DNA from: a phage | DNA: 64,000 nucleotides | NCBI GenBank assembly: GCA_026683435.1 | Contig: GCA_026683435.1_4866.1 | Direction: 5' to 3' (one strand) | Part shown: piece after piece, positions 1-64,000 of the stretch | Numbering within the stretch: the first letter of the stretch is position 1 | How the letters are laid out: every line of letters begins with the position of its first letter | The notes under the pieces: model-generated | The model's database searches: none | What the model was told of the DNA's origin: nothing | Seen by the model: the letters and a program-made list of their open reading frames with translations, nothing else | Made by a program: the position numbers and the translations under genes

Positions 1-1443
1 GATATAGATTAAGAAGTAACGGATGTAGTATTTTTCAGGACGACACACCGCGATGTAATAACGGCCTTCGGGTTCTTTAATACGGTTGATTTCCGTACGA
101 GACGGAATATCAATACCACGCGTCAAAATAACCGAGACAGGTCGTTTACCCATCGGAAAGTCAATCTTTAACGTTATTGACTTATCGACGCTACGGTAGT
201 ATTCCTTAACAGGCTTACCTTTGTCATCGAACAACAAGTCAGTAATATCATTTAAGACATAACCCTTTTCCTGATGCAGAACATCACGCAACGTTGTAGC
301 GAGTTCGTCACGAATATCCAGCGCACGGTACGACAATAAGGGCGGGCGAAGCATTCTGGAGATGGCCAGGTCTTCAAAGAACCAGACATTGGAATCTTCT
401 CCACTGAAATGCATCTTGTCTGCCGGTAATCCATCACCTGCCACGTCAACGAACTTCTTACGTTTAACGAACTCATTGTTAACAACACCGATTGGATCAT
501 ACTGCCGCATCTTCGGTGTATCTTTCCATGCCAGGGCGGCGTGGTTGTTTACAATCGTGTAGATGTTATCCCACGGTTGTTTAGTGAACATTACGGAAAA
601 GTGTGCATCAGGAATCATTTTCCCAATAAACACCAAGTCGTCCTTGTTCTTTGCATGGTTGCCACCAAACATGTAATAGAAAGTTTCATCTTTCACTTTT
701 ACAGTAGGATGGTCCTCGTTCACCAACGGATAGCAATATTTAACCGTACAAATCGGCGGATATGCCGCAAGGTTCATCCCAGCGGCGATGGGCTCGGGTT
801 CCGCGGATGCAGGCAACTCATCCTTCGACCAGTACGGCTGATATGGAACGCCGTCGTTGGTCGCTGTGATGGCTGAACCTTTTCTAGCCAATTCGTCCGC
901 CCGGTCGTTACCGTAGTGGCCGGAGTGTCCTTTGATTTTGATAACCTTAACACCCCGTCCTTCTTTTTTCATCTGCTGTTTGATTTCCCAGATACGAACA
1001 ATAAGTTCTTTGTTCGCCAGCGGAGTACCGTCAGCACGAACCCAACCGCGTTTATGCCAGCCGTCTATCCACTCGTTAAAAGTGTTTACAACGTAACTGG
1101 CATCCACGTAGATGATATAGTTCTTCGCGCGGAAGGGCGCGTTCTCAAACAACGTGATGAAGGCGATTAACTCGCCCACATCTGAGTAGAACTCTTTCGG
1201 AACGGGAATAACGGCGTCGACAAATTGAACGGTGTCCGGCAACTCCGGACACTTCACATCCTGCGGCACTTTTTTGTATCCAACAGTGGTAATCCGTTCT
1301 GAAACACCCGGATGGCTATAAGCCTGACTGTCTTCCAAATCTCCGTTGTTGAATAAATAACCATGAATACCAGCCCCCGAACCTTTCGGGGACTCAGTAT
1401 GACTACCATCGGTATAAATAACCGCTACGTCGACGTCTTTCAT
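1..1443 (-). CDS. RNase HI-like domain protein with long C-terminal extension (partial, continues past window start)
   Basis: Own translation of minus strand from ATG at 1441-1443: MKDVDVAVIYTDGSHTESPKGSGAGIHGYLF..., then ...KIKGHSGHYGNDRADELARKG about 150 aa in; fits RNase HI catalytic signature (DGS near N-terminus, HSGHxxNDxAD). No stop before position 1, so it is missing from the ORF track. Start overlaps stop of upstream gene (TAATG). Confidence 0.6.
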   Translation of the reverse strand, partial: MKDVDVAVIYTDGSHTESPKGSGAGIHGYLFNNGDLEDSQAYSHPGVSERITTVGYKKVPQDVKCPELPDTVQFVDAVIPVPKEFYSDVGELIAFITLFENAPFRAKNYIIYVDASYVVNTFNEWIDGWHKRGWVRADGTPLANKELIVRIWEIKQQMKKEGRGVKVIKIKGHSGHYGNDRADELARKGSAITATNDGVPYQPYWSKDELPASAEPEPIAAGMNLAAYPPICTVKYCYPLVNEDHPTVKVKDETFYYMFGGNHAKNKDDLVFIGKMIPDAHFSVMFTKQPWDNIYTIVNNHAALAWKDTPKMRQYDPIGVVNNEFVKRKKFVDVAGDGLPADKMHFSGEDSNVWFFEDLAISRMLRPPLLSYRALDIRDELATTLRDVLHQEKGYVLNDITDLLFDDKGKPVKEYYRSVDKSITLKIDFPMGKRPVSVILTRGIDIPSRTEINRIKEPEGRYYIAVCRPEKYYIRYFLIYI

Positions 1444-2162
1444 TATTCTCCTCGCAACTGCGGTGGAATGTATTCACCTGTGCACATTTCGCGGTGGGCT
1501 TCTAACATGCGTTCGAAGCCGTACGTACGCGCAACCAGGGCCAAATGATAGATGCGTGCCGTAGAATACGCTTCCTTCGCAGCATCAAAGCTAGCGTTAT
1601 GCTCGTACGCTTCTTTGCCACGGGTCCAGTGGTGCGCTTCTGCGTGCCAGTTCGGTTCCAGACCAAACGCATATGCAATACGTTCTGCAGTCCGGTCAGA
1701 GTCCAATATAGAAAACTTGCGGTACTTGCCCGGCGGGATATCGCACTGCGCGAACGCGTTCATCAGAATTGGAGCATCGAAATCGGGACCGCGCATGGTG
1801 ATAACCATTTTCACGTTGCCCAGATCATCCAACCATTTTTTAGCCGCCCACAGTGCTTCTGGCAGTGGAGTGGTCCCAGAAAACGCTTCAATGCGTGCTT
1901 TCTCGCTCGGTGCGTATTCGGGGTCGCCTTTACCTTCCCAATAACCGACCGTTTGTGGATCGATGTAGAAGATTTCTTTTGCTTTTGCATCGTTGGGGTC
2001 GATTTTGTGGTAACATGAACCGATCATTTTCATTGTCGGAACATCGAATGCCACGTTTGCCAACGTTAAGATGTAGGCATCTGGACGTAAAGCCAGGGTC
2101 TCTAAGTCCGTCCCAACAACAACGGTGGGCGTTAAAACAGGCAGAATTTTAGGATAGGTCAT
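1443..2162 (-). CDS. DEDDh-type 3'-5' exonuclease (DnaQ/DexA-like)
   Basis: 239-aa ORF; motifs VVGTDLETLA (Exo I D-x-E), GPDFDAPILMNAF (Exo II), HNASFDAAKEAY (Exo III H-x4-D); SD GGAGAG upstream of ATG at 2160-2162. Confidence 0.55.
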   Translation of the reverse strand: MTYPKILPVLTPTVVVGTDLETLALRPDAYILTLANVAFDVPTMKMIGSCYHKIDPNDAKAKEIFYIDPQTVGYWEGKGDPEYAPSEKARIEAFSGTTPLPEALWAAKKWLDDLGNVKMVITMRGPDFDAPILMNAFAQCDIPPGKYRKFSILDSDRTAERIAYAFGLEPNWHAEAHHWTRGKEAYEHNASFDAAKEAYSTARIYHLALVARTYGFERMLEAHREMCTGEYIPPQLRGE

Positions 2163-2250
2163 TTCAACTCTCCACGAGATTATATATCACACTATTGACT
2201 ATTAACGTAAAAAAGGAAATCCCCTCTTACCCGAAGGTAAGAGGGAGTTT

Positions 2251-2730
2251 TCATTGCACAAGGCAACTACTTTTGTGCCGTTCGTAGGCACGATTAAAAG
2301 ACTCTCTGTCTTCGCGATAGCTGCGAATGAGAGACTTAATCTGTCGTGACAAATCACGACTAATGTCTTGAGGGCTACGAGAACCAGGGTCGAGATATAT
2401 CCCGGAGGGTATACCATGAAGAGTGGGGCGAATAAACTCTTCACAAAGCGGTGCGGTCATCGGGGTGTGCCACCCTTTAGCTTCTGCATAGTTGTTTACT
2501 GACTTAGCGTACAGATAAACGTAATAAGCATAAGCGTTCACATCCGCAACAAACATTTTCCCTGCCAGCTTTTTCGCCTCAGGACTGTTCCCACCGTTAT
2601 ATACTGGTGGGTGTTCTAAAGGACGAAAAGGCCAATCTCCGGTTGAGGAGTAATCTGGGTCTACGTGACGGATGACCCCAGGGCATCCTGTCAACAATAG
2701 CACCAGTATCGCCACCAAAAATAACTTCAT
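2251..2730 (-). CDS. lipoprotein (possible o-spanin)
   Basis: N-terminus MKLFLVAILVLLLTGC has signal peptide and lipobox LLTGC; lies 9 nt downstream of a membrane-anchored protein gene on the same strand. Confidence 0.5.
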   Translation of the reverse strand: MKLFLVAILVLLLTGCPGVIRHVDPDYSSTGDWPFRPLEHPPVYNGGNSPEAKKLAGKMFVADVNAYAYYVYLYAKSVNNYAEAKGWHTPMTAPLCEEFIRPTLHGIPSGIYLDPGSRSPQDISRDLSRQIKSLIRSYREDRESFNRAYERHKSSCLVQ

Positions 2731-2739
2731 GTATGCTCC

Positions 2740-3249
2740 TCATGGATTATTAAGCGTACTGATAATCTCCTGTCGGAAATCGTTTGCCGCCTGCGACCCC
2801 ACTGGGCGAGAAGCTGCCTGGTGTTTCTTGGCAGGCGGGCTAGACGGATTTAACGGTGCCTGTGGTGTTACCGGCTTGAGTTCTTCAGGCGGAACCGCGG
2901 CCCCAGTGCCTGTCCCTGTTGGAGATTTGGTACCATCATATGGCGATCGAGAACCCAGGCATGTGAAGAGACGATCGTACAGCTTATTGTTCTCCACTTC
3001 GCCATGATCGGACTTCTCTTTTAGCTCCTTATAGGATATCTCCAGATACTGAGTACGCGATTGGACGCTAACCAGTGTGTGGTATTGAACAATGTAGGCA
3101 TATGAGACAAATGCAGAGAACGCGATCAGTGCCACTATCACTAGTGTCACTATTTTCCCGGCTCGTGTTACTTTCTCCCCCTCGCCCGGTTTAAATGCTT
3201 CCCACAGAATCTGTAAGAATGGAAGCAGTTTGAAAACTGATGCTATCAT
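2740..3249 (-). CDS. membrane-anchored protein with Pro-rich C-terminus (possible i-spanin)
   Basis: ORF track 2740..3255 begins at GTG; first ATG at 3247-3249. Hydrophobic helix IVTLVIVALIAFSAFVSYAYIV, charged helical segment, then Pro/Ser-rich tail; immediately followed by the lipoprotein gene. Confidence 0.4.
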   Translation of the reverse strand: MIASVFKLLPFLQILWEAFKPGEGEKVTRAGKIVTLVIVALIAFSAFVSYAYIVQYHTLVSVQSRTQYLEISYKELKEKSDHGEVENNKLYDRLFTCLGSRSPYDGTKSPTGTGTGAAVPPEELKPVTPQAPLNPSSPPAKKHQAASRPVGSQAANDFRQEIISTLNNP

Positions 3250-3273
3250 GCTCACCTCGGAGAGTTTTTAATT

Positions 3274-4653
3274 ATGTATGATTTACAAGGCTTTATTCAA
3301 ATAGCGGCTCTGATTGATAATGGCCCTGGCAACACCGCTCCGGTAGGTGAGTTGTCTGAGCTGTCATATTCGTTCGCTAAAAGCAAGCAGTATTTTACTA
3401 AAGAAAATCTGCAGGTGGAACTGGTTGCTTTTACTTCTAAACGTGACGAGTTGCCTATTAAGACCCCGGCCGTCTTTAGCGACCACGTTCTTACTGTTTC
3501 CCAATGGATCTACCAACAGTCTATCCTGGGCAACTTAAGAAACGACGAAGTTGAATTCCAGCGTTTGCTGTTGGGGCAATTTAATAGTGTCATCAGCGGT
3601 GTTCAGTCTGGCGCGATGATTCAGACTAACAGTAACTGGTTCCCACGTTGGGTCAGTTGGAAACTTGAAACCACAGCAGATAAAGTCGAAGACCCGTCTG
3701 ATGTAAATAACCAGATTATTCTCTGGTTTGCTGATGAAGATTTCAATCAGGACTATACTGGATTTGAAATTGAAGTCCAAATGCCGATATTACCGGTTGA
3801 TACTTTCTTGGCTGTGAAATCTGTAGTCGAAAAGGCAATGGAAGGGTTCAACCTTCCGGATCACCATAATAAGATTAACGAATTAGCTGACGGTTATCCG
3901 TACACTAGCCTGATTACTAACATCTATACTTGGCACGACCAGGAAGACTTTGACTCCACCTTACCGATACCGATGTCGGCTATCATCTACGGACGCGCGG
4001 GTCGTAACCCGAGCAGGATTAAACAAGCGTTACGTGATTACATTTTGGCAAACTCCAGTTTTACTGTGGCGTTGGGTGTCAAAGTGTTCCCAGAAATCTT
4101 TACGACCACCAAGTTCACAATTGTTCCCGGTTGGTCAATTCGTGGGATTCCAAATGAGGAAGATGTTGCGGCATTATACTCGCCGATTCTCCCATATGAT
4201 TTCTGGGTCAAAGCAATCTCCCGATTTGGGGAGTGGACTGTTCAAACCATTACGGAAAAAAATAGTGGAGCGATCTCGATTCCAACTACCGATGTAACGG
4301 ATTTACCGTCCATCTATAAATCGTTGAACGCCGTGGTTATCGCTGGCCCTGAAAACGATTCACGCAAAACGACCCTGCATGACACAATTCCTGACTACGC
4401 ATTAATCGGCACTAATAATGCGGATATTGCGAGAATGTCGAAGAAAACCACCGAGTGGTTGGATCTGTTCTTCCAGGCGTTAATTGCAGCCGAAGAGTAC
4501 CATCCGCACTCCACCCCGTTGGATATCGTGAAGCTCGTAGACGACGTTGATCCTAACGTTTACTTCTACGTCTTCGAATTCGATAACGTGGAATATCGTG
4601 TCTTGGCCCGTAAGGCCATTTGGGATGTTCCTGCGGTAGAGCCAAAAGCCTAA
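3274..4653 (+). CDS. hypothetical protein (459 aa)
   Basis: Long ORF with ATG start, 18 nt divergent from the neighbouring minus-strand gene; no motif recognised. Confidence 0.6.
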   Translation: MYDLQGFIQIAALIDNGPGNTAPVGELSELSYSFAKSKQYFTKENLQVELVAFTSKRDELPIKTPAVFSDHVLTVSQWIYQQSILGNLRNDEVEFQRLLLGQFNSVISGVQSGAMIQTNSNWFPRWVSWKLETTADKVEDPSDVNNQIILWFADEDFNQDYTGFEIEVQMPILPVDTFLAVKSVVEKAMEGFNLPDHHNKINELADGYPYTSLITNIYTWHDQEDFDSTLPIPMSAIIYGRAGRNPSRIKQALRDYILANSSFTVALGVKVFPEIFTTTKFTIVPGWSIRGIPNEEDVAALYSPILPYDFWVKAISRFGEWTVQTITEKNSGAISIPTTDVTDLPSIYKSLNAVVIAGPENDSRKTTLHDTIPDYALIGTNNADIARMSKKTTEWLDLFFQALIAAEEYHPHSTPLDIVKLVDDVDPNVYFYVFEFDNVEYRVLARKAIWDVPAVEPKA

Positions 4654-4663
4654 GGAGGGTTAA

Positions 4664-5287
4664 ATGGCACAACTGTTGCCTAACACGCCTCAGGTTAACC
4701 TTGAGGGGTTGTTCAAGGTTAAGACACCTTATACGTTGCCAGATAAAGTGATTTACCGTGTTGACGCGGTACAGAACTTTCCGAAACTCCAACGTAATAA
4801 TATTGACGTTTATAACAAGTATTATAAACCTGTCGGCCTAACTCGTGACGACTATATCAGCGACGCTAATGTCGAAGCCTCGATTGTAACATTAAAGTCG
4901 AGGGACGGTCAAGTCTACGAGTTGCCTGATACGTACATTGAGACGTATCCTGGACTGAACGGGTTAAATTATAGACGCAATGTGGTGGTTATTGACCTGG
5001 CATTAATACCCGAATACGTCGATGTCACACTGCTAACGAACGACCTGAAAAGCATCTTAGAACGCGGTTTAGGAATCGAAGCACGTGTGGACATCACATC
5101 GATGGATTACGAAGGGACGGTGACGGAAGAAGAACACTTGCAAATGGAAGCGGTGCGTAAAGCCAAAATCCGTGAGCAGGTTCCTCTGACAGAACAAGTT
5201 GCAACACTCACTAAGCAGAATCAAGAACTGCAGGCGTTGAATGATGCGATGTTGAAAATCCTGAAAGATAACGGGTTAACAAATTAA
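4664..5287 (+). CDS. hypothetical protein (207 aa), coiled-coil C-terminus
   Basis: ORF 10 nt after previous gene; C-terminal heptad-like LTEQVATLTKQNQELQALNDAMLKILK; followed by a strong terminator. Confidence 0.6.
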   Translation: MAQLLPNTPQVNLEGLFKVKTPYTLPDKVIYRVDAVQNFPKLQRNNIDVYNKYYKPVGLTRDDYISDANVEASIVTLKSRDGQVYELPDTYIETYPGLNGLNYRRNVVVIDLALIPEYVDVTLLTNDLKSILERGLGIEARVDITSMDYEGTVTEEEHLQMEAVRKAKIREQVPLTEQVATLTKQNQELQALNDAMLKILKDNGLTN

Positions 5288-5302
5288 AGAAAAAAAAAGA
5301 AC

Positions 5303-5340
5303 TACCTACTCCCTTGGGAGTAGGTAGGCTTTTATTTTTA
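5303..5340. terminator. bidirectional rho-independent terminator
   Basis: Stem CTACCTACTCCC / GGGAGTAGGTAG flanked by an A-tract upstream and TTTTATTTTT downstream, between convergent genes 4664..5287 (+) and 5346..6503 (-). Confidence 0.7.
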
Positions 5341-5345
5341 TCGCA

Positions 5346-6503
5346 TTATTTACCGATGATATCACGGACCATTGCTTTGATTGTGGCAACAGTACGTTTC
5401 TTTTTCGGCAGCTTGCGGATTTCTGCGTACAGTTTATCCAGGTTCAGCGTTTTCTGTACCTGCGCAACAATCTGCATTTGCTCTTCGTCGATCTTCACTT
5501 CGACGGTTTGTTCCTGCATTTTGCCCAGTTCCTGAATCACACTGGAAACCGATACCGGATAAGCTGTTGATTTTGGACGTTCGATACCGAGGGTAACAAA
5601 GATTTCGTCGTCAATAAACACATTTTCGATATCAACCAAGTTTTCCAGAATGATTTCATCGTGGTCTTCATCTTCCGACGCATTCGGGTATGGACGTTTG
5701 TAGGTGTAATCCCACACGTCATAACCGAGTTTATCTGCGAGTTGTACGAAACCTTCCCAGGTTACTTCGCCGGGGTTGATAGTCTGACCACGGAAACCGG
5801 GGTTGGCCGTAAAGACTTTCACCCAGTCGATGTTCGCGATGTTACGACACTCTTCCAGCGGCGCGTAACGATCTCCCACTTCGTCATTGTCAGTCTCTTC
5901 AACATGCTCTGCTTCACAACGCTCGAAAGTAACTGAGTGTGGTTTACCGTCACCGAAGATAACGGAGGCAGCACGCCAGTCTTCGATAGTCCACTGGACA
6001 TGAGTCAATTCAATGTAACAATGCCCAACCTTAACACGACCATGTGGAGCACTTACTGGTTTAATCAGCTCACCTGGTTCGAAGAAGAATTCGTCAGAAT
6101 GTGCAATGGCATACCAGACACCATCAACACCTTCAACGAGAATAGACCAGTTATAAGGCGCGTGGCAATTTTGGAAAGCTACGCCCAGCATACTTCCCCA
6201 ACGGTCATCTGGCGAATATTTCAGTGGCGGCAGGTTATCAAACTGAAGAGTTTGAGAAGAAAGGCACAACTTATTACGCAGGTGCGGCAGCGGCAGATAA
6301 GCCTCCACATTGTTATCGACCAGCGCATTGTAAAGATCCGGGTTGATAACACCGGTGCCAGTGACGTGTTGTGCAATCAGAGCTTCTGAATATGCACGAA
6401 TACCTTCGTAGCTAAGCACATACGCACGGTCACGTACTACACGAGCCATATCTTCGATTACGGAAATTGGAAATTTCATGTTAATAGTCCTTATAAAAGT
6501 CAA
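5346..6503 (-). CDS. hypothetical protein (385 aa)
   Basis: Long ORF; no recognisable motif. Confidence 0.55.
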   Translation of the reverse strand: MTFIRTINMKFPISVIEDMARVVRDRAYVLSYEGIRAYSEALIAQHVTGTGVINPDLYNALVDNNVEAYLPLPHLRNKLCLSSQTLQFDNLPPLKYSPDDRWGSMLGVAFQNCHAPYNWSILVEGVDGVWYAIAHSDEFFFEPGELIKPVSAPHGRVKVGHCYIELTHVQWTIEDWRAASVIFGDGKPHSVTFERCEAEHVEETDNDEVGDRYAPLEECRNIANIDWVKVFTANPGFRGQTINPGEVTWEGFVQLADKLGYDVWDYTYKRPYPNASEDEDHDEIILENLVDIENVFIDDEIFVTLGIERPKSTAYPVSVSSVIQELGKMQEQTVEVKIDEEQMQIVAQVQKTLNLDKLYAEIRKLPKKKRTVATIKAMVRDIIGK

Positions 6504-6539
6504 TGGTATTTTCAGATGATTAGTTACTGCTGTAAAAAA

Positions 6540-6806
6540 CTAGTTACGGTCGGAATTAAAGACGTGCCAGGTACTACGCCAGCGGAAGAATCGGGTTATG
6601 AAACCACGTATGTGGTAGCCTGAGAACAACATCCAGATCGTGAGAAAAAGCTGCGCCCATGGAGTGGTGAGTTCCATCAAATGCGCGACTATCGCACCAA
6701 CTATCAACATTACCGTGGAGAATAACAAACTATACATCATCGGAATGTTGTGGCTATAGCGTTTCTCCATCCAGTAGAGAAAATTTATTAAACGTTTCAC
6801 GAACAC
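6540..6806 (-). CDS. small membrane protein (88 aa, two predicted TM helices)
   Basis: Hydrophobic stretches SLLFSTVMLIVGAIVAHL and LFLTIWMLFSGYHI. Confidence 0.45.
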   Translation of the reverse strand: MFVKRLINFLYWMEKRYSHNIPMMYSLLFSTVMLIVGAIVAHLMELTTPWAQLFLTIWMLFSGYHIRGFITRFFRWRSTWHVFNSDRN

Positions 6807-6814
6807 ACATCCAA

Positions 6815-6852
6815 GAATTAAATAAAAGGTGGTCAGACCCGAAGGTCTGACC
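6815..6852 (-). terminator. rho-independent terminator
   Basis: Stem GGTCAGACC / GGTCTGACC with loop CGAA; on minus strand followed by ACCTTTTATTTAATT; sits after stop of 6858..7451. Confidence 0.6.
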
Positions 6853-6857
6853 GTTAA

Positions 6858-7451
6858 TTACGCATCGGCCTCAAAGAACGGCTGGTTTGGTACCACTGCG
6901 TATTCGAGCACGAACAGATGTTCTGGGGCATCTTCTGCTCGCCACAGTTTGTGGCACGTTGCCAGTTTTTCCAGGATGGTCAACCAGCTGAGCTGGCAGA
7001 AAGCACGGTCGCCGAAGAACAGTTTCTGCAGTGCAATCGACACATCCATATACGCCTGTTTGAAGTCGAGTTCTTTATCGTAACCCGCCGACTGTCGCCA
7101 CGTCAGCACGAAACCTGCTTCGGTTTCGTTAATTGCTGGACGTAAACCACAAATCCACATCAGTGCCAGATTAACGTTCCAGTCGAATTCGATACCTTCG
7201 TCTTCGTCATCACCAAACGCCGCGTTTAACGCATCGTAGAAACCGTGGTTCTCTGCGAACCATTCGCCGTACTCAACGTAGACCGGTGCTTCGACAGCTT
7301 CCCCATCGACTTCACCGATAGGACGCTCTACATAGTTCGGGTTGGTTTGAACGTGTTCCGCACCCGCGCGAATTAATTCGTAGACATCTTTGGCGGTGAT
7401 TTGTGCGGCTGTTTTAAGACCTGGATACCAGGGGCGTGTTACGAGTGTCAA
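6858..7451 (-). CDS. hypothetical protein (197 aa)
   Basis: ORF; acidic protein, no motif recognised. Confidence 0.5.
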   Translation of the reverse strand: MTLVTRPWYPGLKTAAQITAKDVYELIRAGAEHVQTNPNYVERPIGEVDGEAVEAPVYVEYGEWFAENHGFYDALNAAFGDDEDEGIEFDWNVNLALMWICGLRPAINETEAGFVLTWRQSAGYDKELDFKQAYMDVSIALQKLFFGDRAFCQLSWLTILEKLATCHKLWRAEDAPEHLFVLEYAVVPNQPFFEADA

Positions 7452-8170
7452 AGCAATGCTCCTTTCATGATAGTGTTATTTGCCAGTAGTGTACCGGCCG
7501 CAGGTGATATTTTGGTGTACAGCGTATCCCAGATTTTCTGAAGCTCAGCGACGCGTTGGTCGCGGTCTTCCTTCGCAAAAGCAAGCTGACGTGTTTCAGC
7601 TTTCGGTGGCGTCATTTTCGCACCGTAGAATGCTGCGTCTTTTCGGTAGCTGTCCATCCAGCGTTTCCCGACCGATGATTTCTTTTTAATCATCGCAACA
7701 GCAGCGCTCTCACCGAAGCGGTAGCCTAATGCAATTTCGGCTGTGCTCGGCTTGCGTTTGAGTTGTTTTGTCAGATGATCCTCGATGTGTTTCATGTAAA
7801 CAGCAGCAAGCTGTACAGCATATTTCGGTTTATTAAGGTCTGCGTTCTTTGGGATGTTAAGTTGTTTCCCATACAGACGTATCATGGAGCGTTTAGTACC
7901 TGTCGTCATTTGGACAACACTACTAGCACTGCTCGATTTATTCTTACCCACGTTTTTATTAAAACGGGATTCGCGGTAAATGGTGGTCGCAAGCATCCCG
8001 GCATGTACACCTTGCTTTTGAGATGCAGAGACGATGAGAGGTTTAATCTCATTGAACTGGTCCTGGATAAGGACAAATTCTTTTTGATGTTTGTTACTGG
8101 TGGACTGGTAAGAAGCGTTGCTGTTGAATGTGGTCACTGCTACCAGAAGAAATAAAATGGTGCGAAACAT
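7448..8170 (-). CDS. secreted protein, possibly lytic transglycosylase (SLT)-like
   Basis: N-terminal signal peptide MFRTILFLLVAVTTFNSNA; segment YRESRFNKNV...SASSVVQMTTGT loosely resembles the SLT ES...S..GA.GLMQ motif. Confidence 0.35.
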   Translation of the reverse strand: MFRTILFLLVAVTTFNSNASYQSTSNKHQKEFVLIQDQFNEIKPLIVSASQKQGVHAGMLATTIYRESRFNKNVGKNKSSSASSVVQMTTGTKRSMIRLYGKQLNIPKNADLNKPKYAVQLAAVYMKHIEDHLTKQLKRKPSTAEIALGYRFGESAAVAMIKKKSSVGKRWMDSYRKDAAFYGAKMTPPKAETRQLAFAKEDRDQRVAELQKIWDTLYTKISPAAGTLLANNTIMKGALL

Positions 8171-8269
8171 GGATGTATCTCCAAACGGATTTATACTTTT
8201 CCGTTCCCAATCCGGGAAGACGGCGCGGACGGCATTGTGCTCCTTTGTAATGTGCCCTGATGATAATAT

Positions 8270-8770
8270 CTATTTGAAACTTTTTGGGATGATTTTCTCT
8301 GCTTCCCTCAGCAGGGTGTCTGGTAAATAGAATCGATAAGTCTGCTCCGTGTGCTGTAGTCGTTTCTGTAAGTGTATAAAGATTTCCAATCGCTCATGGT
8401 AACGTAACCAGCCGTTAGCCATCCCTAGGGGCGGTATCGCAATCCCTCCTTCTAAGTCTTCCCCTAGTCGCGCCAGCGCATCAATGCCGGACGTGACATA
8501 GTAAATCTGCGATTTATAGCGAAAATGGGTTTTAGTAGGAAGGAGTATTACCCCTTCCTCAGGATAACAATAGACCTCACCAATAACGATTTGCTCTTTA
8601 CGGCATTTCTGGCGATAGTCATTATAAAGCGATGGGAAGCGTTCTCGGCACGCCAAAGCAATGCCCCTTCCCATTGCACCAACACAGTTAACTGTAACGA
8701 CCTTGAAGCGCTCAGGCGCGTTAAACAGGTCGTGGGAGATAATAGCCTCGTCGATCAGTTCTAGTGGCAT
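8270..8770 (-). CDS. macrodomain protein (TARG1/DarG-like ADP-ribose hydrolase fold)
   Basis: VVTVNCVGAMGRGIALACRERFP and IAIPPLGMANGWL align by eye with the TARG1/OARD1 and DarG macrodomain core (C-x-D-C-RMGAGIA...F and P-R-IGCGL); size 166 aa fits a single macrodomain. Confidence 0.55.
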   Translation of the reverse strand: MPLELIDEAIISHDLFNAPERFKVVTVNCVGAMGRGIALACRERFPSLYNDYRQKCRKEQIVIGEVYCYPEEGVILLPTKTHFRYKSQIYYVTSGIDALARLGEDLEGGIAIPPLGMANGWLRYHERLEIFIHLQKRLQHTEQTYRFYLPDTLLREAEKIIPKSFK

Positions 8771-8969
8771 CTATTGCCATACCCCATTGTGAAATAACCG
8801 GAGACTGAAGCAACGATTCCAGCTCAGTAAGAACTCTGGCTTTTGCTTCTTCGCGCAACTTACGGACTTCCGGATCGGGTTTACCTGCGCCTAAATATTG
8901 GGGTTCTGTTTGTGGGGTAGGGAAACCACAGAAAGAACTAACCATTATTCCGATGATTGTTTTTTGCAT

Positions 8970-9392
8970 TTAGCTATTCCTTCTCACCCAGGTTTGTACC
9001 GCTGACTCGAAACCTTCGTGTTCGATACCGAGTCGTTTCATTGCCAACATAGTGTTGAGGCTATTCGTAATTTCTTCACGGTAGCGATGGTCGTCCATCT
9101 TACGCCAACACTTCTCCGGGTCAACACCTAAGCGTTGGAGTAGATACGCCTCACGCACCATACCAGGCCGCCAGAATTTAGGGCGGGTAATCGCGATTTC
9201 AATCATGGGTGTCATGTCCAACGTGTGCGCGAGAATACTAACCGGCGTTTCCCCAACTTTATCACGTAACGCTAAACGTAACCACCACTGAACGTTTGCT
9301 TTGGTTTCAGGTAACAGATCGTAGAATAAGGCTGTTTCTTCTTCTGATAAATGATCGTATAGTGATTTTGTTTCGCGAATAGCGGTAACCAT
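8970..9392 (-). CDS. hypothetical protein (140 aa)
   Basis: ORF only. Confidence 0.45.
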   Translation of the reverse strand: MVTAIRETKSLYDHLSEEETALFYDLLPETKANVQWWLRLALRDKVGETPVSILAHTLDMTPMIEIAITRPKFWRPGMVREAYLLQRLGVDPEKCWRKMDDHRYREEITNSLNTMLAMKRLGIEHEGFESAVQTWVRRNS

Positions 9393-9410
9393 TTTAATGC
9401 TCCTTTAGAT

Positions 9411-9929
9411 TTAATCAATCTCGCGTTTAGGGCTCCTGTGAAACTTCACTTCAGGATTATCCTTAAATGTTTCCCAGATAAGGGACGCACCACCAAGCTC
9501 TTTGGTTTTCGTGGTGCGCAGGTGTGAGTCGCCGAGCATAACAGCACAACGTCCTTTTGCCATATACTTTTTAATTTTTTCAACCATTTTAGCTTCACGA
9601 ATATAAAAAGAACGGCTAAAGTTTACAGCCATTCCCTTTTTATCCTTGATATCTTTAGCGTAGGTTGCGTCGCTCCAGTCATCGATCCCAATAGCAGGGA
9701 TGCCGAGTTTCTTAGCCAACTCCAGCCCCATGGGCCCAATAGAGTACATCTTCTCCTTTAATGCCTTATCTTGCGCTTTTGCAGTGTGATATTCATACGG
9801 CCCCAGTTCTTCACACAGTAAAAAATCGTATGGTTTTTTCCGATGGTTATCGATGATCGCCCATTCAACACGATTACGATCGGCCGTGGTATGAATTTCC
9901 CCATATATGTCAACACGAATGTCTGTCAT
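9411..9929 (-). CDS. hypothetical protein (172 aa)
   Basis: ORF; its start overlaps the stop of 9926..10135 (ATGA). Confidence 0.5.
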   Translation of the reverse strand: MTDIRVDIYGEIHTTADRNRVEWAIIDNHRKKPYDFLLCEELGPYEYHTAKAQDKALKEKMYSIGPMGLELAKKLGIPAIGIDDWSDATYAKDIKDKKGMAVNFSRSFYIREAKMVEKIKKYMAKGRCAVMLGDSHLRTTKTKELGGASLIWETFKDNPEVKFHRSPKREID

Positions 9930-10135
9930 TTTAATTCCTCAAAAACTATAGACGCCGGCAGCGTACCAAGCGCTGCTTTAATACACGTACTCAGCGGAGT
10001 ATCATCGAACGCAACACGACCGATAGTACCCACGTTGATGTGTTTTGGATTTACGGGTAAGAACTCCTTCGCCCGTTCGTACTCAGCCCAACAGACATCG
10101 GTGTTTAAAGCTGAAAACCCAGGACGGTGAAACAT
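9926..10135 (-). CDS. hypothetical small protein (~69 aa)
   Basis: ORF track 9926..10171; internal ATG at 10133-10135 has SD GAGGGG about 9 nt upstream, whereas the first ATG has none. Confidence 0.4.
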   Translation of the reverse strand: MFHRPGFSALNTDVCWAEYERAKEFLPVNPKHINVGTIGRVAFDDTPLSTCIKAALGTLPASIVFEELK

Positions 10136-10206
10136 AAATAGCACCCCTCGCGTAAAAAATACCCCACTCATAGTGAGGCATAATCGTAAGGAGTGCTAAA
10201 ACAGGA

Positions 10207-10695
10207 CTATGCTACCGCAGTCCTTAAAGGATCATCTGCTTCCGCAGGAACCTGCTTCGTAAATTCAAGCCATTGTCCGTCTGTAGAGACGGTCTTGTCA
10301 AAACCGCGAGCGGTAAAGAACGCAATACCAGCTTCCTGGCAAGCGTATATTCCCCCATGCGCACTGGTGAACTTTTCATTCACATCAAGCGCATCAAAAA
10401 TCTGCGTCATCGTTTTGCGACGGCGTGCCATTTCGGACACGAACATCGTACGAATCTTCAGAACCCCAGCGATTACGCGATAGAGACAGTAACCAACAGG
10501 GGTACCCCCTTCCAGAGCAACACAAGCACGGTTCCCCGCCAACAGTTTCTCCAGAGTGAGGTTCGGAATCTCACCTTTTTCGATATGGAGTATGGTACGT
10601 TGGTGGTTCAGAAATTTATAATGCAGCCCCAACAGCTGTTTATTTTGTGCTTCCGTTAAATCTGAAGATGAGGAAAGAATGACAATTTCGGCCAT
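10207..10695 (-). CDS. hypothetical protein (~163 aa)
   Basis: ORF track 10207..10722; likely start MAEIVILSS at 10693-10695. Confidence 0.45.
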   Translation of the reverse strand: MAEIVILSSSSDLTEAQNKQLLGLHYKFLNHQRTILHIEKGEIPNLTLEKLLAGNRACVALEGGTPVGYCLYRVIAGVLKIRTMFVSEMARRRKTMTQIFDALDVNEKFTSAHGGIYACQEAGIAFFTARGFDKTVSTDGQWLEFTKQVPAEADDPLRTAVA

Positions 10696-11348
10696 GAGCT
10701 GAATTCCTAAGTGAGCTTTCACCTGCGATGAAAGCGAGTAACGAAGAATTGCGTTTGTGTTTTCTTAAGTTTACCGGTAAACTTAAGCGGTGTATACCGC
10801 TGCAGGTAAAGACCAGTTCTCTATCGGAACCGTGTCTTTGATCAACAACGTCGTTGAAAACGCTGCGATGCTGAGGTAACCTTCCGTCGCCACATTCGCT
10901 CATGGCGCTTCTGATTACCACGCCAGTCTTCCCCGACTGTACGTGAAACTGCAAAATCATCCGGCCCGCAGACTTCCGCGATGTCTGCTAGAAGGTTCTT
11001 TGAAGACCCTATAGCCATCCCCGCGCTCGAAAGAACGATACGCCGGGTTGGCACGGCCGCCCCTGAACCCACGACCACGGGATCAGAGACTGTTTCACTG
11101 TTACATGATACTTCTCCCACTTCGTAATTACCCTCCTGTTAAAACCAACCTTGCGTCAATGCAAGGATTGCGCCTAGGGCGTATGCGCCTGCTCCTAGTA
11201 CCAGACTACAGATGATACACCCAACCCACTTCACTAAAATAACCATGATGCCAGAAATGCTCCGATTGCACAGATGATAATCGTAATGCCAAGGTCTGTC
11301 CAGGTGGCACCATCATACGCACCTGTTGCAATCATCGCCGCGTTGACA

Positions 11349-11552
11349 CTATTCACGACTGTCATAAGCCGGGTCCCTTAAACGCGGGGGCTTGCTCCAC
11401 AGATTACCGAAGTAAACCCCTTCTAAGAACACCAAAACAACTAAGCCCCAAAAGGCAGGCGTAGCGCGAGACATGAAAATACCGAGTAGCACCACAGTGT
11501 GCATTACCACAACTGCCCAAAACTTTAAACGACCAGGTTTACGTCTTGCCAT
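11349..11552 (-). CDS. small membrane protein
   Basis: Likely start MARRKPGRLKF, followed by hydrophobic WAVVVMHTVVLLGIFM and FWGLVVLVFLEGVYF. Confidence 0.35.
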   Translation of the reverse strand: MARRKPGRLKFWAVVVMHTVVLLGIFMSRATPAFWGLVVLVFLEGVYFGNLWSKPPRLRDPAYDSRE

Positions 11553-11639
11553 GGAATGCCCATCCTTTCGTGCGGATAATCCAACCCCAGGCACCACGAA
11601 TCAACCACAGTGCAATACCGGTTAATACGATACCTTCAA

Positions 11640-11831
11640 TCATGTCCGTTCTCCTATATCTCGCCACTCACAACGCGTGTCGAACAGACGTTCTTTAAGA
11701 GCAGCAGCTAAATAAACGACCGCAGCGATAACCACTACGGTTGCACAAAAGGAGAGGTACAGTACCATCACAACAAACTGAAGGAACTGAAAACCCCACC
11801 AAGCCCATAAGCGCCAACCGTTATGATGCAT
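11640..11831 (-). CDS. small membrane protein (63 aa)
   Basis: W-rich N-terminus then hydrophobic FVVMVLYLSFCATVVVIAAVVYLAAAL; its start overlaps the stop of the SbcC-like gene. Confidence 0.35.
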   Translation of the reverse strand: MHHNGWRLWAWWGFQFLQFVVMVLYLSFCATVVVIAAVVYLAAALKERLFDTRCEWRDIGERT

Positions 11832-14331
11832 ATTTGATTATTACCCCTTCGTTATAAACCGGTGGAAGCGTTACACCTTCTGGCTCCACGACACAGTAGG
11901 TGGCTTCGTTAAGTTTAGAATGAACTTCCGCTTCATGCGAAACGACCAGCAATTGAGAAAACTCTCCCGACAACGCCAACGATTTAATGAAGTTGACCAG
12001 TCGATTTTTGTGTTCTTCATCCATGCCTTCAGAGGGTTCATCCAATAACAAAGGATAGTTTTGTAAACCAAGCGCTTTATACGCTGTTAAACGAAACATC
12101 ATGTTAAAGATAATACGCTGTGCCTTCGAACCTTTCTTCACATCCGGCACCAGTTCTTCATGGTCTTTTAATCGCACCGGGAAAGTATAATCCAAATCCC
12201 CGTCGGTTAGATCGCATGGAATAACCTGCATCGGATATGCCCATACCGTTTCGATATACCGATTCATTAAATCCATGATGCGGGTAATCGCAGCATAAAA
12301 GTAACGACGCAATAATCCCTTTTCGGGTGAGACGGCATTGATAATCAATCTGGCATGATGGTGTTCTTTGAGCAACTCAGCTTGCTCTTTTTCCAATTCC
12401 GCTAAACGTGCAATAGCCCCTTCCATTTGACGAAACCGTTCACGAGCGGAAGTGTACGCATCGAGCTTCGCTTCGCGTCGGTTTAACAACTCGCGAACCA
12501 CGACGTTGTTAACGGAGATGTTCATTTCCGATACCAGATGTTCGTAGCCTTTTTGGAAACGTTCGATTGCTTCTTTGGTTTGTTGCAGTTGGGTGGTTTC
12601 GCGTTCCAGCACATTGGCTTGTCTGCGGTATTCTATCAGTCGACGGTTAGCCCCGTCCAGTTGTGAACGGATATGTTCAATTTTCTGGCTCAGCGCACCA
12701 TCAACGTTACCTACTGCGGCAACAGCCTCTTGCCATTCCCGTTCCGCTGTTGCAAGCTTCTCCGATTGACGCAGATACATCATGGCCGAATCTAGCTCTT
12801 CAGTAAAGGCACGTGCAATGGCACCGTAACGATCCCGCGCCATGGTGAAGATATCCAGCTCCTGCAGTTTACGGAAAAACAAACCGACAACGGGATGGTT
12901 GGAATACGACATGACGATTTCGCGAATCGTACGTAAGCTACGGACGTCCTCTTCAATCTCTTTGCGGTCACGCAAAAGACTATCCATTTCGTCTTTCAGC
13001 TGCTTCTTCCAACCTTCATTATCGTTGATGGCCTTTTCAATTTCAGGTAACGACTTACGAATCCCAGGACGGAAACGGTGGTTACACTGTGGACAATCAA
13101 CTTCTGCAGTTTCTAAGAAGTGTTGACGGTCGTGGTATAAACCGTGTAGCACATTCTCACAACGTTGCAGCTTTTCAGATAGACCCGCAGAGGTTAAATC
13201 CATACCCTGTAAACGCTTCTCTAACGCTCCCAGGCGCTCTGTTGTCTTTAACTGGTCCAGATGCATGGACAACGGTAAATTCCAGTTACAGGCATCGTTT
13301 AACGCGTTCTGAATGCTATCCACATCGATGCGGGTGCCTTCAAACAGAGCCGGGAACATCCAGTTCTGTTGGAACGTTGCCAGTTCCTGTTTTAAGCTGT
13401 CGATTGTTTGTTTTAGACCGGTATGGTTGCGCATCAGATATGCTTGACGCGACTCCTCATCCAGTAGCTGTGACAACTCTTTATTGTACATGTTGCATTC
13501 AGTTTCAGCAGAGGCCGCTTGCTCACGCCAGGCAACCACACGACTTTGAAACTCGTTAATCAGTTCGTCAGAAGGCAGAACGCCATAACGTTCCATAATG
13601 AGTTTTACAGCCGGTTGCAACGAGGCAATGCGTTTCCGGATACTATCAACCGAAACGGCGTTATCTAAACCGGGTCTCGCTTCAATGGTGCGGTTTAGTT
13701 CCTGAAGCTCAACGTCCAGTTCTTTCAAACGAACTTCTAAACGTGCACGATCTTCTTCATCGTCCACCACGCGCATTTTTGCCTCACCGATTTTACGGCC
13801 GGTGTGCTCAATGGCCCCACTTAAACTGGAAGCGAGTTTACGCAGACGACGATAACAACCAACGACGTACGTCAGATCAGATTCTGACATTAACGTAAAC
13901 CATTTACGACGAACTTCAGTGGTAGCGTCTGTTAATAAGGTTTCACCGTTAATTAACTCTTTGATTTCTTTGGTGATCCCGGTTAACTGTTCCACCATGG
14001 AGTTGTAAACTTTGGCGTTTACCGAGTCTACGACGGAGACACCTTTAGTGATGTTGAAGATACTACAAGACAGAGAAGAGCCACGACGCAGGACTTCAAA
14101 CTTAAGACGGTCGTCCCCAACTAACGCGTAGTTAGTGTAGGAACCACCTTCACGGAATTCTGATTTTGCTGGAGCTAAGGGGAGAAAAACAGATAGGAGG
14201 CTTGTTTTACCGCAGCCGTTGCCACCGAGGATGATGGTAACGGTTGACTTAAGGGTGAAATCAAACGTTTCGATTTCATGTAACCCCATGCCGGTAAATC
14301 CTTTCAAAATGATACGTTCGACCTTGAGCAT
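11821..14331 (-). CDS. SbcC/Rad50-like recombination ATPase
   Basis: N-terminal Walker A GGNGCGKTS; long central coiled-coil with CPQC zinc hook near its middle; C-terminal Walker B LLLDEPSEG and H-loop VVSHEA. Confidence 0.75.
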   Translation of the reverse strand: MLKVERIILKGFTGMGLHEIETFDFTLKSTVTIILGGNGCGKTSLLSVFLPLAPAKSEFREGGSYTNYALVGDDRLKFEVLRRGSSLSCSIFNITKGVSVVDSVNAKVYNSMVEQLTGITKEIKELINGETLLTDATTEVRRKWFTLMSESDLTYVVGCYRRLRKLASSLSGAIEHTGRKIGEAKMRVVDDEEDRARLEVRLKELDVELQELNRTIEARPGLDNAVSVDSIRKRIASLQPAVKLIMERYGVLPSDELINEFQSRVVAWREQAASAETECNMYNKELSQLLDEESRQAYLMRNHTGLKQTIDSLKQELATFQQNWMFPALFEGTRIDVDSIQNALNDACNWNLPLSMHLDQLKTTERLGALEKRLQGMDLTSAGLSEKLQRCENVLHGLYHDRQHFLETAEVDCPQCNHRFRPGIRKSLPEIEKAINDNEGWKKQLKDEMDSLLRDRKEIEEDVRSLRTIREIVMSYSNHPVVGLFFRKLQELDIFTMARDRYGAIARAFTEELDSAMMYLRQSEKLATAEREWQEAVAAVGNVDGALSQKIEHIRSQLDGANRRLIEYRRQANVLERETTQLQQTKEAIERFQKGYEHLVSEMNISVNNVVVRELLNRREAKLDAYTSARERFRQMEGAIARLAELEKEQAELLKEHHHARLIINAVSPEKGLLRRYFYAAITRIMDLMNRYIETVWAYPMQVIPCDLTDGDLDYTFPVRLKDHEELVPDVKKGSKAQRIIFNMMFRLTAYKALGLQNYPLLLDEPSEGMDEEHKNRLVNFIKSLALSGEFSQLLVVSHEAEVHSKLNEATYCVVEPEGVTLPPVYNEGVIIKYAS

Positions 14332-14379
14332 GTTTGCCTTCTAATGAGAAAGTATTAGTCGTTCATATCCAAAAGGTCA

Positions 14380-14416
14380 TGCGTAAAAAAGAAGAAATGG
14401 AACCCCGAAGGGTTCC
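14380..14416 (-). terminator. rho-independent terminator
   Basis: Stem GGAACCC / GGGTTCC with loop CGAA; minus strand continues ATTTCTTCTTTTTTAC. Confidence 0.6.
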
Positions 14417-14427
14417 AGAGAGGAGAG

Positions 14428-15054
14428 TTATTGCGGAATAAACTTACGGTGTCCGAGTGATTCCCAAAAACTATCGGTGCGCTCTTTGGTTAATTCATAC
14501 CACGCCCGCCCGGCATCAGAATCGACAACCTTTAACGTTTCAGTAAGCAGGAATTTGAACAGTTCGGCACTACGACCGGGTGCCACGCCGTCGAGATATA
14601 TCGGGATTAAATAACCGGTTTTGATTTCTTCGTACGCTTGCGATTGGTGCTGGCCAACAACCCAGGCATCAGCAGCGCTACCGACCAAAGTGGTGTTTAC
14701 AGTCAACTCATCAGAAATCCAGTTAACTGTATCAGCCATTATTGAATCGCCATTGACGTAGAAGAAAACCAAACGCTTAGGTTGCTCCACCGAACCAGCC
14801 AAATCTAATGCGGTGGTTCCGGTAAAGATCGTATTGTTAGGGTTACGTTCTGCAATAGGTAGAGCAAACCACGCTTCTAGCTGTTCCCAGCTACGCGGCA
14901 GTGCTTCTTTAAACCACTTCACCAATCGCGGGTATTCCAGAAACCCTTCTACCTCTTCTTCCATCAGATTGATACGCAGTTTGGTATCCCGACGATTCGC
15001 TTTCTGACACGTCACCATGTCGTCGATGAAACGAATCAGGGTAATCTCGTTCAT
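14428..15054 (-). CDS. hypothetical protein (208 aa)
   Basis: ORF flanked by terminators; no phosphoesterase (Mre11/SbcD) motifs seen. Confidence 0.5.
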   Translation of the reverse strand: MNEITLIRFIDDMVTCQKANRRDTKLRINLMEEEVEGFLEYPRLVKWFKEALPRSWEQLEAWFALPIAERNPNNTIFTGTTALDLAGSVEQPKRLVFFYVNGDSIMADTVNWISDELTVNTTLVGSAADAWVVGQHQSQAYEEIKTGYLIPIYLDGVAPGRSAELFKFLLTETLKVVDSDAGRAWYELTKERTDSFWESLGHRKFIPQ

Positions 15055-15065
15055 GTTTAATCCTT

Positions 15066-15100
15066 CTTCAACAAAAAAAGAAGGTAGCCCGTAGGCTACC
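15066..15100 (-). terminator. rho-independent terminator
   Basis: Stem AGGTAGCC / GGCTACCT with loop CGTA; minus strand followed by TCTTTTTTTGTTG. Confidence 0.65.
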
Positions 15101-15108
15101 TCTCGTAT

Positions 15109-15609
15109 TTACAGCCCCATATGCATAAGGGAAATGATTGGGACCTTATGGCCACGAATCATTGCATACGGTTCGTACATTTGTGCGTTGGTTTCGAATA
15201 ACTCACAGGCCGGAATACGGTCACCGGTAGAGAGTTGTAAGACCTCAATTTGGTCGCCCCAGAAGTTATTCACTAATACGTGGTCGACGGTGTTGTCTTC
15301 ACGACCTTCAGGGGTGCTACGATAGGTGGCTGCATCGTACCAACCTTTGCGGTATACTTCATATCCCGCGTGAAGCATCCGGTAGTACGGACGTAGCTGT
15401 GGGGCATTCAACGCAGCATCTAACCATTCGCTGTGGATGCTGTTAATCAGTACAGTTGCTTCTGCTGGCCAGTCGGTGCGATTGAGGGTTAACTCGCCTA
15501 ACAACTTCAACTTCCAACCAGTAGAAAGAATAGCACGGGTACGTTCAGGGTTAACGTTCATCTGAGTAAAGAAAGAAGAACGGGTATCGTCGAGAATGTT
15601 CATGTTCAT
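15109..15609 (-). CDS. hypothetical protein (~166 aa)
   Basis: ORF track 15109..15675; ATG at 15607-15609 is preceded by SD TAAGGAT. Confidence 0.5.
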   Translation of the reverse strand: MNMNILDDTRSSFFTQMNVNPERTRAILSTGWKLKLLGELTLNRTDWPAEATVLINSIHSEWLDAALNAPQLRPYYRMLHAGYEVYRKGWYDAATYRSTPEGREDNTVDHVLVNNFWGDQIEVLQLSTGDRIPACELFETNAQMYEPYAMIRGHKVPIISLMHMGL

Positions 15610-15629
15610 TTGCTTAATCCTTACGGGTA

Positions 15630-15639
15630 ATAGTCGATT
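15630..15639 (-). promoter_or_regulatory. recurrent AATCGACTAT motif (1 of 3), candidate promoter element
   Basis: Minus-strand AATCGACTAT 21-30 nt upstream of ATG 15609; the same 10-mer recurs at 16578-16587 and 17459-17468. Confidence 0.25.
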
Positions 15640-15709
15640 AAAAAGGACCCTGCGGCTAAGTGTTGGGGAAATCACCGCAGGGCCAAAGTGAGATGGGTCG
15701 TCATCTCAC
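15636..15709 (-). terminator. tandem hairpins, probable terminator
   Basis: Inverted repeats GTGAGATG..CATCTCAC and GACCCTGCGG..CCGCAGGG downstream of stop at 15739; minus strand then TCCTTTTTAA. Confidence 0.4.
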
Positions 15710-15738
15710 GTTATAACATCTGTCTGAAAACTTTTCGG

Positions 15739-16122
15739 TTACTGGTCGAGCGCTATTGAACCACGCACTTCGCCTTGTTGTTCAATAACCAGGAGGCGCT
15801 GTTTGGTTTTCGTATTGTAAGCGAGCGACGCGCGAAGCGTCGGGTCGCACGTTATTGTCTCTACTGGCACAATCTCTTGTGCCTTTGAGTTCAACAGAAA
15901 GTAATAACCTGCCGGACAAGTTTCCTCGCCCTTTGCGTGGACTAGGATGTACTCGTCGTGCCGGCTGACTTCTTCACATCTACCATCGTCGCCAGTACAG
16001 ACTTCGAACGAAGGCGGGTTGTACTGATACGGTGTGCCTGGTAGTAAATCTTCTACGCTGGTTGTAGCTGAAGCAGAAGCGGTCAAGAACACCGCCGCGA
16101 TAATACCCATAAATCCACGCAT
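15739..16122 (-). CDS. secreted small protein (signal peptide, Cys-containing)
   Basis: N-terminus MRGFMGIIAAVFLTASASA; six Cys in the mature part. Confidence 0.5.
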   Translation of the reverse strand: MRGFMGIIAAVFLTASASATTSVEDLLPGTPYQYNPPSFEVCTGDDGRCEEVSRHDEYILVHAKGEETCPAGYYFLLNSKAQEIVPVETITCDPTLRASLAYNTKTKQRLLVIEQQGEVRGSIALDQ

Positions 16123-16135
16123 GTTGTTTCCTTAC

Positions 16136-16546
16136 TTAAAAGTCGAGTTTATTGATGCCCACGTTTTTCTTAATCGTAGGGTCGTACATGATAACCGTCA
16201 GGGCATTGTCGCCTGGGTCGCGAGTAAACTCGGCAACGGCTTCACCACTGCAGGCTTGGTTATCATTATAGTTCATGGATTCGGCTTGCCCGGTTGCCAT
16301 GTTAATGACCCCGTATTCAGGGTCGCCACATGCGACACCGCCCATCGTTTTCACTAACAGATAACGGTTGTTATCGGACATCGCAACGATCTGGCAGCTA
16401 CCGCCTTGTACGTCAGAGTTCTGGCACCAGAACTCTCCGCCGTATTCGTGATCGTTAACAACTTTTGGTAACTCGATACTTCCAGCACGAGCGAAGAAGC
16501 TAATGGCCAGAGTAGCAAGTAAAACTGGTAATAAAAAATGTTTCAT
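16136..16546 (-). CDS. secreted small protein (signal peptide, Cys-containing)
   Basis: N-terminus MKHFLLPVLLATLAISFFARA; SD GAGGTG upstream. Confidence 0.55.
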   Translation of the reverse strand: MKHFLLPVLLATLAISFFARAGSIELPKVVNDHEYGGEFWCQNSDVQGGSCQIVAMSDNNRYLLVKTMGGVACGDPEYGVINMATGQAESMNYNDNQACSGEAVAEFTRDPGDNALTVIMYDPTIKKNVGINKLDF

Positions 16547-16568
16547 AATAGCACCTCAATTTTTTGAG

Positions 16569-17060
16569 TTATTCTGAATAGTCGATTGTTTTGATGGTTT
16601 CCATACCGTAGTACATAGCGATGGAGGCCAGAGTTTTGGTATCCGGTCGCTGTACAAAACCGGCCCTGAAATCTTTGCTGCAAATTTTCTCCACTGATAG
16701 TTCATCACGATTAGGGATAAGCCATAACGCGTCACCGTTGTGACGGTCGACTGCACCCCACCAACCTCCTGGGCAATCTTTATCGCCCGGACGGTGTACG
16801 ATAGCGACACGACCGTTGAAGGATATGTCAACTACACGACACTGTTTCTTAAGCAGCTTACGCGCATTGCACCAGAACGGCTTATCATTAAGATTGATGG
16901 TGCGGGTATATGCTGGAATGCTGCCGTTAATACTGCCCTGGAACCCGCTGAATTCGTCAGCGCGTGCCTTAGAAATCCGTAGCCCAACAACAACTGCCAT
17001 CAACAGCACAGTAAAAAGCACCACTTTGGCCAAGTGGCGATTAACGTTATTGCATTTCAT
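16569..17060 (-). CDS. secreted or membrane-anchored small protein
   Basis: ORF track 16569..17105; likely start MKCNNVNRHLAKVVLFTVLLMAVVVGL (signal/anchor) at 17058-17060 with SD GGAGAT. Confidence 0.5.
   Translation of the reverse strand: MKCNNVNRHLAKVVLFTVLLMAVVVGLRISKARADEFSGFQGSINGSIPAYTRTINLNDKPFWCNARKLLKKQCRVVDISFNGRVAIVHRPGDKDCPGGWWGAVDRHNGDALWLIPNRDELSVEKICSKDFRAGFVQRPDTKTLASIAMYYGMETIKTIDYSE
16578..16587 (-). promoter_or_regulatory. recurrent AATCGACTAT motif (2 of 3)
   Basis: Lies in the 3' end of 16569..17060, 32-41 nt upstream of ATG 16546. Confidence 0.25.
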
Positions 17061-17448
17061 TTTTGATATCTCCACGAATGAGGGTGATGCGACCAACGAG
17101 CACATCGTTGTGATAAAAACTCACAGCAACCAGATCTGGTAATTCCAACGGTGATACGCTGACCGAAGTGACTTTTGGTTGATCGCACGATATGTCGATT
17201 AACCGCTGATACATTTTCAATTTCTTATCAGCGATAACCAGCCCTGTGCAGTTCTTACCGTCCGTCAGTCTGTAGATTTGTAACTGTTCGACCTCACGCA
17301 TCAGTTCCGGTTTTTCATTCGGCGCAATGCCATAATCCGAATCAGCTGATGTGTATTCAGTCACGTCTGGCTTATCGAAAGCATAAGTTGCTGCAATGCC
17401 ACATGCGGCCAGAACTACTACTGCTTGTAAGAACTTCTTGATAGTCAT
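17047..17448 (-). CDS. putative lipoprotein
   Basis: N-terminus MTIKKFLQAVVVLAACG with lipobox-like LAAC. Confidence 0.5.
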   Translation of the reverse strand: MTIKKFLQAVVVLAACGIAATYAFDKPDVTEYTSADSDYGIAPNEKPELMREVEQLQIYRLTDGKNCTGLVIADKKLKMYQRLIDISCDQPKVTSVSVSPLELPDLVAVSFYHNDVLVGRITLIRGDIKNEMQ

Positions 17449-17458
17449 GTTTTACTCT

Positions 17459-17468
17459 ATAGTCGATT
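17459..17468 (-). promoter_or_regulatory. recurrent AATCGACTAT motif (3 of 3)
   Basis: Between terminator 17471-17502 and ATG 17448; minus strand reads CAATCGACTATAGAGTAAAACATG. Confidence 0.25.
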
Positions 17469-17470
17469 GG

Positions 17471-17502
17471 TTTAAAAAAGAATAGGCTACCCGAGGGTAG
17501 CC
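17471..17502 (-). terminator. rho-independent terminator
   Basis: Stem GGCTACC / GGTAGCC; minus strand followed by TATTCTTTTTTAAA. Confidence 0.65.
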
Positions 17503-17553
17503 AGTTGAGTTAATCTCTTAACTCTCACCTAGGTAATATATATCTGAGATATT

Positions 17554-18141
17554 TTACAATGTGAACGTTGTGTTAAGAATACGAAAACCCAACGCACGCT
17601 TAGCGATTTGCATATTTGCAGGCGTAAAGTCCACCAGTTTGATTTGAACGATCGATAAATCGTAAAGCTTGTGAAGCACTTCGATTTTGTGTCGCCAATC
17701 TGTTTTTTGGTGCAGCTCTATCGTCGTTGGTATCTCGCCTAGTCTCGGCAACTGTGCTCCAAGTAAACGATGGTGGACTTTACCGTTTATAGTTGGAGTG
17801 CCTTCCGTGACCATCAGCCGCGCATCGATGTAGTTATTTCGCTTAGCGTATTCCATAAAAGTTTTGACGTTTATCTTTTCCTCGTATAGAATGCTGCGAA
17901 AGTATTCGTAAATGATGTGTCCCGCCACCTTACCACTTTCCGAGTCCGGAATAACCTTATCGATGAAAATCGCAGAGACCACTTCGCTCCCACGCGAATG
18001 CATTGTAATGACCCTATCCCCGTGCTGTGCGGCAGTTAATAATCCACTCACATCAAGCCCCACCGGAAACAAGCCACGACTACGCATTACGTGCAGGTCT
18101 TCTAACTTGTTCTCTTGCAGTCGTAAAATACGTTCTGTCAT
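17554..18141 (-). CDS. hypothetical protein (~195 aa)
   Basis: ORF track 17554..18150 starts at GTG; ATG at 18139-18141 with SD GAGGTG 7 nt upstream. Confidence 0.5.
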   Translation of the reverse strand: MTERILRLQENKLEDLHVMRSRGLFPVGLDVSGLLTAAQHGDRVITMHSRGSEVVSAIFIDKVIPDSESGKVAGHIIYEYFRSILYEEKINVKTFMEYAKRNNYIDARLMVTEGTPTINGKVHHRLLGAQLPRLGEIPTTIELHQKTDWRHKIEVLHKLYDLSIVQIKLVDFTPANMQIAKRALGFRILNTTFTL

Positions 18142-18170
18142 ATACCACACCTCAAATTAATTTGAGTTAA

Positions 18171-18215
18171 GTGTAAAAAATAAGAGGACTCCAGTAACCC
18201 TCGTGGTTACTGGAG
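18171..18215 (-). terminator. rho-independent terminator
   Basis: Stem CTCCAGTAACC / GGTTACTGGAG; minus strand followed by TCCTCTTATTTTTTAC. Confidence 0.7.
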
Positions 18216-18220
18216 ATAAA

Positions 18221-18748
18221 CTACACACTCAACGTTTCAATGAATTTGATGCGCGCTGGGTGAAATGTGTGATAAACAGTTACCGGTGCGTGCGGGCCTT
18301 CGGCTGCGTGTATTGCGCCATCGTATCCGCTCAGCAACAGATGGTCATATATCGCACCACAGTTATACGCCACTGATGCCCATAGTGGTAACTTGTCAAA
18401 CTCTTTAGGGTGTTGGTGGTAAACCTCCATCAAACCCTTTTCAGGATGACGCTCTTGGATACGCTCCCACTCATTTGTTTCAATGAGCAAGTTCCCTTTC
18501 TTCTGTGCAACTGTCTGGTATTGATGCGGGGAAAGAATCTCGCGGAAATTACCGATATCGACGAACGGGTCAGTAGGATCGTCGATAAACGGATTGGTGA
18601 TTTCCAAAGAAACGTGGTTGATTAGCCGGCTGGGATTCGCTTTAACAATTTCAGCAGGGACGTCGATGTCTTTATAGACAACTTGAGAACGTGAAAGGTT
18701 AGCCTCAACAAACGGCTTATCAGTAACAATATAACCTTCGAGTTTCAT
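18221..18748 (-). CDS. hypothetical protein (175 aa)
   Basis: ORF only. Confidence 0.5.
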   Translation of the reverse strand: MKLEGYIVTDKPFVEANLSRSQVVYKDIDVPAEIVKANPSRLINHVSLEITNPFIDDPTDPFVDIGNFREILSPHQYQTVAQKKGNLLIETNEWERIQERHPEKGLMEVYHQHPKEFDKLPLWASVAYNCGAIYDHLLLSGYDGAIHAAEGPHAPVTVYHTFHPARIKFIETLSV

Positions 18749-19311
18749 TATAAGGCTCCTTTAAAGTGGTATGTCATGCTTTCTACGAGGTGAGAAGTCT
18801 GGCTTTCAAAGAAGTGTAAAACGGGTTCGAGCGGCACACCACCGAGATTATAAATAGTGACGTCCTGCTTTAATCCCGCATTAACTTCACTAAGAAAAGA
18901 CTCGATTGCCTGTTCGCTGTTCGTTGTGGAGAGGGTGATCATTGTTTCACCATCTTCGCTAAAGCCTGACGCATCTTGTAAACGTAAAACGCTTGGCACA
19001 GTTTTACTAATACGGATGTCTGGCGGAAGGACGACCTCCAATTGTGGCGTACGTACTTTACGCGCAAGGTAATTAACAAACAGATTGACATCAAGCTCAC
19101 TGACTCCGCAGCAAATGCAGTTTAGAACTGTTGCCAAACTCGTTGTCTTCCGTTCAAAAATTCCCTTGATCTGTTTAGCTTTATCGCTGTAAAGGAACAC
19201 CAGTAGTTGGTCGGGATTATCTGGTAAATCCTTTTCCACTCCCTCCCATTCCGGATCGTCGCGGATATGTTCTTGCCAGATATCGTTACGTATTTCTAAC
19301 AAGCGGAACAT
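18748..19311 (-). CDS. hypothetical protein (187 aa)
   Basis: ORF; stop overlaps the start of the downstream gene. Confidence 0.5.
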   Translation of the reverse strand: MFRLLEIRNDIWQEHIRDDPEWEGVEKDLPDNPDQLLVFLYSDKAKQIKGIFERKTTSLATVLNCICCGVSELDVNLFVNYLARKVRTPQLEVVLPPDIRISKTVPSVLRLQDASGFSEDGETMITLSTTNSEQAIESFLSEVNAGLKQDVTIYNLGGVPLEPVLHFFESQTSHLVESMTYHFKGAL

Positions 19312-19320
19312 ATACCCTCC

Positions 19321-19902
19321 TTACGCAACGTAAACCGCGCGATGGTTGCGGAAGCCGTGTTCTTCGGTAAGGTGGCGGGCGTAGGTGTGTTCAATAGACG
19401 GAGTATAACAAAGCAGATGCAGTTCCTGCCCTTCAGCTAGGCCAGGCAACATCACACTCAACCAGTCCATTCCACCGTTCTGTTGAAGCATGTCTTGAGT
19501 TAGCGTTAACGGTTGAACGATATGTTCCGGATTGCAATCGTCTTCACTTTTTGTAAAACGAAGAATTCCCGGACGAGAACCCTCCACCAGTACCGTGCGC
19601 GGTAAGTCAAACGCGACCACTTTCGCTTTCTGTTCGTAGGACGATTTATAACGACGTAACAGTCCAATATCGGTATCTAGTACGGTAGCCATCACGTTAT
19701 ACAGCATCACTAGACGGTCGTCGTTATCGGTGGTGACGTGTTTTACGAACACCAACATCGGAATACCTTCGCGTTGGAATACCACGAAGTCTGCTTCTTT
19801 GTATTTCTCGCAACCTTCTACTACCCGTGGGGCTTTCACGCGATAGCGGCGGGTCAGTTCTTCGTAGTTCATTTCATGTTGTTCAATAATTGGTTGTGGC
19901 AT
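19321..19902 (-). CDS. hypothetical protein (193 aa)
   Basis: ORF; SD AAAGAG upstream. Confidence 0.5.
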   Translation of the reverse strand: MPQPIIEQHEMNYEELTRRYRVKAPRVVEGCEKYKEADFVVFQREGIPMLVFVKHVTTDNDDRLVMLYNVMATVLDTDIGLLRRYKSSYEQKAKVVAFDLPRTVLVEGSRPGILRFTKSEDDCNPEHIVQPLTLTQDMLQQNGGMDWLSVMLPGLAEGQELHLLCYTPSIEHTYARHLTEEHGFRNHRAVYVA

Positions 19903-19920
19903 GGTTAAATACTCTTTACG

Positions 19921-19952
19921 GTTAAAAAATAAGAAGGGGGTACAAGACCCCC
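19921..19952 (-). terminator. rho-independent terminator
   Basis: Stem GGGGGT / GACCCC with loop ACAA; minus strand followed by TTCTTATTTTTTAAC. Confidence 0.6.
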
Positions 19953-19962
19953 GATGGCGAGA

Positions 19963-21201
19963 TTACAGTAAACGCAAATCTGCGACAAACAATAGTTGAC
20001 GGCCGTACTTAGTCACTTCTTTCCAGCCATTGTTAACACCCCATTTGATGATAGCGTCGTAATGCCATTGTTTCAGTTCGTTGGTACCCCACGCATCCCG
20101 TACCGCCTTCGCCGACATCAAATAAGCAGGTTCGGCAACGGAGCGCATTTCAGAATCTGGCAGGCGAGAAACAACATAACTGTTCACACGCTGCAGCTTT
20201 CCTGTCACCTGTATCCAGAACGCAGGCGATATTGTATTTGTCGGTCGGCAGTCAAATACCCACGCCGTGTCATTTTCACTGGCCGGGGTCTTGCGTTTAT
20301 AGATGCTTAACAGTATTTCTGACTGGATAACTTCGCGGAAAACAGCAAGAAGAGTGAGGACTTTCTCATTAACCACCTCATCCTTTTCGACCTTATAGTA
20401 ATCTTTAAGGTTTCCTGGCTCTGTTATCGGCATTACTGACCAAACATCGGCGTCTAACATCTCACCGAAATAATGGTTAGCGTTTTCATCAGATGTCCAG
20501 AACATCATATTGCTATCATTGGCTATGGTGACTAGATCACGCAGTGCTTCCTTGGTGTCTTCGTCAATTTCCACAGGTTTGGCTGCTTCACGCGGTGCGT
20601 TTTTCGTGTAGAATCTGCGCTTGCTTACCGCTCTATTCCATACGGTAGTAATTTGGTACGCAGTGAATTCGGGGAACTGCTGCACCAACACTTCCGCATC
20701 AACATCAAGCCGCTCTGAATTAAAGTTTTGTAATTTCTCATTAAACCCTGTATTCAGCTCTCCGCCAATCCACCAGTTGCTATCGCTTAGTGCAGGCATG
20801 TCAGGTGTTAACTCGAACACCGGTTTACCGGTCAGCAGAGTAAGAATGTAGTGCACCCACATTGTGTTACCCTCAGCAATGGCGCGTCCGATGTTTTGAT
20901 TACCCGATAGGTAAGCTACCCGCGAATCCCCTTCGAATGTCATGGTTAATTCAACCCACGGCGCTAAGTCAGAGACGTGGTGGCCTAAACGGCACTTTAC
21001 TTCCCCTTTGTCAAGCAGACGCTTTTCGACAACGGTTGAGAGCTTTTGTGGCAGGCACGCACAATCCTGCCACGTTACGTCGCTGTAAGCCATACTCCGA
21101 ATATTGAACTGCATTCCCAACAGTACAATTGAGTTAGTAATTACTGCATTAAAGAATGCTTCTTTCGGTGTCTGGTAAACTAATTCGTATTCGTTATACA
21201 T
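19963..21201 (-). CDS. hypothetical protein (~412 aa)
   Basis: ORF track 19963..21237; ATG at 21199-21201 is preceded by SD AAGGAAA. Confidence 0.55.
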   Translation of the reverse strand: MYNEYELVYQTPKEAFFNAVITNSIVLLGMQFNIRSMAYSDVTWQDCACLPQKLSTVVEKRLLDKGEVKCRLGHHVSDLAPWVELTMTFEGDSRVAYLSGNQNIGRAIAEGNTMWVHYILTLLTGKPVFELTPDMPALSDSNWWIGGELNTGFNEKLQNFNSERLDVDAEVLVQQFPEFTAYQITTVWNRAVSKRRFYTKNAPREAAKPVEIDEDTKEALRDLVTIANDSNMMFWTSDENANHYFGEMLDADVWSVMPITEPGNLKDYYKVEKDEVVNEKVLTLLAVFREVIQSEILLSIYKRKTPASENDTAWVFDCRPTNTISPAFWIQVTGKLQRVNSYVVSRLPDSEMRSVAEPAYLMSAKAVRDAWGTNELKQWHYDAIIKWGVNNGWKEVTKYGRQLLFVADLRLL

Positions 21202-21322
21202 TTGGTATTTCCTTTTAAAGTACACTAAAGTGACCAAAAACTGTTACTAAAGAACAGTTGGTGTTTAAGCGACTGTGGGTTTATACACAATGCTCACTAA
21301 GATGACATCTATCTGTAAAAAC

Positions 21323-21640
21323 TTAGTATACGACCAGTACGATGCAGTCATCGATAGCCAGATTCAGTAATGAGTAGTCGTTACTTAACCGCTGGTAACG
21401 CATCCCTTTTTCAAACTGACTTAATTGTTCAGTCGGCATGACGTATACCGCGCTTTGCACTACTCCCGTAAACAGTTCGTCGTAGAACTGGTCTACTTCC
21501 CCGACTTTGTAAAAGCGCATTCTTTGATTGTTAGCAAAGACGCTGTCTAGCTTCCCGTTACTGGCTTTCTGTAACGCAGTAAAGGCACTGTCTGCATCAT
21601 TACGCTCTAATGCACTTTTAATGGTTTGAAATAAAGACAT
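21323..21640 (-). CDS. hypothetical protein (105 aa)
   Basis: ORF with SD GAGGAG 9 nt upstream. Confidence 0.5.
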   Translation of the reverse strand: MSLFQTIKSALERNDADSAFTALQKASNGKLDSVFANNQRMRFYKVGEVDQFYDELFTGVVQSAVYVMPTEQLSQFEKGMRYQRLSNDYSLLNLAIDDCIVLVVY

Positions 21641-21824
21641 GGTACTGCACTCCTCGTTAGGTTAGAAGTCAAGGTCAACTACAAAACAAAAGGATGTCGG
21701 TATCCTACGGATACCTCCGTTTATGTTCGCATCCAATACATAAACCCCCTTACCCCCGTACTCTCCTCGATTGTCAAACGATGAGATCGAAACGTAAAAA
21801 AGTGTAGTATGAGAGGAGGGTGGT

Positions 21825-22757
21825 ATGAATAAATCTAAGTCAGGGTTGCACATCTTCTCGATAGGTATCGTCGCGGAAGATAAACCTCGTGGTGCCACTC
21901 GAGTTAAAGTCATCCCTATCGAAGTTAACTTTATTAATCCTACAGCTGTCGATGCAACAGAGACACCTGTAGAGAAGCAACACAACAGTTTAAGTGGTAC
22001 TGACAACCTTACTGTAAAGCAAGGTAATGCCATCACTGCAAAATGGATGAAGTCCAACAGCAACCGGGTTAACCCTCCGGATGTGAAAAAAGAAGACTAT
22101 GTAAGAATCTGGCGTATCGGTGAAACCGATATGTACTTCTGGGAAGATTTAAACAACAGTAACGTTAAGCGACTGGAAGATGGGGTATATGCCTGGTCTG
22201 CTGACCCAGTAAACCAGATGGCCGATGACCTCTCTAACGCCTACGTACTGAATGTCTCCCCGATGGATGGTCACGTTACTTTACGCACCAGTATGACTAA
22301 CGGTGAGAAAAATGCGTATTTGCTCCAGCTGAATACCCGTGACGGGTTTTGCCAGTTAGTGGATGACGAAGGGCGTAAGTTCTACCTCAACTCTCCAGAG
22401 GATGACTTAGGGTTTGAAAACGCCTGCCGGTCGAAGATTAATATCAATAAAGAGGACGCTTTCATTTATGCTAAACGTTCTATTAATCTCGAGACAAAGA
22501 CGATTAACGAGAAGTGCGAAACTCGCAACTCTACAGCGTCGAAAAACATGGCATGGACGACTGAAGACTGGAAGACCACATGCCCAACGAATCTATTTAC
22601 CGGTAACCTGGAAGTAGGTAAGGATTTCCTCTATAATGGCAAGGGTGAAGGTAAGGGTACATTCACAGTTACCGAATCGGTTATCGGCGGCATCACCTTT
22701 AGTCTTCACTTGCATACTGGCCATGGTCCGGGCAACGACACCAGTACACCGCACTAA
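21825..22757 (+). CDS. hypothetical protein (310 aa), His/Gly-rich C-terminal tip
   Basis: SD GAGGAGGG upstream; C-terminus ...FSLHLHTGHGPGNDTSTPH. Confidence 0.55.
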   Translation: MNKSKSGLHIFSIGIVAEDKPRGATRVKVIPIEVNFINPTAVDATETPVEKQHNSLSGTDNLTVKQGNAITAKWMKSNSNRVNPPDVKKEDYVRIWRIGETDMYFWEDLNNSNVKRLEDGVYAWSADPVNQMADDLSNAYVLNVSPMDGHVTLRTSMTNGEKNAYLLQLNTRDGFCQLVDDEGRKFYLNSPEDDLGFENACRSKININKEDAFIYAKRSINLETKTINEKCETRNSTASKNMAWTTEDWKTTCPTNLFTGNLEVGKDFLYNGKGEGKGTFTVTESVIGGITFSLHLHTGHGPGNDTSTPH

Positions 22758-22918
22758 TTTAATTACGTGTGAGCTGTATATTGTGACAATAAACCTCCTA
22801 ACTGTAACGATAACCCAAATCGCTTGTACACGGTTAGCCACTTTTTTCGCACAAAAGCCGGTTTATTGTCAACTAATTTACGAGACGGGGCAGTTAATAT
22901 GCCTCGAAGTACAAGTAG

Positions 22919-22946
22919 TTGAACATAGGGTTCTTCTGCTATCATT
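22919..22946 (+). promoter_or_regulatory. candidate sigma70-like promoter for the BhsA-like gene
   Basis: TTGAAC (22919-22924), 15-16 nt spacer, TATCAT/ATCATT (22940-22946), about 20 nt upstream of ATG 22966. Confidence 0.25.
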
Positions 22947-22965
22947 TGTTAATGGAGATAAGTAA

Positions 22966-23175
22966 ATGAGCATTCGTGAAATCACCGCAGGCAGCGACGT
23001 TTCTGGTCTGGTAGAAGCAGGCACTGTTCAGGTTTCTGGACTGAGCACCGTTACCGAAGTTACCGAAGCGCTGGCTAAGAAAGCCGAAGCTGAAGGCGGC
23101 GTAGCATTTAAAGTTACCGCTTGTGGCGGCAACAACAAAATGTTCGGCAACGCCATCTATTACGTAAACGCGTAA
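22966..23175 (+). CDS. DUF1471 (BhsA/YdgH-like) domain protein without signal peptide
   Basis: AGTVQVSGLSTVTEVTEALAKKAEAEGGVAFKVTACGGNNKMFGNAIYYVNA parallels the enterobacterial BhsA C-terminal domain (VGTISA..LEEQLAQKADEMGAKSFRITS...GTAVIYK); an in-frame stop sits directly before the ATG, so no signal peptide; SD GGAGAT. Confidence 0.55.
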   Translation: MSIREITAGSDVSGLVEAGTVQVSGLSTVTEVTEALAKKAEAEGGVAFKVTACGGNNKMFGNAIYYVNA

Positions 23176-23189
23176 TCGGCCTGCAGGCA

Positions 23190-23249
23190 AAAAAAAGATA
23201 TAGGTACCCTACTCCCAACGGGAGTAGGGTTTACCTTTTATTTTTTTCG
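23190..23249. terminator. bidirectional rho-independent terminator
   Basis: A-tract, stem ACCCTACTCCC / GGGAGTAGGGT with loop AAC, then TTACCTTTTATTTTTTT; overlaps the stop of minus gene 23238..24500. Confidence 0.7.
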
Positions 23250-24500
23250 TGCTTTGTAGCGATGCATTTCAACAAATGGCTTACCCCAAGCCCCGAAAGG
23301 CCCGACGATCGCCTGCGCGTCGTTTACCAAATTCTGGTTATACCAACGCGCGTTCCCCAACAAAAAGTTTTCCCGGTCGAAGAATGTGGTATTAAAGACC
23401 CACTCCCCTTCTTCCCAGGTCGGCCAGTACCCTACACATTTACCAATACGGTTAAAGATAGGACCTAGCGTCTTCTTCCCATCTGGGTCAGTCGGGTCTT
23501 TTAAATAGAACCGGCCCCAGATAGCGTTGTGGCTTATTCCGTGAATCTCTTTTTCGAGATACGGGTTGTCTATCGTAAAGATAAACGAGGATTCGTGCGT
23601 CAGCAACGCTTTTAACGTTTCTGAGTTACGAATACGTTGAACGGACGTAGGCGTACTTAAATCACCTACACCGATGGCGTCCCAATCGTAATAGCGACGG
23701 GTTTCCAATACAATCTTCGCCACGCTAAGGTTTGGCAGACTCAGCATAATCGCACGGTCGCTGAAATAGCCCTGCGGTGGCAACCAATGCAGAATACCCC
23801 CGATGACGAACCCAACGGTTTTCCCTGTAATGGAATCGGGTAAGGTCAACATTAACGAAGAATAGTAATCTCGCGTAGTATCGAGTTTGTTCATCGTTAA
23901 ACCGGATATGGGGTAAGTCTTCACTTTACCAATATTCGCCATCACTAGACAGCCGATGTCGGGTGTGTTGGCTCTCCGCACGATGTTACCAGCGCCGGTT
24001 AAGCGAACACCCACTGGGTCAGATTGGTGCGGTACCCATTGACCGTTGATGTTGTACAGTACCCCGGTACGGTATTTCTCTTTCCACTCATCGTCGCAGA
24101 CTACAACAACGTCGTGTGCATCATCAGGATTGAAGTCCTGAGTGTAGTGGTACCCAGGAGGGCACAGGTGCGTTTCTACGGGCACATCTGCATTAATAGA
24201 CTGGTAATGTGCCTCAACGAATTCGAGCTTCGGTAGGCCCTTCCCAAGCGTTGGAATCGCGATTCCTGACTTGGTGTTTAACCAATCTTGCAACGTGTCC
24301 GTACGGTTTTGTAAATCAGCCAGGTGATACTGGCTATAGAAGGTATATTCGGCACCTAGTGCTTCTAGTCCTACTTCGAAAAAGTGGTAGTTAGCACAAA
24401 GGGTATTTAAGGGCTGCGTGACATCGATGGTTCCCCAAGTTCGGGTGTCTCGAGAGAAGCCAAAAGCGCTGTCGGCCCGCACTTGATAAGCAGTAGTCAC
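23238..24500 (-). CDS. hypothetical protein (420 aa)
   Basis: Long ORF divergent from the fibre genes. Confidence 0.55.
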   Translation of the reverse strand: MTTAYQVRADSAFGFSRDTRTWGTIDVTQPLNTLCANYHFFEVGLEALGAEYTFYSQYHLADLQNRTDTLQDWLNTKSGIAIPTLGKGLPKLEFVEAHYQSINADVPVETHLCPPGYHYTQDFNPDDAHDVVVVCDDEWKEKYRTGVLYNINGQWVPHQSDPVGVRLTGAGNIVRRANTPDIGCLVMANIGKVKTYPISGLTMNKLDTTRDYYSSLMLTLPDSITGKTVGFVIGGILHWLPPQGYFSDRAIMLSLPNLSVAKIVLETRRYYDWDAIGVGDLSTPTSVQRIRNSETLKALLTHESSFIFTIDNPYLEKEIHGISHNAIWGRFYLKDPTDPDGKKTLGPIFNRIGKCVGYWPTWEEGEWVFNTTFFDRENFLLGNARWYNQNLVNDAQAIVGPFGAWGKPFVEMHRYKARKK

Positions 24501-24567
24501 TGGCTGTTTCCTCTAAGGATTCGGGTCATAGTATGAACTCGACGCCCTCAGAGAAAAGGAGTGTAAA

Positions 24568-27500
24568 ATGGCTGTCGTCCCTGACCCGCACTATCAAGAA
24601 CCGGGGAATATGCAGACCGGTGAAGCGGTAACGCCGATCGGTACTAAGTACCGGATGCTGTTCCCCGCACACGCCCCCTTTTATACCACATCCCTGGTGG
24701 TCAAGAGTGGCGGCAAGAAATTAACATTAGGTGATGATTACGTCATCACCCATGCGTACGTTACGGGCATGGCCCGCACTGGTCATGTTTGTCACGGCGG
24801 CGTGTGGATTACCAACCCGAAATACCAGAGTGGCTTTACACTCGATTACCATGCAATTGGTATCGGCGAAGCCACTGCAGAAATGATCGCCGCAGAACGA
24901 GAAGCGAATAAAGATCGGTATCCCGTAGACTGCCAATGGGATAACGTCATTGGGGATTTATATTTCCCACCGGTCGATATTAAGTTCGACTGGGAAAACT
25001 GGCGTGGCGAATCCGAGTTGATGGAAGCCATTGTTGCGGTTGGTGCTAAGCTCGGTGAAGCGATCAGCCGCGTTGACCCGATTGCTCGTAACACGTTAGA
25101 CCTTCAATATCGCGCCGGCGTCACGCTTATCACATCCGAGCAGTATGCGACGTACGACGGTACTGGCGGCTACACGTATAACGCGTCACGTCGTCGTTAT
25201 TCGTTATCTTACCAGAATACGACATTCGATGCGTATTCGTTAGCGGTAAAATACCGTTTACCGAGCATTCCACCGGAAACAACGTTGAATCCAGGCGAGT
25301 TGATCGATTGGATGCTCTGTTACGCAAACGGTGGGGCAAGTATCCTGCGTCTTCAGTTGAAGCAACGCGCGATTTATCTTACCTTAACGACAGCGATTGG
25401 TTCCGGTTCGTCTAATTACAGCTATACGTTGACGACTGGCCTGACCGATACCGAGTTGGCGGGTGAGGTTGAGTTTAGCGTGGTCAGACGCGAAGGTAAC
25501 GGCATTTACGACATCACCGTTAAAACAAGCAAGCAAACCGTTAACTACAGCTTTAACGTTGACAACCCACCGAGCGAATTTGCGCCAGGGTATCAGAAAA
25601 CTAATGTCGCAAAATGGTTGAAGTTTAAATCGGGCGTCAACCTAAACTGGTGGGCAGGTGAGAACGATTACGTCCAGATTCGTTCATTACCAGGCGCACC
25701 GGCACCTGACGTTAACAATGACGTGTACCAGCTGCTGGTAAAATATCACCAGATTGTCGATAAACTGTACCGTGATGCACCGGCACACACACACGTGCCG
25801 CGCAAGGATAACCCGCATCGCGATTCGTGGGGCGCAATCCGTGCTTTGGAGAATAACGGTATTGCTTCGGACGCGACACTGGTATACGGAAAAACGCAAC
25901 CGCAGCTGACAGATTACGTTAACAATCTGTTGCCGAAACTGTCAACGCTGGCGAATAAGCTTTTACGCTTACCGACGGCTGCACAGTCTATCAACGGCAC
26001 GTTCGGCATGAAGCCTGGCCTGACTTCAATAACGTCAGCAGTGGGTACCGATGAGTCTGAAGGCGTGGGTGCACAATTCACGGTTGACCCGAGGGTTATC
26101 CGTTTTATTGGACGCGATTCGCAAACCGTTAACGCCGGGAACAATCCGATTACATGGCAAGGTGGGGCTAACCAGCTCATCCTTTATCCGGATTCCCGTG
26201 GATTGGAGTTCAACGGTAAGAAACTGTTGGACCCTACTACGGTCGGGCCGTACCTGCCGGGTAACGAATCAGGTGGTGATGGACTGTTTTACGGAGCATC
26301 CACAGCTACTGTAACCATTAACGGTAACGGTATTCAGTCGGTTCCGTTCATTTGTACTTTTGTTCCACCGGAGTCCGACGACCTTGGCCTGATGGCTGTC
26401 CGTTTGTTGGCTACTGAATTCGGTGATCGTGAGGACTTGGCCGCAACGCCGGCACTCATCAAGAAATTGGATCAGCAGTTTACGGGCAAGTTGGTTGCCG
26501 TTAAATCGTACATCAACGACATGCCACTGACGAGTTCTATTTACATCGATAAAACTAACTTCGGCTTATCGAACGTACAGAACATCCCAGATGTACAATT
26601 GCCGATTTCCCCGCTCCAACAAGCTGAGCTGGACAAGTATGCAGTCGTCGGTCACAAACACACTTCTGCCGCGTTCGGGATTAAGCGTGCAACAACGACG
26701 GAGTTCGGTTTAGTACAGTTCGGCACCGCGGTTGACGATGCCACGCTGGCATTAGACGGCGGTGAGGTCATCCGACAGGCGGACGCCATCACAGAGATAG
26801 TGAAGGTTGCGAAGACAGTCGACTCTGGTGCTTCAATCAACATTATTCGTTACGGTTTACCCGGCACGGATATCATTGAAAACGGCATCACTTACACCGA
26901 CTGGATGGTTACTATTAAAGCGAACGATTATTTCGTTGGTCGCGAGTACAAAGTACCTCTCTCCACATTTAACTTGGCGGAGCTATTCCCAGCGACGCAC
27001 GAAGATGCCGAGTTTGGCGTGTATGTTGACGCGGCGGGCGATGATGGCAAGTACATTATCTACGAAAATCCAAATACGGCAGAAACTGAGACGATGACTA
27101 AAATAGGTTCCATCGTCACCAGTGAAACCGGTGTGGTGTTTGTAGAAATCCGCAACGTGACGCGTTTAGGTGAGTTTCGTGAATTAGGCGAGCATATCGA
27201 GGATGATAACGCCCATATTCGTCGGGGCATGACGCAAGCTGAATTCGGATTTACTTACGGTACCGGCGGGCCTGTGTGGTCCACGGGTGCACCGGGTACA
27301 AAACGTATAGATGCCGATTGGCGTTACGCGCAGGCTAGCAGCTATACGCCTATGTTGAAAGCGGACTACGATCCGGCTGCTGATAAATGGACGTTTAAAA
27401 CAACCGGTTTAACTGTAGCCGATTATCGTTTTGTCCACAACACATTCCCAATGTTCCAGAATAACGGCATTACCGCGACGTGGACACCTTTAACCGCAAC

Positions 27501-28281
27501 AGCGGACAGTGTGCTAGAAACGGTAATTGGGTGTTGCCATCACTCGGCCACGTTCATGCACCGTATTTCTGTACTCGTCGTACGCACCGCAGGGCGTATT
27601 ACCACTCCAGGCGGCGTGAGCACGTATGCGGGAATCGCGGTTAACTACGGACGTGCTGCTCAGGTTGTTATTGGCTTGAACGGTGTTACTGGTTCCGGCC
27701 ATGACTGGACGGCACTTAATCCATCGGTGCGTTTCAGCCACACGCGAACAGCGGACGGTATTTCGTTCGAGGGAACGATTAACATCGATTCCAAAACGAT
27801 TAACTTTGAGCTGACGCTAACCGCGACAACAAAGACGCTGAAATACACCTTGCAGTCGACCGGAGAGTCGTGGACTGAGGATTTGTCTACCCGTCTCCGT
27901 CCTGACTATATCGACTTGACGAAACTGATTACCGATCCGAGTACGCCGATTTATCACGGCGTGGGTGGTTTGTTTAGTTCCGACACCGAAGTGCGTTTGA
28001 CTTACGCTAACCTGAACACGATGCCGACAAAGAATCGTTATTACGCCACGTTCCTTGACTATGCGATTAACTATTCCGGCTTAAACCGCGCAAGATTCTT
28101 TACTGGCGTGGTGGATGCAGGTTCAACGATTAATGAGATGAACAGCGCGATGTGCAACTATTCATACAGTTCGTTCCGACCAGTGGATACAGGTAAAATT
28201 CCACTGGTGGCACACCCATCCAAGATGATGACGTTCAATCCGAAAAACACGTCAGCTCGAACACTTATTATTCGTGATTAA
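24568..28281 (+). CDS. putative tail fibre protein (1237 aa)
   Basis: SD AAGGAG; N-terminal domain (APFYTTSLVVK...LTLGDDYVI) shared with the next three genes; internal VVGHKHTSAAFGIKRATTTEFG motif paralogous to those in the next two proteins. Confidence 0.55.
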   Translation: MAVVPDPHYQEPGNMQTGEAVTPIGTKYRMLFPAHAPFYTTSLVVKSGGKKLTLGDDYVITHAYVTGMARTGHVCHGGVWITNPKYQSGFTLDYHAIGIGEATAEMIAAEREANKDRYPVDCQWDNVIGDLYFPPVDIKFDWENWRGESELMEAIVAVGAKLGEAISRVDPIARNTLDLQYRAGVTLITSEQYATYDGTGGYTYNASRRRYSLSYQNTTFDAYSLAVKYRLPSIPPETTLNPGELIDWMLCYANGGASILRLQLKQRAIYLTLTTAIGSGSSNYSYTLTTGLTDTELAGEVEFSVVRREGNGIYDITVKTSKQTVNYSFNVDNPPSEFAPGYQKTNVAKWLKFKSGVNLNWWAGENDYVQIRSLPGAPAPDVNNDVYQLLVKYHQIVDKLYRDAPAHTHVPRKDNPHRDSWGAIRALENNGIASDATLVYGKTQPQLTDYVNNLLPKLSTLANKLLRLPTAAQSINGTFGMKPGLTSITSAVGTDESEGVGAQFTVDPRVIRFIGRDSQTVNAGNNPITWQGGANQLILYPDSRGLEFNGKKLLDPTTVGPYLPGNESGGDGLFYGASTATVTINGNGIQSVPFICTFVPPESDDLGLMAVRLLATEFGDREDLAATPALIKKLDQQFTGKLVAVKSYINDMPLTSSIYIDKTNFGLSNVQNIPDVQLPISPLQQAELDKYAVVGHKHTSAAFGIKRATTTEFGLVQFGTAVDDATLALDGGEVIRQADAITEIVKVAKTVDSGASINIIRYGLPGTDIIENGITYTDWMVTIKANDYFVGREYKVPLSTFNLAELFPATHEDAEFGVYVDAAGDDGKYIIYENPNTAETETMTKIGSIVTSETGVVFVEIRNVTRLGEFRELGEHIEDDNAHIRRGMTQAEFGFTYGTGGPVWSTGAPGTKRIDADWRYAQASSYTPMLKADYDPAADKWTFKTTGLTVADYRFVHNTFPMFQNNGITATWTPLTATADSVLETVIGCCHHSATFMHRISVLVVRTAGRITTPGGVSTYAGIAVNYGRAAQVVIGLNGVTGSGHDWTALNPSVRFSHTRTADGISFEGTINIDSKTINFELTLTATTKTLKYTLQSTGESWTEDLSTRLRPDYIDLTKLITDPSTPIYHGVGGLFSSDTEVRLTYANLNTMPTKNRYYATFLDYAINYSGLNRARFFTGVVDAGSTINEMNSAMCNYSYSSFRPVDTGKIPLVAHPSKMMTFNPKNTSARTLIIRD

Positions 28282-28293
28282 GGAGATTTTTGA

Positions 28294-31200
28294 ATGAAAA
28301 CGTATCCTTACGATCCTCGGGGTGTAAATCCTGAGTGTCACTTCATCGAGGAACGTATCATCGACTCCGACAATCCTAACGATCGGGTGGTGATGCTAGA
28401 TCATCGCCCGTTTTTCGAAGGATTGGTGGTAAGGCTCGCCGGCTCGTCCATACCGCTTACCCGCGGGACGGACTATGAGCTGGAGTATGCTTTAACACCG
28501 TTGGACGACTCGGTGACGACCCCGGTGTTTTGCGGGGTGCATCTTATTAACCCTAAACTGCGTGGTGCGGTGGTCTTTGAAGGCCAGATGCTCGGGGGTA
28601 CGTTTTACAGTGGTTTGATTGAGATGTTGGATGAGCTAATTAAGGCTCTCAACAATCCAACGGCTGCAGATTGGCTGCTTTTAGGTAATCGACCCTCCCT
28701 GTACCCAGCCACCCCTGCAGCGGTAGCTTGGTCAGACATGCTGAATAAAAAGTATGTTGCCTCTGCAGTGCATGATGTGGAGTTAGATGCCGGGGCGGCC
28801 AACGAGCAGATTCGTGAAAAGCTTACTGAGCTGAAAGATGCGGTTTTGGGCTTAGGAACTGAAATCGCCACATTTAACTACCCCGGACACATTGCGTCGA
28901 CTAACCCCCATGGGACTACCGCGGCGCAGGCCGGTGCGCATCCTGTCAACCTGAAAACGCCAGATACTTTCCTGGCGTATGGAAAGACGTTGCGTCAATT
29001 AACCAGCGAGGTCCGTGCACTGGGCCTGCAACAATCGGATATCGACAAGTACATTTCTAAATGGGTATCGAAAGAATCCAAAGGGGTGTTTAACGCGACG
29101 ATATCCGGTACTCGTGCCCTGTTCCGTTCTCCTGCTGGTGAATCCGAAATTGTGTTCTCTGCTGAGGCATTCACTCTTAAATCTAATGGCTCTGTTGTGT
29201 TGGCGTGTGGGTATGCCGACACTACTGGAACCGTCCGGTTTATGGAGTGGAAAGCAGGCATCAATACATTACGTATTGAGTCGACTGGCAGTGCCTTGGG
29301 GATGGATAAGCTGACGCTTAATGGTACGACGTTACTGACCACAACTGCTCTCATGGGCTATCAACAAGACCCTGGTACCGGCGGTGGTACCGTTGACCCG
29401 GATGACAACAAACTGTACATTAGCGGGGTGAACGGCATCACTTTCACGGGTAAAGGGTCAAAAGCCGATCCCGTCACCGGGAAGGTCACAGCCAAACCCG
29501 CGACGACCTCTGAACCTGGCGTTGTGACGCTGACTGATAAGCCGAGCGATGTAGTCAAAGGGCAAGCAGCCACCCCGTCGGCGCTTTTGCCGTATGAGGG
29601 CGACCTGTCTTCGTACGTCAGGAAGACAACGCTGCTGAATAACCAGCCGATGAACACTGGTAGTCGAACGCTGACGAAAAAGGATTTAGGTTTAGACTTG
29701 GCTGATAACACAGCTGACGTCGATAAACCACTTTCTGATGCGTTGGCAGAAGCAGTTACCGGTCTTAGTGATAAAGGTCACCATCACAACTTCGCCGATT
29801 TACAGATCCCAACGGCTTCTCAAACAGTTCCCGGTATCGCTCGATATTCTACCAACCTAAACGGCTTGTCGGGTAATCGCGGCGTTACCCCGAACGTTCT
29901 GAACGATTTGTCAAAACGTTTAGACGTAGTTGCAGCTGCGCTAGCAAACGCGAAAGAGGATTCCGTGACCGATTTTGCCGCTGTGCGTGGTAAGACTTGG
30001 ACTGTGGGATCTACACGTACCACCCTCGCCGTAACGGATTTGAATTATTTCTATCTGTTAAATGGTGCACGTAAAGAGGGGACGGTATCTGGTTCGATAG
30101 ACCTGCAAACCACCCCGATGTTCCAGTGGTTCTCTCCAGATAACCGTATGGAAAGAACGTGGCAGAACGCGGTAATTAATATCGGTGACGGTATTGATTT
30201 TAGTGGGTTTGAGGTTGCCGTCCCGGAAACGAACTACGGTGCGCAGATTGGGTTAACGGCAACCGGCATGGGTGACTTATCGGTTGTTAACCTTTTAGCA
30301 AAAACGTGGGTTCGTTGCGATACAGGTAAACTACGTATTTGGGTTCGTGGCGGTGGTGCTGTTTCTGTTTATCTGGACGGTGTAATTATCGGTGCGGGTA
30401 TTACAGAAGCGGGGTATCTGGAGGCGACTGTCAAAGAGGGGTGGAAGCAACATTGCCTGGCGTTTCGTGCGGAATGTAACAATAGCGCGAAAGCAGCTGC
30501 TATACGCTTCACCATTTACGATGGTGATTACCCGGTTGCGGTGTCGGACAAAAACACCAAGGTCGCCCGTTTGCAGGAGTTTGTTAAGACCGCGAACGGT
30601 TTACGACATTATCTTTACGTGAACATGATAACCGACGCATTGTATTCACGTGCGGAACCCATTGTGGACACTGAAGGTATTAACCTGGAGCGTGGGTACA
30701 TTGGTTACATTGATGTACCCGAGACGGGATTGGTTGCAGGTACGACTTACGAGTTTGAAACGACGTTTGATTTTGGCATGGCGTCCGAACTTAAACGACA
30801 CTTCGAAACACGTCTGGCGCACGGAGTGAGTAATGCCGACTGGTCGTTGACGGATAACCCAAAAATGTTACCGCTAAACAAAGTCGATCCGTTGCCTAAA
30901 CAGTGGCTTTATGCGTACCCTAATAGTCCAGTTTCTGGTAACCACTATATTCGATTAGACCGAGGGTTATTCGATTATAAATTTGATAGTACCATTTCAA
31001 GCCTAGTGTTTGTTGGAGCGGTTGTCTCCACAGAAAGCGCATCACCGTACTGCTGGTTTACACCAAGCAACCCGAAAGAAAAAGGGATGGCGACGTTTGA
31101 AGGTTCTGTGGTGGTCGATGTTGATTTGTCGGAAGCACAAACAGTTCGCGTTCGCGATATCACATTAAACTTCATGGCCCCGTCTGCAGATGATAAAAGC

Positions 31201-32424
31201 AAGACTAGGGTACTGAGATGGAGTGGCAATCGTCCAGAATTGAATTGTGGCTTCATCACGTCTCCTTATAACCAAGCAACTGGAGGCATCATCTCGACCA
31301 CGCAGGGCAGTGTTACAAATAAGGTGCTTGAAAATCCGAGGGTAATTAAAAACCTGACGAGCCAATCTACCGAGTGTTTAGATTTTCTTTCGGTTCATAC
31401 CGATAGTGAGCCTGCGCCGCTTGGAGATCGTTGGCTTGTACGTTATCGATACATTGTTGATACGCAGGTACTGCGCATCTCAATGGTTTCTAAGTTGATA
31501 GCCAATCCGCTGGTGCAGGTTTACGAAATGGAATACGACATTCCGTTTGATGCGATCGATTACTTTAAAGGTGGGGCGCTAGCCATCCACGTTTCCGGTA
31601 TTGAAACTGGAGACAACGTGACTATTAACCACGGTTTGATGCAGCCGATCATCTCAGATGTGGATATAAATCGTTTCCATTATTTACGTTCACTGTTTGA
31701 GTCGTATATTGAAAGGACACCAGATAGACAGTCTTCCGGCCACGAGGAGATGACAGTAACAACGGTACCTTTTGCGTCATTTGGAGATAACGTTGATCAC
31801 CCGGTTACGGAATACATCACGATGTCTGCTGCAAGTGAAGGTTATCCGGAACTTGCACCGAACGGTAAACTCCCCGCGCCGTTTTATAAAGGGCTGCAGA
31901 AACGTGGTGCTCCGCTACTTGAGTCGGCTCCTGCCGACTATACGGCTAACGGTGGTGAATGGAAGAACGGCTTTATGCGGGCCTATCGCCCAACTCAAAC
32001 TGAGCGTTTTGTGTCGGTAAATGGGACAATGCTCTCTAACTACCCTGGATATATCATCGTGGGCAGTGAGAAAATTCCGGGTAATGTTATACCTTTCGGT
32101 GCGTCGACAACAGCTGTTCAGATATCCAGGACTCTTGCCCGCACGAAACCGATGCAGCCAATTCACATCGTGTTCGTGCCTCCGGAAGGTTCTGTGCCGC
32201 CGTTGCAAGCGAAGTTCACTATTAATGGCGTAGGTAGTAGTGGTAATCCGATGTTCGTGATTACTGAAACGTCACCGATTGAACTTCGCACTGGAGGCGA
32301 GACGATTCTCATTGAGAAGCGTAATCCATTCCACATCCCCACCAGGACATGGGATTGGATTTTACAAACGTTAGATACTGAACGTAGAAACGAAGGCAAC
32401 AACTCGGGTGAGTGGGCCTCTTAG
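28294..32424 (+). CDS. putative tail fibre protein (1376 aa)
   Basis: Shared N-terminal domain (RPFFEGLVVRLAG...LTRGTDYELEY); GHHHNFADLQIPTASQTVPGIARYS motif. Confidence 0.55.
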   Translation: MKTYPYDPRGVNPECHFIEERIIDSDNPNDRVVMLDHRPFFEGLVVRLAGSSIPLTRGTDYELEYALTPLDDSVTTPVFCGVHLINPKLRGAVVFEGQMLGGTFYSGLIEMLDELIKALNNPTAADWLLLGNRPSLYPATPAAVAWSDMLNKKYVASAVHDVELDAGAANEQIREKLTELKDAVLGLGTEIATFNYPGHIASTNPHGTTAAQAGAHPVNLKTPDTFLAYGKTLRQLTSEVRALGLQQSDIDKYISKWVSKESKGVFNATISGTRALFRSPAGESEIVFSAEAFTLKSNGSVVLACGYADTTGTVRFMEWKAGINTLRIESTGSALGMDKLTLNGTTLLTTTALMGYQQDPGTGGGTVDPDDNKLYISGVNGITFTGKGSKADPVTGKVTAKPATTSEPGVVTLTDKPSDVVKGQAATPSALLPYEGDLSSYVRKTTLLNNQPMNTGSRTLTKKDLGLDLADNTADVDKPLSDALAEAVTGLSDKGHHHNFADLQIPTASQTVPGIARYSTNLNGLSGNRGVTPNVLNDLSKRLDVVAAALANAKEDSVTDFAAVRGKTWTVGSTRTTLAVTDLNYFYLLNGARKEGTVSGSIDLQTTPMFQWFSPDNRMERTWQNAVINIGDGIDFSGFEVAVPETNYGAQIGLTATGMGDLSVVNLLAKTWVRCDTGKLRIWVRGGGAVSVYLDGVIIGAGITEAGYLEATVKEGWKQHCLAFRAECNNSAKAAAIRFTIYDGDYPVAVSDKNTKVARLQEFVKTANGLRHYLYVNMITDALYSRAEPIVDTEGINLERGYIGYIDVPETGLVAGTTYEFETTFDFGMASELKRHFETRLAHGVSNADWSLTDNPKMLPLNKVDPLPKQWLYAYPNSPVSGNHYIRLDRGLFDYKFDSTISSLVFVGAVVSTESASPYCWFTPSNPKEKGMATFEGSVVVDVDLSEAQTVRVRDITLNFMAPSADDKSKTRVLRWSGNRPELNCGFITSPYNQATGGIISTTQGSVTNKVLENPRVIKNLTSQSTECLDFLSVHTDSEPAPLGDRWLVRYRYIVDTQVLRISMVSKLIANPLVQVYEMEYDIPFDAIDYFKGGALAIHVSGIETGDNVTINHGLMQPIISDVDINRFHYLRSLFESYIERTPDRQSSGHEEMTVTTVPFASFGDNVDHPVTEYITMSAASEGYPELAPNGKLPAPFYKGLQKRGAPLLESAPADYTANGGEWKNGFMRAYRPTQTERFVSVNGTMLSNYPGYIIVGSEKIPGNVIPFGASTTAVQISRTLARTKPMQPIHIVFVPPEGSVPPLQAKFTINGVGSSGNPMFVITETSPIELRTGGETILIEKRNPFHIPTRTWDWILQTLDTERRNEGNNSGEWAS

Positions 32425-32459
32425 GACGGACTGCCTGCGGGCGGGTAGTCCGTAGGTAA

Positions 32460-32503
32460 ACCGCCCTTCCGTTATTGGGAGGGCGGTCTCCGTTTTATTA
32501 CAG
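32460..32503 (+). terminator. hairpin with T-tract (terminator/attenuator) between fibre genes
   Basis: ACCGCCCT..AGGGCGGT stem followed by CTCCGTTTTATTAC. Confidence 0.4.
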
Positions 32504-32519
32504 ATTAGGAGTGTTTGCA

Positions 32520-35500
32520 ATGCCGAGAGAAGATGCGGCGCAGTTTAACGGTACGCTCAGTACCGCTACTTACCCGAACCGTTATTCGGCGGTCATTCCC
32601 GTCGAAGCACCGTTCTATCGCATCGGGTTAACGTTAACCGTTACCGATAAAACAACCGGAACCAAACGCAAGTTAATAGAAGGTCTCGATTATTTCTTAG
32701 GACATTACTTCCAGGAATTAGCCGAGGCTGAGAACGATGCAATATACGGCAGCATAATGCTGCTGAACGCCACAGAGGTAGAATACGAGTTACTGTCGGT
32801 TGGTCGACAGTATCGCATCCCTGCTTCTGAAATCGGCAAGTATCTGGTTAAGACAGATATGAAAGACCCGCGTAACTGCGATTGGTCTGAGCTGATGAAA
32901 TATCCGCCGATTATCTCGCCAATCGACCCGCCAAAAGACCTCGAAGAAGCGATTCTTCACGATGAAATCGTAAAGGCGTTGGAAGATATCCGTCTGGGTA
33001 TTTTAGAGCGCGCCCACGAGCTGGATGAGGCTTTTGCCGAAGTTACCGATTTGATTTATCAGAACGGTAAGCAGGTGTTTGATGACGAAATGTATCAACA
33101 CCACCTGATTAAAAATGCACATGGTTACACCTGCGGTGACATTGGCGCTCTCCCGGTACTCGGCAAAGCCGTAGATGCGACTAAGGCATTCGGACGTACC
33201 CTGGCAGAGCTAGTGACGTTAATGTCTACCAGCGGCATCCAACAGAAACACGTTGACATGCTTCTGGATAATACCCTGGGTGATTTACTGGGCCGTATGC
33301 GTGTTCTGAATAACGACGCGATTACGTTCCAAACAACGTCTGGTCACGTTATCAGCATGAAGGGTGAGAAGTTCATCATCACCTCGACAAAACCGCTGGT
33401 ATTAAAAGCTGACCAGGATAACAACGAACCGGGCATCGCTACGGAGTTCAGTGCTGGTCTGAACACGCTTTGGGTTCACTCGGGTAAAGCAGGTGACAAG
33501 TGGGGCGCTTATGATGCAGGTGTGCTTGCACCTGTGTATAACAGCGTGTATCTCGTTACGCCGGATATGGTTAAGATGTACTTGACCTCGGTGAAGATAC
33601 TTCCAGCAAACGCCTACTTCAAGTCCAGCGACACGTTGAAGATTTACGGCTCTGGTAAAGAAACAAACAAACTTTACATGAATGCGGAGCTGCCTGCAGC
33701 AACCACAACTGTGCAGGGTTTGTTTGCGATTACTAACCTTTCGGCGTCCGCTGCAGCATCCACAGCGATTTCCCAAAAAGCTGTTACTGACTTGAAGAAC
33801 AAACTCGACGGATATGCGGACGACACGTATACAGTCAACGGTAAAGGGTTTGTGTTAGACGAAAACGGTCAAATGCATTTAACCTTAACCGCGTCGGATT
33901 TCGGTATTGAGAAGATGAACAATACCGGGCCGCTGGAGAAACCGGTTACTAACGCGTTGCGCACCGTTCTATCAGGCAAAGCGCTTACAACGCACACCCA
34001 CACCATTGCCGATCTCGATAACGTGCCGTACGCATCCACGTCTGTTACAGGTTTGGCTAAACTGTGGGATGCTATTGACACCACAACAGATAAGATGGTT
34101 ACTGCCCGTCAGGGTTTCTTGCTCGAACAAAAGATCGGTACACTGAACGACAAGATTGCTACGTTATTACCGGCGTGGACTGTCGGCGGATCATCGTACG
34201 GCAACAATAACTTCTTGCCTATACCTGTCCAGGGGAACTACGAAGGGTATACCAAAAACCAAACCTGGCAGAAAGGTTTGGCGCGTTACGAGTCTGGTAA
34301 GGTTTACTCGCTCCGTAACGGTTCTAACGGGAACCCACCTGGTGACTGGGCTATCTATTACGCCTATGCTGATGTGTCGCCAAGCAATACGCTGGAAAAT
34401 ATGCAGCAGACGTCCGTACGTTATCGACCCGCTGGAATGTCGGCGTATCCTGGGGTGAATCTGGTTGCTATTGTGATTACCGGTACCGATGCAATGATCT
34501 GCTTAGGCAGTGACGGTGCGTACTACTTGGTCATCTTCGATGGGACGATTGACCATGCAAAACATCATCGTGTTGTTAAAGTGGTGTTGGGTGATTACAA
34601 GAACGGTAATGGTGCGGGCACAGTAACGACAGCACCGTGGGCTCCAAACGCTTCTACAGACGATTTGATTGTTTGTAATGAACGTGTCTACCTGTTGCGT
34701 ACGGTGCTTACCTCCGGTAACTATTTCGTGAGTATGCGTAGCATCGCACTCAACGAACTTAATCCGGGTGGTAGCAACACGTTTGTGGCGGATGCGTTAA
34801 CAGGCGGGATATTAACGTCGGGTGAAAACGTTTATCTGCGACAGGGACAGAAACGTGCACCTTCCGATGCGCTCCCAGCACCAGTTACACAGATCTACGC
34901 AGACGCGTTAGCGAAGTGGAACAATGCAACCAACTTTGTACATGGTCCTGAGTGTAATCACGCGATTGGTGTTGATGGGCTGAGCTTTCGTGTTGGTTTA
35001 ACGCCAACGGTTTGGTTTGCTTCTACTACAGGGCAAACTATTAACTTTAAACAATGGGTGTCAAGCTTTGTTGTCGACTGTAGCGCATTAACGGTAACGC
35101 TGGAAGGTGCTGATCGATTCCCTATTGTGGCTGATCTTACCACGGTTCGTTATAACGGTGGTACTGAGATTGGGATTCCAAGCCGGAAGTGGGGCGAAGG
35201 TCAAGCTAATAACCGAACCTTTGCAACATCGCAAGACAAGTATATCGTTTCGCAAGGACATGCAGGCGATCGCGACCTAATGCCGATTGTCACGATTACC
35301 ACGTTAGACGACGGTGTGAGTTGGTACGAGTACCTGTCGTGCGACTACAACTTCACTGCCAGAAGGTTTAGTGCGGTAACGTTAAACCAAGGTCGTGGTT
35401 CTATCTACGAGCTGGGTATGGCGTATCCACTGACTCTGGGAGCGAATTCCAGACTTATCTGGTTGTCACAGCCACGTTCCCGTTTGGCAATTGAGGTTGA

Positions 35501-37703
35501 GTTTGATCCGAACACCACTTACTCAGGTAAAGCGGGGTATGGCCCAACTAACAATCGACGTGTAGTGGATTCTACCACGTACGAGAATCTGTCGCAGATG
35601 TGCCACATTGTTACACCGGCGTCGCCTGGTACAGAGTTAAACGGCTGGTATTGCACAGGACCAGAAACATTCCCTTACCACAACGTTTCTGGCACTTTCA
35701 CGATTCATGCCGATCGGTTGACGCTGTCACAAGCCGAATGGGATAAGATGAAGCAGATGATCATCGACGGTGCACCGGCAGGCGCTGCGAATGGTTATGC
35801 TTCGGAATTTATCCTTGCCGCAAATAACGCAGGAAAGGCATTGTTCTCCGTTTGGTTCATCGGCATTGGTACGGCCACACCGCTCACGTTAGCACAAGTA
35901 GCATGTACGCGTACTGTGAACAACGTTAACGTGTTGGATATCTACTACTTTACACTGAAACCAACAATCAGCAACGGGCAGGTAACATTCCCCGCAGCGA
36001 TATTGGCTTTGTTTGACTTCTATAACAACCTCGACTATGACTTGAACTATGCTACGTTGGGAGAGATAACGGGAGGAAAAACACGCCGGCCGGGACAACC
36101 TACCATGGTGTCGGTAGATGGTACGCAGTTCGGGTTGTATCTTCCACACACGTTAACCTTGCGCCAAATTGGCGACTTGGGTGCGCTTAACTACGCTGTT
36201 GGTCTTACGTTGTCTAATGGTACCTGGACGCGTTCTTCTGCTCCACACGGCGTTGGACGTATGGCACCGTCACACACTCCAGTCAGTCCAGCTTATCTGG
36301 CACATCGCGATCAAGTGATGTTACACAACTCATCTCTCGACTACGTCTATTGTGGTGGTATCGCAACGTCGTCGAGAGATTTTGTCGCGGCTCCTAATTT
36401 TAGTGGCCCGACTGAATCGGTTGTCATTGCTGGTGTGGAAACAGCTGAAGGTTGGCTGGTATATGTGACTGAGGAAGTTGACCTGCGTTTCGGCTCGAGC
36501 ACTTATAAGCTGCCTACGTGGTATATTGACCTCAGCGCAGCATTTCCAACAAACCATCAGAACCGGACATTCTACCTGCACGCCAAGGTAGAAAATGGTA
36601 CACCGAAGTACGTAATGGACGTGATTCAACATCCAGACACTGAAACGGAACTCTATATCGGGTATGTTAAAACGGGCTCGTCGCGAGTCGTCGAGACTAA
36701 CGTCGAACATGCTAAGCGATTAGGGGCGGTGAAACAACTGTTGGAACATGCGGCGGTTGAGAATAAGCATGATGTGGAAGTGGGAAGGGACGCAGCAACG
36801 GGCAGACTGGCACCATTGCGTAAAGAAGCGATGGGTCCTTTGTCGATCGATGCTACGAAAGGCTATCTGGATAGTCAGTTGCTTTATACCGTATCTGACG
36901 CACAGCGTCGCGGTAAACCGATGGTCTCCAAACGTTTCGAAGGCTTGAAAACTTTGCCGGCGTTTACTCAGGCAAACAAGTCGGGGGCGTTTTGGAAACA
37001 TCCTACAACAATTGCGACGGTAACGGCCGATGAGAACGGTGAAGCGGCATCGTTGGGAATGGAGTGGGTAGGTATCCCTACGCCTGCTTTCTCTCCGACC
37101 TCAGGAACGATGATAGTGGTGATACAAAGTAAATTCGTCGTCCCAGGTACACCGGGAGTAGAAACGACCTTTAATGTTCACGTTGCCCCATGGGAGGCGG
37201 TGGACGGCTTTTTCTACAACATCGAGGCGGAAGGTACGGATGTTAACATTGACGAAAATCCAGAAGTGTTATTGCCGTCACCACATACCGTGCACCACAA
37301 ACAGCACTCTCTGCCAGCAGGCGTGCCGTGCACCTTTACATTTGTCGCGGCGGTAAGTTCTTCAGCGCTCGAAACAGCTAACCAGCATATTTGCTCTTGG
37401 CTTTTCACGGACGCTGGGGGTCTACCAATCACCACCGATCTTTCGGATAGTAAGATTCAAATCTTACCAGCGGCGGGAGAGACCAACGGCACACCAGTTG
37501 TTCTGAACAGTCGTAGCTACACGTTTACGAATGTGACAGGTGCAATCCCGGTTGTTACCACGGGCGCTCAGGGTTTATTCCCACCACCGATCGTGGCGTG
37601 GGATGGCGATGATCTTACGTTAACGATTGCGCACGATTGGGTGAACGAGAGAGGATGGCAACAGCCTGATATTATCCAGGTCAATCTTATGTTCCGTACC
37701 TAA
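32520..37703 (+). CDS. putative tail fibre protein (~1727 aa)
   Basis: ORF track 32475..37703 starts at TTG inside the upstream hairpin; ATG at 32520 has SD AGGAG. Shared N-terminal domain (APFYRIGLTLTV...IEGLDYFLGHYF); THTHTIADLDNVPYASTSVTGLAKL motif. Confidence 0.55.
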   Translation: MPREDAAQFNGTLSTATYPNRYSAVIPVEAPFYRIGLTLTVTDKTTGTKRKLIEGLDYFLGHYFQELAEAENDAIYGSIMLLNATEVEYELLSVGRQYRIPASEIGKYLVKTDMKDPRNCDWSELMKYPPIISPIDPPKDLEEAILHDEIVKALEDIRLGILERAHELDEAFAEVTDLIYQNGKQVFDDEMYQHHLIKNAHGYTCGDIGALPVLGKAVDATKAFGRTLAELVTLMSTSGIQQKHVDMLLDNTLGDLLGRMRVLNNDAITFQTTSGHVISMKGEKFIITSTKPLVLKADQDNNEPGIATEFSAGLNTLWVHSGKAGDKWGAYDAGVLAPVYNSVYLVTPDMVKMYLTSVKILPANAYFKSSDTLKIYGSGKETNKLYMNAELPAATTTVQGLFAITNLSASAAASTAISQKAVTDLKNKLDGYADDTYTVNGKGFVLDENGQMHLTLTASDFGIEKMNNTGPLEKPVTNALRTVLSGKALTTHTHTIADLDNVPYASTSVTGLAKLWDAIDTTTDKMVTARQGFLLEQKIGTLNDKIATLLPAWTVGGSSYGNNNFLPIPVQGNYEGYTKNQTWQKGLARYESGKVYSLRNGSNGNPPGDWAIYYAYADVSPSNTLENMQQTSVRYRPAGMSAYPGVNLVAIVITGTDAMICLGSDGAYYLVIFDGTIDHAKHHRVVKVVLGDYKNGNGAGTVTTAPWAPNASTDDLIVCNERVYLLRTVLTSGNYFVSMRSIALNELNPGGSNTFVADALTGGILTSGENVYLRQGQKRAPSDALPAPVTQIYADALAKWNNATNFVHGPECNHAIGVDGLSFRVGLTPTVWFASTTGQTINFKQWVSSFVVDCSALTVTLEGADRFPIVADLTTVRYNGGTEIGIPSRKWGEGQANNRTFATSQDKYIVSQGHAGDRDLMPIVTITTLDDGVSWYEYLSCDYNFTARRFSAVTLNQGRGSIYELGMAYPLTLGANSRLIWLSQPRSRLAIEVEFDPNTTYSGKAGYGPTNNRRVVDSTTYENLSQMCHIVTPASPGTELNGWYCTGPETFPYHNVSGTFTIHADRLTLSQAEWDKMKQMIIDGAPAGAANGYASEFILAANNAGKALFSVWFIGIGTATPLTLAQVACTRTVNNVNVLDIYYFTLKPTISNGQVTFPAAILALFDFYNNLDYDLNYATLGEITGGKTRRPGQPTMVSVDGTQFGLYLPHTLTLRQIGDLGALNYAVGLTLSNGTWTRSSAPHGVGRMAPSHTPVSPAYLAHRDQVMLHNSSLDYVYCGGIATSSRDFVAAPNFSGPTESVVIAGVETAEGWLVYVTEEVDLRFGSSTYKLPTWYIDLSAAFPTNHQNRTFYLHAKVENGTPKYVMDVIQHPDTETELYIGYVKTGSSRVVETNVEHAKRLGAVKQLLEHAAVENKHDVEVGRDAATGRLAPLRKEAMGPLSIDATKGYLDSQLLYTVSDAQRRGKPMVSKRFEGLKTLPAFTQANKSGAFWKHPTTIATVTADENGEAASLGMEWVGIPTPAFSPTSGTMIVVIQSKFVVPGTPGVETTFNVHVAPWEAVDGFFYNIEAEGTDVNIDENPEVLLPSPHTVHHKQHSLPAGVPCTFTFVAAVSSSALETANQHICSWLFTDAGGLPITTDLSDSKIQILPAAGETNGTPVVLNSRSYTFTNVTGAIPVVTTGAQGLFPPPIVAWDGDDLTLTIAHDWVNERGWQQPDIIQVNLMFRT

Positions 37704-37750
37704 CAGATAGCGCTATGGGGCAAGGAAGCCCCAATCAAAGGAGTTTGGCA

Positions 37751-38953
37751 ATGGCCGAAATCATTCATCAGTACCCGCTCGACCTTACCGGGACATTAAC
37801 GTCGAACGCCGTTACACGGCGTATTACGTTAGGTTCTGGTAAAGTTAACCGGGCTTTTGCTTTTCCTGACGGAGCTTTCTACGCGGATACCTTCCGCTTG
37901 GCAGCTGCGAATAAACCAGGTGTCTACCCGTACAAACGCGGTACAGACTACGAACTGATTTTTGCACATACTGCATATCAGAAAATGACCAAGAACCGTG
38001 AAGTGGTCATGGGTGTGGTGGTAACTAACTCGGCCATTCCTACTGATATCGAAGTCTCTGCGCAAGTCGTTGGTGGTTTTCAGTCTGCGAACGTCGAAGG
38101 CATCCGACAAGCGATTGCGTCGTTGAAAATTGAAGACCGTGTGGTGGACTTCAAGGATCTTCGAAACGTACCCGATACGTTCCCGTCCGCCCCGACGTAT
38201 AAAGACCTTGGCGATATCTACGGTTTTGAGTATATCATTACCGTACTCGCGGGGATTAAAGATGCGATTAACTCCGGCTCTGCAGTACAGCTGGAAGAAA
38301 TTAAAGGTATTCTGGATGGTCTGAAAAACGACTTCCTCGACGCCTTAAATACCCACATCAACGCCGAAGGTAACGTACACAATCTCGACATTCATCAGGT
38401 TAATGGCCTGACGGAGACGGAGATTCGTGCCCTGATTCAAAGTGTACAGACTGCCATTGACGCCACTATCAAAGATATCGGCGACTTAAGAGCAGCAGAC
38501 ACAGCGTTGGGGCAACGCATCGATGCAATTGTGGCTTCGTTAGCCGCGTGGAACGACCAGCTTAACGTGGTTGCTCAAAATTACCAGAAAATGTCGTTAG
38601 CATTAGCTAACCTTAATTCTCTGGTGTTGCAATTACAGAAGATGGTTAACGATCTTCAGTCTGCACTGAATAAAACAAATCAGCGCGTCACGGATCTTGA
38701 GAATCAGGGCAAAGACTTCCAACAGCAAATTGATAACCTGCAAGGACAAATCAACAGTCTTAAAACTCAGGTTGTAAATAACACCAACGCAATTTCGCAG
38801 GCAAACCAGAATCTGGCGAACCATGCGGCTGCGGATAACCCACACCCGAATTACCTCCATAAACAGTATGGCGGTGTTGTGCAGGCTGCTGTTCACGTCA
38901 ACAACAGCCTCACCTCGCGCGACGATGTTCAAGCTGAAGCGGGTACTAAGTAA
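37751..38953 (+). CDS. fibre-associated protein with C-terminal coiled coil (~400 aa)
   Basis: ORF track 37715..38953; ATG at 37751 with SD AAGGAG; shared N-terminal domain (GAFYADTFRLA...KRGTDYELIF); long Q/N/L-rich heptad region; ends ...NPHPNYLHKQYGG. Confidence 0.5.
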   Translation: MAEIIHQYPLDLTGTLTSNAVTRRITLGSGKVNRAFAFPDGAFYADTFRLAAANKPGVYPYKRGTDYELIFAHTAYQKMTKNREVVMGVVVTNSAIPTDIEVSAQVVGGFQSANVEGIRQAIASLKIEDRVVDFKDLRNVPDTFPSAPTYKDLGDIYGFEYIITVLAGIKDAINSGSAVQLEEIKGILDGLKNDFLDALNTHINAEGNVHNLDIHQVNGLTETEIRALIQSVQTAIDATIKDIGDLRAADTALGQRIDAIVASLAAWNDQLNVVAQNYQKMSLALANLNSLVLQLQKMVNDLQSALNKTNQRVTDLENQGKDFQQQIDNLQGQINSLKTQVVNNTNAISQANQNLANHAAADNPHPNYLHKQYGGVVQAAVHVNNSLTSRDDVQAEAGTK

Positions 38954-38960
38954 CTTGTTT

Positions 38961-39007
38961 ACGAGCCGGACTATGTTTATGGACATAGTCCGCTCGTTCT
39001 ACTTTTT
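38961..39007 (+). terminator. rho-independent terminator / regulatory hairpin directly upstream of Cys-rich gene A
   Basis: ACGAGCCGGACTATG / CATAGTCCGCTCGT stem (one bulge) followed by TCTACTTTTT, then SD AAGGAAG and ATG 39019. Confidence 0.6.
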
Positions 39008-39018
39008 AAGGAAGCGTA

Positions 39019-47834: not shown

Positions 47835-47866
47835 AAAAAGAAAGCCTCTTCCCCGTGGGGAAGAGG
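47835..47866 (-). terminator. rho-independent terminator
   Basis: CCTCTTCCCC / GGGAAGAGG stem, loop GTG; minus strand followed by CTTTCTTTTTA. Confidence 0.6.
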
Positions 47867-47912
47867 GCATGGATTATCTTTAGGCTTTAAACCCGTCAAG
47901 TTCCTCGTTAAA

Positions 47913-50090
47913 TTACGATAACGGTATCGTTGGCCGCACCCACGGTTTAGGGGCAGATTTGGTATACGGATTACATTCCATCATTTTACCGAGATACGCA
48001 TCGTAATACACGAAGCGATCGACGTAGAACTTCTCCACCGGTGCACTACTGGTAGCCGATTTCACCCGGTTGCGTTCCACAGCGAGGCTAATCGCCCCGG
48101 TAGGTGCGGGTTTTAGCGTGAACATCACCGCGCGGTTGTAACGCCAAGTGTCGTGCACAATATCAAACTCCGATACACAGTGTGCCATGATACCAAACAA
48201 TGTGGTGGCTGGTAAGTTGGCTACAGCATCGCCGTATGGTGTTCCCACCAAACCGCCGGGTATGTTTTGCTTTTGGAACAGCGTACCTGAAATAATCGTA
48301 CCTAAGAACTCCACAACTACAGGCTTGGTTGGGTCGGTGACTTTATCTATCCCATCCGCACTGGCCAATCGGTTGGCATCTAAATCTGCGAGGTAGTCGA
48401 GGAACTCTTGGTACTCGTTGGTGACATTCGGTTTCACCGTTCCGACGGATACCCAGTTGACGATACTTTTATTCCCACCGACGGCTTCGCCTGCCATCCC
48501 AGGGCGAGTCCATGACATCCCGTCTTCACGACCGTAGACATAGATCGGCGAGCCGGTAGCCGGGGTGTTCCATTGCTCGAACGCTGTATATCGTCCCGGC
48601 TGGCCCCAATCCCCACCCGGACCGCCATAGTAGCGACTCTGGTAGCCGGTAAATTGTGCGACGACTAACTGAGTAGCACCGCCTTTGTCACGGGACCCAG
48701 CTAAGCCGTTACGGTTATTGGTGCCGCTGGGCACCACCGCGCCTGTCCCGAGTGGCGCACCACCAGCTCCACCGATCTTGGTGGTGCTAAACGCATAGTA
48801 GTCGCCCCCACCCCCACCTCCGGCGATGGTGCCGTAGTTTTCGATGGTGACTTTGCCACGGAAGGCATCGGTAATGTGGATTGCGTCAGCTCCGTCTGCT
48901 GATGTGTTCGCAGGCAGAGAATAGACCATACCCGAACCACCACGACCAAGAATGGTTCCCCGGTTAACGAAGTTCCAAACCACCTCGCCAATTTGCGGCA
49001 ATTCGTCGATAACGAACGTCGGTTTCAGGTTGCTGTCGCGATAAACGAAAGCCCCCGCATCTACGGTCACGTTAACAAACAAACGCCCGCACGCCGCATG
49101 GTTGGTCAACGTCGTGGCCCAGTAGCTGTCCGAAACTTGCGACGTAGTTGTGTAGTTCAGGTTAAGGGTTTGCTCGTTATCTTGATAGCGTGCCACATTC
49201 AACGTGGCACTGCCCATGACTTTGTACGAACCCTCCACGGGTGCCAATTGCACTTGTCTTGGCCACTCGCCTGTCAAGTTCTCTACAGGAGCAATTTCGT
49301 TTACATCAAAAACACTCCGAATGCCGAGTGTCTCGATGGCCAGAGCATCGTGCAGGCTACCGGTGAAATCATCCGGGACGTATGTGGTTTTGCCTGCATA
49401 TGTCTCGAGTTTGTTACGTGAAAAGAACACATACTTCGTTCCAAACATCCCGCTCCCCGGTCTAGCGGTCAAAGCTACGACGCTGTTATACGCAGAGGTT
49501 TGGCCTATATCCTCCGGGGACATAGGGGAGCTGACATCGACTTTATCAAGATCCACGATCCGTTTGGTTGCATTAGAGTAGAAGTTAATCCACTGCTGTT
49601 TATTCGCAGCCTTTAGCGTGAGAATGATGTTGGTAACAGTGTAGACGGTGTTGATATCCACGTCACCGTTTATCACATCTAGCGTTTGGCTGCCGTACCA
49701 GATAAGACTTGTCTGTTTCGTCTGGAACGTGATGCGCGCAGCATTGTTTGTCCAAGTGATAGGCAGGTCTTCAAAGTCGTCAGTTAAAAAGGTAATCCCT
49801 AGTAGAGTGTCTAAATGCGGCAACAGTTCGTGGATGGACGCACAAGTGGGAATGGCATCCAACTTAACCTTGGCGAAATAATCAGCAATATTTTGCTTCG
49901 TGACTTGGGCCGTAATTTGACCGTAATTTGAATACCCCGGACCCCCTGTCAGTGTGACGTCTAGGGTTTTTTCGTCACGATGCGCCACGGACACCAGGCG
50001 TACGTTAGCGGGGTCTACTGCTTTGGCGACCGCGTTTTTACGGTTGAGCGACCGAATCACGGTCGCCACTAAATCAGGAGTGTAGGACAT
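47913..50090 (-). CDS. N-module family protein (725 aa) with Gly-rich central tract; putative receptor-binding/adhesin protein
   Basis: Shared N-module; central GGGGGGDYYAFSTTKIGGAGGAPLGTG...YYGGPGGDWGQPG; C-terminal PYTKSAPKPW shared with 50105..51424. Confidence 0.55.
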   Translation of the reverse strand: MSYTPDLVATVIRSLNRKNAVAKAVDPANVRLVSVAHRDEKTLDVTLTGGPGYSNYGQITAQVTKQNIADYFAKVKLDAIPTCASIHELLPHLDTLLGITFLTDDFEDLPITWTNNAARITFQTKQTSLIWYGSQTLDVINGDVDINTVYTVTNIILTLKAANKQQWINFYSNATKRIVDLDKVDVSSPMSPEDIGQTSAYNSVVALTARPGSGMFGTKYVFFSRNKLETYAGKTTYVPDDFTGSLHDALAIETLGIRSVFDVNEIAPVENLTGEWPRQVQLAPVEGSYKVMGSATLNVARYQDNEQTLNLNYTTTSQVSDSYWATTLTNHAACGRLFVNVTVDAGAFVYRDSNLKPTFVIDELPQIGEVVWNFVNRGTILGRGGSGMVYSLPANTSADGADAIHITDAFRGKVTIENYGTIAGGGGGGDYYAFSTTKIGGAGGAPLGTGAVVPSGTNNRNGLAGSRDKGGATQLVVAQFTGYQSRYYGGPGGDWGQPGRYTAFEQWNTPATGSPIYVYGREDGMSWTRPGMAGEAVGGNKSIVNWVSVGTVKPNVTNEYQEFLDYLADLDANRLASADGIDKVTDPTKPVVVEFLGTIISGTLFQKQNIPGGLVGTPYGDAVANLPATTLFGIMAHCVSEFDIVHDTWRYNRAVMFTLKPAPTGAISLAVERNRVKSATSSAPVEKFYVDRFVYYDAYLGKMMECNPYTKSAPKPWVRPTIPLS

Positions 50091-50104
50091 GGTGACACCT
50101 TAGT

Positions 50105-51424
50105 CTATAGCGGTGGATACCAAGGGACCGGGGCGGTTTTGCTATATGGACTGTAGACCATATAGCCGCCTTTGCTTGGGTCGTAATAGATGAAATAGTT
50201 ACAGTAATTCGAGTAGAGGCTCGTCATTTGTTTGGATTGGTATCCGTTACGGTATAGTCCCTGGTAAGTAGTAGCTGATGTCGTGGTGGTGTAAGCAGTG
50301 TGGTACAGTACCCGACGCCGGTTAGCAATACTTTCTTGGAACATCTCTTCGGTCGGAAACGCGTGTTGCATCAGCCGTCGAATACTCCCGGTACAGTATC
50401 GAGTGCCATACGGGGAACCCGTTAAATCATCCGCCGTTTCAGGCGATTCTGCCCGAGTCAACACGTACTCGTTTTGATACAACGTGACGCTCATCGAATT
50501 TGGGCTGGTTTCCCGGAAACTCATGTAACGCGCATAACGTTCGACGTCCTCTTCCTGCGCCAAATAGGCCACGTTATTTTTCGGACCAAAGTGCAAGAAG
50601 AACGGACGACGGAGATTACCCATATCCTCAGGTGGCGTCAACTTCACGCAGTAATTGTACTCCCCACGCATATCAGGGTCTAAGCCTGGGTTGTTATTGC
50701 GTGTAGCGACATACCCATAGAGGTCATACGGGTTATCAGTAGCAGCATTACCGATAGTGAACGGGATGCCCGACCATGCCGACAGCGCCGCGATGAACTG
50801 GGTCATGTACGAGTTACTGTTTAGTCGCAGCGGGGTACCCATTGGAATATTGATTATCTGTTGGGTGTACATGCTCCAGTCGAGTCGATAGACCGTGCTG
50901 TAAACATCCATGGGTTCCCAAGCCCCGGTTTCGGTGGTGTGGTACAAGTCGGCAAAGCTGGGCTCTTCACGAATAAAGCTAATAGGAATGTGACCCGTGA
51001 ATGCGGGGTTATCCGATTTAATCGCCACCGTCCGATCGCCCGTTGCCACAGTGATCATTGCAAACTGGCTGTCGGGATACGTTAAATCGTCAGCAGTAAG
51101 CACCAACCCACAAGCTGCGGAAATCCGGTCGATGATGTCGCGGTAGGACGTCGCCCGATAAGGTACTTTAACCGGTACGCTGACGCCTTTAAAATACTGC
51201 GAAAGGTTTAAGCGGTCGTAGTAGATGTCCATCTTACCGCTGTAACCACCACCCTGTAATCCGTTTACCACTATACGGCTGTTGCGGCCATCGCGCAAGG
51301 CATTGGTTAAAGGACCTTGTAATAACGCCACGTTTGTTGCGTTGAGTGGTTTCTTGAGCTGCGGGTTATCACGATTAATCTGATCCCAAACCAGCTGCAT
51401 GACAGGTTTGTTATAGTTGATCAT
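50105..51424 (-). CDS. N-module family protein (439 aa)
   Basis: N-terminus MINYNKPVMQLVWDQINRDNPQL...GRNSRIVVNGLQGGGYSGKMDIYYDRLNLSQYF; C-terminal PYSKTAPVPW. Confidence 0.55.
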   Translation of the reverse strand: MINYNKPVMQLVWDQINRDNPQLKKPLNATNVALLQGPLTNALRDGRNSRIVVNGLQGGGYSGKMDIYYDRLNLSQYFKGVSVPVKVPYRATSYRDIIDRISAACGLVLTADDLTYPDSQFAMITVATGDRTVAIKSDNPAFTGHIPISFIREEPSFADLYHTTETGAWEPMDVYSTVYRLDWSMYTQQIINIPMGTPLRLNSNSYMTQFIAALSAWSGIPFTIGNAATDNPYDLYGYVATRNNNPGLDPDMRGEYNYCVKLTPPEDMGNLRRPFFLHFGPKNNVAYLAQEEDVERYARYMSFRETSPNSMSVTLYQNEYVLTRAESPETADDLTGSPYGTRYCTGSIRRLMQHAFPTEEMFQESIANRRRVLYHTAYTTTTSATTYQGLYRNGYQSKQMTSLYSNYCNYFIYYDPSKGGYMVYSPYSKTAPVPWYPPL

Positions 51425-51432
51425 TGCAACGT

Positions 51433-51470
51433 CCTAAAAAAAGAAAATAGGCCCTTCGGGGCCTATTTTT
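51433..51470. terminator. rho-independent terminator (bidirectional)
   Basis: AATAGGCCC / GGGCCTATT stem with loop TTCG, flanked by an A-tract and a T-tract. Confidence 0.6.
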
Positions 51471-51498
51471 AGCTGTTATGGTGAAGTACGCTATCCCT

Positions 51499-51591
51499 TT
51501 AACTCCAGCTGATTCGACCTGCGTGTTGGGGATTATCCCGCTGAATGAGCCGACACAACAGCTCAAGTGCAGTGGATGAGTAAAACCCCAT
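51499..51591 (-). pseudogene. 30-codon relic of an N-module gene
   Basis: MGFYSSTALELLCRLIQRDNPQHAGRISWS followed by a stop, own SD GGAGC; matches residues 1-30 of 53991..55409 (MGLYTEPSMELLCQQIVRDNPGLAGKITADS). Confidence 0.5.
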
Positions 51592-51602
51592 ATTAGCTCC
51601 TG

Positions 51603-51743
51603 TTAGCTAAGAACCAATTCGATAACGTGGACTACCGACGCGCTACTGTTCGAAGAGATGTACGATGGTGAGTCTGGATAAGTGGCGCGATAATACCACG
51701 TGTTGGCGTTGCCAGCGATTTGATAGGCGCGTCTACCGACTGT
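51603..51743 (-). pseudogene. C-terminal relic of an FN3-like/GPGP-family gene (X family)
   Basis: Encodes ...NTWYYRATYPDSPSYISSNSSASVVHVIELVLS, aligning with the C-termini of 52090..52989 (WYSRPPYPESPSNGRY...SIAVLELVLP) and 55423..56346; an in-frame stop lies about 46 codons upstream. Confidence 0.45.
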
Positions 51744-51844
51744 ACACTGCTATCAGATAACCAAACACCGTATAAATCACGTAGAGCTGGGAGAAGATCC
51801 CGCACGGTCTTGGCCGTTTGTGGTACGTAGACGCGCGGAGCTAT

Positions 51845-52078
51845 TTAAAATAGATCTGATAATGTTAAACGGTCGTAATAAACCGTGCACTCCCCAGAGA
51901 AACCTTTACCGGGTTTACCTACCAACGTAATTACCGTGTTACGACCATTCTTAGTGGTCTCGGCAGGAATACCCCTCACCCCAATCGAATCAGCGCTGAT
52001 TCTTCCTGCGAGTTCAGGGTTATCCCTTACAACCTGTTGGCAGAGCAGTTCCAGTTCGGGTGCGCTATACAATCCCAT
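51845..52078 (-). pseudogene. truncated N-module gene (77 codons, N-terminal module only)
   Basis: MGLYSAPELELLCQQVVRDNPELAGRISADSIGVRG...ECTVYYDRLTLSDLF then stop; near-colinear with the first 77 aa of the 472-aa gene 53991..55409; SD retained. Confidence 0.55.
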
Positions 52079-52089
52079 GAAGTCTCCTG

Positions 52090-52989
52090 TTAAGGCAGAA
52101 CGAGTTCAAGTACCGCAATAGAACGTATTGTATCGGTTTCGTATCTACCGTTCGACGGCGACTCTGGGTAAGGTGGACGGCTGTACCACTGATTGTAAAT
52201 GTCAGACATAGTCGCAAAGAGTGCAGATTGCGGGGCAGTAGTCGAATCGGTTGGACCGACCGGAAGGTCGTCAAAGCGCGGCAACTGCCCACTGTAGTTG
52301 TACAGGCGCGCGAAAGTGTTAAACCACTCACCGTCGAGATACAGCTCGGTCTTACCGCTTCTAACGTTAGTCGTCCAGAATCTGTAGTCGAACAAATACG
52401 GCAAACGCACCACGTATTCGTAACCGTTCTTCGCCACCGTGCGGCGTTGGTTACGTGCAGTGGCCCAGCTCGGTACAAATCCATTGCCATCCTGGCCGTA
52501 CATCAGCCCCTGGTTATAAATGAACTGCGGGCTAGCGTATATTATCGCGTTATCGGACATAAACAGAATACGGTTTTTGTAAATGAACTTATGCCAGGCA
52601 CCAACGGCGGAACTGAACATATTCACCACGAGGCTGTTCAGTTCCGTGTTAGTGAATAACTCTGTTGGCGTTACTGTTCCAAAGTATCCAGCGTGCCAGT
52701 CGCCGTATAACAGCTTCTGGGGGCCAGGCCCGGTGTCTAAAAAGAACCCTTGGGCGGTAGGGGTGTTGAAGACACGCTCACCGTCTTTAACCGCAGCTAT
52801 CCAATAACGGTAAGTGGTGTTGTTTTCCACAGCGTTGTCTTCGTACGATGTAGCGTCACCCGGAAGGGTTGCCAGAGGCGTTCCCGGTGCATTAACATCA
52901 ATGGTGGCGTTGCCCGGCGTCTTGCGATAGATTTCGATGCTATCGAGCGCCTGTGGCTTCCGTTGTGCAAAGTTTAATGTAATAGGCAT
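52090..52989 (-). CDS. X-family protein: FN3-like N-terminal segment plus GPGP domain (~300 aa)
   Basis: ORF track 52090..53025; ATG at 52987-52989 gives MPITLNF..., colinear with paralogue 55423..56346; motifs IEIYRK, TTYRYW.AAVKD.ER, DTGPGPQ, GYFGTV, C-terminal ELVLP. Confidence 0.55.
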   Translation of the reverse strand: MPITLNFAQRKPQALDSIEIYRKTPGNATIDVNAPGTPLATLPGDATSYEDNAVENNTTYRYWIAAVKDGERVFNTPTAQGFFLDTGPGPQKLLYGDWHAGYFGTVTPTELFTNTELNSLVVNMFSSAVGAWHKFIYKNRILFMSDNAIIYASPQFIYNQGLMYGQDGNGFVPSWATARNQRRTVAKNGYEYVVRLPYLFDYRFWTTNVRSGKTELYLDGEWFNTFARLYNYSGQLPRFDDLPVGPTDSTTAPQSALFATMSDIYNQWYSRPPYPESPSNGRYETDTIRSIAVLELVLP

Positions 52990-52991
52990 GA

Positions 52992-53978
52992 TTAATCCTC
53001 GATAAGCTCGATTACTGGAATCCAAACACCGCCCGCGGTCGCACCAGCGACATGTTGTATACGCTGGAGGTTATCCACGGTATCAGTGGAACCCGCCGCC
53101 GTTCCGCGCGTCAGCCCCAACTTACGGTCTGGGTCAAACTCCTGACAATGCGCCCCGCGGCCACTCACCGCCGATCCACTTCCGAATATGCTGGTGTTCG
53201 ACCACTTTATCAGGGACATCACTTTTTTCTTTTCTGGGAACCAGCTACTTATCCCATAGATGAGTCGGTTGTATTCGCTATCGGCAGTATACGGTGACGC
53301 GTCATGGAGTTTACCGTCCCACTGTGCATCGAGTGTCATGACCGGGCTTTCACTGTCGAGTGTTAAACCGCGCAGCAGGCGCATCCGATAGCGGTCACCC
53401 AACCACGTAAACTCCCCAGCCTGGTCAACGTCAGGTAAATCACCATGACCGCCTTCCGGACCAGGTCCCGCCACACCGTACAGCAAACCCGCGTTATAAA
53501 TCGCATCACGGCTATACAGCGTGTTGCCGTTCACACGAAGACCACTAAACAGATACAGAATTTTACCGTCTAGCTGGAACTTCATCAAGCCCGGCTTAAC
53601 AGTTGGGTCGTATCCAGAAAGGGCCACAAACCCTGGCGGATAATCAGCCGCGCTAGGCAATTCACCGTACGCCACATACCCGTAATACGCAAAGCGGTCA
53701 TCACCGTACTGTGGAGCCACGATGCCGATACCGCGACGGTTCTGAATTAGAATTGATTTCTGCGGACTGAACAGTGTCCGACTTCCCACTGTCACGGTGG
53801 TCATGTAGTAATACGTTGTCCCCAGTATCGCTGTTCGGTCAGTATACTCAGTTTCCCCGTTAGTGAACGTTGCCAGGGGTTCAGGTAATGCCGTACGCAC
53901 CAGAGGTTTGGTGTCGCGGTACAGCTTCACGGTCGAAGCCCCAGGGTTATTGTTCGTCCAACGAATTGTAAAAGCCAT
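52992..53978 (-). CDS. Y-family protein: FN3-like N-terminal segment plus GPGP domain (328 aa)
   Basis: Paralogue of 56356..57354 (MAFTIRWTNNNPG...KLYRD vs MSFTLRWKNPNVIP...KIYRD); GPGPEGGHGDLP; C-terminal IELIED. Confidence 0.55.
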   Translation of the reverse strand: MAFTIRWTNNNPGASTVKLYRDTKPLVRTALPEPLATFTNGETEYTDRTAILGTTYYYMTTVTVGSRTLFSPQKSILIQNRRGIGIVAPQYGDDRFAYYGYVAYGELPSAADYPPGFVALSGYDPTVKPGLMKFQLDGKILYLFSGLRVNGNTLYSRDAIYNAGLLYGVAGPGPEGGHGDLPDVDQAGEFTWLGDRYRMRLLRGLTLDSESPVMTLDAQWDGKLHDASPYTADSEYNRLIYGISSWFPEKKKVMSLIKWSNTSIFGSGSAVSGRGAHCQEFDPDRKLGLTRGTAAGSTDTVDNLQRIQHVAGATAGGVWIPVIELIED

Positions 53979-53990
53979 TGTCGTTACCTC

Positions 53991-55409
53991 TTATTGGAAT
54001 CCATCCAACTCACCGTTAGTATCGCCCAGAGTAATTTTTGAAGGTTGGGCGATTTGGTCAGTCGTGAGAATAATCGGTCTAATCTTAACGCTAGCCATGC
54101 CTGTTACCGCGACGGAATATGCACGTTCATCATTGTCCGTCGTGGCAAGCAGAGGACGTGGATTCGCTGCAGCGGAGGTTTCCGTAATAGGCACCACACG
54201 AAGCGATTCGTTTTGGTCGATGTCTGTCAGAGTAACCACGGACGGTGCCCATGTCAGTTCTGCACCTTCGTCAATCAACGGCACAGGTTCATTGGCAACA
54301 TCAAACATCTCCAGGATTGGCCAAAAGCCAGAAGAGGTGTGGATGTATGTGTATGAACGATAGCTCCCACTGATAGACTGGTAATACGCTTGGTCGGCAC
54401 CGAACTGGTGTCGTAACCACACGTAATCCAGGAAGTTAGCATCAGTCGTGCTAAGAGTTCCCCATTCCCCATATACGTTCACCGACCCCAATTTGCTGGT
54501 CAGTGACAGGATAGAGGTGATTGACGGCGGTTTACTCCAATCAGGCGCGGCGGCGTTCTCGGTGTAATACGGGATAGACATTCTGAAATAATGCGTTCCT
54601 TCATCATCCCGTTTTACCATGTATTTCAACTGTTCAACATCGACAGGTGTGTAAGTCGACTTCGGGCGAGGTCCTGCGTCTCCGGAATCAAATATTGCAC
54701 CCTTGTTGTACAGGTCTGCCCAGGTAACGTTGCAAATCGCACGGGTCGGAACAAACACTACCGCCCCATTCAGAAAGAATTTGAGCCACTTGATAGCGTA
54801 GCGGTTAGGCCAGTTGGTGCCGTTATAGAGGGCATACACCATTTCATCAGATGTGAATAACTCTTCCGCGCTTACCAACCCAAAGAATCCGTATAACTCA
54901 TTACCGGCCATTAATCCTTTTGGCCCAGGACCCGATTTCGGATACATCGCAATCGGTTCGTAAACATAGGTCATCTTGCATGACCCGGTATAACACAAGG
55001 AGTTAGCGTGCGCCGTCAGAGTTACAGTTTCCGGCGTAGCGTATTTCATTAATGCAACGTTTGGACTGGTGATGTCACTCGCGGTTAAGTTCAACCCGTT
55101 CAATTCATTGAACGCCGGTAACGCTTCCGCATGGGTTTGTGCGCTACGTGGAATACTCACCATATTCGGGCCAGACTTGAACAGACTGGCCAGATTCAAC
55201 CGGTCGTAATATACCGTTATTTCCCCAGCAAATCCTTTACCGGGTTTTCCTACCAACGTAATCTGTGTGTTTCGTCCGTTAACGTTTTTCGCAACAGGAA
55301 CACCCCTGACCCCAATGGAGTCAGCGGTGATTTTTCCTGCTAAACCGGGATTGTCACGCACAATTTGTTGGCAGAGCAGTTCCATTGAAGGTTCTGTATA
55401 CAACCCCAT
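53991..55409 (-). CDS. N-module plus GPGP-domain protein (472 aa)
   Basis: Shared N-module; SGPGPKGLMAGNELYGFFGLVSAEELF; C-terminus ...GDTNGELDGFQ; paralogue of 57366..58778. Confidence 0.55.
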   Translation of the reverse strand: MGLYTEPSMELLCQQIVRDNPGLAGKITADSIGVRGVPVAKNVNGRNTQITLVGKPGKGFAGEITVYYDRLNLASLFKSGPNMVSIPRSAQTHAEALPAFNELNGLNLTASDITSPNVALMKYATPETVTLTAHANSLCYTGSCKMTYVYEPIAMYPKSGPGPKGLMAGNELYGFFGLVSAEELFTSDEMVYALYNGTNWPNRYAIKWLKFFLNGAVVFVPTRAICNVTWADLYNKGAIFDSGDAGPRPKSTYTPVDVEQLKYMVKRDDEGTHYFRMSIPYYTENAAAPDWSKPPSITSILSLTSKLGSVNVYGEWGTLSTTDANFLDYVWLRHQFGADQAYYQSISGSYRSYTYIHTSSGFWPILEMFDVANEPVPLIDEGAELTWAPSVVTLTDIDQNESLRVVPITETSAAANPRPLLATTDNDERAYSVAVTGMASVKIRPIILTTDQIAQPSKITLGDTNGELDGFQ

Positions 55410-55422
55410 GGTATTTACTCCA

Positions 55423-56346
55423 TTACGGTAAGACTAATTCAAAAGCAAAGAACATCGTGGCCGAGTTCCCGACACCTGAGGTGTTACTAATCCCCATAGG
55501 CGCATAACCGTACGCATAAGCGAAAATGTTGTTGCTCCATAAAGGAGCTAATGCAGCAGCACCTGTTTCGTTAGGCTGGTAAGTTGAACCTTGCGCCGGT
55601 ATTGAATCGATGGCACCAAGACCAATAGGCGGGAACTGTGAACCGACAGGATACAAACGGCCCATTGTGTTTCGCCATTCACCGTTGTTGTAATCCTGTC
55701 CTGAGAGTGCCGCGTCGTACGGGACTGCGTAAGGTAACCGGATACGGTACGTACGACCATCCTTCGTGACCTTACAATCTTGTTTGGTCGCCGTGGCCCC
55801 CAGCGGAACAATACTTCCGTCATCATCGGTCCCGTACATCATGCCGTACTGATACGCCATTTGTACCGAGTTGCTTTTCGAATGCATCGTCGCTGGGAAG
55901 AAGACAATTCGCCCACGGAAAATAAACTTGTGCCATTCCTGAGGGTCGTAAGTAAACATGTTTCCCTGCTGCGCGGTTAACATGAGTTTTAACTCGGCAG
56001 TATTAAAGAACTCGGTATTAGATACCGTACCGAAATAGCCTGACGCCCAATCGCCACGCAAAATAGTTTGTGGCCCCGGTCCAGTGTCCGGATAGAACCC
56101 TTGCGTAATCGGATTGCCGATAAGTCGTTCATTATCTTTCACAGCAGCTACCCAGTAACGATAAGTTGTATTCTTCGTCAGGGTATCGATATTATCTACG
56201 AACTCTACCGCGCTACCGGATAAGGTGGCGTGGGGTGTACCTGGGTTGTAAACGTCGATTGTTGCGTTCCATCCTTCCTTGCGGTAGATTTCAATCGCGG
56301 TAAGACCTTTGCTGGCTTGGGACGGCCAGCTTAACCGTATAGTCAT
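55423..56346 (-). CDS. X-family protein (307 aa)
   Basis: Paralogue of 52090..52989; IEIYRK, DTGPGPQ, C-terminal FELVLP. Confidence 0.55.
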   Translation of the reverse strand: MTIRLSWPSQASKGLTAIEIYRKEGWNATIDVYNPGTPHATLSGSAVEFVDNIDTLTKNTTYRYWVAAVKDNERLIGNPITQGFYPDTGPGPQTILRGDWASGYFGTVSNTEFFNTAELKLMLTAQQGNMFTYDPQEWHKFIFRGRIVFFPATMHSKSNSVQMAYQYGMMYGTDDDGSIVPLGATATKQDCKVTKDGRTYRIRLPYAVPYDAALSGQDYNNGEWRNTMGRLYPVGSQFPPIGLGAIDSIPAQGSTYQPNETGAAALAPLWSNNIFAYAYGYAPMGISNTSGVGNSATMFFAFELVLP

Positions 56347-56355
56347 GACTGCCCC

Positions 56356-57354
56356 TTACTCGACCAGTTCAAAGATAGGGTAGTAGCGCCCTTTCGTGGT
56401 GGGTGATAAATAGTTTATACGCTGAATCGTGGATACGGGTGTTCCACCGGCATTGTTAAAAATACCACGATGGAGCACACGGTCTTCCGCGGTATCGTGT
56501 TCCATACAGAGAACACCACCGCCGAAATACTGTGCCAAGGTTCCCAAAGTACCCTGTCCCAGATAAGTATAACCGATTGTTGCCCAGTTAGCCCAACGCT
56601 GTTTCTTCGGCACCTCGTTAACCATCGTGTAAAGTAAATCGTTATACTCACACGGGTTGGTTAGAGAAGCGATTTCATCATGGGTTTTCCCATTATAGTC
56701 AGCTACGAAAGGATACGCAGGAGGCTCGCTAGACGTCGTCAGGCCGCGAGGAAGACGCATAATGTACGTATCCCCTTTGTGGACTATCTTAGCGTCTTGT
56801 GGAGTGGCCGGTAGCGTTCCATGGCCGTTCTCTGGGCCAGCATCGCCCGTACCATAGACTAAACCAGCTTGATAGAGGGAAGCCCAGTCCACAGGCGTAT
56901 TCGGGAACTGCGACGTGTTAGATAGCATGTAATAGATCTTCCCGTTTCGGGTAAATTTATACAACGCCACACGATCGGTTAGTAGGTTAGGGAACATCGC
57001 CAAAAATGCAGGTGGCATTTGCGACGGAAGCCACTGTTCGTCGTAAGGAACCGCACCCATAAACCCTAAACGGTCGTCACCGTTTAGAATAGTCATTGGG
57101 CCTATCCCGCGTTTTACCTCAACAGTATATTTCTGGCTAGACGATGCCACTGTTTTACCGTTGGCGGTTACCGTCAGAAGGTAATAATAGGTTGCGCCTG
57201 GTGTGGCGGTGGTATCACGCCATTCTGTCTCGCCATTTGAGAGCGTTGCAATCGGTTCAGGCAAAGCGCCTGGTGTGATATCTTTAACATCACGGTAGAT
57301 TTTTACTACCGTAGGGATTACGTTTGGATTTTTCCAACGCAAAGTAAAAGACAT
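56356..57354 (-). CDS. Y-family protein (332 aa)
   Basis: Paralogue of 52992..53978; GDAGPENGHGTLP; C-terminal FELVE. Confidence 0.55.
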   Translation of the reverse strand: MSFTLRWKNPNVIPTVVKIYRDVKDITPGALPEPIATLSNGETEWRDTTATPGATYYYLLTVTANGKTVASSSQKYTVEVKRGIGPMTILNGDDRLGFMGAVPYDEQWLPSQMPPAFLAMFPNLLTDRVALYKFTRNGKIYYMLSNTSQFPNTPVDWASLYQAGLVYGTGDAGPENGHGTLPATPQDAKIVHKGDTYIMRLPRGLTTSSEPPAYPFVADYNGKTHDEIASLTNPCEYNDLLYTMVNEVPKKQRWANWATIGYTYLGQGTLGTLAQYFGGGVLCMEHDTAEDRVLHRGIFNNAGGTPVSTIQRINYLSPTTKGRYYPIFELVE

Positions 57355-57365
57355 GGATGATACCT

Positions 57366-64000: not shown

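Follow-up and report, generated by a model that had tools for sequence, protein, structure and literature searches.

Among the phiKZ-like giant phages that form a nucleus, SPN3US serves as the genetic model, and phages related to it are under development against Salmonella, E. coli, Erwinia, Cronobacter and Vibrio. The lysis genes of this clade are essentially unannotated. The question raised by the present locus is whether two adjacent minus-strand genes, located at 2740..3249 and 2251..2730 of a 64,000-nt stretch of phage DNA (the window), encode the two subunits of a spanin, as an original prediction made from the letters had proposed. The source is an SPN3US-like jumbo phage, the window being 99.3% identical to vB_EcoM_EC001, and both ORFs were present as predicted. 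They correspond to SPN3US_0204 (2740..3249), which is 13 aa too short in GenBank, and SPN3US_0205 (2251..2730). Throughout the records of the 73 related genomes, among the matches listed, both are labelled "hypothetical", and their products fall into the function-less families PHROG 8719 and PHROG 8165, respectively. Rfam search and base composition gave nothing out of the ordinary. As set out below, the pair is likely to be a two-component spanin with separated gene architecture.

Predicted structure of the two-gene unit

The upstream gene encodes a protein of 169 aa (2740..3249, minus strand; orthologues in 73 phage records) starting with the ATG at 3249, which is preceded by the Shine-Dalgarno site GAGGTGAG (3251..3258). 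The GTG at 3255, at which the mechanical ORF of 171 aa begins, falls within this site, and the orthologues begin at the position of the ATG. A helix of aa 3-19 (3193..3243), near-invariant in 11 orthologues and modelled as helical by AF2, is predicted to be amphipathic and cytoplasmic or interfacial; it is too polar to be transmembrane, since its Hessa sum is +3 to +6.6. The sole transmembrane segment is aa 33-55 (3085..3153; KD up to 2.48, Hessa sum -1.46, ranging from -1.5 to +1.3 over the 11 orthologues). Lys and Arg residues flanking it number 3-4 on the N-terminal side vs 0-2 on the C-terminal side in these orthologues, and this bias is weak in distant relatives. The protein is thus predicted to be a type-II (N-in, C-out) inner-membrane protein.

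The periplasmic part would begin with a helix of aa 56-97 (2959..3084), the end of an AF2 helix that spans aa 29-97 and stops at Cys97 (codon 2959..2961). Cys97 is invariant in the 11 orthologues, and in 6 distant partners a Cys occupies the corresponding position. It is followed by a disordered linker rich in Pro, Ser, Thr and Gly (aa 98-150, 2800..2958; pLDDT below 50; 11 Pro in 53 residues), which holds a conserved PY[DE]G motif and otherwise varies in sequence and length. The protein ends in a conserved helix of aa 153-167 (N.FRQEI..TLN, 2749..2793; AF2), which we propose as the contact with the lipoprotein. Helices 56-97, 140-146 and 153-167 make up ~56% of the periplasmic part of the AF2 model (pLDDT ~60). 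The membrane anchor and Pro-rich tail of the original prediction were borne out by these analyses, and its helical region is predicted at low confidence. A heptad register was common to the orthologues, with z = 0.1-2.0 per sequence in a crude heptad test; this test gave no significant coiled coil in the window's own inner protein, while distant orthologues have textbook heptads at the position of the periplasmic helix. The coiled-coil predictor of Kongari found none in the phiKZ and Ea35-70 i-spanins either (PMC6139136).

The downstream gene (2251..2730, minus strand) encodes the candidate o-spanin of 159 aa, also found in 73 records. Its lipoprotein signal (2683..2730) consists of MKLFLVAILVLLLTG (aa 1-15) followed by the lipobox Cys16, with Pro at +2, in agreement with the lipobox LLTGC of the original prediction. 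At least 90% of the 35 family sequences compared have the lipobox Cys. The +2 residue is never Asp in 11 orthologues (T, S, N or V in the relatives), and because Asp is missing at this position the protein is predicted to be sorted to the outer membrane by Lol. A disordered, Pro-containing tether (aa 17-49, 2584..2682; pLDDT below 50) varies within the family from near zero to ~90 extra alignment columns. It leads to two long helices (aa 50-84 and 120-157, within 2260..2583) predicted by AF2 with moderate confidence, the model as a whole being of low confidence (pLDDT ~60). Cys96 (2443..2445) and Cys156 (2263..2265) are the only invariant columns across the 35 sequences. Both Cys of the periplasmic part are essential in the T4 o-spanin, and only 21 of 526 curated spanin pairs are without any periplasmic Cys. 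A C-terminal hydrophobic segment, as in the unimolecular spanin of the T1 gp11 type, was absent from this lipoprotein and from a second one at 45145..45636.

Nine nucleotides separate the stop of the inner gene from the start of the lipoprotein gene, as predicted. The Shine-Dalgarno site of the latter (GAGGAG, 2736..2741, minus strand) overlaps the TGA of the upstream gene; read from the sequence, the two genes are translationally coupled. In 16 relatives the intergenic gap is -4 to +14 nt. Four nucleotides past the second stop codon lies an intrinsic terminator with an 11-bp stem, a TTCG loop and a T-run (2221..2246, minus strand), and this strong terminator closes the two-gene unit. A scan for sigma-70 promoters returned background level, which is probably irrelevant because the phage has its own RNA polymerases. 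The order of i then o, with coupling and a terminator after, is the arrangement used to define spanins.

Conservation of the pair and homology searches

For each gene, 73 phage records were found, and the counts per genus and per host are the same for both; wherever the locus was inspected (15 cases, from five phage groups and from metagenomes), the two genes adjoin each other. At 18-30% identity, relatives of the pair are still recognisable in Vibrio phages and on metagenomic contigs; the lipoprotein alone forms 38 clusters at 50% identity among 1.84 billion representative proteins. Even relatives at 18-30% identity retain the transmembrane helix, the lipobox, the three periplasmic Cys and two adjacent genes in the same order. 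The conserved plan of the inner protein is an N-in/C-out anchor, a periplasmic helix of ~40 residues running to a Cys, a Pro-rich linker and a C-terminal helix; that of the lipoprotein is a lipobox, a variable tether, two long helices and two invariant Cys. Such conservation indicates that the i-spanin/o-spanin arrangement of the original prediction is more than a chance occurrence. Scanning every ORF of the 240-kb SPN3US genome for a lipobox revealed this as the sole adjacent pair of membrane anchor and lipoprotein; the remaining hits were the lone lipoprotein at 45145..45636 and one ambiguous secreted protein, both discussed below.

The periplasmic part of the inner protein and the mature lipoprotein add up to ~259 aa in the window's pair. 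Of 17 pairs, 14 have a sum within 248-264 aa, although the individual lengths vary by up to 46 aa; the lengths of the two proteins were not significantly correlated (r = -0.38, 17 pairs). Across the clade the locus belongs to one syntenic block (SLT transglycosylase gene, virion genes, the pair, exonuclease, RNase H). Because all contexts represent this single block, the neighbours of the pair give no independent clue to its function, even in distant relatives.

Searches for homologues of known function returned little. Neither protein matched any other family in Pfam, NCBIfam, PADLOC or PDB sequence profiles. A PHROG scan at E up to 10 retrieved 8719 and 8165 only and none of the "Rz-like spanin" PHROGs (214, 456, 7584). 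With hhalign, comparison with the Ea35-70, EL, OBP and phiKZ spanins gave at most 24% probability, confined to transmembrane and lipobox or signal segments, and BLAST and hhalign against the curated jumbo-phage spanins, including that of 201phi2-1, aligned the transmembrane segment or the lipobox only. The phiKZ proteins had no match to the pair in tblastn. With Foldseek against BFVD, the inner protein had no match and the lipoprotein retrieved its own family with no significant foreign fold; its next matches were lipoproteins of the phiKZ-like phages SL2 and PA7, which were non-significant (E 0.4-0.9). Positional orthology with the Ea35-70 spanin pair was considered and rejected, the neighbourhood being different. 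The literature searched held no expression, mutant or proteomic data for either gene.

Measured by the definitions of the two-component class (Summer 2007; Kongari 2018), the pair combines a predicted type-II N-terminal anchor, an o gene immediately downstream, a lipobox without Asp at +2 and periplasmic Cys, and no sequence or profile homology to known spanin families was found. This negative result counts against the spanin reading, as do the non-significant Foldseek comparison, the low confidence of both AF2 models and the heptad test of the window's own sequence. It probably represents a new sequence family within an already known kind of spanin.

The lack of any homology that ties the pair to lysis could also suit a system for superinfection exclusion or envelope protection, which would block DNA entry, receptors or the lysozyme of competitors. 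Phage outer-membrane lipoproteins are often exclusion factors, examples of exclusion systems being T4 Imm and Sp and the Cor and Llp lipoproteins. To our knowledge, the exclusion lipoproteins described so far act alone and are accessory and patchy in distribution. The present two genes, however, always come as a pair: all 73 related genomes have both, and so do distant relatives from marine and metagenomic sources, as expected of a core function. The linker and tether design and the roughly constant summed length fit a periplasm-spanning bridge, and PADLOC gave no match. We regard an exclusion function as quite unlikely.

Muralytic enzymes and other lysis candidates

A GH108/PG_binding_3 endolysin is encoded at 47217..47834 (minus strand). 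Relative to this enzyme, the claim that the pair lies far from the endolysin was correct (44 kb). The same strand, however, encodes a secreted SLT lytic transglycosylase (7448..8170, minus strand; Pfam SLT) that is related to the phiKZ endolysin, at a distance of no more than 4.2 kb upstream. The distance from the endolysin is in any case no criterion for a spanin, because the T4 spanin genes are also away from t and e. The transglycosylase, treated here as context, shares homology with the catalytic domain of gp144, the phiKZ endolysin (tblastn E 4e-10). It carries a Sec signal ending in NSNA before SY, a signal peptide is found in 8 of 8 clade homologues, and in all genomes and contigs inspected the gene is located upstream of the pair. 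It is possibly the partner muralytic enzyme of the pair. Also noted as context, an ORF at 6540..6806 (minus strand) encodes a holin-like protein of 88 aa with two transmembrane domains and a basic C-terminus, for which only a weak, sub-threshold match to DUF4231 was obtained. These two genes lie 3.3-4.9 kb upstream of the pair in separate transcription units. Terminators and two opposite-strand virion genes stand between the transglycosylase gene and the pair, and no contiguous holin-endolysin-spanin cassette of the classical kind was found around it; such a cassette does not define spanins and is absent from T4 as well.

The constant presence of a signal-peptide transglycosylase upstream of the pair raises another explanation, in which the two proteins form a periplasmic scaffold or regulator of this enzyme. 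They would act in envelope remodelling during cell swelling, or restrain the enzyme until lysis, with no outer-membrane disruption. A constitutively exported muralytic enzyme needs control, and the Cys-stapled helical domain of the lipoprotein could bind a partner according to the AF2 model. The proximity of the two loci is not independent evidence for this explanation, because the region is one syntenic block. Moreover, the pair is its own terminated two-gene unit, set apart from the transglycosylase gene as described above; Pfam, NCBIfam and PDB profile searches gave no link to known inhibitors or scaffolds of lytic transglycosylases; and the phage would be left without any outer-membrane disruptor. 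A scaffold or regulator is therefore considered unlikely.

The true outer-membrane disruptor might instead lie elsewhere, as the lipoprotein at 45145..45636 or as a disruptin-like peptide, or be missing altogether, the pair then being two membrane proteins of unrelated function. This lipoprotein is encoded 1.6 kb from the endolysin, and in ~13-15% of the phages that infect Gram-negative bacteria no spanin can be recognised. The lipoprotein gene, however, is a solitary transcription unit on the opposite strand, and its product appears to be globular and rich in beta structure. This protein was rejected as a u-spanin because it has no C-terminal transmembrane domain, and as a spanin subunit for want of a membrane-protein neighbour. 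The strict coupling and co-conservation of the pair at 2251..3249 argue for one joint function of its two proteins, and a disruptor elsewhere appears very unlikely.

Further candidates were rejected as spanins, namely an ambiguous, LAAC-containing secreted protein at ~17.0-17.4 kb and embedded lipobox ORFs, each of which was without a partner, a C-terminal transmembrane domain or a ribosome-binding site. SPN3US proteins of 190 and 212 aa, encoded downstream of the phiKZ gp139/140 homologues, were examined as homologues of gp142 and gp143 and rejected; having no sequence similarity to these, they are a positional lead only.

Proposed mechanism and comparison with known spanins

The two-component spanin reading leads to the following model, in which subunit contact, disulfide-linked oligomers, late expression and membrane fusion are inferred by analogy with the lambda, T4 and phiKZ spanin models. 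The inner protein would be the i-spanin, with its amphipathic N-terminus in the cytoplasm, an N-in/C-out transmembrane helix, a periplasmic helix of ~42 residues, a linker of ~50 residues and the C-terminal helix, and it would probably dimerise via Cys97. The lipoprotein would be the o-spanin: after Sec export and lipidation at Cys16, the Lol pathway would deliver it to the inner leaflet of the outer membrane, where a flexible tether of ~33 residues would carry the two-helix domain with Cys96 and Cys156. The subunits may meet by their C-terminal parts and thus form a periplasm-spanning bridge threaded through the peptidoglycan. When the holin fires, a muralytic enzyme (the GH108 endolysin, the nearby secreted transglycosylase, or both) would remove the peptidoglycan and free the spanin complexes to collapse. 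This collapse would draw the membranes together and fuse them, so that the outer membrane is destroyed and the virions are released.

A more far-reaching version of the model, which we consider doubtful, is that the family is a mechanistically distinct "long spanin" present in ~40 sequence clusters from jumbo phages that infect enterobacteria, vibrios or uncultured hosts. In such a device, a disulfide-stapled, folded helical hairpin would sit on a variable tether, the Pro-rich arm would dock the C-terminal helix into a SNARE-like three-helix bundle, and firing would be tied to a signal from the cytoplasm or the inner membrane through the invariant amphipathic helix on the cytoplasmic side. Together with the Sec-exported transglycosylase, it could perhaps provide a lysis route that is holin-independent or partly holin-dependent.

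If the spanin assignment is true, it would supply a testable lysis gene set for the SPN3US clade and a useful annotation for ~70 phage genomes, and a sizeable new sequence family would join the spanin catalogue. The lysis genes of SPN3US-like phages would then be scattered, unlike those of phiKZ. Spanin-finding pipelines, which depend on homology or endolysin proximity, would also be aided. The working concept of spanins would be unchanged even then.

Compared with annotated spanins, as the original prediction had suggested as a check, the pair matched the long spanins of other jumbo phages in combined periplasmic length, and similarity in sequence or fold was not found. With lambda Rz/Rz1 it shares a type-II inner-membrane subunit and an outer-membrane lipoprotein subunit, a Cys near residue 97-99 of the inner protein (as in Rz), and a proposed C-terminal interaction and membrane fusion. 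Rz1 differs from the present lipoprotein in being embedded in Rz and in having 40 mature residues that are Pro-rich and unstructured, whereas the lipoprotein here is large and predicted to be largely helical and structured. Similarly, Rz has two coiled-coil helices, whereas the inner protein has one long helix and a disordered, Pro-rich linker of ~50 residues. The highly conserved N-terminus of the inner subunit, predicted to be cytoplasmic, is unusually long. Both this and the structured lipoprotein weigh against the spanin reading.

T4 PseT.3/PseT.2, the prototype of the separated architecture, likewise consists of non-overlapping genes in the order i then o, which do not lie near t (holin) and e (endolysin). 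The T4 o-spanin resembles the window's lipoprotein in its secondary structure and its two periplasmic Cys. At 117 and 83 aa, the subunits of T4 are far smaller than those of the pair, and unlike the inner protein, the T4 i-spanin has no Cys and consists of two helices joined by a short linker. PHROG scans of the pair found no similarity to the T4 spanin.

Size and plan are closest to the curated "long" spanins of jumbo phages, namely phiKZ gp141/gp141.1, that of 201phi2-1, the EL gp110 pair, the OBP_139 pair and Ea35-70 Ea357_015/014 (Kongari et al. 2018, PMC6139136), of which phiKZ 141/141.1 complements lambda RzamRz1am (Manohar et al. 2026, PMC12894885). Their genes overlap by 116-194 nt, whereas those of the pair are separated by 9 nt. 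In phiKZ the spanin genes are in a contiguous cassette with holin and endolysin and match "Rz-like spanin" PHROGs, and the window's pair differs in both respects. In other features the two groups agree. The jumbo-phage spanins occur, as does the pair, in nucleus-forming and other jumbo myophages, and phiKZ resembles the window's phage in having an SLT-type muralytic enzyme near its spanin genes. The jumbo i-spanins (146-168 aa) share with the predicted plan of the inner protein a short amphipathic N-terminus, one transmembrane helix, a helical stretch and a tail rich in Pro, Ser and Gly. The o-spanins of phiKZ, EL, OBP and Ea35-70 share with the lipoprotein helical segments and internal Cys; as they measure 120-167 aa (Kongari et al. 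2018, PMC6139136), a length of 159 aa is not anomalous for a jumbo phage, contrary to the earlier view that it is large for an o-spanin. The summed periplasmic length of the curated jumbo-phage spanins, 233-265 aa (PMC6139136), includes the ~259 aa of the pair described here.

The gene pair and its products

Across positions 1400-4700 the sequence shares 99.3% identity with Escherichia phage vB_EcoM_EC001 and 97% with Salmonella phage SPN3US (Seoulvirus, 240 kb), which is counted among the nucleus-forming jumbo phages. The two ORFs correspond to SPN3US_0204 and SPN3US_0205, labelled "hypothetical protein" throughout among the matches listed, and were assigned to PHROG 8719 and PHROG 8165, respectively, neither with an assigned function. 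The original prediction of a membrane-anchored protein with a helical, periplasmic-looking region and a Pro-rich tail, followed on the minus strand after 9 nt by a lipoprotein with a lipobox, was borne out in all details.

The first ORF (candidate i-spanin, 2740..3249, minus strand, 169 aa) starts with ATG at 3249, with a GAGGTGAG site 5 nt upstream; orthologues share this start residue, and the alternative GTG at 3255 falls within the GAGGTGAG site. In the SPN3US records (NC_027402/JN641803) gene 0204 begins 13 residues late, at Met14 (156 aa), a start that removes the N-terminal amphipathic helix, where conservation is highest. The orthologue of Vibrio phage pVa-21 is annotated with 99 aa and should have 139 aa. 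The second ORF (candidate o-spanin, 2251..2730, minus strand, 159 aa) starts 9 nt past the TGA of the first, its GAGGAG site overlaps that TGA, and a terminator with an 11-bp stem lies 3' of it (2246 to 2221, minus strand). The two genes thus form a compact unit with translational coupling and its own terminator.

Transmembrane prediction gave the first protein a single clear segment at aa 33-55 (KD up to 2.48; Hessa-scale sum -1.46). The N-terminal 19 residues are hydrophobic, too polar for membrane spanning (Hessa-scale sum +6.6), and form a separate helix in the AF2 model. The 15 residues before the segment contain 3-4 Lys/Arg and those after it 0-2 (11/11 orthologues, four genera), and an N-in/C-out topology is therefore predicted. 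In the AF2 model, built from a shallow alignment (pLDDT 59.7), the transmembrane helix extends 42 residues into the periplasm and stops exactly at Cys97; aa 98-150 are disordered with 11 Pro in 53 residues, followed by a helix at 153-167. The N-terminal helix, Cys97, a PY(D/E)G motif just past it and the C-terminal helix are conserved, while the linker shows no conservation among orthologues.

The second protein carries a textbook lipobox, MKLFLVAILVLLLTG/C. Its +2 residue is Pro, and T, S, N or V but never Asp in relatives, so Lol sorting to the outer membrane is predicted. The AF2 model (pLDDT 60.6) showed a disordered tether (aa 17-49) and long helices at 50-84 and 120-157. Searched as a profile against 1.84 billion representative proteins, this family yielded 38 clusters; in a 35-sequence alignment Cys96 and Cys156 were the only invariant columns, the lipobox Cys was retained in at least 90% of the sequences, and tether length was highly variable.

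Conservation and uniqueness of the pair

Using tblastn, each protein matched 73 phage records (34 Erwinia, 33 Salmonella, 2 Escherichia, 2 Cronobacter, 1 Proteus and 1 Enterobacteria); genus and host counts were equal for both genes, and the records agreed among the matches listed. At all loci opened (Seoulvirus, Machinavirus, Wellingtonvirus, Derbicusvirus, Vibrio phage pVa-21 and five metagenomic contigs) the two genes were adjacent in unchanged order, with a gap of -4 to +14 nt. Even the most distant lipoproteins (18-30% identity) have partners that retain the design of the first protein. Their N-terminus (about 30 residues) is amphipathic and is followed by a single transmembrane helix and a heptad-patterned helix; a Cys lies about 45 residues past the membrane, a PY(D/E) motif is usually present, and the C-terminus forms a short helix. 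The pair could instead be a superinfection-exclusion system, or its two membrane proteins could be unrelated and the actual outer-membrane disruptor lie at another locus. Neither reading has positive support, and the strict coupling of the genes and their core-like distribution count against both.

The complete SPN3US genome was pieced together, and all its ORFs and start codons were scanned for lipoprotein signals, strictly and then loosely. Besides SPN3US_0205, two further candidates were obtained. One, a lone 163-aa lipoprotein (45145..45636, plus strand), was rejected, having no C-terminal transmembrane domain, no membrane-protein neighbour and the opposite direction to its neighbours. It has a LLAG/C17 site, looks beta-rich and globular, belongs to PHROG 9559 (no function assigned), sits 1.6 kb from the GH108 endolysin, and could be an exclusion factor or lysozyme inhibitor. 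The other is an ambiguous LAAC site in the first of four tandem secreted Cys-rich proteins with signal peptides (about 127-163 aa; window ~15730..17440, SPN3US 165783..167492, minus strand); these four look like periplasmic paralogues. The whole-genome scan gave no embedded lipobox ORF that has a ribosome-binding site. Hence 2251..3249 is the sole membrane-anchor and lipoprotein gene pair in SPN3US, and this lack of another spanin candidate also counts against both alternatives.

Possible lysis enzymes and other lysis candidates

The predicted distance of about 44 kb from the endolysin held for the GH108 + PG_binding_3 enzyme (47217..47834, minus strand); it did not hold for an SLT transglycosylase (7448..8170), encoded on the same strand only 4.2 kb upstream of the pair, whose catalytic domain is related to phiKZ gp144 (E 4e-10). 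The SLT carries a Sec signal peptide that looks cleavable (MFRTILFLLVAVTTFNSNA/SY, AXA-type site), and a signal was present in 8/8 clade homologues examined. It would be a constitutively exported muralytic enzyme, unusual for a phage of a Gram-negative host and in need of control. The pair might then be a scaffold or regulator for the SLT, a proposal that has no positive support and is opposed by the same coupling, distribution and lack of another spanin candidate. In the conserved order, the signal-peptide SLT is followed by 0-5 small genes, whose products often have two transmembrane domains, then by two virion genes on the opposite strand, the pair, and exonuclease plus RNase H; since this block is syntenic everywhere, the neighbourhood gives no independent functional evidence. 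A strong bidirectional terminator (5302..5327) separates the convergent genes at 5287 and 5346, and another, on the minus strand (6831..6852), follows the gene ending at 6858; the region from the SLT to the pair is thereby divided into three or more transcription units.

Next after the SLT, an 88-aa protein (6540..6806, minus strand) is holin- or pinholin-like, with its two transmembrane domains and basic tail at the C-terminus; its sole match was Pfam DUF4231, weak and below threshold. At the equivalent position Erwinia phage Kwan also encodes an 88-aa product with two transmembrane domains, and four genes for small membrane proteins occupy this place in metagenomic contig L027; no counterpart was found there in CR5 or pVa-21. 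Further holin/antiholin-like candidates are three tiny membrane proteins encoded in a row (63, 67 and 43 aa; window ~11230..11830, minus strand, SPN3US 171400..171997); the 67-aa one combines two transmembrane domains with a charged C-terminus. Directly past the phiKZ gp139/gp140 homologues, at the site of the spanins, holin gp142 and regulator gp143 in phiKZ, SPN3US 84978..86286 (34978..36286 of the SPN3US piece L007, outside the window) has no spanin pair. Its products are a 190-aa protein, which combines a large cytoplasmic domain with C-terminal transmembrane helices, and a soluble protein of 212 aa; neither showed sequence similarity to gp142/gp143, the equivalence being positional and topological only. 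The lysis genes of this clade appear dispersed.

Comparison with known spanins

Taken together, the pair is probably a two-component spanin whose genes are separated, and it represents a sequence family that is new and hitherto unannotated. By analogy with the models for lambda, T4 and phiKZ, the C-terminal parts of the two subunits would bind and bridge the periplasm, the peptidoglycan mesh would keep the bridge extended, and upon wall degradation it would collapse, fusing the inner membrane with the outer. By our arithmetic, the 42-residue helix, ~50-residue linker, 33-residue tether and 35-38-residue helices can jointly exceed the periplasmic width. The summed periplasmic lengths were 248-264 aa in 14 of 17 pairs, with single lengths differing by up to 46 aa; the two lengths were not significantly correlated (r = -0.38, 17 pairs). 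The geometry and steady summed length are compatible with a bridge, short of proof. The spanin assignment would help annotation and lysis genetics in the SPN3US model.

Two-component spanins are defined through architecture, not homology, with 125 o-spanin families (54 singletons) and similar i-spanin diversity (Kongari et al. 2018, PMC6139136); SPN3US was not found in the accessible part of the supplementary tables of that catalogue. There, phiKZ, 201phi2-1, EL, OBP and Ea35-70 are singletons with unusually long subunits (i 146-168, o 120-167 aa), and the jumbo-phage summed lengths of 249-265 aa carry a "Too long?" flag. Comparison with these spanins agreed in overall build and summed length (~259 aa for our pair), but no sequence, profile or fold similarity was found. 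The phiKZ pair gp141/141.1 complements lambda RzamRz1am, and its genes share a cassette with those for holin gp142, regulator gp143 and SLT endolysin gp144 (Manohar et al. 2026, PMC12894885). The spanin genes of phiKZ and the other jumbo phages named here overlap, whereas those of our pair are separated as in T4, where the spanin genes are not close to the holin/endolysin genes and the o-spanin requires two Cys (PMC6139136).

Follow-up and report, generated by a model that had tools for sequence, protein, structure and literature searches.

A phage gene that encodes a lone macrodomain raises two questions: from which substrate, DNA or protein, would its product remove ADP-ribose, and does it serve the phage as a counter-defense factor? 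A sequence-only reading of the window (the whole 64,000-nucleotide stretch of phage DNA analyzed) had proposed such a gene as a TARG1/DarG-like macrodomain that reverses ADP-ribosylation. The open reading frame is real and lies on the minus strand, which that reading had not given (Table 1). The two strings by which the macrodomain core had been recognized are exact, NCVGAMGRGIALACRERFP corresponding to residues 28-46 of the product and IPPLGMANGWL to residues 112-122. The gene is indeed phage-encoded: window positions 6000-12000 match Escherichia phage vB_EcoM_EC001 at 99.0% identity across 100% of their length and Salmonella phage SPN3US at 97.6%, and each of these is a jumbo phage of ~240 kb. 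NCBI taxonomy places Seoulvirus, the genus of SPN3US, in the Chimalliviridae, the nucleus-forming phages, and judged by nucleotide identity the window belongs to an SPN3US-like nucleus-forming jumbo phage (Seoulvirus, Chimalliviridae). The SPN3US orthologue (ACQ60_gp070, YP_009153490.1), which is 98.2% identical to the 166-aa protein, is labeled 'macro domain-containing protein' in RefSeq, and the gene is present in a single copy in every one of the phage records.

Table 1. Positions in the window of the macrodomain gene, its key codons and nearby open reading frames
Feature	Positions	Strand	Basis and correspondence
Macrodomain gene, complete ORF from ATG to stop, 166 aa	8270..8770	minus	ORF list and translation
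Asn28 codon	8687..8689	minus	HMMER and MAFFT alignments; T. aquaticus DarG N22, PhiKZ AdfM N23
Lys80 codon, motif P78-T79-K80	8531..8533	minus	Alignments; T. aquaticus DarG catalytic Lys80, PhiKZ AdfM K78, TARG1 catalytic lysine
Codons of G116-M-A-N-G-W121, ADP-ribose-clamping loop	8408..8425	minus	Residue mapping; T. aquaticus DarG G117-A-G-N-G-G122
82-aa ORF	8721..8969	minus	
172-aa ORF, SPN3US gp073	9411..9929	minus	
GNAT acetyltransferase	10207..10722	minus	Pfam Acetyltransf_1, 21.1 bits against a cut-off of 20.7

Taken alone, the generic Pfam Macro model (PF01661) gives a borderline call, as the protein scores 21.6 bits (E 2e-4) against a gathering cut-off of 22.0; a precomputed PF01661 match is present in several of its close homologues. 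The assignment was settled by DarG-specific models and by structure. The PADLOC DarG model matched with an E-value of 4e-32 and the NCBIfam model antitoxin_DarG with 9.7e-31, the PADLOC and NCBIfam matches covering model positions 6-147 of 329 or 7-150 of 338. Since the DarG models are matched over their macro half alone, and the NCBIfam score of 107.3 does not approach the equivalog cut-off of 250, the protein lacks the C-terminal DarT-binding domain. A phmmer search of the PDB returned the DarG macrodomains of Mycobacterium tuberculosis (5M3I, 2e-20) and Thermus aquaticus (5M31 and 5M3E, 8e-19) (Jankevicius et al. 2016, PMC5179494). When a profile built from 59 homologues was compared with solved structures, the E-values were 4e-55 for M. 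tuberculosis DarG, 1.9e-51 for T. aquaticus DarG (TaqDarG), 2.5e-35 for Thermosipho DarTG, 7e-12 for TARG1 and ~1e-6 for alphavirus nsP3 macrodomains.

The predicted structure gives the same picture. An AlphaFold2 model made from the 59-sequence alignment (pLDDT 93.6, pTM 0.90) found 5M3E, TaqDarG with bound ADP-ribose, as its top PDB match in Foldseek (E 1.7e-13, target-normalized TM 0.83, rmsd 2.2 Å), with TARG1 behind it (E 1.3e-7, TM 0.77). Foldseek returned 186 PDB matches at E<=1e-3, and almost all of the best 50 of these 186 are macrodomains. Together, the sequence profiles and the structural model confirm, far beyond chance, that the 166-aa protein is a macrodomain. The profile search and structural comparison that had been put forward as checks thus led to no unrelated family, and the model, which matches DarG best, retains the catalytic residues and the ADP-ribose-binding loop.

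A strong match to PHROG 335 (E 1.2e-29) introduces a different enzymatic activity, as this family is labeled 'phosphatase', as are several records of the gene. The protein would then be a housekeeping ADP-ribose-1''-phosphate phosphatase of the Poa1p/Appr-1-p type, clearing a side product that arises in phage RNA repair or tRNA ligation, a role akin to the processing of ADPr-phosphate that has been proposed for Macro domains in jumbo-phage RNA-repair systems (PMC7824862). This is very improbable: Poa1p is matched weakly and over ~55 N-terminal residues (about 5-59; E 0.05 with the single sequence, 3e-5 with the profile), whereas the DarG macro match is end to end, no KptA/Tpt1 or RNA ligase gene adjoins the macrodomain gene, and the phosphatase label is inherited from generic macrodomain nomenclature.

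The active site was mapped using printed alignments and the published list of TaqDarG contacts (PMC5179494). TaqDarG residues N8, L9, T20, N22, K29, V31, Q34, T79, K80, H82, W83, G117, G119, N120 and G121 correspond, in that order, to D14, L15, T26, N28, R35, I37, A40, T79, K80, H82, F83, G116, A118, N119 and G120 of the 166-aa protein. N28 and K80 do not vary among the 59 aligned sequences, the catalytic lysine is 99-100% conserved across all groups compared, and the ADP-ribose contacts T26, T79, G116, N119 and G120 are conserved. In TaqDarG, the K80A substitution abolishes activity and N22A ranks second in severity (PMC5179494); in the phage enzyme PhiKZ AdfM, considered below, N23A impairs DNA de-ADP-ribosylation (PMC13309987). 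The clamp loop shows more divergence. TaqDarG contacts ADP-ribose through G117, G119, N120 and G121 of this loop, and its G119E substitution is impaired (PMC5179494). Compared with GAGNGG in TaqDarG, the GMANGW loop has Ala at the G119 position and Trp121 in place of Gly, and the position of the DarG tryptophan proposed to stack on thymine (PMC5179494) is occupied by Phe. PhiKZ AdfM also has Ala at the G119 position and is active, so Ala is tolerated there.

These positions also separate the two enzymes named in the sequence-only reading. Human TARG1/OARD1 (4J5Q, 4J5R, 4J5S) belongs to the same macrodomain subclass and has its catalytic lysine at the same position, but it is ~16% identical in the structural alignment and acts on protein Glu-ADPr. 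Of its Lys84/Asp125 dyad, the lysine is kept (K80), whereas Asp125 is replaced by Gly120. TARG1 has Ser at the position of N28, Ala90 at that of F83 and Asp125 at that of G120, and because the 166-aa protein follows DarG at all three distinguishing positions it is DarG-type and not TARG1-type. The earlier description as TARG1/DarG-like is thereby narrowed to DarG2-type, on Asn28, the profile match and the loss of Asp125. That reading had also left open whether the substrate is DNA or protein; given a DarG-type protein, de-ADP-ribosylation of DNA is much likelier than that of protein.

There remains the reading of the protein as a TARG1-like protein or RNA mono-ADP-ribosylhydrolase, which would reverse marks made by host ADP-ribosyltransferases (ARTs; CmdT-type, for example) on phage or host proteins or mRNA rather than DNA. 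TARG1 is the next-best solved relative in both the profile and the Foldseek comparison and shares the catalytic lysine, an RNA-ADP-ribosylating defense, CmdTAC, exists (PMC11618068), and a shift in substrate is to some extent conceivable given the divergent loop and Phe83. We nonetheless hold this to be decidedly unlikely, as the similarity to DarG exceeds that to TARG1 by more than 40 orders of magnitude in E-value, Asp125 is lost, the DarG-specific Asn and an aromatic residue stand where TARG1 has Ser and Ala90, and DarG2-type macrodomains act exclusively on DNA ADP-ribosylation (PMC13309987). Macrodomains in general also bind free ADP-ribose derivatives, and TARG1/OARD1 deacetylates O-acetyl-ADPr, as the deposited name of 4J5R records. 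The protein could accordingly be pictured as binding or hydrolyzing immune signals or metabolites derived from ADP-ribose (O-acetyl-ADPr, or Thoeris signals of the gcADPR or His-ADPR type), blunting NAD-based defenses and not DarT. Such a role has little probability, since the protein bears no specific similarity to a known signal sponge or hydrolase, PADLOC matched DarG alone, and conservation is strict for the Lys/Asn pair that typifies cleavage of glycosidic bonds on DNA.

A DarG-type macrodomain acting on DNA thus remains the preferred assignment, and comparison with the antitoxin DarG (DarG2) of DarTG2 systems shows what the phage protein has kept. The two share the fold, 37-38% sequence identity, the catalytic N22/K80 pair and the ADP-ribose-contacting residues T20, T79, G117, N120 and G121 (TaqDarG numbering). 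Measured against the makeup of a DarG antitoxin, the N-terminal DarG-type macrodomain is present, while the C-terminal DarT-binding domain and an adjoining darT gene are absent: DarG is a protein of about 330-400 aa carrying that domain and encoded next to darT, in contrast to the phage-encoded protein of the window. Lacking the DarT-binding domain, the latter can only erase the modification and not sequester the toxin. Same-strand neighbors of the gene encode an SLT transglycosylase, a GNAT acetyltransferase and several proteins that belong to no Pfam family; Pfam annotation found no DarT or partner ADP-ribosyltransferase among them, and no ART is annotated within 20 kb on either side of the macrodomain gene in the PHROG-annotated relative SPLA5c. 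Consisting of the macrodomain only, present in single copy and without a nearby ART, the protein is therefore an orphan antitoxin-like enzyme.

Enzymes of this description have recently been characterized in nucleus-forming phages. Morgan et al. (Cell Rep 2026, PMC13309987) defined the anti-DarT factor macro, AdfM, a DarG2-like macrodomain carried by about half of chimalliviruses, and named as members PhiKZ gp104, PhiPA3 gp108, Goslar gp83 and Asesino gp217. In that study, PhiKZ AdfM stripped DarT2-made ADP-ribose from a TNTC oligonucleotide, rescued DarT2 toxicity, and was needed for normal phage growth on DarTG2 hosts; without AdfM, phage DNA became ADP-ribosylated and its replication and packaging were impaired. 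AdfM of Asesino, PhiKZ and PhiPA3 localized to the phage nucleus, into which the PhiKZ protein is imported (PMC13309987).

The 166-aa protein shows 68.7% identity to Asesino gp217 (YP_009290835.1) over all 166 residues, and seven genes follow in the same order at the two loci: acetyltransferase, gp213, gp214, macro, transglycosylase, gp219 and gp220. The identity and the collinear locus therefore make the window gene an orthologue of a named AdfM. In phiKZ, the tblastn match is PHIKZ104 (36% identity, E 2e-25). The PhiKZ gp104 locus and the window share no neighbors beyond the macrodomain gene, so orthology to the PhiKZ gene cannot be argued from context. Like the named AdfMs, the window protein is a stand-alone macrodomain (~160-166 aa) with the catalytic Asn and Lys, encoded by a chimallivirus without a DarT partner; it thus combines a DarG2-like domain, the conserved residues, a Chimalliviridae origin and homology to a named member. 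By sequence and model, the product is a stand-alone DarG2-type macrodomain of the AdfM type. The proposal that it is a candidate anti-DarTG factor gains support by analogy, through the 69%-identical, syntenic Asesino gp217 in the AdfM family. The enzymology and the anti-DarTG2 phenotype come from PhiKZ (PhiPA3 deletion mutants were also made), whereas for the Asesino/SPN3US subclade the published observation is the localization of Asesino gp217.

The strategy has a parallel in AdfN, a phage NADAR orphan antitoxin directed against DarTG1 (Johannesman et al. 2025, PMC11825919). In both cases the enzymatic domain of an antitoxin is encoded by a phage as an orphan, in AdfN to clean the phage's own DNA of ADP-ribose. 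AdfN has the NADAR fold and targets guanine-ADPr made by DarT1, as opposed to a macrodomain and thymine-ADPr made by DarT2.

By analogy with the PhiKZ enzyme, we propose, with a probability of roughly 0.8, that the window protein erases thymine-linked ADP-ribose from phage single-stranded DNA by Lys80/Asn28-dependent glycosidic cleavage, probably in the phage nucleus, and without sequestration of the toxin. In this model, infection of Enterobacteriaceae carrying DarTG2 would free DarT2, which would ADP-ribosylate thymidines in TNTC motifs of the single-stranded phage genome. The ADP-ribose moiety would be held in the macrodomain pocket by T26, N28, I37, T79 and the loop G116-W121. Asn28 would position the modified base and Lys80 would cleave the thymine-ribose bond, restoring unmodified DNA and allowing replication and packaging to proceed. 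The macrodomain would act as a pure eraser, and its import into the phage nucleus is probable by analogy with the Asesino orthologue. Targets for DarT2 are abundant: the window contains 1988 TNTC sites, counted on both strands, versus 1963 ± 37 expected from dinucleotide shuffles (z = +0.66). As TNTC is not depleted, motif avoidance is not the strategy of this phage.

To place the protein among its relatives, an exhaustive search of 1.84 billion representatives was used, which yielded 4240 relatives at E<=1e-3. A single representative showed at least 50% identity; the remainder are mostly DarG-like proteins of 300-450 aa with 35-45% identity. Many bacterial DarG-like proteins reach 105-118 bits against PhiKZ gp104, compared with 82 bits for the 166-aa protein, which ranks 149th of 221. 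In a neighbor-joining tree (141 columns, 100 bootstraps), whose deep nodes lack resolution, the 166-aa protein falls within a bootstrap-80 clade that comprises 23 stand-alone proteins, 158-177 aa long, and groups there with Asesino gp217 and two close homologues (bootstrap 93). PhiKZ gp104 lies outside the bootstrap-80 clade, among the long DarG-like proteins, and the 166-aa protein is not its sister in this tree.

The clade keeps its catalytic core at 98-100% and carries a loop signature of its own, GM[A/V]NGW (M117 95%, A/V118 98%, W121 100%), versus GCGNGG in the long DarG-like proteins (C 89%, G 90%, G 71%). Trp121 is unique to the stand-alone phage clade. Phe occupies position 83 in 51% of the clade, against Trp in 96% of the long DarG-like proteins. 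PhiKZ AdfM differs from the subclade of the window protein in the same respects, having GC[A/G]NGG and Trp rather than GM[A/V]NGW and often Phe83. These sequence differences admit another interpretation, in which the SPN3US/Asesino-type macrodomains would be a lineage captured or diverged apart from PhiKZ-type AdfM and not a simple functional copy of it, the loop and the Trp-to-Phe change reflecting a shifted specificity. We regard this as unlikely, and give a modest chance to altered specificity or to a separate capture from DarG. The enzymes might then serve against a different DarT2 subtype or in a different sequence context, act on some other base or nucleic acid that bears ADP-ribose, or be adapted to the phage nucleus.

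The idea of an anti-DarT macrodomain is not new, since it was published in 2026 (PMC13309987), and the gene itself counts as already known because its family has been named, its orthologue was included in that study and its domain is annotated by RefSeq. What the analysis adds is an annotated member of the family, not new biology: an E. coli/Salmonella jumbo phage carries an AdfM counter-defense gene. This bears on the prediction of host range on DarTG2-carrying Enterobacteriaceae and on SPN3US-group phages that are candidates for therapy. It also corrects annotation. Across near-identical phage records the gene product appears as 'hypothetical protein', 'phosphatase', 'protein-ADP-ribosylation protein', 'Appr-1-p processing protein' and 'macro domain-containing protein'. 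The first three labels are misleading, and 'protein-ADP-ribosylation protein' suggests the opposite activity.

Several observations were made on the surroundings of the gene. The 82-aa ORF, which has no Pfam family, lies directly upstream and shares 50 nt with the beginning of the macrodomain ORF. It is conserved and unannotated in Erwinia phage Asesino (positions 3811..4047 of the Asesino sequence L003; 42% identity, E 6e-13), where the counterpart overlaps the macrodomain gene to a comparable extent (~47 nt). This ORF is probably a genuine small gene, and its translation may be coupled to that of the macrodomain gene. The 172-aa ORF has a weak, sub-threshold DUF5694 match and is found in EC001, SPN3US and JN03. 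It is apparently absent from SPLA and SPFM relatives, in which two pieces cover 91% of the 6-kb query, and SPLA5c has no annotated CDS at its place; the pattern resembles an indel of an accessory gene, ~0.6 kb away from the macrodomain gene. The GNAT gene, ~1.5-2 kb upstream of the macrodomain gene, is kept in SPN3US, Asesino and an Enterobacter element described below, a constant linkage.

Several records of SPFM Salmonella phages gave fragmented matches to the macrodomain gene (40 pieces). Seven ORFs at the homologous position are truncated or odd (111-152 aa), sharing 13-16% of the query at 79-92% identity, which is consistent with frameshifting sequencing errors in the assemblies and not with real gene decay. 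Over the whole window (1..64000), TATC is strongly over-represented (627 versus 418 ± 18.5 in dinucleotide shuffles, z = +11), whereas TGTC and TCTC occur less often than expected (z = -5.7 and -2.8, respectively) and TNTC as a whole is neutral. This tetranucleotide bias could stem from codon usage, from a motif for methylation or restriction, or from promoter elements of the phage.

Jumbo-phage macrodomain genes also turn up in records filed under bacterial names. A search of plasmids for enterobacterial DarG-type genes returned mostly Bacillus, Zymomonas and Rhizobium, with two Escherichia records, and its top match was a jumbo phage filed as a plasmid. Several assemblies labeled Salmonella enterica (contigs of 79-243 kb) also carry the macrodomain protein. 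The Enterobacter ludwigii record NZ_CP134650.1 ('plasmid unnamed1', 222,441 bp, circular) holds a macrodomain copy with 62.8% identity, in the same gene order: a large SMC-like gene, GNAT acetyltransferase, macro and SLT transglycosylase. This record is almost certainly the genome of an SPN3US-like jumbo phage filed as a non-mobilizable plasmid.

What the first reader, a model, noticed from the sequence alone, without database searches (positions are those of the whole stretch)
11141..11831. String of tiny hydrophobic ORFs downstream of the SbcC-like gene
Besides the listed 63- and 67-82-aa ORFs, two unlisted ORFs below the 60-aa track threshold encode MTVVNSVNAAMIATGAYDGATWTDLGITIIICAIGAFLASWLF (11225..11365) and MVILVKWVGCIICSLVLGAGAYALGAILALTQGWF (11141..11246). 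They overlap each other's ends and are each essentially a single transmembrane helix, a pattern seen for phage host-takeover or immunity micro-proteins, but starts are uncertain.
Basis: seen in the sequence. Interest (0 to 1): 0.4.

Follow-up and report, generated by a model that had tools for sequence, protein, structure and literature searches.

The report
Small membrane-protein genes after phage SbcC
The tiny hydrophobic reading frames are real, conserved genes: five small membrane proteins plus one small basic protein, made together with the essential SbcC-like gene of an SPN3US-type giant phage. Several are missing from reference annotations, and their function is still unknown.

Summary
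A sixth, non-hydrophobic basic ORF F (10842..11120, 92 aa) follows. The window is an SPN3US-like jumbo phage.

All frames stay open in relatives. A–D show third-codon-position variation and low dN/dS. E keeps an invariant C-terminal peptide (GA[IV]xALTQGWF) across four genera while its synonymous sites vary. A, B, E and F are the constant core of a cassette found only in the Seoulvirus/Erskinevirus/Machinavirus/Wellingtonvirus clade; C and D are each missing in some members.

No family has a known function. The published idea that gp187 (= A) anchors SbcCD to the membrane is not supported as a general rule: 3 of 16 SbcC lineages have a hydrophobic ORF after SbcC, against a 9.5% background. A holin role is weakened because a better-placed 2-TM ORF sits beside the exported endolysin.

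Most likely this is a lineage-specific accessory module acting in the host inner membrane. It is an ordinary kind of phage gene, with modest interest.

The parts
11821..14331 (-). SbcC/SMC-like ATPase (SPN3US gp186 homologue). It is the upstream gene of the operon, and its stop codon region overlaps the start of A by 11 nt.
   Evidence: ORF list. Sub-threshold Pfam SMC_N/AAA hits. Annotated as an SMC-domain or SbcC-like protein in relatives. Essential in SPN3US by amber mutant (PMC5105663).
11640..11831 (-). ORF A, 63 aa (SPN3US gp187 homologue). It has a roughly 40-residue uncharged hydrophobic stretch, probably a 2-helix hairpin, and a charged C-tail (KERLFDTRCEWRDIGERT).
   Evidence: phrog_16515, E = 1e-28. 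dN/dS 0.30 against SPAsTU. Variable sites by codon position among close relatives 4/1/16. Positional homologues in Asesino, Huxley, Kwan, Caitlin and pEa_SNUABM_29.
11539..11643 (-). ORF B, 34 aa: one TM helix plus a basic C-tail (RTKGWAFHGKT). ATGA overlap with A's stop codon, and an AGGAG SD 7 nt upstream. Not annotated in SPN3US or EC001.
   Evidence: phrog_13448, E = 6e-9. 85% aa identity and dN/dS 0.06 against SPAsTU. Codon-position variable sites 1/1/6. 34-46-aa homologues in all four genera.
11349..11552 (-). ORF C, 67 aa (SPN3US gp188 homologue). It has a basic N-terminus, two TM helices and a conserved acidic residue (E44) in helix 2, with the tail LRDPAYDxRE.
   Evidence: phrog_18173, E = 4e-40. 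dN/dS 0.17. Codon-position variable sites 4/1/13. The family has only 17 clusters among 5.8e9 proteins, all from this phage clade. The alignment shows W35, G49, P61 and R66 invariant and E44 about 90% conserved. AlphaFold2 gives a helical hairpin, H7-27 and H32-52, mean pLDDT 70. Absent from pEa_SNUABM_29.
11234..11365 (-). ORF D, 43 aa (SPN3US gp189 homologue). A polar, acidic 24-residue N-terminal part is followed by a C-terminal TM helix that ends at the C-terminus (…SWLF).
   Evidence: phrog_29196, E = 8e-33. 70% aa identity to SPAsTU with pN 0.18 and pS 0.76. Codon-position variable sites 5/2/12. 63% identical copy in Erwinia phage pEa_SNUABM_29. Absent from Asesino, Huxley, Kwan and Caitlin.
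11139..11246 (-). ORF E, 35 aa: a single TM helix with Gly/Ala-rich packing motifs and an invariant C-terminal ALTQGWF. The start may alternatively be GTG at 11234. Unannotated in SPN3US and many other records.
   Evidence: 34-39-aa homologues at the same position in SPAsTU, pEa_SNUABM_29, Asesino, Kwan, Caitlin and Huxley. Synonymous codons vary while the peptide is fixed. No PHROG, Pfam or NCBIfam match. phmmer against 1.84e9 representatives finds only itself.
10842..11120 (-). ORF F, 92 aa, GTG start 10 nt after AGGAGGG. Not hydrophobic. Its conserved basic C-terminal half is EDWRGNQKRHERMWRRKVTSASQRFQRRC. It is mostly unannotated, or replaced by spurious calls in other frames.
   Evidence: The frame is open in all relatives, while the alternative frame annotated in EC001 carries stop codons in most of them. 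phrog_15402, E = 9e-12. Homologues in Huxley gp201, Kwan gp214, Caitlin gp200, Asesino and pEa_SNUABM_29. Called as 92 aa in SRA assemblies. Weak point: no codon periodicity among close relatives, 6/8/8.
10696..10841 (-). Spacer of 146 nt between F and the GNAT acetyltransferase gene, containing stable hairpins that include a perfect 24-nt palindrome (CTTAAGTTTACCGGTAAACTTAAG). It probably marks the 3' boundary of the SbcC-A-F unit.
   Evidence: RNA fold -44.1 kcal/mol, z = -3.2. No Rfam family. All gene junctions upstream of it are overlaps or gaps of 18 nt or less.

Best explanation
Shown:
- The locus is the 3' end of the SbcC-like operon of an SPN3US-type jumbo phage.
- It encodes six small proteins from start/stop-overlapping, and so probably translationally coupled, genes. 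There are five hydrophobic proteins: A, a probable 2-helix hairpin; B, 1 helix; C, a 2-helix hairpin; D, a C-terminal helix; E, 1 helix. There is also one basic soluble protein, F.
- These are genuine genes under purifying selection.
- A, B, E and F form a constant core conserved across four genera that infect Enterobacterales. C and D are gained or lost.

Inferred:
- The five hydrophobic products insert into the host inner membrane.
- By the positive-inside rule, A and C would be N-in/C-in hairpins, B would be N-out/C-in, and E would be N-in/C-out with its invariant TQGWF end at the periplasmic face.
- They probably associate through their small-residue (Gly/Ala) helix faces.
- They act as a lineage-specific accessory module that changes the state of the host envelope during infection. 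The most plausible roles are exclusion of superinfecting phage, or modulation of membrane energisation and lysis timing.
- They are probably not an obligatory partner of SbcCD.
For: Genes are real:
- All frames are intact in 11 close genomes and in SPAsTU (about 70% nt identity).
- dN/dS against SPAsTU is 0.06 for B, 0.17 for C and 0.30 for A. For D, pN is 0.18 and pS 0.76.
- Polymorphic sites by codon position over A-F are 23/13/58, p = 2e-8.
- PHROG families match A, B, C, D and F.
- E's peptide motif is fixed while its synonymous sites vary.

Membrane character:
- A, C, D and E lie in the top 2% of small ORFs in the window for hydrophobicity.
- AlphaFold2 models C as a helical hairpin.

Operon and coupling:
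- Junctions are SbcC/A overlap 11 nt, A/B ATGA, B/C overlap 14 nt, C/D overlap 17 nt, D/E overlap 13 nt, and E-F gap 18 nt with a strong SD.
- The same pattern of overlaps is seen in SPAsTU, Asesino and Huxley.

Accessory and lineage-specific nature:
- The families are confined to one clade.
- C is absent in pEa_SNUABM_29 and D is absent in the Erwinia genera.
- Derbicusvirus has non-homologous small TM ORFs in the same place.
- Neighbouring genes are accessory types: a GNAT acetyltransferase and a macro-domain protein.
- A hydrophobic ORF after SbcC is not enriched across lineages: 3 of 16 against a 9.5% background, p = 0.19.

Precedent: T4 imm, a small superinfection-immunity gene annotated as mediating a membrane change, also sits between DNA-replication genes.
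Against: - There is no direct evidence of expression, membrane insertion, interaction or phenotype. The SPN3US infection proteome paper could not be read.
- B is about as conserved as SbcC itself (85% against 82% identity to SPAsTU). That level of conservation is unusual for a fast-evolving host-interaction gene.
- A's start overlaps the SbcC stop, or lies within 3 nt of it, in every genus of the clade that I examined. This could reflect a functional link and not just genome compaction.
- The specific roles proposed (exclusion, lysis timing) rest on analogy only.
- Topologies were derived with simple hydrophobicity scales and the positive-inside rule, not with a trained predictor.
Confidence: 0.55

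Rival explanations
1. Membrane anchor or platform for the phage SbcCD (gp186/gp27) nuclease. A, possibly with B-E, tethers the essential SbcC-like ATPase to the inner membrane, as was proposed for T4 gp47.1 with gp46/gp47.
For: - This was suggested in print for gp187 (= A) (PMC5105663).
- A's start overlaps the SbcC stop, or lies within 3 nt of it, in window, SPAsTU, Asesino, Huxley, Kwan and Caitlin.
- T4 47.1 is a 46-aa hydrophobic protein whose gene overlaps gene 47.
- Non-homologous small TM ORFs follow SbcC in PhiPA3, Moabite and Derbicus/Phobos.
Against: - Across 16 SbcC lineages (55 loci), only 3 have a hydrophobic small ORF right after SbcC, against 9.5% after control long genes (p = 0.19).
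- There is no sequence similarity to T4 47.1.
- The SbcC gene is conserved across Chimalliviridae, but the cassette is confined to one clade.
- C and D are dispensable in some members.
- From established knowledge: these phages replicate their DNA inside a protein-shelled nucleus, so a membrane-tethered recombination nuclease would be cut off from its substrate.
Confidence: 0.15
2. Lysis-control proteins. One or more of A-E would be the unidentified holin, pinholin or antiholin that controls the exported SLT endolysin encoded 3 kb downstream.
For: - A and C have class-II-holin-like architecture: 63-67 aa, two TM helices and a charged C-tail.
- E has glycine-zipper-like motifs.
- In the papers I read, no holin is reported for this phage group.
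- The putative endolysin at 7448..8170 (Pfam SLT) has a signal- or SAR-like N-terminus. From established knowledge, that type of endolysin is usually controlled by membrane depolarisation.
- The endolysin and the cassette lie in the same co-directional gene block.
Against: - There is no match to any holin family in Pfam, NCBIfam or PHROGs.
- Seven genes separate the cassette from the endolysin.
- A conserved, mostly unannotated 88-aa 2-TM ORF with a basic tail (6540..6806) lies two genes from the endolysin and is the better positional candidate.
- Coupling to a replication/recombination gene implies early or middle expression, not late expression (inference).
Confidence: 0.15
3. Not genes. On this view the ORFs are chance open frames in a T-rich stretch, or frameshifted remnants of one decayed multi-pass membrane-protein gene.
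For: - Gene callers disagree widely: related GenBank records annotate 0 to 5 of the five ORFs.
- E shows no clear codon periodicity on its own: 14/10/15 against SPAsTU and 3/0/3 among close relatives.
- The five ORFs together total seven predicted helices.
Against: - Each ORF keeps its own start, its length and its position across four genera at 25-60% protein identity.
- There is strong third-position bias and low dN/dS for A-D.
- Synonymous sites vary under a fixed E peptide.
- No larger homologue exists among 5.8e9 proteins.
- A-F show no mutual similarity.
Confidence: 0.04

Closest known systems
T4 gp47.1 (46-aa predicted membrane protein encoded with genes 47/46, the T4 SbcD/SbcC homologues)
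   Same: It is a small, hydrophobic protein whose gene overlaps an SbcCD-type gene in one operon. The analogy was drawn in the literature for SPN3US gp187.
   Different: There is no sequence similarity. In T4 it lies upstream of the SbcD-like gene, whereas here the small genes lie downstream of the SbcC-like gene and SbcD (gp27) is encoded elsewhere. Here there are five membrane proteins plus a basic protein, not one. The T4 anchor role is itself only a proposal.
T4 Imm / Sp type superinfection-exclusion membrane proteins
   Same: They are small phage-encoded membrane proteins embedded among DNA-metabolism genes; imm lies between genes 42 and 43. They act on the host envelope and are lineage-restricted.
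   Different: There is no homology. No exclusion phenotype has been tested here. The present genes are much smaller (34-67 aa) and form a multi-gene cassette.
Class II holins / pinholins (for example phage 21 S68; from my own knowledge)
   Same: A and C are 63-67 aa with two TM helices and charged tails. An exported SLT endolysin is encoded nearby.
   Different: There are no holin-family matches. The genes are not adjacent to the endolysin, and another 2-TM ORF is closer to it.
PHROG families phrog_16515, 13448, 18173, 29196 and 15402 (all 'unknown function')
   Same: A, B, C, D and F match these families with E-values from 6e-9 to 4e-40.
   Different: The families carry no function. E belongs to no PHROG. 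The cassette as a conserved unit is not described in anything I found.

Membership tests
PHROG unknown-function families (16515, 13448, 18173, 29196, 15402) | Significant profile-HMM match over most of the protein | tested here: met
   A 1.2e-28, B 5.8e-9, C 3.6e-40, D 7.7e-33, F 8.6e-12. E has no match: its best hit has E = 0.11.
Holin / pinholin | Small protein with at least one TM helix and a charged cytoplasmic tail | tested here: met
   A and C have two hydrophobic segments plus charged C-tails. AlphaFold2 models C as a helical hairpin.
Holin / pinholin | Match to a described holin family | tested here: not met
   No hit in Pfam, NCBIfam or PHROGs lysis categories.
Holin / pinholin | Gene adjacent to the endolysin or spanin genes (usual but not universal) | tested here: not met
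   The SLT endolysin at 7448..8170 is about 3 kb and seven genes away. A different 2-TM ORF (6540..6806) is two genes from it.
Holin / pinholin | Timed membrane permeabilisation or depolarisation on expression | not testable with these tools
   This needs expression and membrane-potential or lysis assays.
T4 gp47.1-like SbcCD-associated membrane protein | Small hydrophobic protein whose gene is coupled to an SbcC/SbcD gene | tested here: met
   A overlaps the SbcC stop by 11 nt. T4 47.1 overlaps gene 47.
T4 gp47.1-like SbcCD-associated membrane protein | Sequence relationship to T4 gp47.1 | tested here: not met
   BLASTP of T4 47.1 against A-F gives a best E-value of 0.5 over 7 residues.
T4 gp47.1-like SbcCD-associated membrane protein | Association with SbcC recurring across phage lineages | tested here: not met
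   3 of 16 lineage clusters, against a 9.5% control rate, p = 0.19.
T4 gp47.1-like SbcCD-associated membrane protein | Physical interaction with, or membrane recruitment of, SbcCD | not testable with these tools
   This needs two-hybrid, co-purification or localisation experiments. No localisation data were found in the papers searched.
Superinfection-exclusion membrane proteins (T4 Imm/Sp type) | Homology to a described exclusion protein | tested here: not met
   No family match in Pfam, PHROGs or NCBIfam.
Superinfection-exclusion membrane proteins (T4 Imm/Sp type) | Blocks DNA entry of a secondary phage when expressed | not testable with these tools
   This needs plating or efficiency-of-plating assays on cells expressing A-E.

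The most novel reading that the evidence does not exclude
The A/B/E/F core, with C and D as optional subunits, assembles into a hetero-oligomeric inner-membrane complex with a dedicated role in the nucleus-forming life cycle of this clade. Two candidate roles are the missing holin/antiholin system that gates the exported SLT endolysin, and a membrane platform that works with the essential SbcC-like ATPase and the basic protein F on DNA at the membrane, for example host-DNA degradation or handling of the incoming genome. Either would be a new multi-subunit micro-protein machine with no described homologue.
Probability: 0.12. Interest if true: 0.6.

Novelty: new member of a known kind. Interest (0 to 1): 0.3.

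Why it matters
Practical value:
- It corrects annotation in a model giant phage. B, E and F are absent from the SPN3US RefSeq record, and two annotated ORFs in other frames (EC001 ACEC001_1897 and SPN3US gp076) are probably spurious.
- gp186 was scored as essential from an amber mutant. Six downstream genes appear to be translationally coupled to it, so polar effects should be considered when that phenotype is interpreted.

Biological value:
- It defines a compact, conserved set of micro-proteins (34-67 aa) that can be tested directly for superinfection exclusion, lysis timing or SbcCD association in a genetically tractable nucleus-forming phage.
- Neither a holin nor a role for membrane proteins was reported for this phage group in the papers I read.

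Clusters of small membrane proteins of unknown function are common in large lytic phages, so the finding is not surprising in kind.

Tried and rejected
1. Paralogy among the small ORFs (tandem duplication). All-against-all BLASTP and an hhalign comparison of the D and E profiles show only a 7-residue similarity (probability 4%). Rejected.
2. Decayed single gene. No larger homologue exists, and ORF boundaries are conserved across genera. Rejected.
3. RNA element instead of gene E. A hairpin plus T-run lies on E's last codons, but synonymous sites vary under a fixed peptide and there is no Rfam hit. The protein-level constraint dominates, though a secondary RNA role is not excluded.
4. General SbcC-TM association. 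This looked promising with 9 hand-picked lineages, but it was not significant with 55 loci in 16 lineages.
5. Searches that gave little:
 - tblastn of E finds only near-identical copies.
 - The search for related loci with the E profile returned 2 loci.
 - phmmer of E against 1.84e9 proteins finds only itself, plus low-complexity hits in long proteins.
 - The search for homologous proteins refuses queries shorter than 40 aa.
 - Broad SbcC alignments were too diverse for the search for related loci.
 - The 128-aa HExxH protein inserted in Kwan has no Pfam match.
6. Literature:
 - The SPN3US infection-proteome paper (PMC6384053) is not held.
 - The toxicity-screen paper concerns an unrelated phage.
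 - No SbcC localisation data were found.

Full report
**What the window is.** The stretch is 99.4% identical to Escherichia phage vB_EcoM_EC001 and 94-98% identical to SPN3US and about 30 other Seoulvirus genomes. These are giant phages related to phiKZ. All genes at the locus run on the minus strand. The large gene at 11821..14331 is the SbcC/SMC-like ATPase, the homologue of SPN3US gp186. It was shown to be essential by an amber mutant, and its SbcD partner (gp27) is encoded elsewhere (PMC5105663).

**Checking the observation.**
The coordinates need small corrections: D is 11234..11365 and E is 11139..11246.
- With the 63-aa ORF A (11640..11831) and the 67-aa ORF C (ATG at 11552), they form a head-to-tail string.
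Its ATG overlaps A's TGA as ATGA and is preceded by AGGAG.
- The junctions are SbcC/A overlap 11 nt, A/B overlap 4 nt, B/C overlap 14 nt, C/D overlap 17 nt and D/E overlap 13 nt.
- After E there is an 18-nt gap with a strong SD (AGGAGGG) and a GTG that opens a sixth ORF, F (10842..11120, 92 aa). F is not hydrophobic and has a very basic C-terminal half.
- A 146-nt hairpin-rich spacer then precedes the GNAT acetyltransferase gene.
- The hydrophobic clustering is not chance. Among 506 six-frame ORFs of 30-90 aa in the window, only 4% reach a Kyte-Doolittle maximum of 2.0 or more. A, E, D and C rank 2nd, 4th, 5th and 9th.

**Are they genes?** GenBank records disagree widely and call from none to all five of these ORFs. 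The comparative evidence is nevertheless clear.
- All six frames are intact in 11 close genomes and in SPAsTU, whose DNA is only about 70% identical here. The alternative frame annotated in EC001 (10640..10960) is broken by stop codons in most relatives.
- Against SPAsTU, dN/dS is 0.06 for B, 0.17 for C and 0.30 for A. D has pN 0.18 against a saturated pS of 0.76.
- Among close relatives, variable sites in the non-overlapping parts fall 4/1/16 (A), 1/1/6 (B), 4/1/13 (C) and 5/2/12 (D) by codon position. Over A-F the totals are 23/13/58, p = 2e-8.
- E is too short and too invariant for such tests, but it is the most widely recognisable member. A 34-39-aa ORF ending in GA[IV]xALTQGWF-stop (Huxley: GAVYSLCMGLF) sits at the same position in SPAsTU, pEa_SNUABM_29, Asesino, Kwan/Wellington, Caitlin and Huxley, and is unannotated in several of them.
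- A terminator-like hairpin coincides with E's last codons. However, the synonymous positions of those codons vary freely between genera while the peptide is fixed, so the constraint is on the protein.
- PHROGs contains unnamed families that match A, B, C, D and F. E has none. Pfam and NCBIfam have nothing.

**Anatomy of the products.**
- A has a roughly 40-residue uncharged stretch, probably a hairpin, followed by a charged tail.
- B is one helix with a basic tail, KGWAFxGKT.
- C has a basic N-terminus and two helices, with a conserved acidic residue (E44) in the second and a conserved LRDPAYDxRE tail. AlphaFold2 with an 11-sequence alignment gives a helical hairpin (H7-27 and H32-52, pLDDT 70).
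- D is a polar, acidic 24-residue head on a C-terminal helix.
- E is a single Gly/Ala-rich helix.
- By the positive-inside rule (established knowledge, applied by hand), A and C would be N-in/C-in, B would be N-out/C-in and E would be N-in/C-out.
- The six proteins are unrelated to one another.

**Distribution.**
- The cassette lies between the SbcC-like gene and the acetyltransferase in Seoulvirus, Erskinevirus (Asesino), Machinavirus (Huxley, Caitlin) and Wellingtonvirus (Kwan).
- A, B, E and F are always present. D is confined to Seoulvirus. C is missing from pEa_SNUABM_29. Kwan has extra insertions.
- Derbicusvirus (Derbicus, Phobos) has different small hydrophobic ORFs in the same place.
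- Deep searches find the C family in only 17 clusters among 5.8 billion proteins, all from this clade. A, E and F are found only in close relatives.

**What it does: the three ideas tested.**

(i) An SbcCD membrane anchor.
- This was suggested for gp187 by analogy with T4 gp47.1.
- T4 47.1 is indeed a 46-aa hydrophobic protein whose gene overlaps gene 47, but it shares no similarity with A-E.
- A first look at nine lineages seemed to show recurrent small TM ORFs after SbcC.
- With 55 loci in 16 lineages, only 3 lineages have one, against a 9.5% rate after other long genes in the same loci (p = 0.19).
- Together with the narrow distribution of the cassette and the dispensability of C and D, this argues against an obligatory partnership.
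- Compartmentalised replication in these phages (established knowledge) also makes a membrane-tethered recombination nuclease awkward.

(ii) Holin or antiholin.
- A and C have class-II-holin-like architecture, and the papers I read report no holin for this group.
- A 240-aa SLT-domain endolysin with a signal- or SAR-like N-terminus lies 3 kb downstream on the same strand.
- However, there is no holin-family match.
- A conserved, mostly unannotated 88-aa two-helix ORF with a basic tail (6540..6806) lies two genes from that endolysin and is the better positional candidate.

- This fits the clade restriction, the gain and loss of members, the replacement by non-homologous small ORFs in Derbicusvirus, and the accessory character of the neighbouring genes (GNAT, macro domain).
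- T4 imm offers a precedent, since it is embedded among replication genes.
- I adopt this as the best explanation, but the specific activity is inferred and not shown.
- The high conservation of B, and the invariant coupling of A to SbcC, are reasons to keep rival (i) alive.

**Verdict.** The feature is real and more extensive than reported. It is an ordinary kind of phage element, a cluster of small membrane-protein genes of unknown function, and one member had already been noted in the literature. The new points are:
- the definition of a six-gene conserved cassette;
- three members that reference annotations miss (B, E and F);
- two probably spurious annotated ORFs;
- a quantitative argument against the published anchor hypothesis.

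Interest is modest, at 0.3.

Noticed in passing
window 6540..6806 (-): An 88-aa ORF with two hydrophobic segments and a basic C-tail lies two genes downstream of the putative endolysin. It is unannotated in EC001 and about 20 other records, but is conserved at about 40% aa identity in SPAsTU and pEa_SNUABM_29. It has a weak, sub-threshold Pfam DUF4231 hit. It is a plausible holin candidate.
   Followed up: partly
window 7448..8170 (-): A 240-aa SLT-domain 'putative endolysin' whose N-terminus (MFRTILFLLVAVTTFNSNA|SYQ) looks like a Sec signal peptide or a SAR anchor. That would imply an exported endolysin needing membrane-level control.
   Followed up: partly
window 10640..10960 (-) and 10783..10893 (-): Two ORFs annotated in relatives, EC001 ACEC001_1897 and SPN3US gp076/SEGD1_195, are in frames other than F. 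The first carries stop codons in most relatives. The second is conserved only where it overlaps F's conserved C-terminus. Both are probably spurious calls that mask the real gene F.
   Followed up: yes
window 11386..11390 (-), poly-C tract in the tail of ORF C: EC001 and Lh1B carry one extra C here. This shifts C's tail to ...KPPAFKGPGL* and creates an ATGA overlap with D. The window, SPN3US and the others keep the frame that encodes the conserved LRDPAYDSRE tail. The extra C is either a sequencing error at a homopolymer or a real frameshift variant.
   Followed up: partly
window 11149..11166 (-): The hairpin CCTTGC-ATTGAC-GCAAGG followed by TTGGTTTT lies on the last codons of E, just before F's SD. 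A weaker hairpin persists in several genera. It might attenuate read-through into F or stabilise the mRNA.
   Followed up: partly
window 10696..10841 (-): The spacer between F and the acetyltransferase gene folds stably (z = -3.2). It contains a GC hairpin (GCGGTATACACCGC) and a perfect 24-nt palindrome, CTTAAGTTTACCGGTAAACTTAAG. The palindrome is imperfect in most relatives. There is no Rfam match.
   Followed up: partly
window 14398..14417 (-): A strong terminator-like hairpin (TGGAACCCTTCGGGGTTCCA followed by a T-run) lies about 70 nt upstream of the SbcC start. It suggests that the SbcC-A-F unit begins with its own promoter in that gap.
   Followed up: no
L006 4092..4478 (Erwinia phage Kwan gp209): A 128-aa protein with an HEAVH (HExxH-like) motif is inserted between the A and B homologues in Kwan/Wellington only. 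It has no Pfam match.
   Followed up: partly
L027 1490..2330 (Erwinia phage pEa_SNUABM_29): This Seoulvirus member has A, B, D, E and F but no C. Only B and D are annotated there, plus an ORF in a different frame that overlaps F.
   Followed up: yes
SPFM1, 5-10, 12, 14, 15 and 20 records (LR5359xx): These records match the locus only as 23-27 short pieces, with broken small ORFs. This suggests many indel errors in those assemblies, not real variation.
   Followed up: no
window 11822..11831 / ORF A codon 4: The window has Asn at residue 4 of A, where all ten close relatives examined have Lys. This is one of the few differences from EC001 in this stretch.
   Followed up: no

Follow-up and report, generated by a model that had tools for sequence, protein, structure and literature searches.

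A putative early operon of predicted periplasmic proteins, with a recurrent leader motif, in an SPN3US-like Salmonella jumbo phage

Cassettes that combine an early promoter with a stem-loop ("PeSL") and are repeated before early genes are said to have been described in T4-type phages by Arbiol, Comeau and Krisch in 2010. T4 Imm and Sp, T5 Llp, and Cor are early exported phage proteins that serve in superinfection exclusion or receptor masking. The Bacillus jumbo phage AR9, which has virion and non-virion multisubunit RNA polymerases (vRNAP and nvRNAP), places two serial directional signals before a subset of its genes, the late one being a short element at the start site.

The window analyzed here, a stretch of 64,000 nucleotides of phage DNA (GenBank assembly GCA_026683435.1, contig GCA_026683435.1_4866.1), carries the gp180-gp183 operon of an SPN3US-like, phiKZ-related Salmonella jumbo phage; its genes from 17047..17448 to 15739..16122 match SPN3US_0180 to SPN3US_0183. 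As in the PeSL cassettes, a repeated promoter and stem-loop unit heads small early genes of unknown function, and its conserved ends could promote modular shuffling. The differences are that the phage lineage is another one, that the promoter is of the phage virion RNAP type and not a host sigma-70 promoter, and that the SPN3US-type cassette adds a conserved 10-mer, AATCGACTAT, predicted to be single-stranded, before the ribosome-binding site. As in AR9, two directional signals follow each other, but the second element of SPN3US is rare (about 13 copies) and its sequence is unlike the late consensus of either AR9 or phiKZ; the AR9 signals were mapped by dRNA-seq, whereas the SPN3US-type cassette is known here from sequence alone. 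The gp180-gp183 products resemble Imm, Sp, Llp, and Cor in being small, in having export signals, and in being apparently early. However, those proteins are encoded by single genes and gp180-gp183 form a conserved array of three to four paralogs, and no similarity in sequence or fold was seen between the two sets. Genes gp180-gp184 are not mentioned in the SPN3US virion papers. The reading toward which we lean, with slightly better than even confidence, is that of an early operon of periplasmic proteins, driven by the virion RNAP and equipped with a cis-acting leader element; from this evidence we infer what the proteins do and how the motif works.

A composite leader behind predicted phiKZ-type early promoters

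The regulatory features of the locus, in the order of transcription, are as follows.

17524..17549, minus strand: phiKZ-family early (virion RNAP) promoter-like box TCTCAGATATATATTACCTAGGTGAG (consensus match)
17507..17526, minus strand: 5' leader hairpin GAGAGTTAAGAGATTAACTC (folding)
17474..17502, minus strand: terminator-like GC hairpin with T-run, between the leader hairpin and motif copy A (terminator scan, folding)
17459..17468, minus strand: AATCGACTAT copy A, 20 nt before the gp180 ATG
16578..16587, minus strand: AATCGACTAT copy B, within the final codons of gp181, its first base 41 nt ahead of the gp182 ATG
15705..15729, minus strand: degenerate early-promoter-like box TTTCAGACAGATGTTATAACGTGAG upstream of gp184 (aligned with Wellington)
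15640..15709, minus strand: leader hairpin (15709..15688), then terminator hairpin with T-run (15684..15640), closing the four-gene operon (folding)
15630..15639, minus strand: AATCGACTAT copy C, 30 nt before the gp184 ATG

The three exact copies of AATCGACTAT in the window (0.12 expected) are all on the minus strand and, as the preliminary description had it, precede start codons, with the first base of the motif 20, 41, and 30 nt before 17448, 16546, and 15609, respectively. The statistics of the window alone are weak after the post hoc choice of motif, since 398 different 10-mers are present in it three or more times and a threefold cluster of some 10-mer within 2 kb turns up in 16% of shuffled windows. 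The motif is regarded as real because of a genome-wide scan and cross-genus conservation, not because of these statistics. The SPN3US genome contains 8 exact copies, all on the coding strand, versus about 0.46 expected (2 x 240,413 / 4^10); 6 of the 8 stand, in the sense orientation, at most 70 nt ahead of a start codon (P = 4e-8), as do 7 of the 22 copies with one mismatch (P = 5e-6). The 6 exact copies lie 30 to 55 nt upstream of their start codons, and taken together with the one-mismatch copies they are mostly 20 to 31 nt from the ATG. The non-T-tract 7-mers most enriched upstream of genes include AATCGAC, TCGACTA, and CGACTAT. The scan thus bears out the motif as phage specific, orientation specific, and start proximal. 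A full-text search for the 10-mer returned no phage paper.

Sites orthologous to copy A read AATCGACTGT in SPN3US, AATCGACCAT in SPAsTU, AATCGACAAT in SNUABM29, and AATTCGACTAT in phiEaH2 and Asesino. Copy C is exact in SPN3US, SPAsTU, SNUABM29, and phiEaH2 and retains 9 of 10 bases in Asesino and Wellington; its flanks and spacing differ between phages, while the 10-mer itself is exact or has one mismatch across Seoulvirus, Erskinevirus, and Wellingtonvirus. Copy B, present in the window and SPN3US, is absent from the orthologous position in SPAsTU, SNUABM29, phiEaH2, and Asesino. Judged by these alignments, copies A and C are conserved across genera and copy B is lineage specific.

The preliminary description had proposed that the motif may be a phage-specific promoter or operator. 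Its phage-specific nature stands; it is probably not the promoter, and an early box, TTTCAGATATATATTACCTAGGTGAG (17549..17524), lies upstream. From its sequence context, AATCGACTAT is most likely the 3' module of a recurring cassette behind early promoters and not a promoter by itself. The order of the cassette is a phiKZ-type early promoter (TTTCAGATATATATTACYTAGGTGAG), a variable 5' hairpin, AATCGACTAT(TA), 4 to 6 nt, the Shine-Dalgarno sequence AAGGAG, and ATG. The TCTCAGATATATATTACCTAGGTGAG box is the sole site in the window with no more than 2 mismatches to the early-promoter consensus; it has 0 mismatches to CAGATATATATTAC, to which 7 SPN3US sites have no more than 1 mismatch, and the extended consensus TTTCARRYAKATATTAYYWADGTG, expected upstream of gene blocks, is found at 17549..17524. 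The predicted early-promoter consensus is TATATTAC for phiKZ and TTTCARRYAKATATTATYWAAGTG for OBP and N1M2 (PMC7058600, Table 2). The window box and its 7 strong SPN3US copies, which head blocks of genes of mostly unknown function, match it almost base for base; the published consensus, however, ends at ...GTG and does not include the 5' hairpin or the AATCGACTAT(TA) module some 28 nt downstream. The early box upstream of the cluster is conserved in SPN3US, SPAsTU, and SNUABM29.

All 7 strong early-promoter copies in SPN3US carry the motif with at most 1 mismatch, at a distance of 28 to 31 nt from the promoter box in 5 of the 7, 37 nt at gp005, and 63 to 64 nt at gp180, the last because the terminator-like hairpin 17474..17502 is inserted there. 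Every SPN3US cassette has a hairpin between promoter and motif, with differing stem sequences, and in leaders folded one by one the motif is predicted to be unpaired, directly after this hairpin. RNAalifold missed the leader hairpin when run on six cassettes aligned with MAFFT, since their stems are out of register in that alignment. Rfam 15 gave no match at the gathering score in the whole window and none at E <= 1 in 15400..17700. ChrisDB, Huxley, phiEaH2, and a 246-kb contig likewise have the full cassette; the reversed motif, used as a control in an IMG/VR scan, matched no ~240-kb contig. A second subclass of SPN3US early boxes (GATAGATATTATCT) does not have the AATCGACTAT module. A sigma-70 promoter as an account of the motif was dropped, as a scan of 14000..19000 gave no minus-strand site of the sigma-70 type.

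Upstream of gp184, the degenerate box TTTCAGACAGATGTTATAACGTGAG has an aligned counterpart in Erwinia phage Wellington, where a near-consensus box, GATAGATATTACCTTGGTGAGAG, occupies this place. At both gp180 and gp184, a terminator-like hairpin sits between the early box and the gene, so that early transcripts would need read-through. In Erskinevirus, Machinavirus, and Wellingtonvirus, the nearest early box lies one gene and one terminator further upstream, which makes the "early" class insecure for the clade as a whole.

In the reading preferred here, the virion RNAP would transcribe gp180-gp183 soon after DNA injection, and this early transcript would begin at TAGGTGAG, ahead of gp180. The motif would act in cis, single-stranded in the mRNA leader between a protective 5' hairpin and the ribosome-binding site, and would control translation, processing, or stability for some of the early messages. 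This function would belong to copies A and C, and copy B would be a lineage-specific extra.

Other readings of the motif

The motif AATCGACTAT(TA) could instead be a short initiator-type promoter of a "middle" class, recognized by the non-virion RNAP, a tentative reading that we place on the unlikely side. Early and later promoters in tandem would then provide continuous expression, and gp180 and gp184 would be re-initiated just downstream of terminators. Such a promoter would fit the position of the motif directly after the terminator T-runs at these two genes, the gp251 copy, which has no recognizable early box, and the strict directionality at 20 to 31 nt from the ATG, a spacing that would make the leaders short. 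Known nvRNAP promoters are also short and located at the start site (T(-3)ATG(+1) in phiKZ and A(-11)ACA-N6-T-A/G(+1) in AR9), the continuously expressed genes of AR9 have early and late promoters in tandem, and AAtc-GACTAT-TA shares its length and its AA...TA ends with the AR9 consensus, a resemblance only. However, compared with the nvRNAP late consensus, AATCGACTAT(TA) lacks TATG and has just the outer AA...TA of the AR9 pattern. Only about 13 copies stand before genes in 240 kb, none of them before a structural or late gene, and a separate candidate nvRNAP signal, (A/T)TTTAC-N16-18-TATG, is more widespread in the SPN3US genome. The gp184 copy does not stand alone either, being preceded by the degenerate early box and a hairpin, with the near-consensus box in Wellington, and in most cassettes the motif keeps its fixed distance from the early box.

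Far less probable is a DNA operator at about +25, where a phage regulator, such as the gp101 product, would block elongation from early promoters later in infection. The constant position of the motif downstream of the early box is compatible with this idea, and gp101, annotated as a "putative transcriptional regulator", is itself located behind one cassette. On the other hand, the 10-mer is non-palindromic, all 8 exact copies (8/8) have one orientation, and the copies at gp251 and within gp100 and gp247 have no consensus early box. That the three window copies arose by coincidence, or are passive remnants of duplicated leader DNA without a function of their own, is very improbable and is largely refuted for copies A and C: the cluster in the window is only marginally unusual and copy B is not conserved, but the genome-wide enrichment and positional bias are strong, the reversed-motif scan gave no equivalent, the hairpin between promoter and motif has diverged completely between cassettes and the motif has not, and at gp184 the 10-mer stays nearly invariant in three genera despite differing flanks.

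The gp180-gp183 array and its predicted products

All four minus-strand open reading frames (ORFs) of the preliminary description were recovered at exactly the coordinates it gave; they are listed below with gp184, the gene behind motif copy C.

17047..17448, minus strand: gp180 homologue, 133 aa (ORF check, predicted signal peptide, beta-rich, PHROG 9424)
16569..17060, minus strand: gp181 homologue, 163 aa from an internal ATG (ORF check, predicted signal peptide with a long n-region, four conserved Cys)
16136..16546, minus strand: gp182 homologue, 136 aa (predicted signal peptide, four conserved Cys, two-blade beta-propeller-like model)
15739..16122, minus strand: gp183 homologue, 127 aa (ORF check, predicted signal peptide, four conserved Cys, PHROG 5248)
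15109..15609, minus strand: gp184 homologue, 166 aa, without a signal peptide

The genes are separated by a 14-nt overlap and then by gaps of 22 and 13 nt, and a GC-rich hairpin followed by a T-run, as in intrinsic terminators, is present on both sides (17502..17474 and 15684..15640); the double hairpin at 15640..15709 folds with an MFE of -34 kcal/mol (z = -5.1). This arrangement supports, at the sequence level, the proposed compact operon of small exported Cys-containing proteins bracketed by terminators. An array of 3 to 4 genes of the gp180-gp183 type is kept in synteny across every related ~240-kb phage examined, which makes it a fixed feature of the whole ~240-kb group of Seoulvirus, Erskinevirus, Machinavirus, and Wellingtonvirus. 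Gene gp184 keeps its synteny with gp185 and the SMC-like gp186 in every relative, a distant metagenomic one among them.

Signal peptides were called by a heuristic that looked for a positive n-region, an uncharged h-region of at least 10 aa, small residues at -3/-1, and a polar mature part. All four products (4/4) have a positively charged n-region, an uncharged h-region of 12 to 21 aa, and AXA-type sites, with predicted cleavage at TYA|FD, ARA|DE, ARA|GS, and ASA|TT in gp180 to gp183; the same scan found signal-peptide features in none of the control neighbors gp179, gp184, and gp185 (0/3). The N-terminal signal is kept in aligned orthologues from 11 jumbo-phage loci, and the N-terminal helix has low pLDDT in both structure models. 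The proteins gp180-gp183 are thus predicted to carry Sec-type (SPase I) signal peptides, in agreement with the earlier proposal that all four are exported. The suggested lipobox fared less well. With [LVI][ASTVI][GAS]C closing the h-region and kept among orthologues as the criterion, LAAC is indeed present at gp180 residues 13 to 16 in the window and in SPN3US, but the SPAsTU and SNUABM29 orthologues have no Cys at this site, those from Erwinia phages read A-V-C, which is no lipobox match, and gp181-gp183 have no lipobox. The claim of several Cys residues holds, with 3, 5, 4, and 4 in gp180 to gp183, respectively; four of them are common to gp181-gp183 and invariant or nearly so in 20 to 23 aligned sequences.

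The four products are full-length members of PHROGs 9424, 17072, 8968, and 5248, respectively (E values from 1e-43 to 3e-85), which are separate families of "unknown function". Judged from sequence comparisons, gp181, gp182, and gp183 are clear paralogs with four conserved Cys: BLASTP aligns gp181 with gp182 at E = 5e-8 (gp182 with gp183 directly at E = 0.09 only), cross-hits among their PHROGs reach 3e-8, 7e-6, and 2e-3, including those of gp181 (PHROG 17072) to 8968 and of gp183 (PHROG 5248) to 8968 at E = 0.0017, and all three share the pattern C-x6-9-C ... C ... C. These cross-hits and the common Cys pattern join PHROGs 17072, 8968, and 5248 into one family. By BLASTP, gp180 has no similarity to gp181-gp183, and its match to their profile is weak (hhalign probability of 5.7%, P = 0.0067, 69 columns); with the 4+3 strand pattern of the family and an invariable first place in the array, it is probably a divergent paralog, an assignment based on that weak score and the secondary-structure pattern. 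The gp181-gp183-type family is narrow, with 33 representatives at E <= 0.001 among 1.84e9 proteins, and neither Pfam nor PADLOC has a match for gp180-gp183. From the exhaustive search, P0070, P0083, and P0086 were rejected as multi-repeat matches with summed per-repeat scores that are each insignificant, P0074 and P0076 were disregarded as scrambled assemblies of gp183 and gp181, and the final family alignment leaves out an outlier, the Wellington gp203-like "DGHHR" protein, which was the source of unrelated hits.

The models of gp180 and gp182 are all-beta. The AF2 model of gp180 (pLDDT of 78.1) has the 4+3 strand pattern, and the gp182 model resembles two beta-propeller blades, with modeled four-stranded antiparallel blades in a radial arrangement. 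At about two blades per chain, gp180-gp183 differ from TolB-type PD40/WD40 propellers, and the Pfam PD40/WD40 models do not match them even at E <= 10; the four conserved Cys of gp181-gp183 are likewise not a feature of propellers. PDB profile hits to ThreeFoil (E = 8e-8) and WRAP-T/WD40 (E = 2e-4) were considered unreliable because they are sums of per-repeat scores of 3 to 11 bits on perfectly repetitive designed proteins. A case for comparison is provided by oligomeric propellers built from 2-blade fragments (PDB 6r5x). Two readings are more speculative, and we assign them a low probability: the three or four two-blade paralogs, consistently encoded as neighbors, may form one periplasmic hetero-oligomeric 6- or 8-bladed "split propeller", and the 5' hairpin with AAUCGACUAU may tag early transcripts of the virion RNAP for a phage or host factor. 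Split propellers have so far been known mainly from engineered fragments, and TolB is an example of a host propeller that such an assembly might mimic or titrate; the tag could, for instance, label messages that exit the early-infection vesicle for translation, or label them for later shut-off.

A role of gp180-gp183 in lysis or lysozyme control, as spanins or as MliC/PliC/Ivy-type inhibitors, is very unlikely. All four proteins are predicted to be exported, and the gp180 lipobox of the SPN3US lineage, together with the overlap with the signal-anchor-like N terminus of the next gene product, looks superficially like an o-spanin/i-spanin pair. However, the models are all-beta without a coiled coil, the lipobox is not conserved, the endolysin gene gp198 is about 9 kb away in another gene block, and the cluster lies behind an early-type, not a late-type, promoter box; a spanin pair, with a transmembrane and coiled-coil i-spanin, a lipoprotein o-spanin, and linkage to a lysis cassette, is disfavored. 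The inhibitor folds raised in the preliminary description were not seen: there was no 8-stranded barrel (MliC/PliC), alpha/beta fold (Ivy), or family-profile match, and the model is that of a two-blade beta-propeller-like domain.

Returning to the preferred reading of early periplasmic proteins, gp180-gp183 would cross the inner membrane, become disulfide bonded in the periplasm, and act on the envelope. Their most probable role would be to modify or occupy an envelope component, for instance in superinfection exclusion or in protecting the infected cell; the earlier suggestion of superinfection exclusion or inhibition of envelope enzymes is a reasonable idea. Rapid evolution of the exported proteins relative to their neighbors was looked for and not seen: identities to orthologues are similar to or above those of the neighbors, gp181 excepted. 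This argues against an arms race over a receptor or defense.

Implications for SPN3US-like phages

Both the paralogs with export signals and the leader motif are real and uncharacterized, but each varies a theme already known from phages. SPN3US serves as the genetic model for nucleus-forming jumbo phages of enterobacteria, yet none of its regulatory signals and only a minority of its early genes have been characterized. Four "hypothetical" genes now gain a predicted location (the periplasm), a family relationship based on sequence comparison, and a modeled fold class. A composite early-gene cassette is defined, the third module of which was not previously described and marks a regulon of about a dozen genes. 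Should gp180-gp183 prove to have the envelope as their target, this phage group would gain its first assigned periplasmic effectors.

Organization of the array of predicted exported proteins

The 2.3-kb region shares 96.5 to 97.8% identity with SPN3US and its close relatives, a group of ~240-kb phiKZ-related jumbo phages (genus Seoulvirus) with Salmonella, E. coli, and Erwinia as hosts. The four minus-strand genes of the preliminary description were recovered and correspond to SPN3US_0180 to SPN3US_0183 (here gp180 to gp183), all annotated as "hypothetical protein". In SPN3US coordinates they are on the main coding strand, flanked by gp179 and by the gp184-gp185-gp186 (SMC-like) block. The proposed operon is tight (a 14-nt overlap of gp180 with gp181, then gaps of 22 and 13 nt) and is indeed bracketed by terminator-type hairpins.

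Features of the array (window coordinates; a slash marks the likely signal peptide cleavage site)
17524..17549, minus, early promoter-like box
17502..17474, minus, hairpin and T-run 5' of the operon
17459..17468, minus, motif copy A
17047..17448, minus, gp180 (TYA/FD)
16569..17060, minus, gp181 (ARA/DE)
16578..16587, minus, motif copy B
16136..16546, minus, gp182 (ARA/GS)
15739..16122, minus, gp183 (ASA/TT)
15729..15688, minus, degenerate early box and hairpin of the gp184 leader (from alignment)
15709..15640, minus, very stable double hairpin and T-run 3' of the operon (z = -5.1)
15630..15639, minus, motif copy C

A simple test for signal peptides (charged n-region, uncharged h-region of 12 to 21 residues, and AXA-type sites) was passed by all four proteins and failed by all three flanking controls (gp179, gp184, and gp185), in agreement with the earlier suggestion that the four are exported. 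The lipobox suggested alongside is present in gp180 (LAAC), but SPAsTU and SNUABM29 lack it and the Erwinia phage versions break the lipobox rule, so the lipidation of gp180 is doubtful.

Several other elements were seen in or near this region. A terminator-like hairpin with a T-rich tail (17039..17019, minus) lies in the signal peptide-coding 5' part of gp181 and probably results from the coding sequence itself. In SPAsTU, SNUABM29, phiEaH2, ChrisDB, and Wellington, a gene for a 79- to 83-aa protein (MELVIA...YRVI.CS...) separates the terminator from the gp180 homolog (locus pieces L003, 1845-2084; L004, 1844-2083; L005, 1833-2072; L007, 2348-2599; and L008, 2261-2506); it is missing from the window and SPN3US, where the terminator therefore adjoins motif copy A. 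Wellington-type phages carry, 3' of the array, an extra gene (L008, 4228-4608; L044 to L047, about 5130-5560) for a 126-aa protein with a "WDGHHRVATAI" (ParB-like DGHHR) motif, which lacks a signal peptide and is unrelated to the exported family. The Salmonella phages SPFM1, SPFM5 to SPFM10, SPFM12, SPFM14, SPFM15, and SPFM20 (GenBank LR535901, LR535903-LR535908, LR535911-LR535913, and LR535917) match the region only in short pieces (4 to 7 by tblastn, 31 to 34 by megablast) with truncated protein calls, which suggests many assembly indel errors rather than real gene decay. Elsewhere in the window, a 69-aa ORF (22966..23175, plus) corresponds to an SPN3US protein that RefSeq annotates as containing DUF1471, a family whose enterobacterial members are periplasmic; in the phage version, no N-terminal signal peptide is seen.

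A clade-restricted family of predicted two-blade proteins

PHROG profiles assign the four proteins to four families of "unknown function", with cross-hits that tie gp181, gp182, and gp183 together (gp181 versus gp182, BLASTP E = 5e-8); Pfam and PADLOC gave no match. The cysteines pointed out earlier proved to be a family trait, as four of them are invariant or nearly so in alignments of 20 to 23 family members from eight phages. The separate, well-conserved gp180 family, which always occupies the first position of the array, shows weak similarity to the gp181-gp183 profile (hhalign P = 0.0067, probability 5.7%) and is probably a divergent paralog. When 1.84 billion representatives were searched exhaustively by HMM, only 33 proteins reached E ≤ 0.001, almost all of them 100 to 165 aa long; the few long matches were repeat-inflated artifacts. 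Where their context is visible, distant members are encoded upstream of gp184-like, gp185-like, and SMC-like genes. Relatives of gp180 were found at 11 IMG/VR loci, all on jumbo-phage contigs (10 of 237 to 248 kb and one 42-kb fragment), each with three (Machinavirus type) or four (Seoulvirus, Erskinevirus, and Wellingtonvirus) consecutive signal peptide genes. These proteins form an uncharacterized, clade-restricted family. Their ortholog identities are similar to those of neighboring genes and so give no sign of an arms race, and the searchable papers on the SPN3US virion do not mention gp180 to gp183.

The AF2 models of gp180 (pLDDT 78.1) and gp182 (pLDDT 85.6) have the same 4+3 beta-strand pattern, and neither has a significant Foldseek match in the PDB. 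The mature domain is best described, from these models, as two propeller-like blades pinned by predicted disulfides; the models do not show the MliC, PliC, or Ivy-like inhibitor fold considered previously, nor are they spanin-like. A more speculative reading is that the paralogs might assemble into a natural split propeller. The predicted export, the paralogy, and the two-blade architecture appear to be undescribed so far.

The motif as part of a predicted early-promoter cassette

The 10-mer AATCGACTAT is present three times in the window, as originally reported, always on the minus strand, and single-mismatch copies amount to just one more, which is intragenic. Taken alone, these three copies carry little weight: the window contains 398 different 10-mers with three or more occurrences, and in 16% of its dinucleotide shuffles some 10-mer is clustered three times within 2 kb. 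The sole other clustered 10-mer repeat of the window is part of the 11-mer TCTGGTGGTTG, with three copies on one strand within 500 nt (39304-39807, plus). The genome-wide scan that had been proposed was run on SPN3US, put together from five annotated pieces (L010 to L014), and revealed 8 copies, all on the main coding strand (~0.46 expected, 2 x 240,413 / 4^10), with clear positional enrichment: 6 of the 8 exact copies (binomial P = 4e-8) and 7 of the 22 one-mismatch copies (5e-6) are in sense orientation and precede an annotated start codon by ≤70 nt, most often 20 to 31 nt from the ATG. When 7-mers enriched at -70..-11 were ranked without prior bias, AATCGAC, TCGACTA, and CGACTAT came just behind terminator T-tracts, among early-promoter words.

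In SPN3US, the motif belongs to a cassette found at gp005, gp055, gp066, gp101, gp135, gp180, and gp249, in which an early box is followed by a hairpin of variable sequence:

Cassette order
TTTCAGATATATATTAC(C/T)TAGGTGAG, hairpin, AATCGAC(T/C)AT TA, 4-6 nt, AAGGAG, ATG

By sequence, the first box is the predicted early-promoter consensus of phiKZ-related phages (TATATTAC in phiKZ and TTTCARRYAKATATTATYWAAGTG in OBP/N1M2; PMC7058600); early transcripts of the virion RNA polymerase (vRNAP) have AT-rich motifs centered near -10 (PMC7598289). The motif, previously put forward as a possible phage-specific promoter, is the downstream module of this cassette. All seven strong early boxes of SPN3US have it downstream with ≤1 mismatch, at offsets of 28, 29, 28, 31, 28, and 37 nt, and of 63 nt at gp180, whose leader contains an inserted terminator-like hairpin. 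Leaders folded with an assumed start at GGTGAG each form a 5'-terminal hairpin and leave AAUCGACUAU unpaired just before the Shine-Dalgarno (SD) sequence. The stems differ wholly among cassettes while promoter and motif are constant, a contrast that points to selection acting on the motif, not to recent copying. Signals like the early box are already known, but the published consensus sequences lack the downstream module, and a full-text literature search found the AATCGACTAT string in no phage paper. A second subclass of early promoter-like boxes, CAGATAGATATTATCT, upstream of SPN3US gp009, gp022, gp030, gp034, gp076, gp209, and gp221, lacks the combined module of 5' hairpin and AATCGACTAT, except at gp030, where the motif follows the box by only 8 nt.

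A scan of IMG/VR for ATATTAYNTAGGTG-N15-45-AATCGAC yielded 13 sites, 8 of them full cassettes with AATCGAC(T/C)AT, SD, and ATG (SPN3US, ChrisDB, Huxley, phiEaH2, and a 246-kb contig); a reversed-motif control gave 7 sites, none on such contigs. The motif had been placed upstream of the starts at 17448, 16546, and 15609, and this arrangement holds across genera for copies A and C but not for copy B, which lies in the last codons of gp181 and occurs only in SPN3US-type phages. Copy A is kept approximately, as AATCGACNNT or AATTCGACTAT, in Seoulvirus and Erskinevirus. Copy C, at gp184, is exact in SPN3US, SPAsTU, SNUABM29, and phiEaH2 and retains 9 of 10 bases in Asesino and Wellington, with variable flanking bases and spacer lengths. 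It is not a stand-alone motif behind a terminator, as alignment reveals a degenerate early box (near consensus in Wellington) and hairpin upstream of that terminator. The gp184 leader is thus built like that of gp180, with a box, a hairpin, a terminator hairpin, the motif, the SD, and the ATG in this order. Upstream of gp179, a terminator is followed by TTTTTACACTTAACTCAAATTAATTTGAGGTG (18179..18148, minus), kept in SPAsTU and SNUABM29, with an inverted repeat (CTCAAAT..ATTTGAG) overlapping the ribosome-binding site.

Possible roles of the motif and the proteins

In the main rival explanation, the non-virion polymerase (nvRNAP), whose promoters are short and located at the start site (PMC7598289), would use the motif as a second promoter of the initiator type. 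In keeping with this, the copies at gp180 and gp184 come right after terminators, and in AR9 continuously expressed genes are under tandem early and late promoters. However, the motif is rare, absent from late genes, and in most cassettes at a fixed distance from the early box, and a distinct signal resembling the phiKZ late TATG is found elsewhere. This conserved TTTTTTACGC-N-GGATATGAA, i.e., (A/T)TTTAC-N16-18-TATG, is located at 14390..14362 (minus), just after a terminator and ahead of the SMC-like gene (14331..11821), and also precedes SPN3US gp065 and others; gene-upstream regions are enriched in TAGTATG and TATGACC. It is itself a candidate nvRNAP promoter.

More likely, the motif acts as a single-stranded leader element between a stabilizing 5' hairpin and the ribosome-binding site, where it would control how a dozen early messages are translated or processed, or how stable they are; a more speculative reading makes it a leader tag specific to vRNAP transcripts. 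Two points weaken the early reading: a transcript from the early box has to pass a terminator-like hairpin before it reaches gp180 or gp184, and in three other genera the nearest early box lies farther upstream, beyond one more gene and one more terminator. The operon would be transcribed early by the vRNAP, and its products would be exported by Sec, oxidized in the periplasm, and act on the envelope; the analogy with other phage proteins that are exported early makes superinfection exclusion or envelope protection their most probable role. The whole can be seen as a variation on two known themes, exported phage proteins made early and early promoters set in modular cassettes.

Follow-up and report, generated by a model that had tools for sequence, protein, structure and literature searches.

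The DUF1471 proteins, which include BhsA/YcfR, McbA/YbiM, YbiJ, YhcN, YahO, SrfN and YdgH, belong to the envelope proteins that stress induces most strongly in enterobacteria. We know of no biochemical activity for any of the bacterial members. The domain has been reported as restricted to the Enterobacteriaceae and as occurring mostly with signal sequences, and its structures were earlier described as most similar to RcsF (PMC4092069). RcsF is the outer-membrane lipoprotein sensor of the Rcs envelope-stress relay. The gene described here is a phage member of this family that encodes the domain without an export signal. It is found in the SPN3US-like jumbo phages, where it lies within the structural module between a spike-like gene and a baseplate gene.

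The window, by which is meant the whole 64,000-nucleotide stretch of phage DNA that was analysed, contains the gene together with its predicted signals and two flanking tail genes. By position in the window, these features are:

21825-22757, plus strand: upstream neighbour gp173, a baseplate assembly or puncture (central spike-like) protein (phrog_3216, E 2e-122)

22877-22901, plus strand: candidate phage-RNA-polymerase promoter, with TTTACG at 22877-22882, 15 nt, and TATG at 22898-22901

22901-22965, plus strand: predicted leader of 65 nt, with a GGAG Shine-Dalgarno sequence and an in-frame TAA, as read from the sequence

22966-23175, plus strand: gp172-type gene for a signal-less DUF1471 domain of 69 aa and 7 kDa, from the reading of the ORF and from Pfam and PHROG matches

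23189-23247, both strands: predicted bidirectional intrinsic terminator common to gp172 and the convergent gp171, from its fold and its A and T runs

23238-24500, minus strand: convergent neighbour gp171, a tail/baseplate protein (phrog_3337)

Both neighbours have been studied in SPN3US: gp173 is listed as 'Tail' in its proteomics (PMC10052503), and gp171 is an essential, tail-associated homologue of phiKZ ORF130 (PMC5105663). The product of 22966-23175 is 100% identical to SPN3US_0172 (YP_009153466), or gp172, and matches phrog_8068 (E 3e-33). The 700 bases around the gene are 97-99% identical to Proteus phage 7, Salmonella phage 1252 and SPN3US, which are SPN3US-like jumbo phages of the genus Seoulvirus, of ~240 kb. 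The RefSeq name for gp172 is 'DUF1471 domain-containing protein', while the GenBank record has it as hypothetical; the DUF1471 call is hence already public and is not new. Naive longest-ORF calling selects an antisense ORF of 82 codons at 22942-23190, on which reading gene 172 would be a decaying remnant or a chance ORF and the antisense frame the real gene. It is the plus-strand ORF, however, that matches Pfam, that has published peptides and homologues in five genera, and that shows a dN/dS well below 1 and a length held at 68-73 aa throughout the phages compared, and a non-functional ORF is effectively excluded, with a probability close to nil.

The earlier note on this DNA had taken the product to be DUF1471-like, and proposed a Pfam search as the check. 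The protein matches PF07338 (YdgH_BhsA-like) with 43.5 bits (E 3.3e-11; the gathering score is 27 bits), residues 16-66 being aligned to profile positions 2-54 of 55, and its homologues score 49-68 bits. An AF2 model of gp172, made from 8 homologues, has a pLDDT of 89.9 and is predicted to run in the order beta 15-26, helix 29-42, beta 47-54 and beta 59-68. When this model was compared with known structures in Foldseek, TM values of 0.73 for YdgH-III (4evu), 0.75 for SrfN (2ma8), 0.78 for YdgH-I (2m2j), 0.72-0.73 for YahO (2noc/2ma4) and 0.79 for RcsF (2y1b) were obtained, with a Foldseek probability of 0.99-1.00 against the solved DUF1471 domains. The motifs VSxSG ... GGNNK ... G.A..Y, the most conserved in DUF1471, are kept. 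By its sequence and its predicted fold, gp172 is a complete DUF1471 domain with an RcsF-like beta-alpha-beta-beta arrangement.

The more specific label of BhsA, also given in the earlier note, did not hold, as all of the NCBIfam equivalog scores were 19-41 bits against cut-offs of 90-125. For the BhsA equivalog NF047859, with a cut-off of 90, gp172 scored 39.4 bits and its homologues 45-60 bits, and gp172 was likewise far under the cut-offs of the McbA, YbiJ, YhcN and YahO equivalogs. Judged by these profile scores, gp172 is not an orthologue of BhsA or of any other named subfamily, and the 'BhsA' annotation in the SPAsTU, Kwan and Wellington records is too specific. The assignment of a nearest bacterial subfamily, or of a recent capture, was tried and rejected, since the best bacterial matches, with 44-56% identity over 46-61 residues, are no nearer to gp172 than the other phage alleles are.

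The absence of an export signal had been claimed on the grounds of a stop codon directly upstream of the start, and TAA is indeed found in frame at 22963-22965, abutting the ATG. No hydrophobic stretch is present at the gp172 N-terminus: the peak 10-residue Kyte-Doolittle mean within the first 30 residues is 1.24, and the same peak is at most 1.3 in the phage proteins, against mostly ~1.7-3.1 in full-length bacterial matches, whose n-regions are rich in lysine and which bear AxA-type cleavage sites. A search of 1.84 billion representative proteins with a profile built from the phage proteins gave 73 matches. Among these, the phage-type proteins are 68-78 aa long and aligned from near residue 1, whereas the full-length bacterial proteins are 75-95 aa long, with the domain at the C-terminus and an N-terminus that is mostly signal-like. 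The few short or signal-less bacterial matches resemble fragments or mis-called starts. From these alignments, the start of gp172 appears to lie at about the mature N-terminus of the bacterial proteins after signal cleavage.

It could still be supposed that export of gp172 does occur, by way of an upstream start that was missed, stop read-through or a non-classical signal, and an ORF of 109 codons at 22636-22965 does run in the same frame and end at the TAA that abuts the ATG. However, this ORF starts within gp173, upstream of the predicted transcription start. An upstream alternative start that provides a signal peptide would have told against the earlier note; in 13 IMG/VR loci, the reading frame continues upstream for no more than 23 codons and encodes nothing signal-like there, and no hydrophobic N-terminus was found in the phage homologues that were read. 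gp172 itself has neither a lipobox nor a twin-arginine motif, and its published mass is 7 kDa (PMC5694885). Export is thus very improbable, and on these sequence features a hidden signal peptide is effectively excluded.

The gene is predicted to be transcribed from a phage-type rather than a host-type promoter. The hexamers TTGAAC (22919-22924) and TATCAT (22940-22945), which had been thought promoter-like, are separated by just 15 nt, lie downstream of a conserved TATG start motif and are not conserved, since pEa_SNUABM_29, the Erwinia phage most closely related, has ATAGAC and TTTCAT in their place. A sigma-70 scan of 21500-24800 found no site, and a sigma-70 promoter for gene 172 was rejected. 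Phages of the phiKZ type transcribe with their own polymerases, and the late promoter of phiKZ is TATG, with G as +1, a motif that is necessary but not sufficient in that phage; the phiKZ middle motif is AAanTTACc, near -24 (PMC4666361). In the window, TATG at 22898-22901 is part of TAATATG (22895-22901), with a predicted +1 at G22901, and the candidate promoter, which may be of the middle or of the late class, pairs this TATG with a TTAC element near -22. The motif TARTATG occurs six times in the 64-kb window, every time in the intergenic 6.4% of the sequence and every time aimed at the next gene, 20-71 nt off, with sites before gp173, gp172 and gp170 among them. Shuffled sequence has 13.6 sites anywhere, so the motif is avoided in coding DNA.

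A TATG-type motif is kept upstream of the homologue in 9/9 relatives. It takes the form TTTAC[AG]-N14-15-TATG in pEa_SNUABM_29, Caitlin, Kwan, SPAsTU, phiEaH2 and Machina, and that of TAGTATG in the Derbicusvirus pair. We infer from this conservation that the element is a candidate phiKZ-type phage-polymerase promoter. Known RNA elements were also looked for in the 208-nt upstream spacer and the leader and were rejected, as there was no Rfam match in 22700-23300 and no significant fold in the 65-nt leader (z = -0.19).

The good Shine-Dalgarno sequence of the earlier description is GGAG at 22954-22957, 8 nt upstream of the ATG, and the strong bidirectional terminator that had been described downstream also stands. 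The latter consists of an 11-bp G+C-rich core stem at 23206-23230, extendable to 23203-23235 with arms at 23203-23216 and 23220-23235, and has an A8 run (23189-23196) to one side and a T-rich run (23236-23247) to the other. Its fold is -31.1 kcal/mol on the plus strand (z = -5.5) and -29.4 on the minus strand (z = -5.0), and 0/200 shuffles fold as well. Hairpins with A and T runs follow the homologue in 9/9 related phages checked, although in Kwan the hairpin comes after a second DUF1471 gene, gp190. A terminator hairpin is also seen upstream of the promoter in pEa_SNUABM_29, Caitlin, Kwan, phiEaH2 and Machina, which suggests that the gene is a monocistronic unit in those Erwinia phages; such a hairpin is not evident in the window. 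The view of the gene as a self-contained unit is supported by its Shine-Dalgarno sequence and its terminator, the promoter being a candidate.

Every SPN3US-like phage that was examined has a signal-less DUF1471 ORF of 68-73 aa at this position. The genera with the gene are Seoulvirus, Erskinevirus (phiEaH2), Machinavirus, Wellingtonvirus and Derbicusvirus (including Cronobacter phage CR5), and the order of spike gene, DUF1471 gene and convergent gp171 is kept across all five. In IMG/VR, 13 loci have the gene, all on contigs of 220-250 kb. The hosts of the phages with the gene are only Salmonella, Escherichia, Proteus, Erwinia and Cronobacter. The gene is absent from Goslar and Vibrio phage pVa-21, in which the spike gene and gp171 meet at the same convergent junction. 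In Wellingtonvirus a second DUF1471 copy lies directly downstream of the first: gp190 of Kwan, in which a DUF1471 domain (29.7 bits) at the N-terminus precedes a long tail that is acidic and of low complexity (disordered), is also without a signal peptide. Two apparent exceptions to this distribution were rejected. The apparent disruption of the gene in some SPFM phages, seen as split tblastn matches, is an artefact of GenBank records with 60-nt lines in reversed order, and a patchy presence among relatives came from divergent allele-B genes (see below) that were missed by tblastn and were present on direct inspection, so that the gene is in each of the SPN3US-like genomes examined.

Between genera, dN/dS of gene 172 is 0.12-0.42, with dS up to saturation, and from these ratios the gene is taken to be under purifying selection. 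Acquisition from the host, as the earlier note had it, is plausible given the Enterobacteriaceae-restricted occurrence of DUF1471 (PMC4092069), the enterobacterial hosts of the phages and the absence of the gene from Goslar and pVa-21; confinement of the domain, together with its distribution among the phages, fits one host capture at the base of the clade. The shared slot, the shared loss of the signal peptide and the similar N-termini likewise appear to favour one capture over several.

Within this fixed slot, the gene is found as deeply diverged alleles. Class A, found in the window and SPN3US, pEa_SNUABM_29 and Caitlin, has a mutual identity of 74-84%, and class B, found in SPAsTU, phiEaH2 and Machina, one of 83-88%, whereas the two classes are just 41-49% identical to one another; Derbicusvirus and Wellingtonvirus have further allele types. 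The flanking genes, contrary to this split, follow phage taxonomy. Thus, gp171 of the window is 85% identical to that of SPAsTU, of the same genus, and 65% to that of Caitlin, and Caitlin and Machina are 72-80% identical in gp171 and gp173 but only 46% in the DUF1471 gene. As a control, ~40 genes spanning 50 kb of the window were set against their counterparts in SPAsTU, Caitlin and Machina. Gene 172 alone shows a higher identity of the window to Caitlin than to SPAsTU (+35 points; -6 to -40 for the others), and it alone differs strongly between Caitlin and Machina (+29; -15 to +8 for the others). Sliding nucleotide identity places the borders of the exchange at about the ends of the ORF, while the promoter and leader track phage lineage. 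Among the ~40 genes in 50 kb, which include baseplate and fibre genes, none co-varies with the A/B class. On these comparisons, the ORF of gene 172 alone is exchanged between genera as deep alleles, which argues for a host- or competitor-facing accessory gene and not a fixed structural part.

The status of gp172 in the virion is informed by published proteomics of SPN3US. Ali et al. 2017 found gp172 in CsCl-step virions with 4 unique peptides, 6 spectra and 81% coverage, as the smallest virion protein and one that was absent in a gp47 mutant, and called for more work; its mass-adjusted count in these wild-type virions was 0.86, compared with 0.93 for the portal (PMC5694885). The protein was not flagged as a head protein, and in Table S2 of a 2020 study on the phage protease it is labelled 'Tail' (PMC7411985). 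These observations suggest that gp172 could be a minor tail or baseplate protein, for instance on the gp173 spike, which would be assembled in the cytoplasm, would hence require no signal peptide and would be carried by the tail to the periplasm at infection. The position of the gene between a spike-like gene and the essential baseplate gene gp171 in every relative, that is, within the structural module, is consistent with this, as is a promoter motif of the TATG type (TARTATG) shared with gp173 and gp170, a likeness of motif only.

The individual samples of Table S2 argue against a tail location. With the CsCl step only, gp172 gave 6 spectra in the wild type and 3 in am59-supD, but when a buoyant gradient was added it gave 0 in the tailed virions and 2 in the DNA-full, tailless heads of am59-supF (PMC7411985). 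The maximum, 13 spectra, came from the crudest sample, am59-sup0-D, prepared by differential centrifugation only, and the lower band of the CsCl step of am59-sup0 (am59-sup0-SB) gave 0 (PMC7411985). The three double-gradient samples of proheads and tails (am59sup0-a, am59sup0-b and am66sup0) gave 0, 0 and 0, despite 23-39 spectra for gp171 and 3-27 for gp173 (PMC7411985). The deeper triplicate data from 2023 show gp171 and gp173 as tail proteins and have no row for gp172, although non-virion proteins are included down to 2-3 spectra (PMC10052503). The protein is therefore not reproducibly present in highly purified virions or tails, negatives that are weakened by the ease with which a small protein of 7 kDa is lost from gels. 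The allele class of gene 172, moreover, does not co-vary with gp173, gp171 or gp168-170. A minor tail or baseplate protein is accordingly unlikely. The authors of the study remarked on an 'Unusually high abundance in cell' of gp172 (PMC7411985), with which cytoplasmic synthesis, and the earlier description of gp172 as a cytoplasmic copy, agree. gp172 is probably soluble and abundant, an accessory protein present as a contaminant in the less pure preparations rather than a part of the baseplate, with a weak or loose structural association being possible.

We propose that a host DUF1471 gene probably entered an ancestor of the SPN3US-like phages of Enterobacterales and then lost its signal peptide, and that it would since have been kept by purifying selection. 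It would be expressed as a cassette, in which the TATG promoter (predicted +1 at G22901) is followed by the 65-nt leader with GGAG, the ORF and the terminator held in common with gp171. The product would be made and folded in the cytoplasm and would reach a high level in infected cells, without being a stoichiometric part of the virion. As a soluble accessory factor, gp172 may retain the envelope-directed binding of the bacterial DUF1471 proteins. Access to its target would not require Sec, and would come either with the breach of the inner membrane at lysis, as for endolysins that lack a signal, or once gp172 has been released together with the progeny. A retained ancestral activity is favoured because the most conserved DUF1471 motifs are kept. 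The endolysin gene is not adjoining, being ~15 kb from gene 172, and this counts against the lysis route; the position in the baseplate module, the 81% coverage in CsCl-step virions and the 'Tail' label count against a non-structural role. Overall, the probability that gp172 is a retained envelope-directed binder, independent of Sec, which acts at or after lysis or is loosely carried on particles, is put at roughly 40%.

The same abundance and lack of an export signal would also suit a role within the cytoplasm with a new partner, in which only the fold is reused, either as a chaperone of baseplate or fibre assembly or as a binder or inhibitor of a factor from the host or a rival phage. Proteins of tail modules that are abundant and late but not part of the virion are typically chaperones, and gene 172 sits in a baseplate/fibre module with a phage-type promoter motif. 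Allele swapping is, in addition, typical of conflict genes, and the acidic disordered tail added to the Wellingtonvirus duplicate is in keeping with such a role. However, no DUF1471 protein is known to us as a chaperone or a cytoplasmic actor, the lack of any gene co-varying with the allele class extends to the baseplate and fibre genes, and the retained motifs argue for an ancestral activity, so that a purely cytoplasmic role appears somewhat doubtful.

The envelope-directed binder can also be taken further, to a periplasmic stress-protein domain of the host turned Sec-independent envelope effector, which would be released at lysis or carried loosely on particles. Balancing or diversifying selection would maintain two ancient alleles of it, and these would move between genera of jumbo phages as a cassette of one ORF. 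This extended form is speculative and quite unlikely to be right in full. Were it true, it would represent an unrecognised interface of conflict, for example with an envelope-stress or capsule response or between competing phages, and would provide a first handle on what DUF1471 domains bind.

A literature search found no published work on DUF1471 or BhsA genes in phages, and no report was found of the conservation of the slot in every SPN3US-like phage examined, of purifying selection on gene 172, or of its being the sole swapped gene of ~40 neighbours, with two deep alleles across genera. The lack of a signal, the conservation of the cassette and an allele swapping unique to this gene thus appear to be unreported. 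The phage DUF1471 represents a natural experiment, in which the mature domain alone is highly expressed, fixed in a clade and swapped between alleles, and a partner or ligand of gp172 could reveal what the fold does. Gene 172 is also a candidate host-interaction gene within the otherwise conservative baseplate module of jumbo phages. The analysis corrects the database labels 'BhsA' and 'Tail', and the practical stakes are modest unless a phenotype emerges.

Four groups of described systems bear comparison with gene 172. The bacterial DUF1471 proteins are alike in sequence, predicted fold and motifs, gp172 has the size of the mature bacterial protein, and the occurrence of both is tied to the Enterobacterales. 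In contrast to them, gp172 lacks a signal peptide, and its gene belongs to a virulent jumbo phage and follows a phage-polymerase promoter motif. RcsF shares the alpha+beta fold of the gp172 model, as seen in the TM value given above, but gp172 is only ~11% identical to it, and lacks both a lipobox and a disordered N-terminal linker. The disulphide cysteines of RcsF are also absent, gp172 having a single Cys in place of which other phages have Ala, Ile or Tyr. On the strength of the model, the likeness is thus one of fold only, and does not itself point to Rcs signalling.

The morons are, like gene 172 with its candidate promoter, single small ORFs that have their own promoter motif and terminator or terminators, are derived from the host and are exchanged between phages, and the cassette of gene 172 is also moron-like in its place at a junction of convergent transcription inside a structural module. 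However, morons are defined in temperate phages, where they are sporadic and have host-type promoters that act in lysogens, whereas gene 172 belongs to virulent phages, has a phage-polymerase promoter motif and is fixed in a whole clade. Finally, the canonical endolysins without signals are, like gp172, proteins of an envelope-directed type that are made without a signal peptide and accumulate in the cytoplasm. Although gp172 has no enzymatic domain and its gene has no linkage to the lysis genes, the passage of these endolysins to the periplasm via holin lesions provides, by analogy, a model for the route by which gp172 may gain access to the envelope.

The heptamer TARTATG occurs six times in the window, exclusively in intergenic DNA, and all of these sites are oriented towards the next gene. 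They are located as follows:

21805-21811, TARTATG site
22895-22901, TARTATG site
24529-24535, TARTATG site
45051-45057 (-), TARTATG site
45086-45092 (+), TARTATG site
51589-51595 (-), TARTATG site

The motif is scarce in coding sequence, with 6 sites observed in the window against 13.6 expected. TARTATG is a candidate for the promoter motif that the phage-encoded RNA polymerase uses, akin to the late TATG promoter of phiKZ. The sites at 45051-45057 (-) and 45086-45092 (+) lie back to back, one on each strand, within a divergent intergenic region of 123 nt (45021-45145), and look like a divergent promoter pair.

Many intergenic regions of the window also share a common layout, in which a G+C-rich hairpin is followed by a T-run ending TTTTTTAC(G/A) and then by the upstream region of the next gene. 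This arrangement is found upstream of 1443-2162, 11821-14331, 14428-15054, 17554-18150 and 19321-19902, all on the minus strand, and suggests modules in which terminator and promoter are fused. A TTTAC element is likewise found around 22 nt upstream of the TATG of gp172, the gene for the signal-less DUF1471 protein.

In Wellingtonvirus, represented by Erwinia phage Kwan, the slot corresponding to that of gp172 (positions 3070-4302 of the Kwan locus) harbors three small genes:

gp192, a basic 52-aa ORF
gp191, a DUF1471 gene
gp190, a second DUF1471 gene, likewise signal-less, whose 186-aa product has a C-terminal tail that is long, acidic and of low complexity

The slot junction behaves as a hot spot for insertion and duplication.

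The homologues in the SPAsTU, Kwan and Wellington records are annotated as multiple stress resistance protein BhsA, a name that is over-specific since the NCBIfam BhsA equivalog has a cut-off of 90 bits and their scores on it are 45-60 bits. The gp172 region of Salmonella phage SPFM12 (LR535911.1, locus positions 1265-1971) is scrambled, and this was rejected as mutation in favor of a deposit artefact: its 60-nt blocks run in reversed order, each in its original orientation, as if sequence lines had been reversed without complementing. Reversed block order is also found in the GenBank records of SPFM5, 6, 7, 9, 10, 14 and 15, and the scrambling turns gp172 and its neighbors into chimeric "proteins" P0009-P0011. 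An antisense ORF of 82 codons with a TTG start (22942-23190, -) spans the entire DUF1471 gene and exceeds its length, so that a naive longest-ORF gene caller selects the wrong strand.

The upstream neighbor, gp173, encodes a baseplate assembly or puncture protein. A short internal segment (22517-22583) is hypervariable or indel-rich: its identity at the nucleotide level is 22-51%, and comparisons within Seoulvirus are no exception. The C-terminus (22700-22757) is closed by the His-rich tip HLHTGHGPGNDTSTPH, and SHGPH also ends the gp173 homologue of Vibrio phage pVa-21. Such ends are reminiscent of central spike proteins and their metal-binding apex.

Follow-up and report, generated by a model that had tools for sequence, protein, structure and literature searches.

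How might a Cys-rich/radical-SAM gene module be kept under its own control when it follows directly on a run of fibre genes? The question is raised by a 64,000-nt stretch of phage DNA (contig GCA_026683435.1_4866.1 of assembly GCA_026683435.1; hereafter the window), in which the 65-nt spacer between the stop codon of the fibre-like gene gp099 and the ATG of the first Cys-rich gene, gene A, holds a strong hairpin. A sequence-only reading had offered two answers: either the module is read through at a reduced level from the fibre operon, with the hairpin acting as an attenuator, or it has a promoter of its own. The data described here suggest that both are probably true together.

The gene junction and its hairpin

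The window comes from a Seoulvirus jumbo phage of the SPN3US type, as judged by 97.7-98.8% identity to Salmonella phage SPN3US and close relatives of it over the 3.3 kb that surround the hairpin. SPN3US-like phages are phiKZ-related jumbo phages with their own multisubunit RNA polymerases (PMC7598289). Gene names follow the SPN3US annotation, which was mapped onto the window and combined with its list of open reading frames (Table 1). Gene A is unannotated in the SPN3US RefSeq record, and RefSeq gp100 (39495-39830) is apparently an out-of-frame call over ORF B. The three Cys-rich ORFs share an N-terminal 'MAI(S/G)(I/L)K..RNR...', followed by ..DCGGTCS(W/F).CS and long Cys/Gly/Ser repeats; they resemble precursors or substrates on which the two radical SAM enzymes encoded downstream might act. 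The module adjoins a fibre gene in 18 of 18 IMG/VR module loci, and no locus was found in which the fibre gene stands apart from it. Elsewhere, about 2.9 kb of SPN3US between the gp113 and gp115 equivalents are missing from the window (~51604-52090); the BLAST alignment is gapped there, and gp114 probes and the gp113 start have no match in the window.

Table 1. Positions of genes, hairpin parts and candidate promoter sites in the window
Feature	Positions	Strand	Remarks
gp096	24568-28281	+	
gp097	28294-32424	+	
gp098	32520-37703	+	
gp099, fibre-like coiled-coil virion structural gene	37751-38953	+	SPN3US annotation
gp099 stop codon TAA	38951-38953	+	ORF list and SPN3US annotation
TTTAC box, candidate upstream promoter element	38958-38962	+	invariant AC; P78M spacing
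Hairpin 5' arm, bulged C at 38967	38961-38977	+	RNA folds, covariation; fills the 15-nt spacer of the putative promoter
Loop TATG	38978-38981	+	
Hairpin 3' arm	38982-38997	+	first 16 nt after +1 if the start is in the loop
T-rich tail TCTACTTTTT	38998-39007	+	7/10 T; runs directly into the SD
SD AAGGAAG of gene A	39008-39014	+	unpaired in hairpin folds; AAGG invariant in ortholog alignment
Gene A, first of three paralogous Cys-rich ORFs	39019-39411	+	ATG at 39019
ORF B, Cys-rich paralog	39422-39826	+	
ORF C, Cys-rich paralog	39842-40048	+	GTG start
gp101, two radical SAM genes, gp104, DUF4376 gene	end 44392	+	downstream of A/B/C
Bidirectional terminator closing the Cys-rich/radical-SAM module	44410-44433		
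TTTAC-N15-TNTG sister site	2188-2211	-	intergenic, towards next gene
TTTAC-N15-TNTG sister site	6513-6536	-	intergenic, towards next gene
TTTAC-N15-TNTG sister site	10133-10156	-	intergenic, towards next gene
TTTAC-N15-TNTG sister site	14364-14387	-	intergenic, towards next gene
TTTAC-N15-TNTG sister site	21775-21798	-	intergenic, towards next gene
TTTAC-N15-TNTG sister site	45124-45147	+	intergenic, towards next gene

The strong hairpin that the sequence-only reading placed between the fibre gene and the first Cys-rich gene is confirmed by the folding-energy calculation suggested at the time. The 58-nt spacer RNA folds at -23.7 kcal/mol, as compared to -8.1 +/- 2.2 for dinucleotide shuffles (z = -7.2; 0 of 200). 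Rather than the plain 14-bp stem then described, the stem (38961-38997) contains 16 pairs, of which 15 are Watson-Crick and one is a U·G beside the loop, and it carries one bulged C; its arms are ACGAGCCGGACTATGTT / GGACATAGTCCGCTCGT. The T-tract had been said to end about 10 nt before the SD; it is the stem that ends there, and the T5 run itself abuts the SD. In a 45-nt sliding minimum-free-energy scan of both strands of the 64 kb (mean -7.8, sd 3.6), the hairpin at -23.7 is the tenth most stable local structure, and those ranking above it are mostly canonical terminators. As DNA, both strands also give stable folds (-15.0 and -14.8 kcal/mol; z = -8.5 and -7.1).

Several explanations of the element were considered and set aside. 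It is not a repeated element, since a covariance model run on the window and on 220 kb of related loci matched the orthologs alone, with no paralog. A search of 38000-40200 against Rfam 15 returned chance hits only (best E = 1.9), all far below gathering scores, including the hit over the hairpin itself (E = 4.8). Occlusion of the SD is absent from the folds, in which neither the SD nor the start codon of gene A is sequestered. An upstream ORF beginning at the loop AUG would have no SD, and its frame and length vary among orthologs. No host sigma-70 promoter was found in the spacer. An antiterminator formed between the loop and CCATAAACA (38857-38865, within the fibre gene) would be complementary at 9 of 9 positions in the window only and at no more than 7 of 9 elsewhere; as it is not kept in orthologs, this complementarity is attributed to chance.

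Covariation of the stem and invariance of two motifs

Orthologous spacers from GenBank phages and IMG/VR contigs gave 16 distinct sequences, that of the window/SPN3US included. The set covers Seoulvirus (window/SPN3US, STsAS and pEa_SNUABM_29), a metagenomic sister clade, Erskinevirus (Stratton/phiEaH2 and Asesino), Machinavirus and allies (Huxley/pEa43, pEa4/ChrisDB and one UViG), Wellingtonvirus with one UViG, and Derbicusvirus and allies (EarlPhillipIV, Phobos and CR5). A hairpin is present at the orthologous site in all 16, spanning five named genera and metagenomic contigs, and each of the 12 sequences folded against shuffles is individually significant (z = -2.7 to -7.2).

The stem sequences are nearly all different between clades yet remain paired (ACGAGCCGGACTATGTT, GAGGACCTGTC and GAGGTGCTGTC; also CACGGGCCTCGTC, GGGCG..ACTC and GGAGGAACTATGC). 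Counting from the loop G, nine or more stem positions show changes on both sides of the pair; position -6 is G-C in six sequences and C-G in six. In one clade alignment, 94.7% of cells are paired versus 39-61% in slid-partner controls, four pairs show compensatory change, and the covariation score of 0.329 (versus 0.168 +/- 0.042) is exceeded by 0 of 500 shuffles. In a second, the corresponding figures are 82.3% versus 42-53%, seven pairs, and a score of 0.408 versus 0.251, again exceeded by 0 of 500 shuffles. Pairs were counted per clade and per sequence, as a single RNAalifold consensus over all clades failed because the register of the stem relative to TATG shifts.

Pairs of the U·G type are frequent (position -7 is U·G in 7 of 12 sequences), and in 10 of 12 the + strand gives the more stable fold of the two strands. 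Together, these properties point to a structure that is selected on the sense strand. The simplest candidate is RNA made by read-through from the fibre gene.

Two short motifs do not vary at all, despite complete turnover of the stem that separates them. The first is the loop TATG, found in 16 of 16 sequences with TAT unpaired throughout. The second is an AC at -20/-19 with respect to the loop G, separated from TATG by 15 nt (16 nt in the Wellington group) and set in an AT-rich context (TTAC/ATTAC/AAAAC/ATAAC). Derbicusvirus and pEa4 are examples in which AC falls several bases beyond the stem, and the spacing is kept there too. Because AC is often outside the stem, hairpin geometry cannot explain its fixed distance.

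A covarying sense-strand stem with a conserved loop is the classic anatomy of a protein-binding RNA hairpin. One possibility would be an element for RNA processing or stability (RNase III/E type), or a UAUG-loop protein-binding element that tunes translation of gene A; the persistence of the stem without a T-tract in the Derbicus group would fit such a role, as would the ribonuclease and 3'-5' exoribonuclease encoded in the window (gp059, gp060). However, the SD and start codon of gene A are accessible in the folds, and the loop is not uniformly presented, given that its size (3-6 nt) and closing pair vary among orthologs. A 16-bp bulged stem is short for RNase III, no Rfam family corresponds to it, and the invariant AC at a fixed distance, often outside the stem, would be left unaccounted for. 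A role of this kind appears very unlikely.

Terminator-like features

Like intrinsic terminators, the hairpin is a stable, G+C-containing stem-loop on the sense strand with a T-rich tail, and it begins 8 nt past the TAA of gp099. Where such terminators have an unbroken U-tract that starts 0-2 nt past the stem, the T-tract here is interrupted, with the T5 run starting 6 nt past the stem (tail RNA UCUACUUUUU, 7/10 U). A simple terminator consensus scan did not call the hairpin because of the bulge and this interruption. The tail, TCTAC-TTTTTA, has the same format of short spacer plus T run as the generic terminators of the window, which consist of a hairpin, 2-5 nt and a T run (for example at 44410-44433 and 23206-23230, with sequences of the type GGGAGGTAGG-TACC-TTTTAT and GGGAGTAGGGT-TTACC-TTTTAT). 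Among the orthologs the tail is T-rich in 9-10 of 12, and in Erskinevirus and Machinavirus TTTTTT follows directly after the stem. In EarlPhillipIV, Phobos and CR5 the T-tract is absent and the hairpin is kept, with covariation (GGGCG/CGCCC versus GGGTG/CACCC), which indicates that canonical intrinsic termination is not the whole reason for the stem.

Hairpin terminators have been mapped experimentally in the relatives phiKZ and 201phi2-1 (PMC10914365, PMC11512511), and the phiKZ terminator motif, CCYCCCC-HWWD-GGGRRGG-YTTAT, has C-rich and G-rich arms (PMC10914365). The generic terminators of the window do fit this motif. In contrast to the phiKZ and 201phi2-1 terminators, the hairpin upstream of gene A has a mixed-sequence, bulged stem, and the C-rich 5' arm, G-rich 3' arm and TTAT tail are not found in it. 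Unlike intrinsic terminators, it has a loop that is sequence-invariant and is not a stable tetraloop. Of the two earlier proposals, attenuation gains from the selected sense-strand hairpin and the T-rich tail, and a promoter from the TTAC-N15-TATG arrangement; the hairpin does not appear to be a canonical Rho-independent terminator, because its U-tract is interrupted and is absent in three relatives.

A further terminator-like hairpin of 12 pairs followed by CTCCGTTTTATTAC lies at 32460-32487, between the co-directional structural genes gp097 and gp098. It has no TNTG at the N15 position and no obvious promoter, and is probably an intra-operon attenuator.

The TTTAC-N15-TATG motif and a composite reading of the spacer

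Initiation by the phiKZ non-virion RNA polymerase (nvRNAP) occurs at the G of 5'-TATG-3' and requires all four bases (Yakunina 2015, PMC4666361). TATG is read on the non-template strand by subunit GP123, which binds it only in single-stranded form (PMC12809450). The phiKZ middle promoters carry an AAanTTACc box, P62M and P78M having TATG as well. TTAC-box (middle) promoters are transcribed poorly by the nvRNAP in vitro (PMC4666361), which counts against the promoter reading proposed here. Extra promoter determinants lie mainly downstream of +1 (PMC4666361, PMC12809450). Here, the window has TTTAC-N15-TATG (38958-38981), and the sequence upstream of phiKZ gene 78 (P78M) is AAAATTAC-N15-TATG, with identical spacing. 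The predicted transcription start is G38981, corresponding to NC_027402.1:144258 on the minus strand. Across orthologs, the start codon lies at +27 to +42 from the loop G, and candidate leaders elsewhere in the window are similar to that of gene A at about 30-40 nt.

The same promoter-like geometry bears on whether the spacer might be a terminator or attenuator only, with gene A and the module expressed by read-through, and with TATG and AC serving termination, for example as a signal for polymerase pausing or recognition, or an unrelated constraint. A covarying sense-strand hairpin with a T-rich tail in most orthologs is what such a function would leave behind; the canonical gp097/gp098 hairpin, with no obvious promoter, suggests that intra-operon attenuators exist in this phage, and TATG is physically tied to terminators in phiKZ (20 of 38 hairpins). 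Terminator loops are usually free to vary, however, and the generic terminators of the window have no TATG in or after them. Termination alone leaves the fixed 15-nt spacing to an AC outside the stem in several genera unaccounted for, as well as the coincidence with the geometry of a mapped promoter, phiKZ P78M. A polymerase pause in the loop would, moreover, precede possible hairpin formation. Termination without initiation is accordingly judged unlikely.

The motif recurs in the phage. TTTAC-N15-TNTG has 8 matches in the window versus 3.0 expected, and 7 of the 8 are intergenic and aimed at gp060, gp065, gp074, gp080, gp092, gene A and gp107. When only intergenic matches are counted, 5-6 have the N15 spacing, as compared to 0-3 for each other spacing from N8 to N23. 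Upstream of the SMC-like gene (gp080) and of gp092, the motif is kept in phiEaH2 and Wellington with a variable spacer. These sites form a candidate (middle-type) promoter class of SPN3US-like phages. In two of the seven members, gp074 and gp107, the annotated start codon falls within the 'TATG', and the class could therefore be coincidental in part. The other TTAC-N15-TNTG members have no hairpin over the start site, so the overlap of promoter and hairpin at gene A may only reflect compaction. The sister sites are often preceded by T6 and sometimes lie directly after a terminator hairpin, with the T-tract merging into the box.

TATG also recurs in the absence of the box. It is the top 4-mer at -45 to -28 from start codons, present in 8 of the 34 genes with at least 45 nt of upstream spacer versus about 1.2 expected from intergenic composition (about 6-fold). 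In the 67-nt spacer between the divergent genes gp095(-) and gp096(+), a palindromic TCATAGTATGA at 24527-24535 gives each strand a TATG, at distances of 27 and 33 nt from the two starts, and this arrangement is kept in phiEaH2 and Wellington (three genera). As these genes are divergent, their spacer must hold two promoters, and the TATG pair likely represents back-to-back late promoters. Overall, TTAC-box sites precede mostly non-structural genes and TATG-only sites precede virion genes (gp095/096, gp099 and gp123). This split fits that between middle and late promoters in phiKZ, and suggests that gene A is driven by a promoter class other than that of the neighbouring fibre genes.

Taken as a whole, the covarying stem, the T-rich tail, the invariant TATG and the AC at a fixed distance have their simplest account in a composite junction. 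The balance tips modestly towards a spacer that acts as a terminator or attenuator for the fibre transcript and contains an embedded phage-polymerase promoter with its start in the loop. In transcripts of the fibre gene, the sense RNA would fold into the 16-bp hairpin with its T-rich tail, whose role would be that of an intrinsic terminator or attenuator of phage type, of a protective 3' end for the fibre mRNA, or both. The same DNA would be a promoter for the phage multisubunit non-virion RNAP, with TTAC at -22 to -19 and TATG at -3 to +1. As the start at G38981 lies within the loop, the resulting RNA would hold the 3' arm only, so that no hairpin would form and no termination would occur. 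This RNA would instead have an unstructured, AU-rich leader of 38 nt ahead of gene A. The module would thereby obtain its own 'TTAC-box' class input, common to non-structural genes and partly insulated from the late fibre operon. Some transcriptional uncoupling of the module from the fibre genes, as the sequence-only reading had claimed, is plausible on these grounds. What is observed directly is the structure with its conservation and covariation, the invariant motifs at their spacing, and the recurrence of the motif class, whereas termination, initiation at G38981 and the acting polymerase are deduced here from sequence; a literature search found no transcriptome or mapped transcript ends for any SPN3US-like phage.

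The polymerase at work here is most likely the multisubunit RNAP encoded by the phage and not that of the host. SPN3US-type phages encode a homolog of phiKZ GP123 with 22% identity (SEGD1 gp078). In its TATG pocket, the stacking residues F151 and H331 are identical, as are Q466, S330 and S402; Y406 is replaced by W and K158 by R; and H185, N186, K190, S334, N398 and Y399 are not conserved. This pocket, kept only in part, lends no more than mild support to the reading of TATG as a promoter element. The homologs are annotated just as 'hypothetical protein' (SEGD1 gp078, 151-1926; Wellington gp94, 133-1899).

Recognition of single-stranded TATG by GP123 also raises the possibility that the inverted repeat acts as DNA at the promoter, either as an extruded hairpin or cruciform that shows TATG or as the operator of a dimeric regulator, with no termination involved. 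It is on the non-template strand that G·T pairs are tolerated, the DNA folds of both strands are stable, the extra promoter determinants of phiKZ lie mainly downstream of +1, and the hairpin persists in the three relatives with no T-tract. The comparison with other promoters argues against this: the remaining members of the class have no inverted repeat, and neither does the reference late promoter phiKZ P119L, where the hairpin is absent (-4.9 kcal/mol). Nor is TATG generally enriched in hairpin loops of the window (7.7% versus 6.2% for all 4-mers). The shifting register of the stem against TATG and the moving bulges suit neither an operator nor a fixed protein-DNA geometry, and extruding 37 nt requires supercoiling, the availability of which in the phage nucleus is uncertain. 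A DNA-level function is quite improbable. The narrower proposal that the repeat helps the multisubunit polymerase find its promoter, by extruding a non-template hairpin with TATG single-stranded, has a slim prospect of being correct. Only if it were would the promoters of the phage N4 virion RNAP be a parallel, as there the motif is shown in a DNA hairpin loop. The N4 enzyme is unlike the phiKZ type in being a single-subunit RNAP, and it reads a 3-nt loop on a 5-7 bp stem of the template strand, with supercoiling and SSB needed; upstream of gene A, a 16-bp stem carries the motif on its non-template strand, and extrusion is hypothetical.

A general rule that TATG sits in hairpin loops was rejected, since the only two intergenic cases are those of gene A and gp074. 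The latter, at 10159-10181 (-), is atgcctcac-TATGA-gtggggtat with one G·U pair; TTTTTTAC comes after it, and the gp074 start is 37 nt downstream. The lack of a hairpin at P119L and of enrichment in loops indicates that the TATG-in-loop arrangement is locus-specific, with gp074 as one further candidate.

The component parts of the composite junction, phiKZ-type promoters and jumbo-phage hairpin terminators, are of known kinds. Its likeness to phiKZ nvRNAP promoters consists in TATG at the putative start, a TTAC box 15 nt upstream as in P78M, and membership of the same group of RNAP-encoding jumbo phages. It differs in its inverted repeat, which is made up of the promoter spacer and the 16 bases that would be transcribed first and is absent from P78M and P119L, in that the TATG pocket of the GP123 homolog is conserved in part, and in that the start is predicted from the motif. 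In bacteria, promoter-coupled terminators have sigma-70 -35/-10 elements that overlap the stem and T-tract, and transcription starts about 10 bp past the point of termination (Fletcher et al., bioRxiv 10.64898/2026.08.19.745784). The junction upstream of gene A is similar in having a predicted terminator of the preceding unit and a predicted promoter of the following unit on overlapping DNA in a short tandem-gene spacer, and unlike the bacterial ones in its phage-RNAP-type promoter and predicted TSS within the loop. In the bacterial case, termination occurs no more than about 35 bp upstream of a same-strand TSS with shared elements; here the elements overlap and the order is opposite, with the predicted TSS (38981) upstream of the predicted termination zone (~38998-39008). 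What appears to be new is a start-site motif inside the loop of a putative terminator, in a phage polymerase system and with conservation across at least five genera.

The locus offers a compact, deeply conserved test case, namely a TTAC-N15-TATG whose spacer and initial transcribed region are self-complementary. It bears on what, beyond four bases, makes phiKZ TATG a promoter, and on which form of the enzyme reads TTAC-box (middle) promoters. If the composite reading is true, a nucleus-forming phage insulates a Cys-rich/radical-SAM module from a late fibre operon within 65 nt, and the motif would give the group of Seoulvirus, Erskinevirus and Machinavirus its first promoter consensus. If it is not, the site is a well-conserved intergenic terminator hairpin.

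In 82 kb of phiKZ (NC_004629, 45001-95000 and 118001-150000), TATG lies 0-3 nt after the stem in 20 of 38 terminator-like hairpins versus about one by chance, and it does so on both strands of bidirectional terminators. This post-stem TATG is the 'YTTATK' tail of the published terminator motif and coincides with the nvRNAP late-promoter consensus, a link that the paper reporting the motif does not draw (PMC10914365). In a broader form of the extrusion proposal, with the same slim prospect, recognition of TATG by the polymerase would be mechanistically linked to hairpin terminators, which would account for more than half of the phiKZ terminator hairpins being followed by TATG. These sites may be coupled promoters or a termination signal that is read by the same pocket.

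Finally, gp099 itself is preceded, 18 nt before its start, by a small hairpin at 37714-37732 (GGGGC-AAGGAA-GCCCC). Across genera this hairpin shows covariation in the stem and keeps an SD-like loop (CAAGGA / CACGGA / CAGGGA). The Seoulvirus TATG at 37714-37717 ends on the first G of this hairpin, and initiation at that point would yield an RNA with a stem-loop at its very 5' end.
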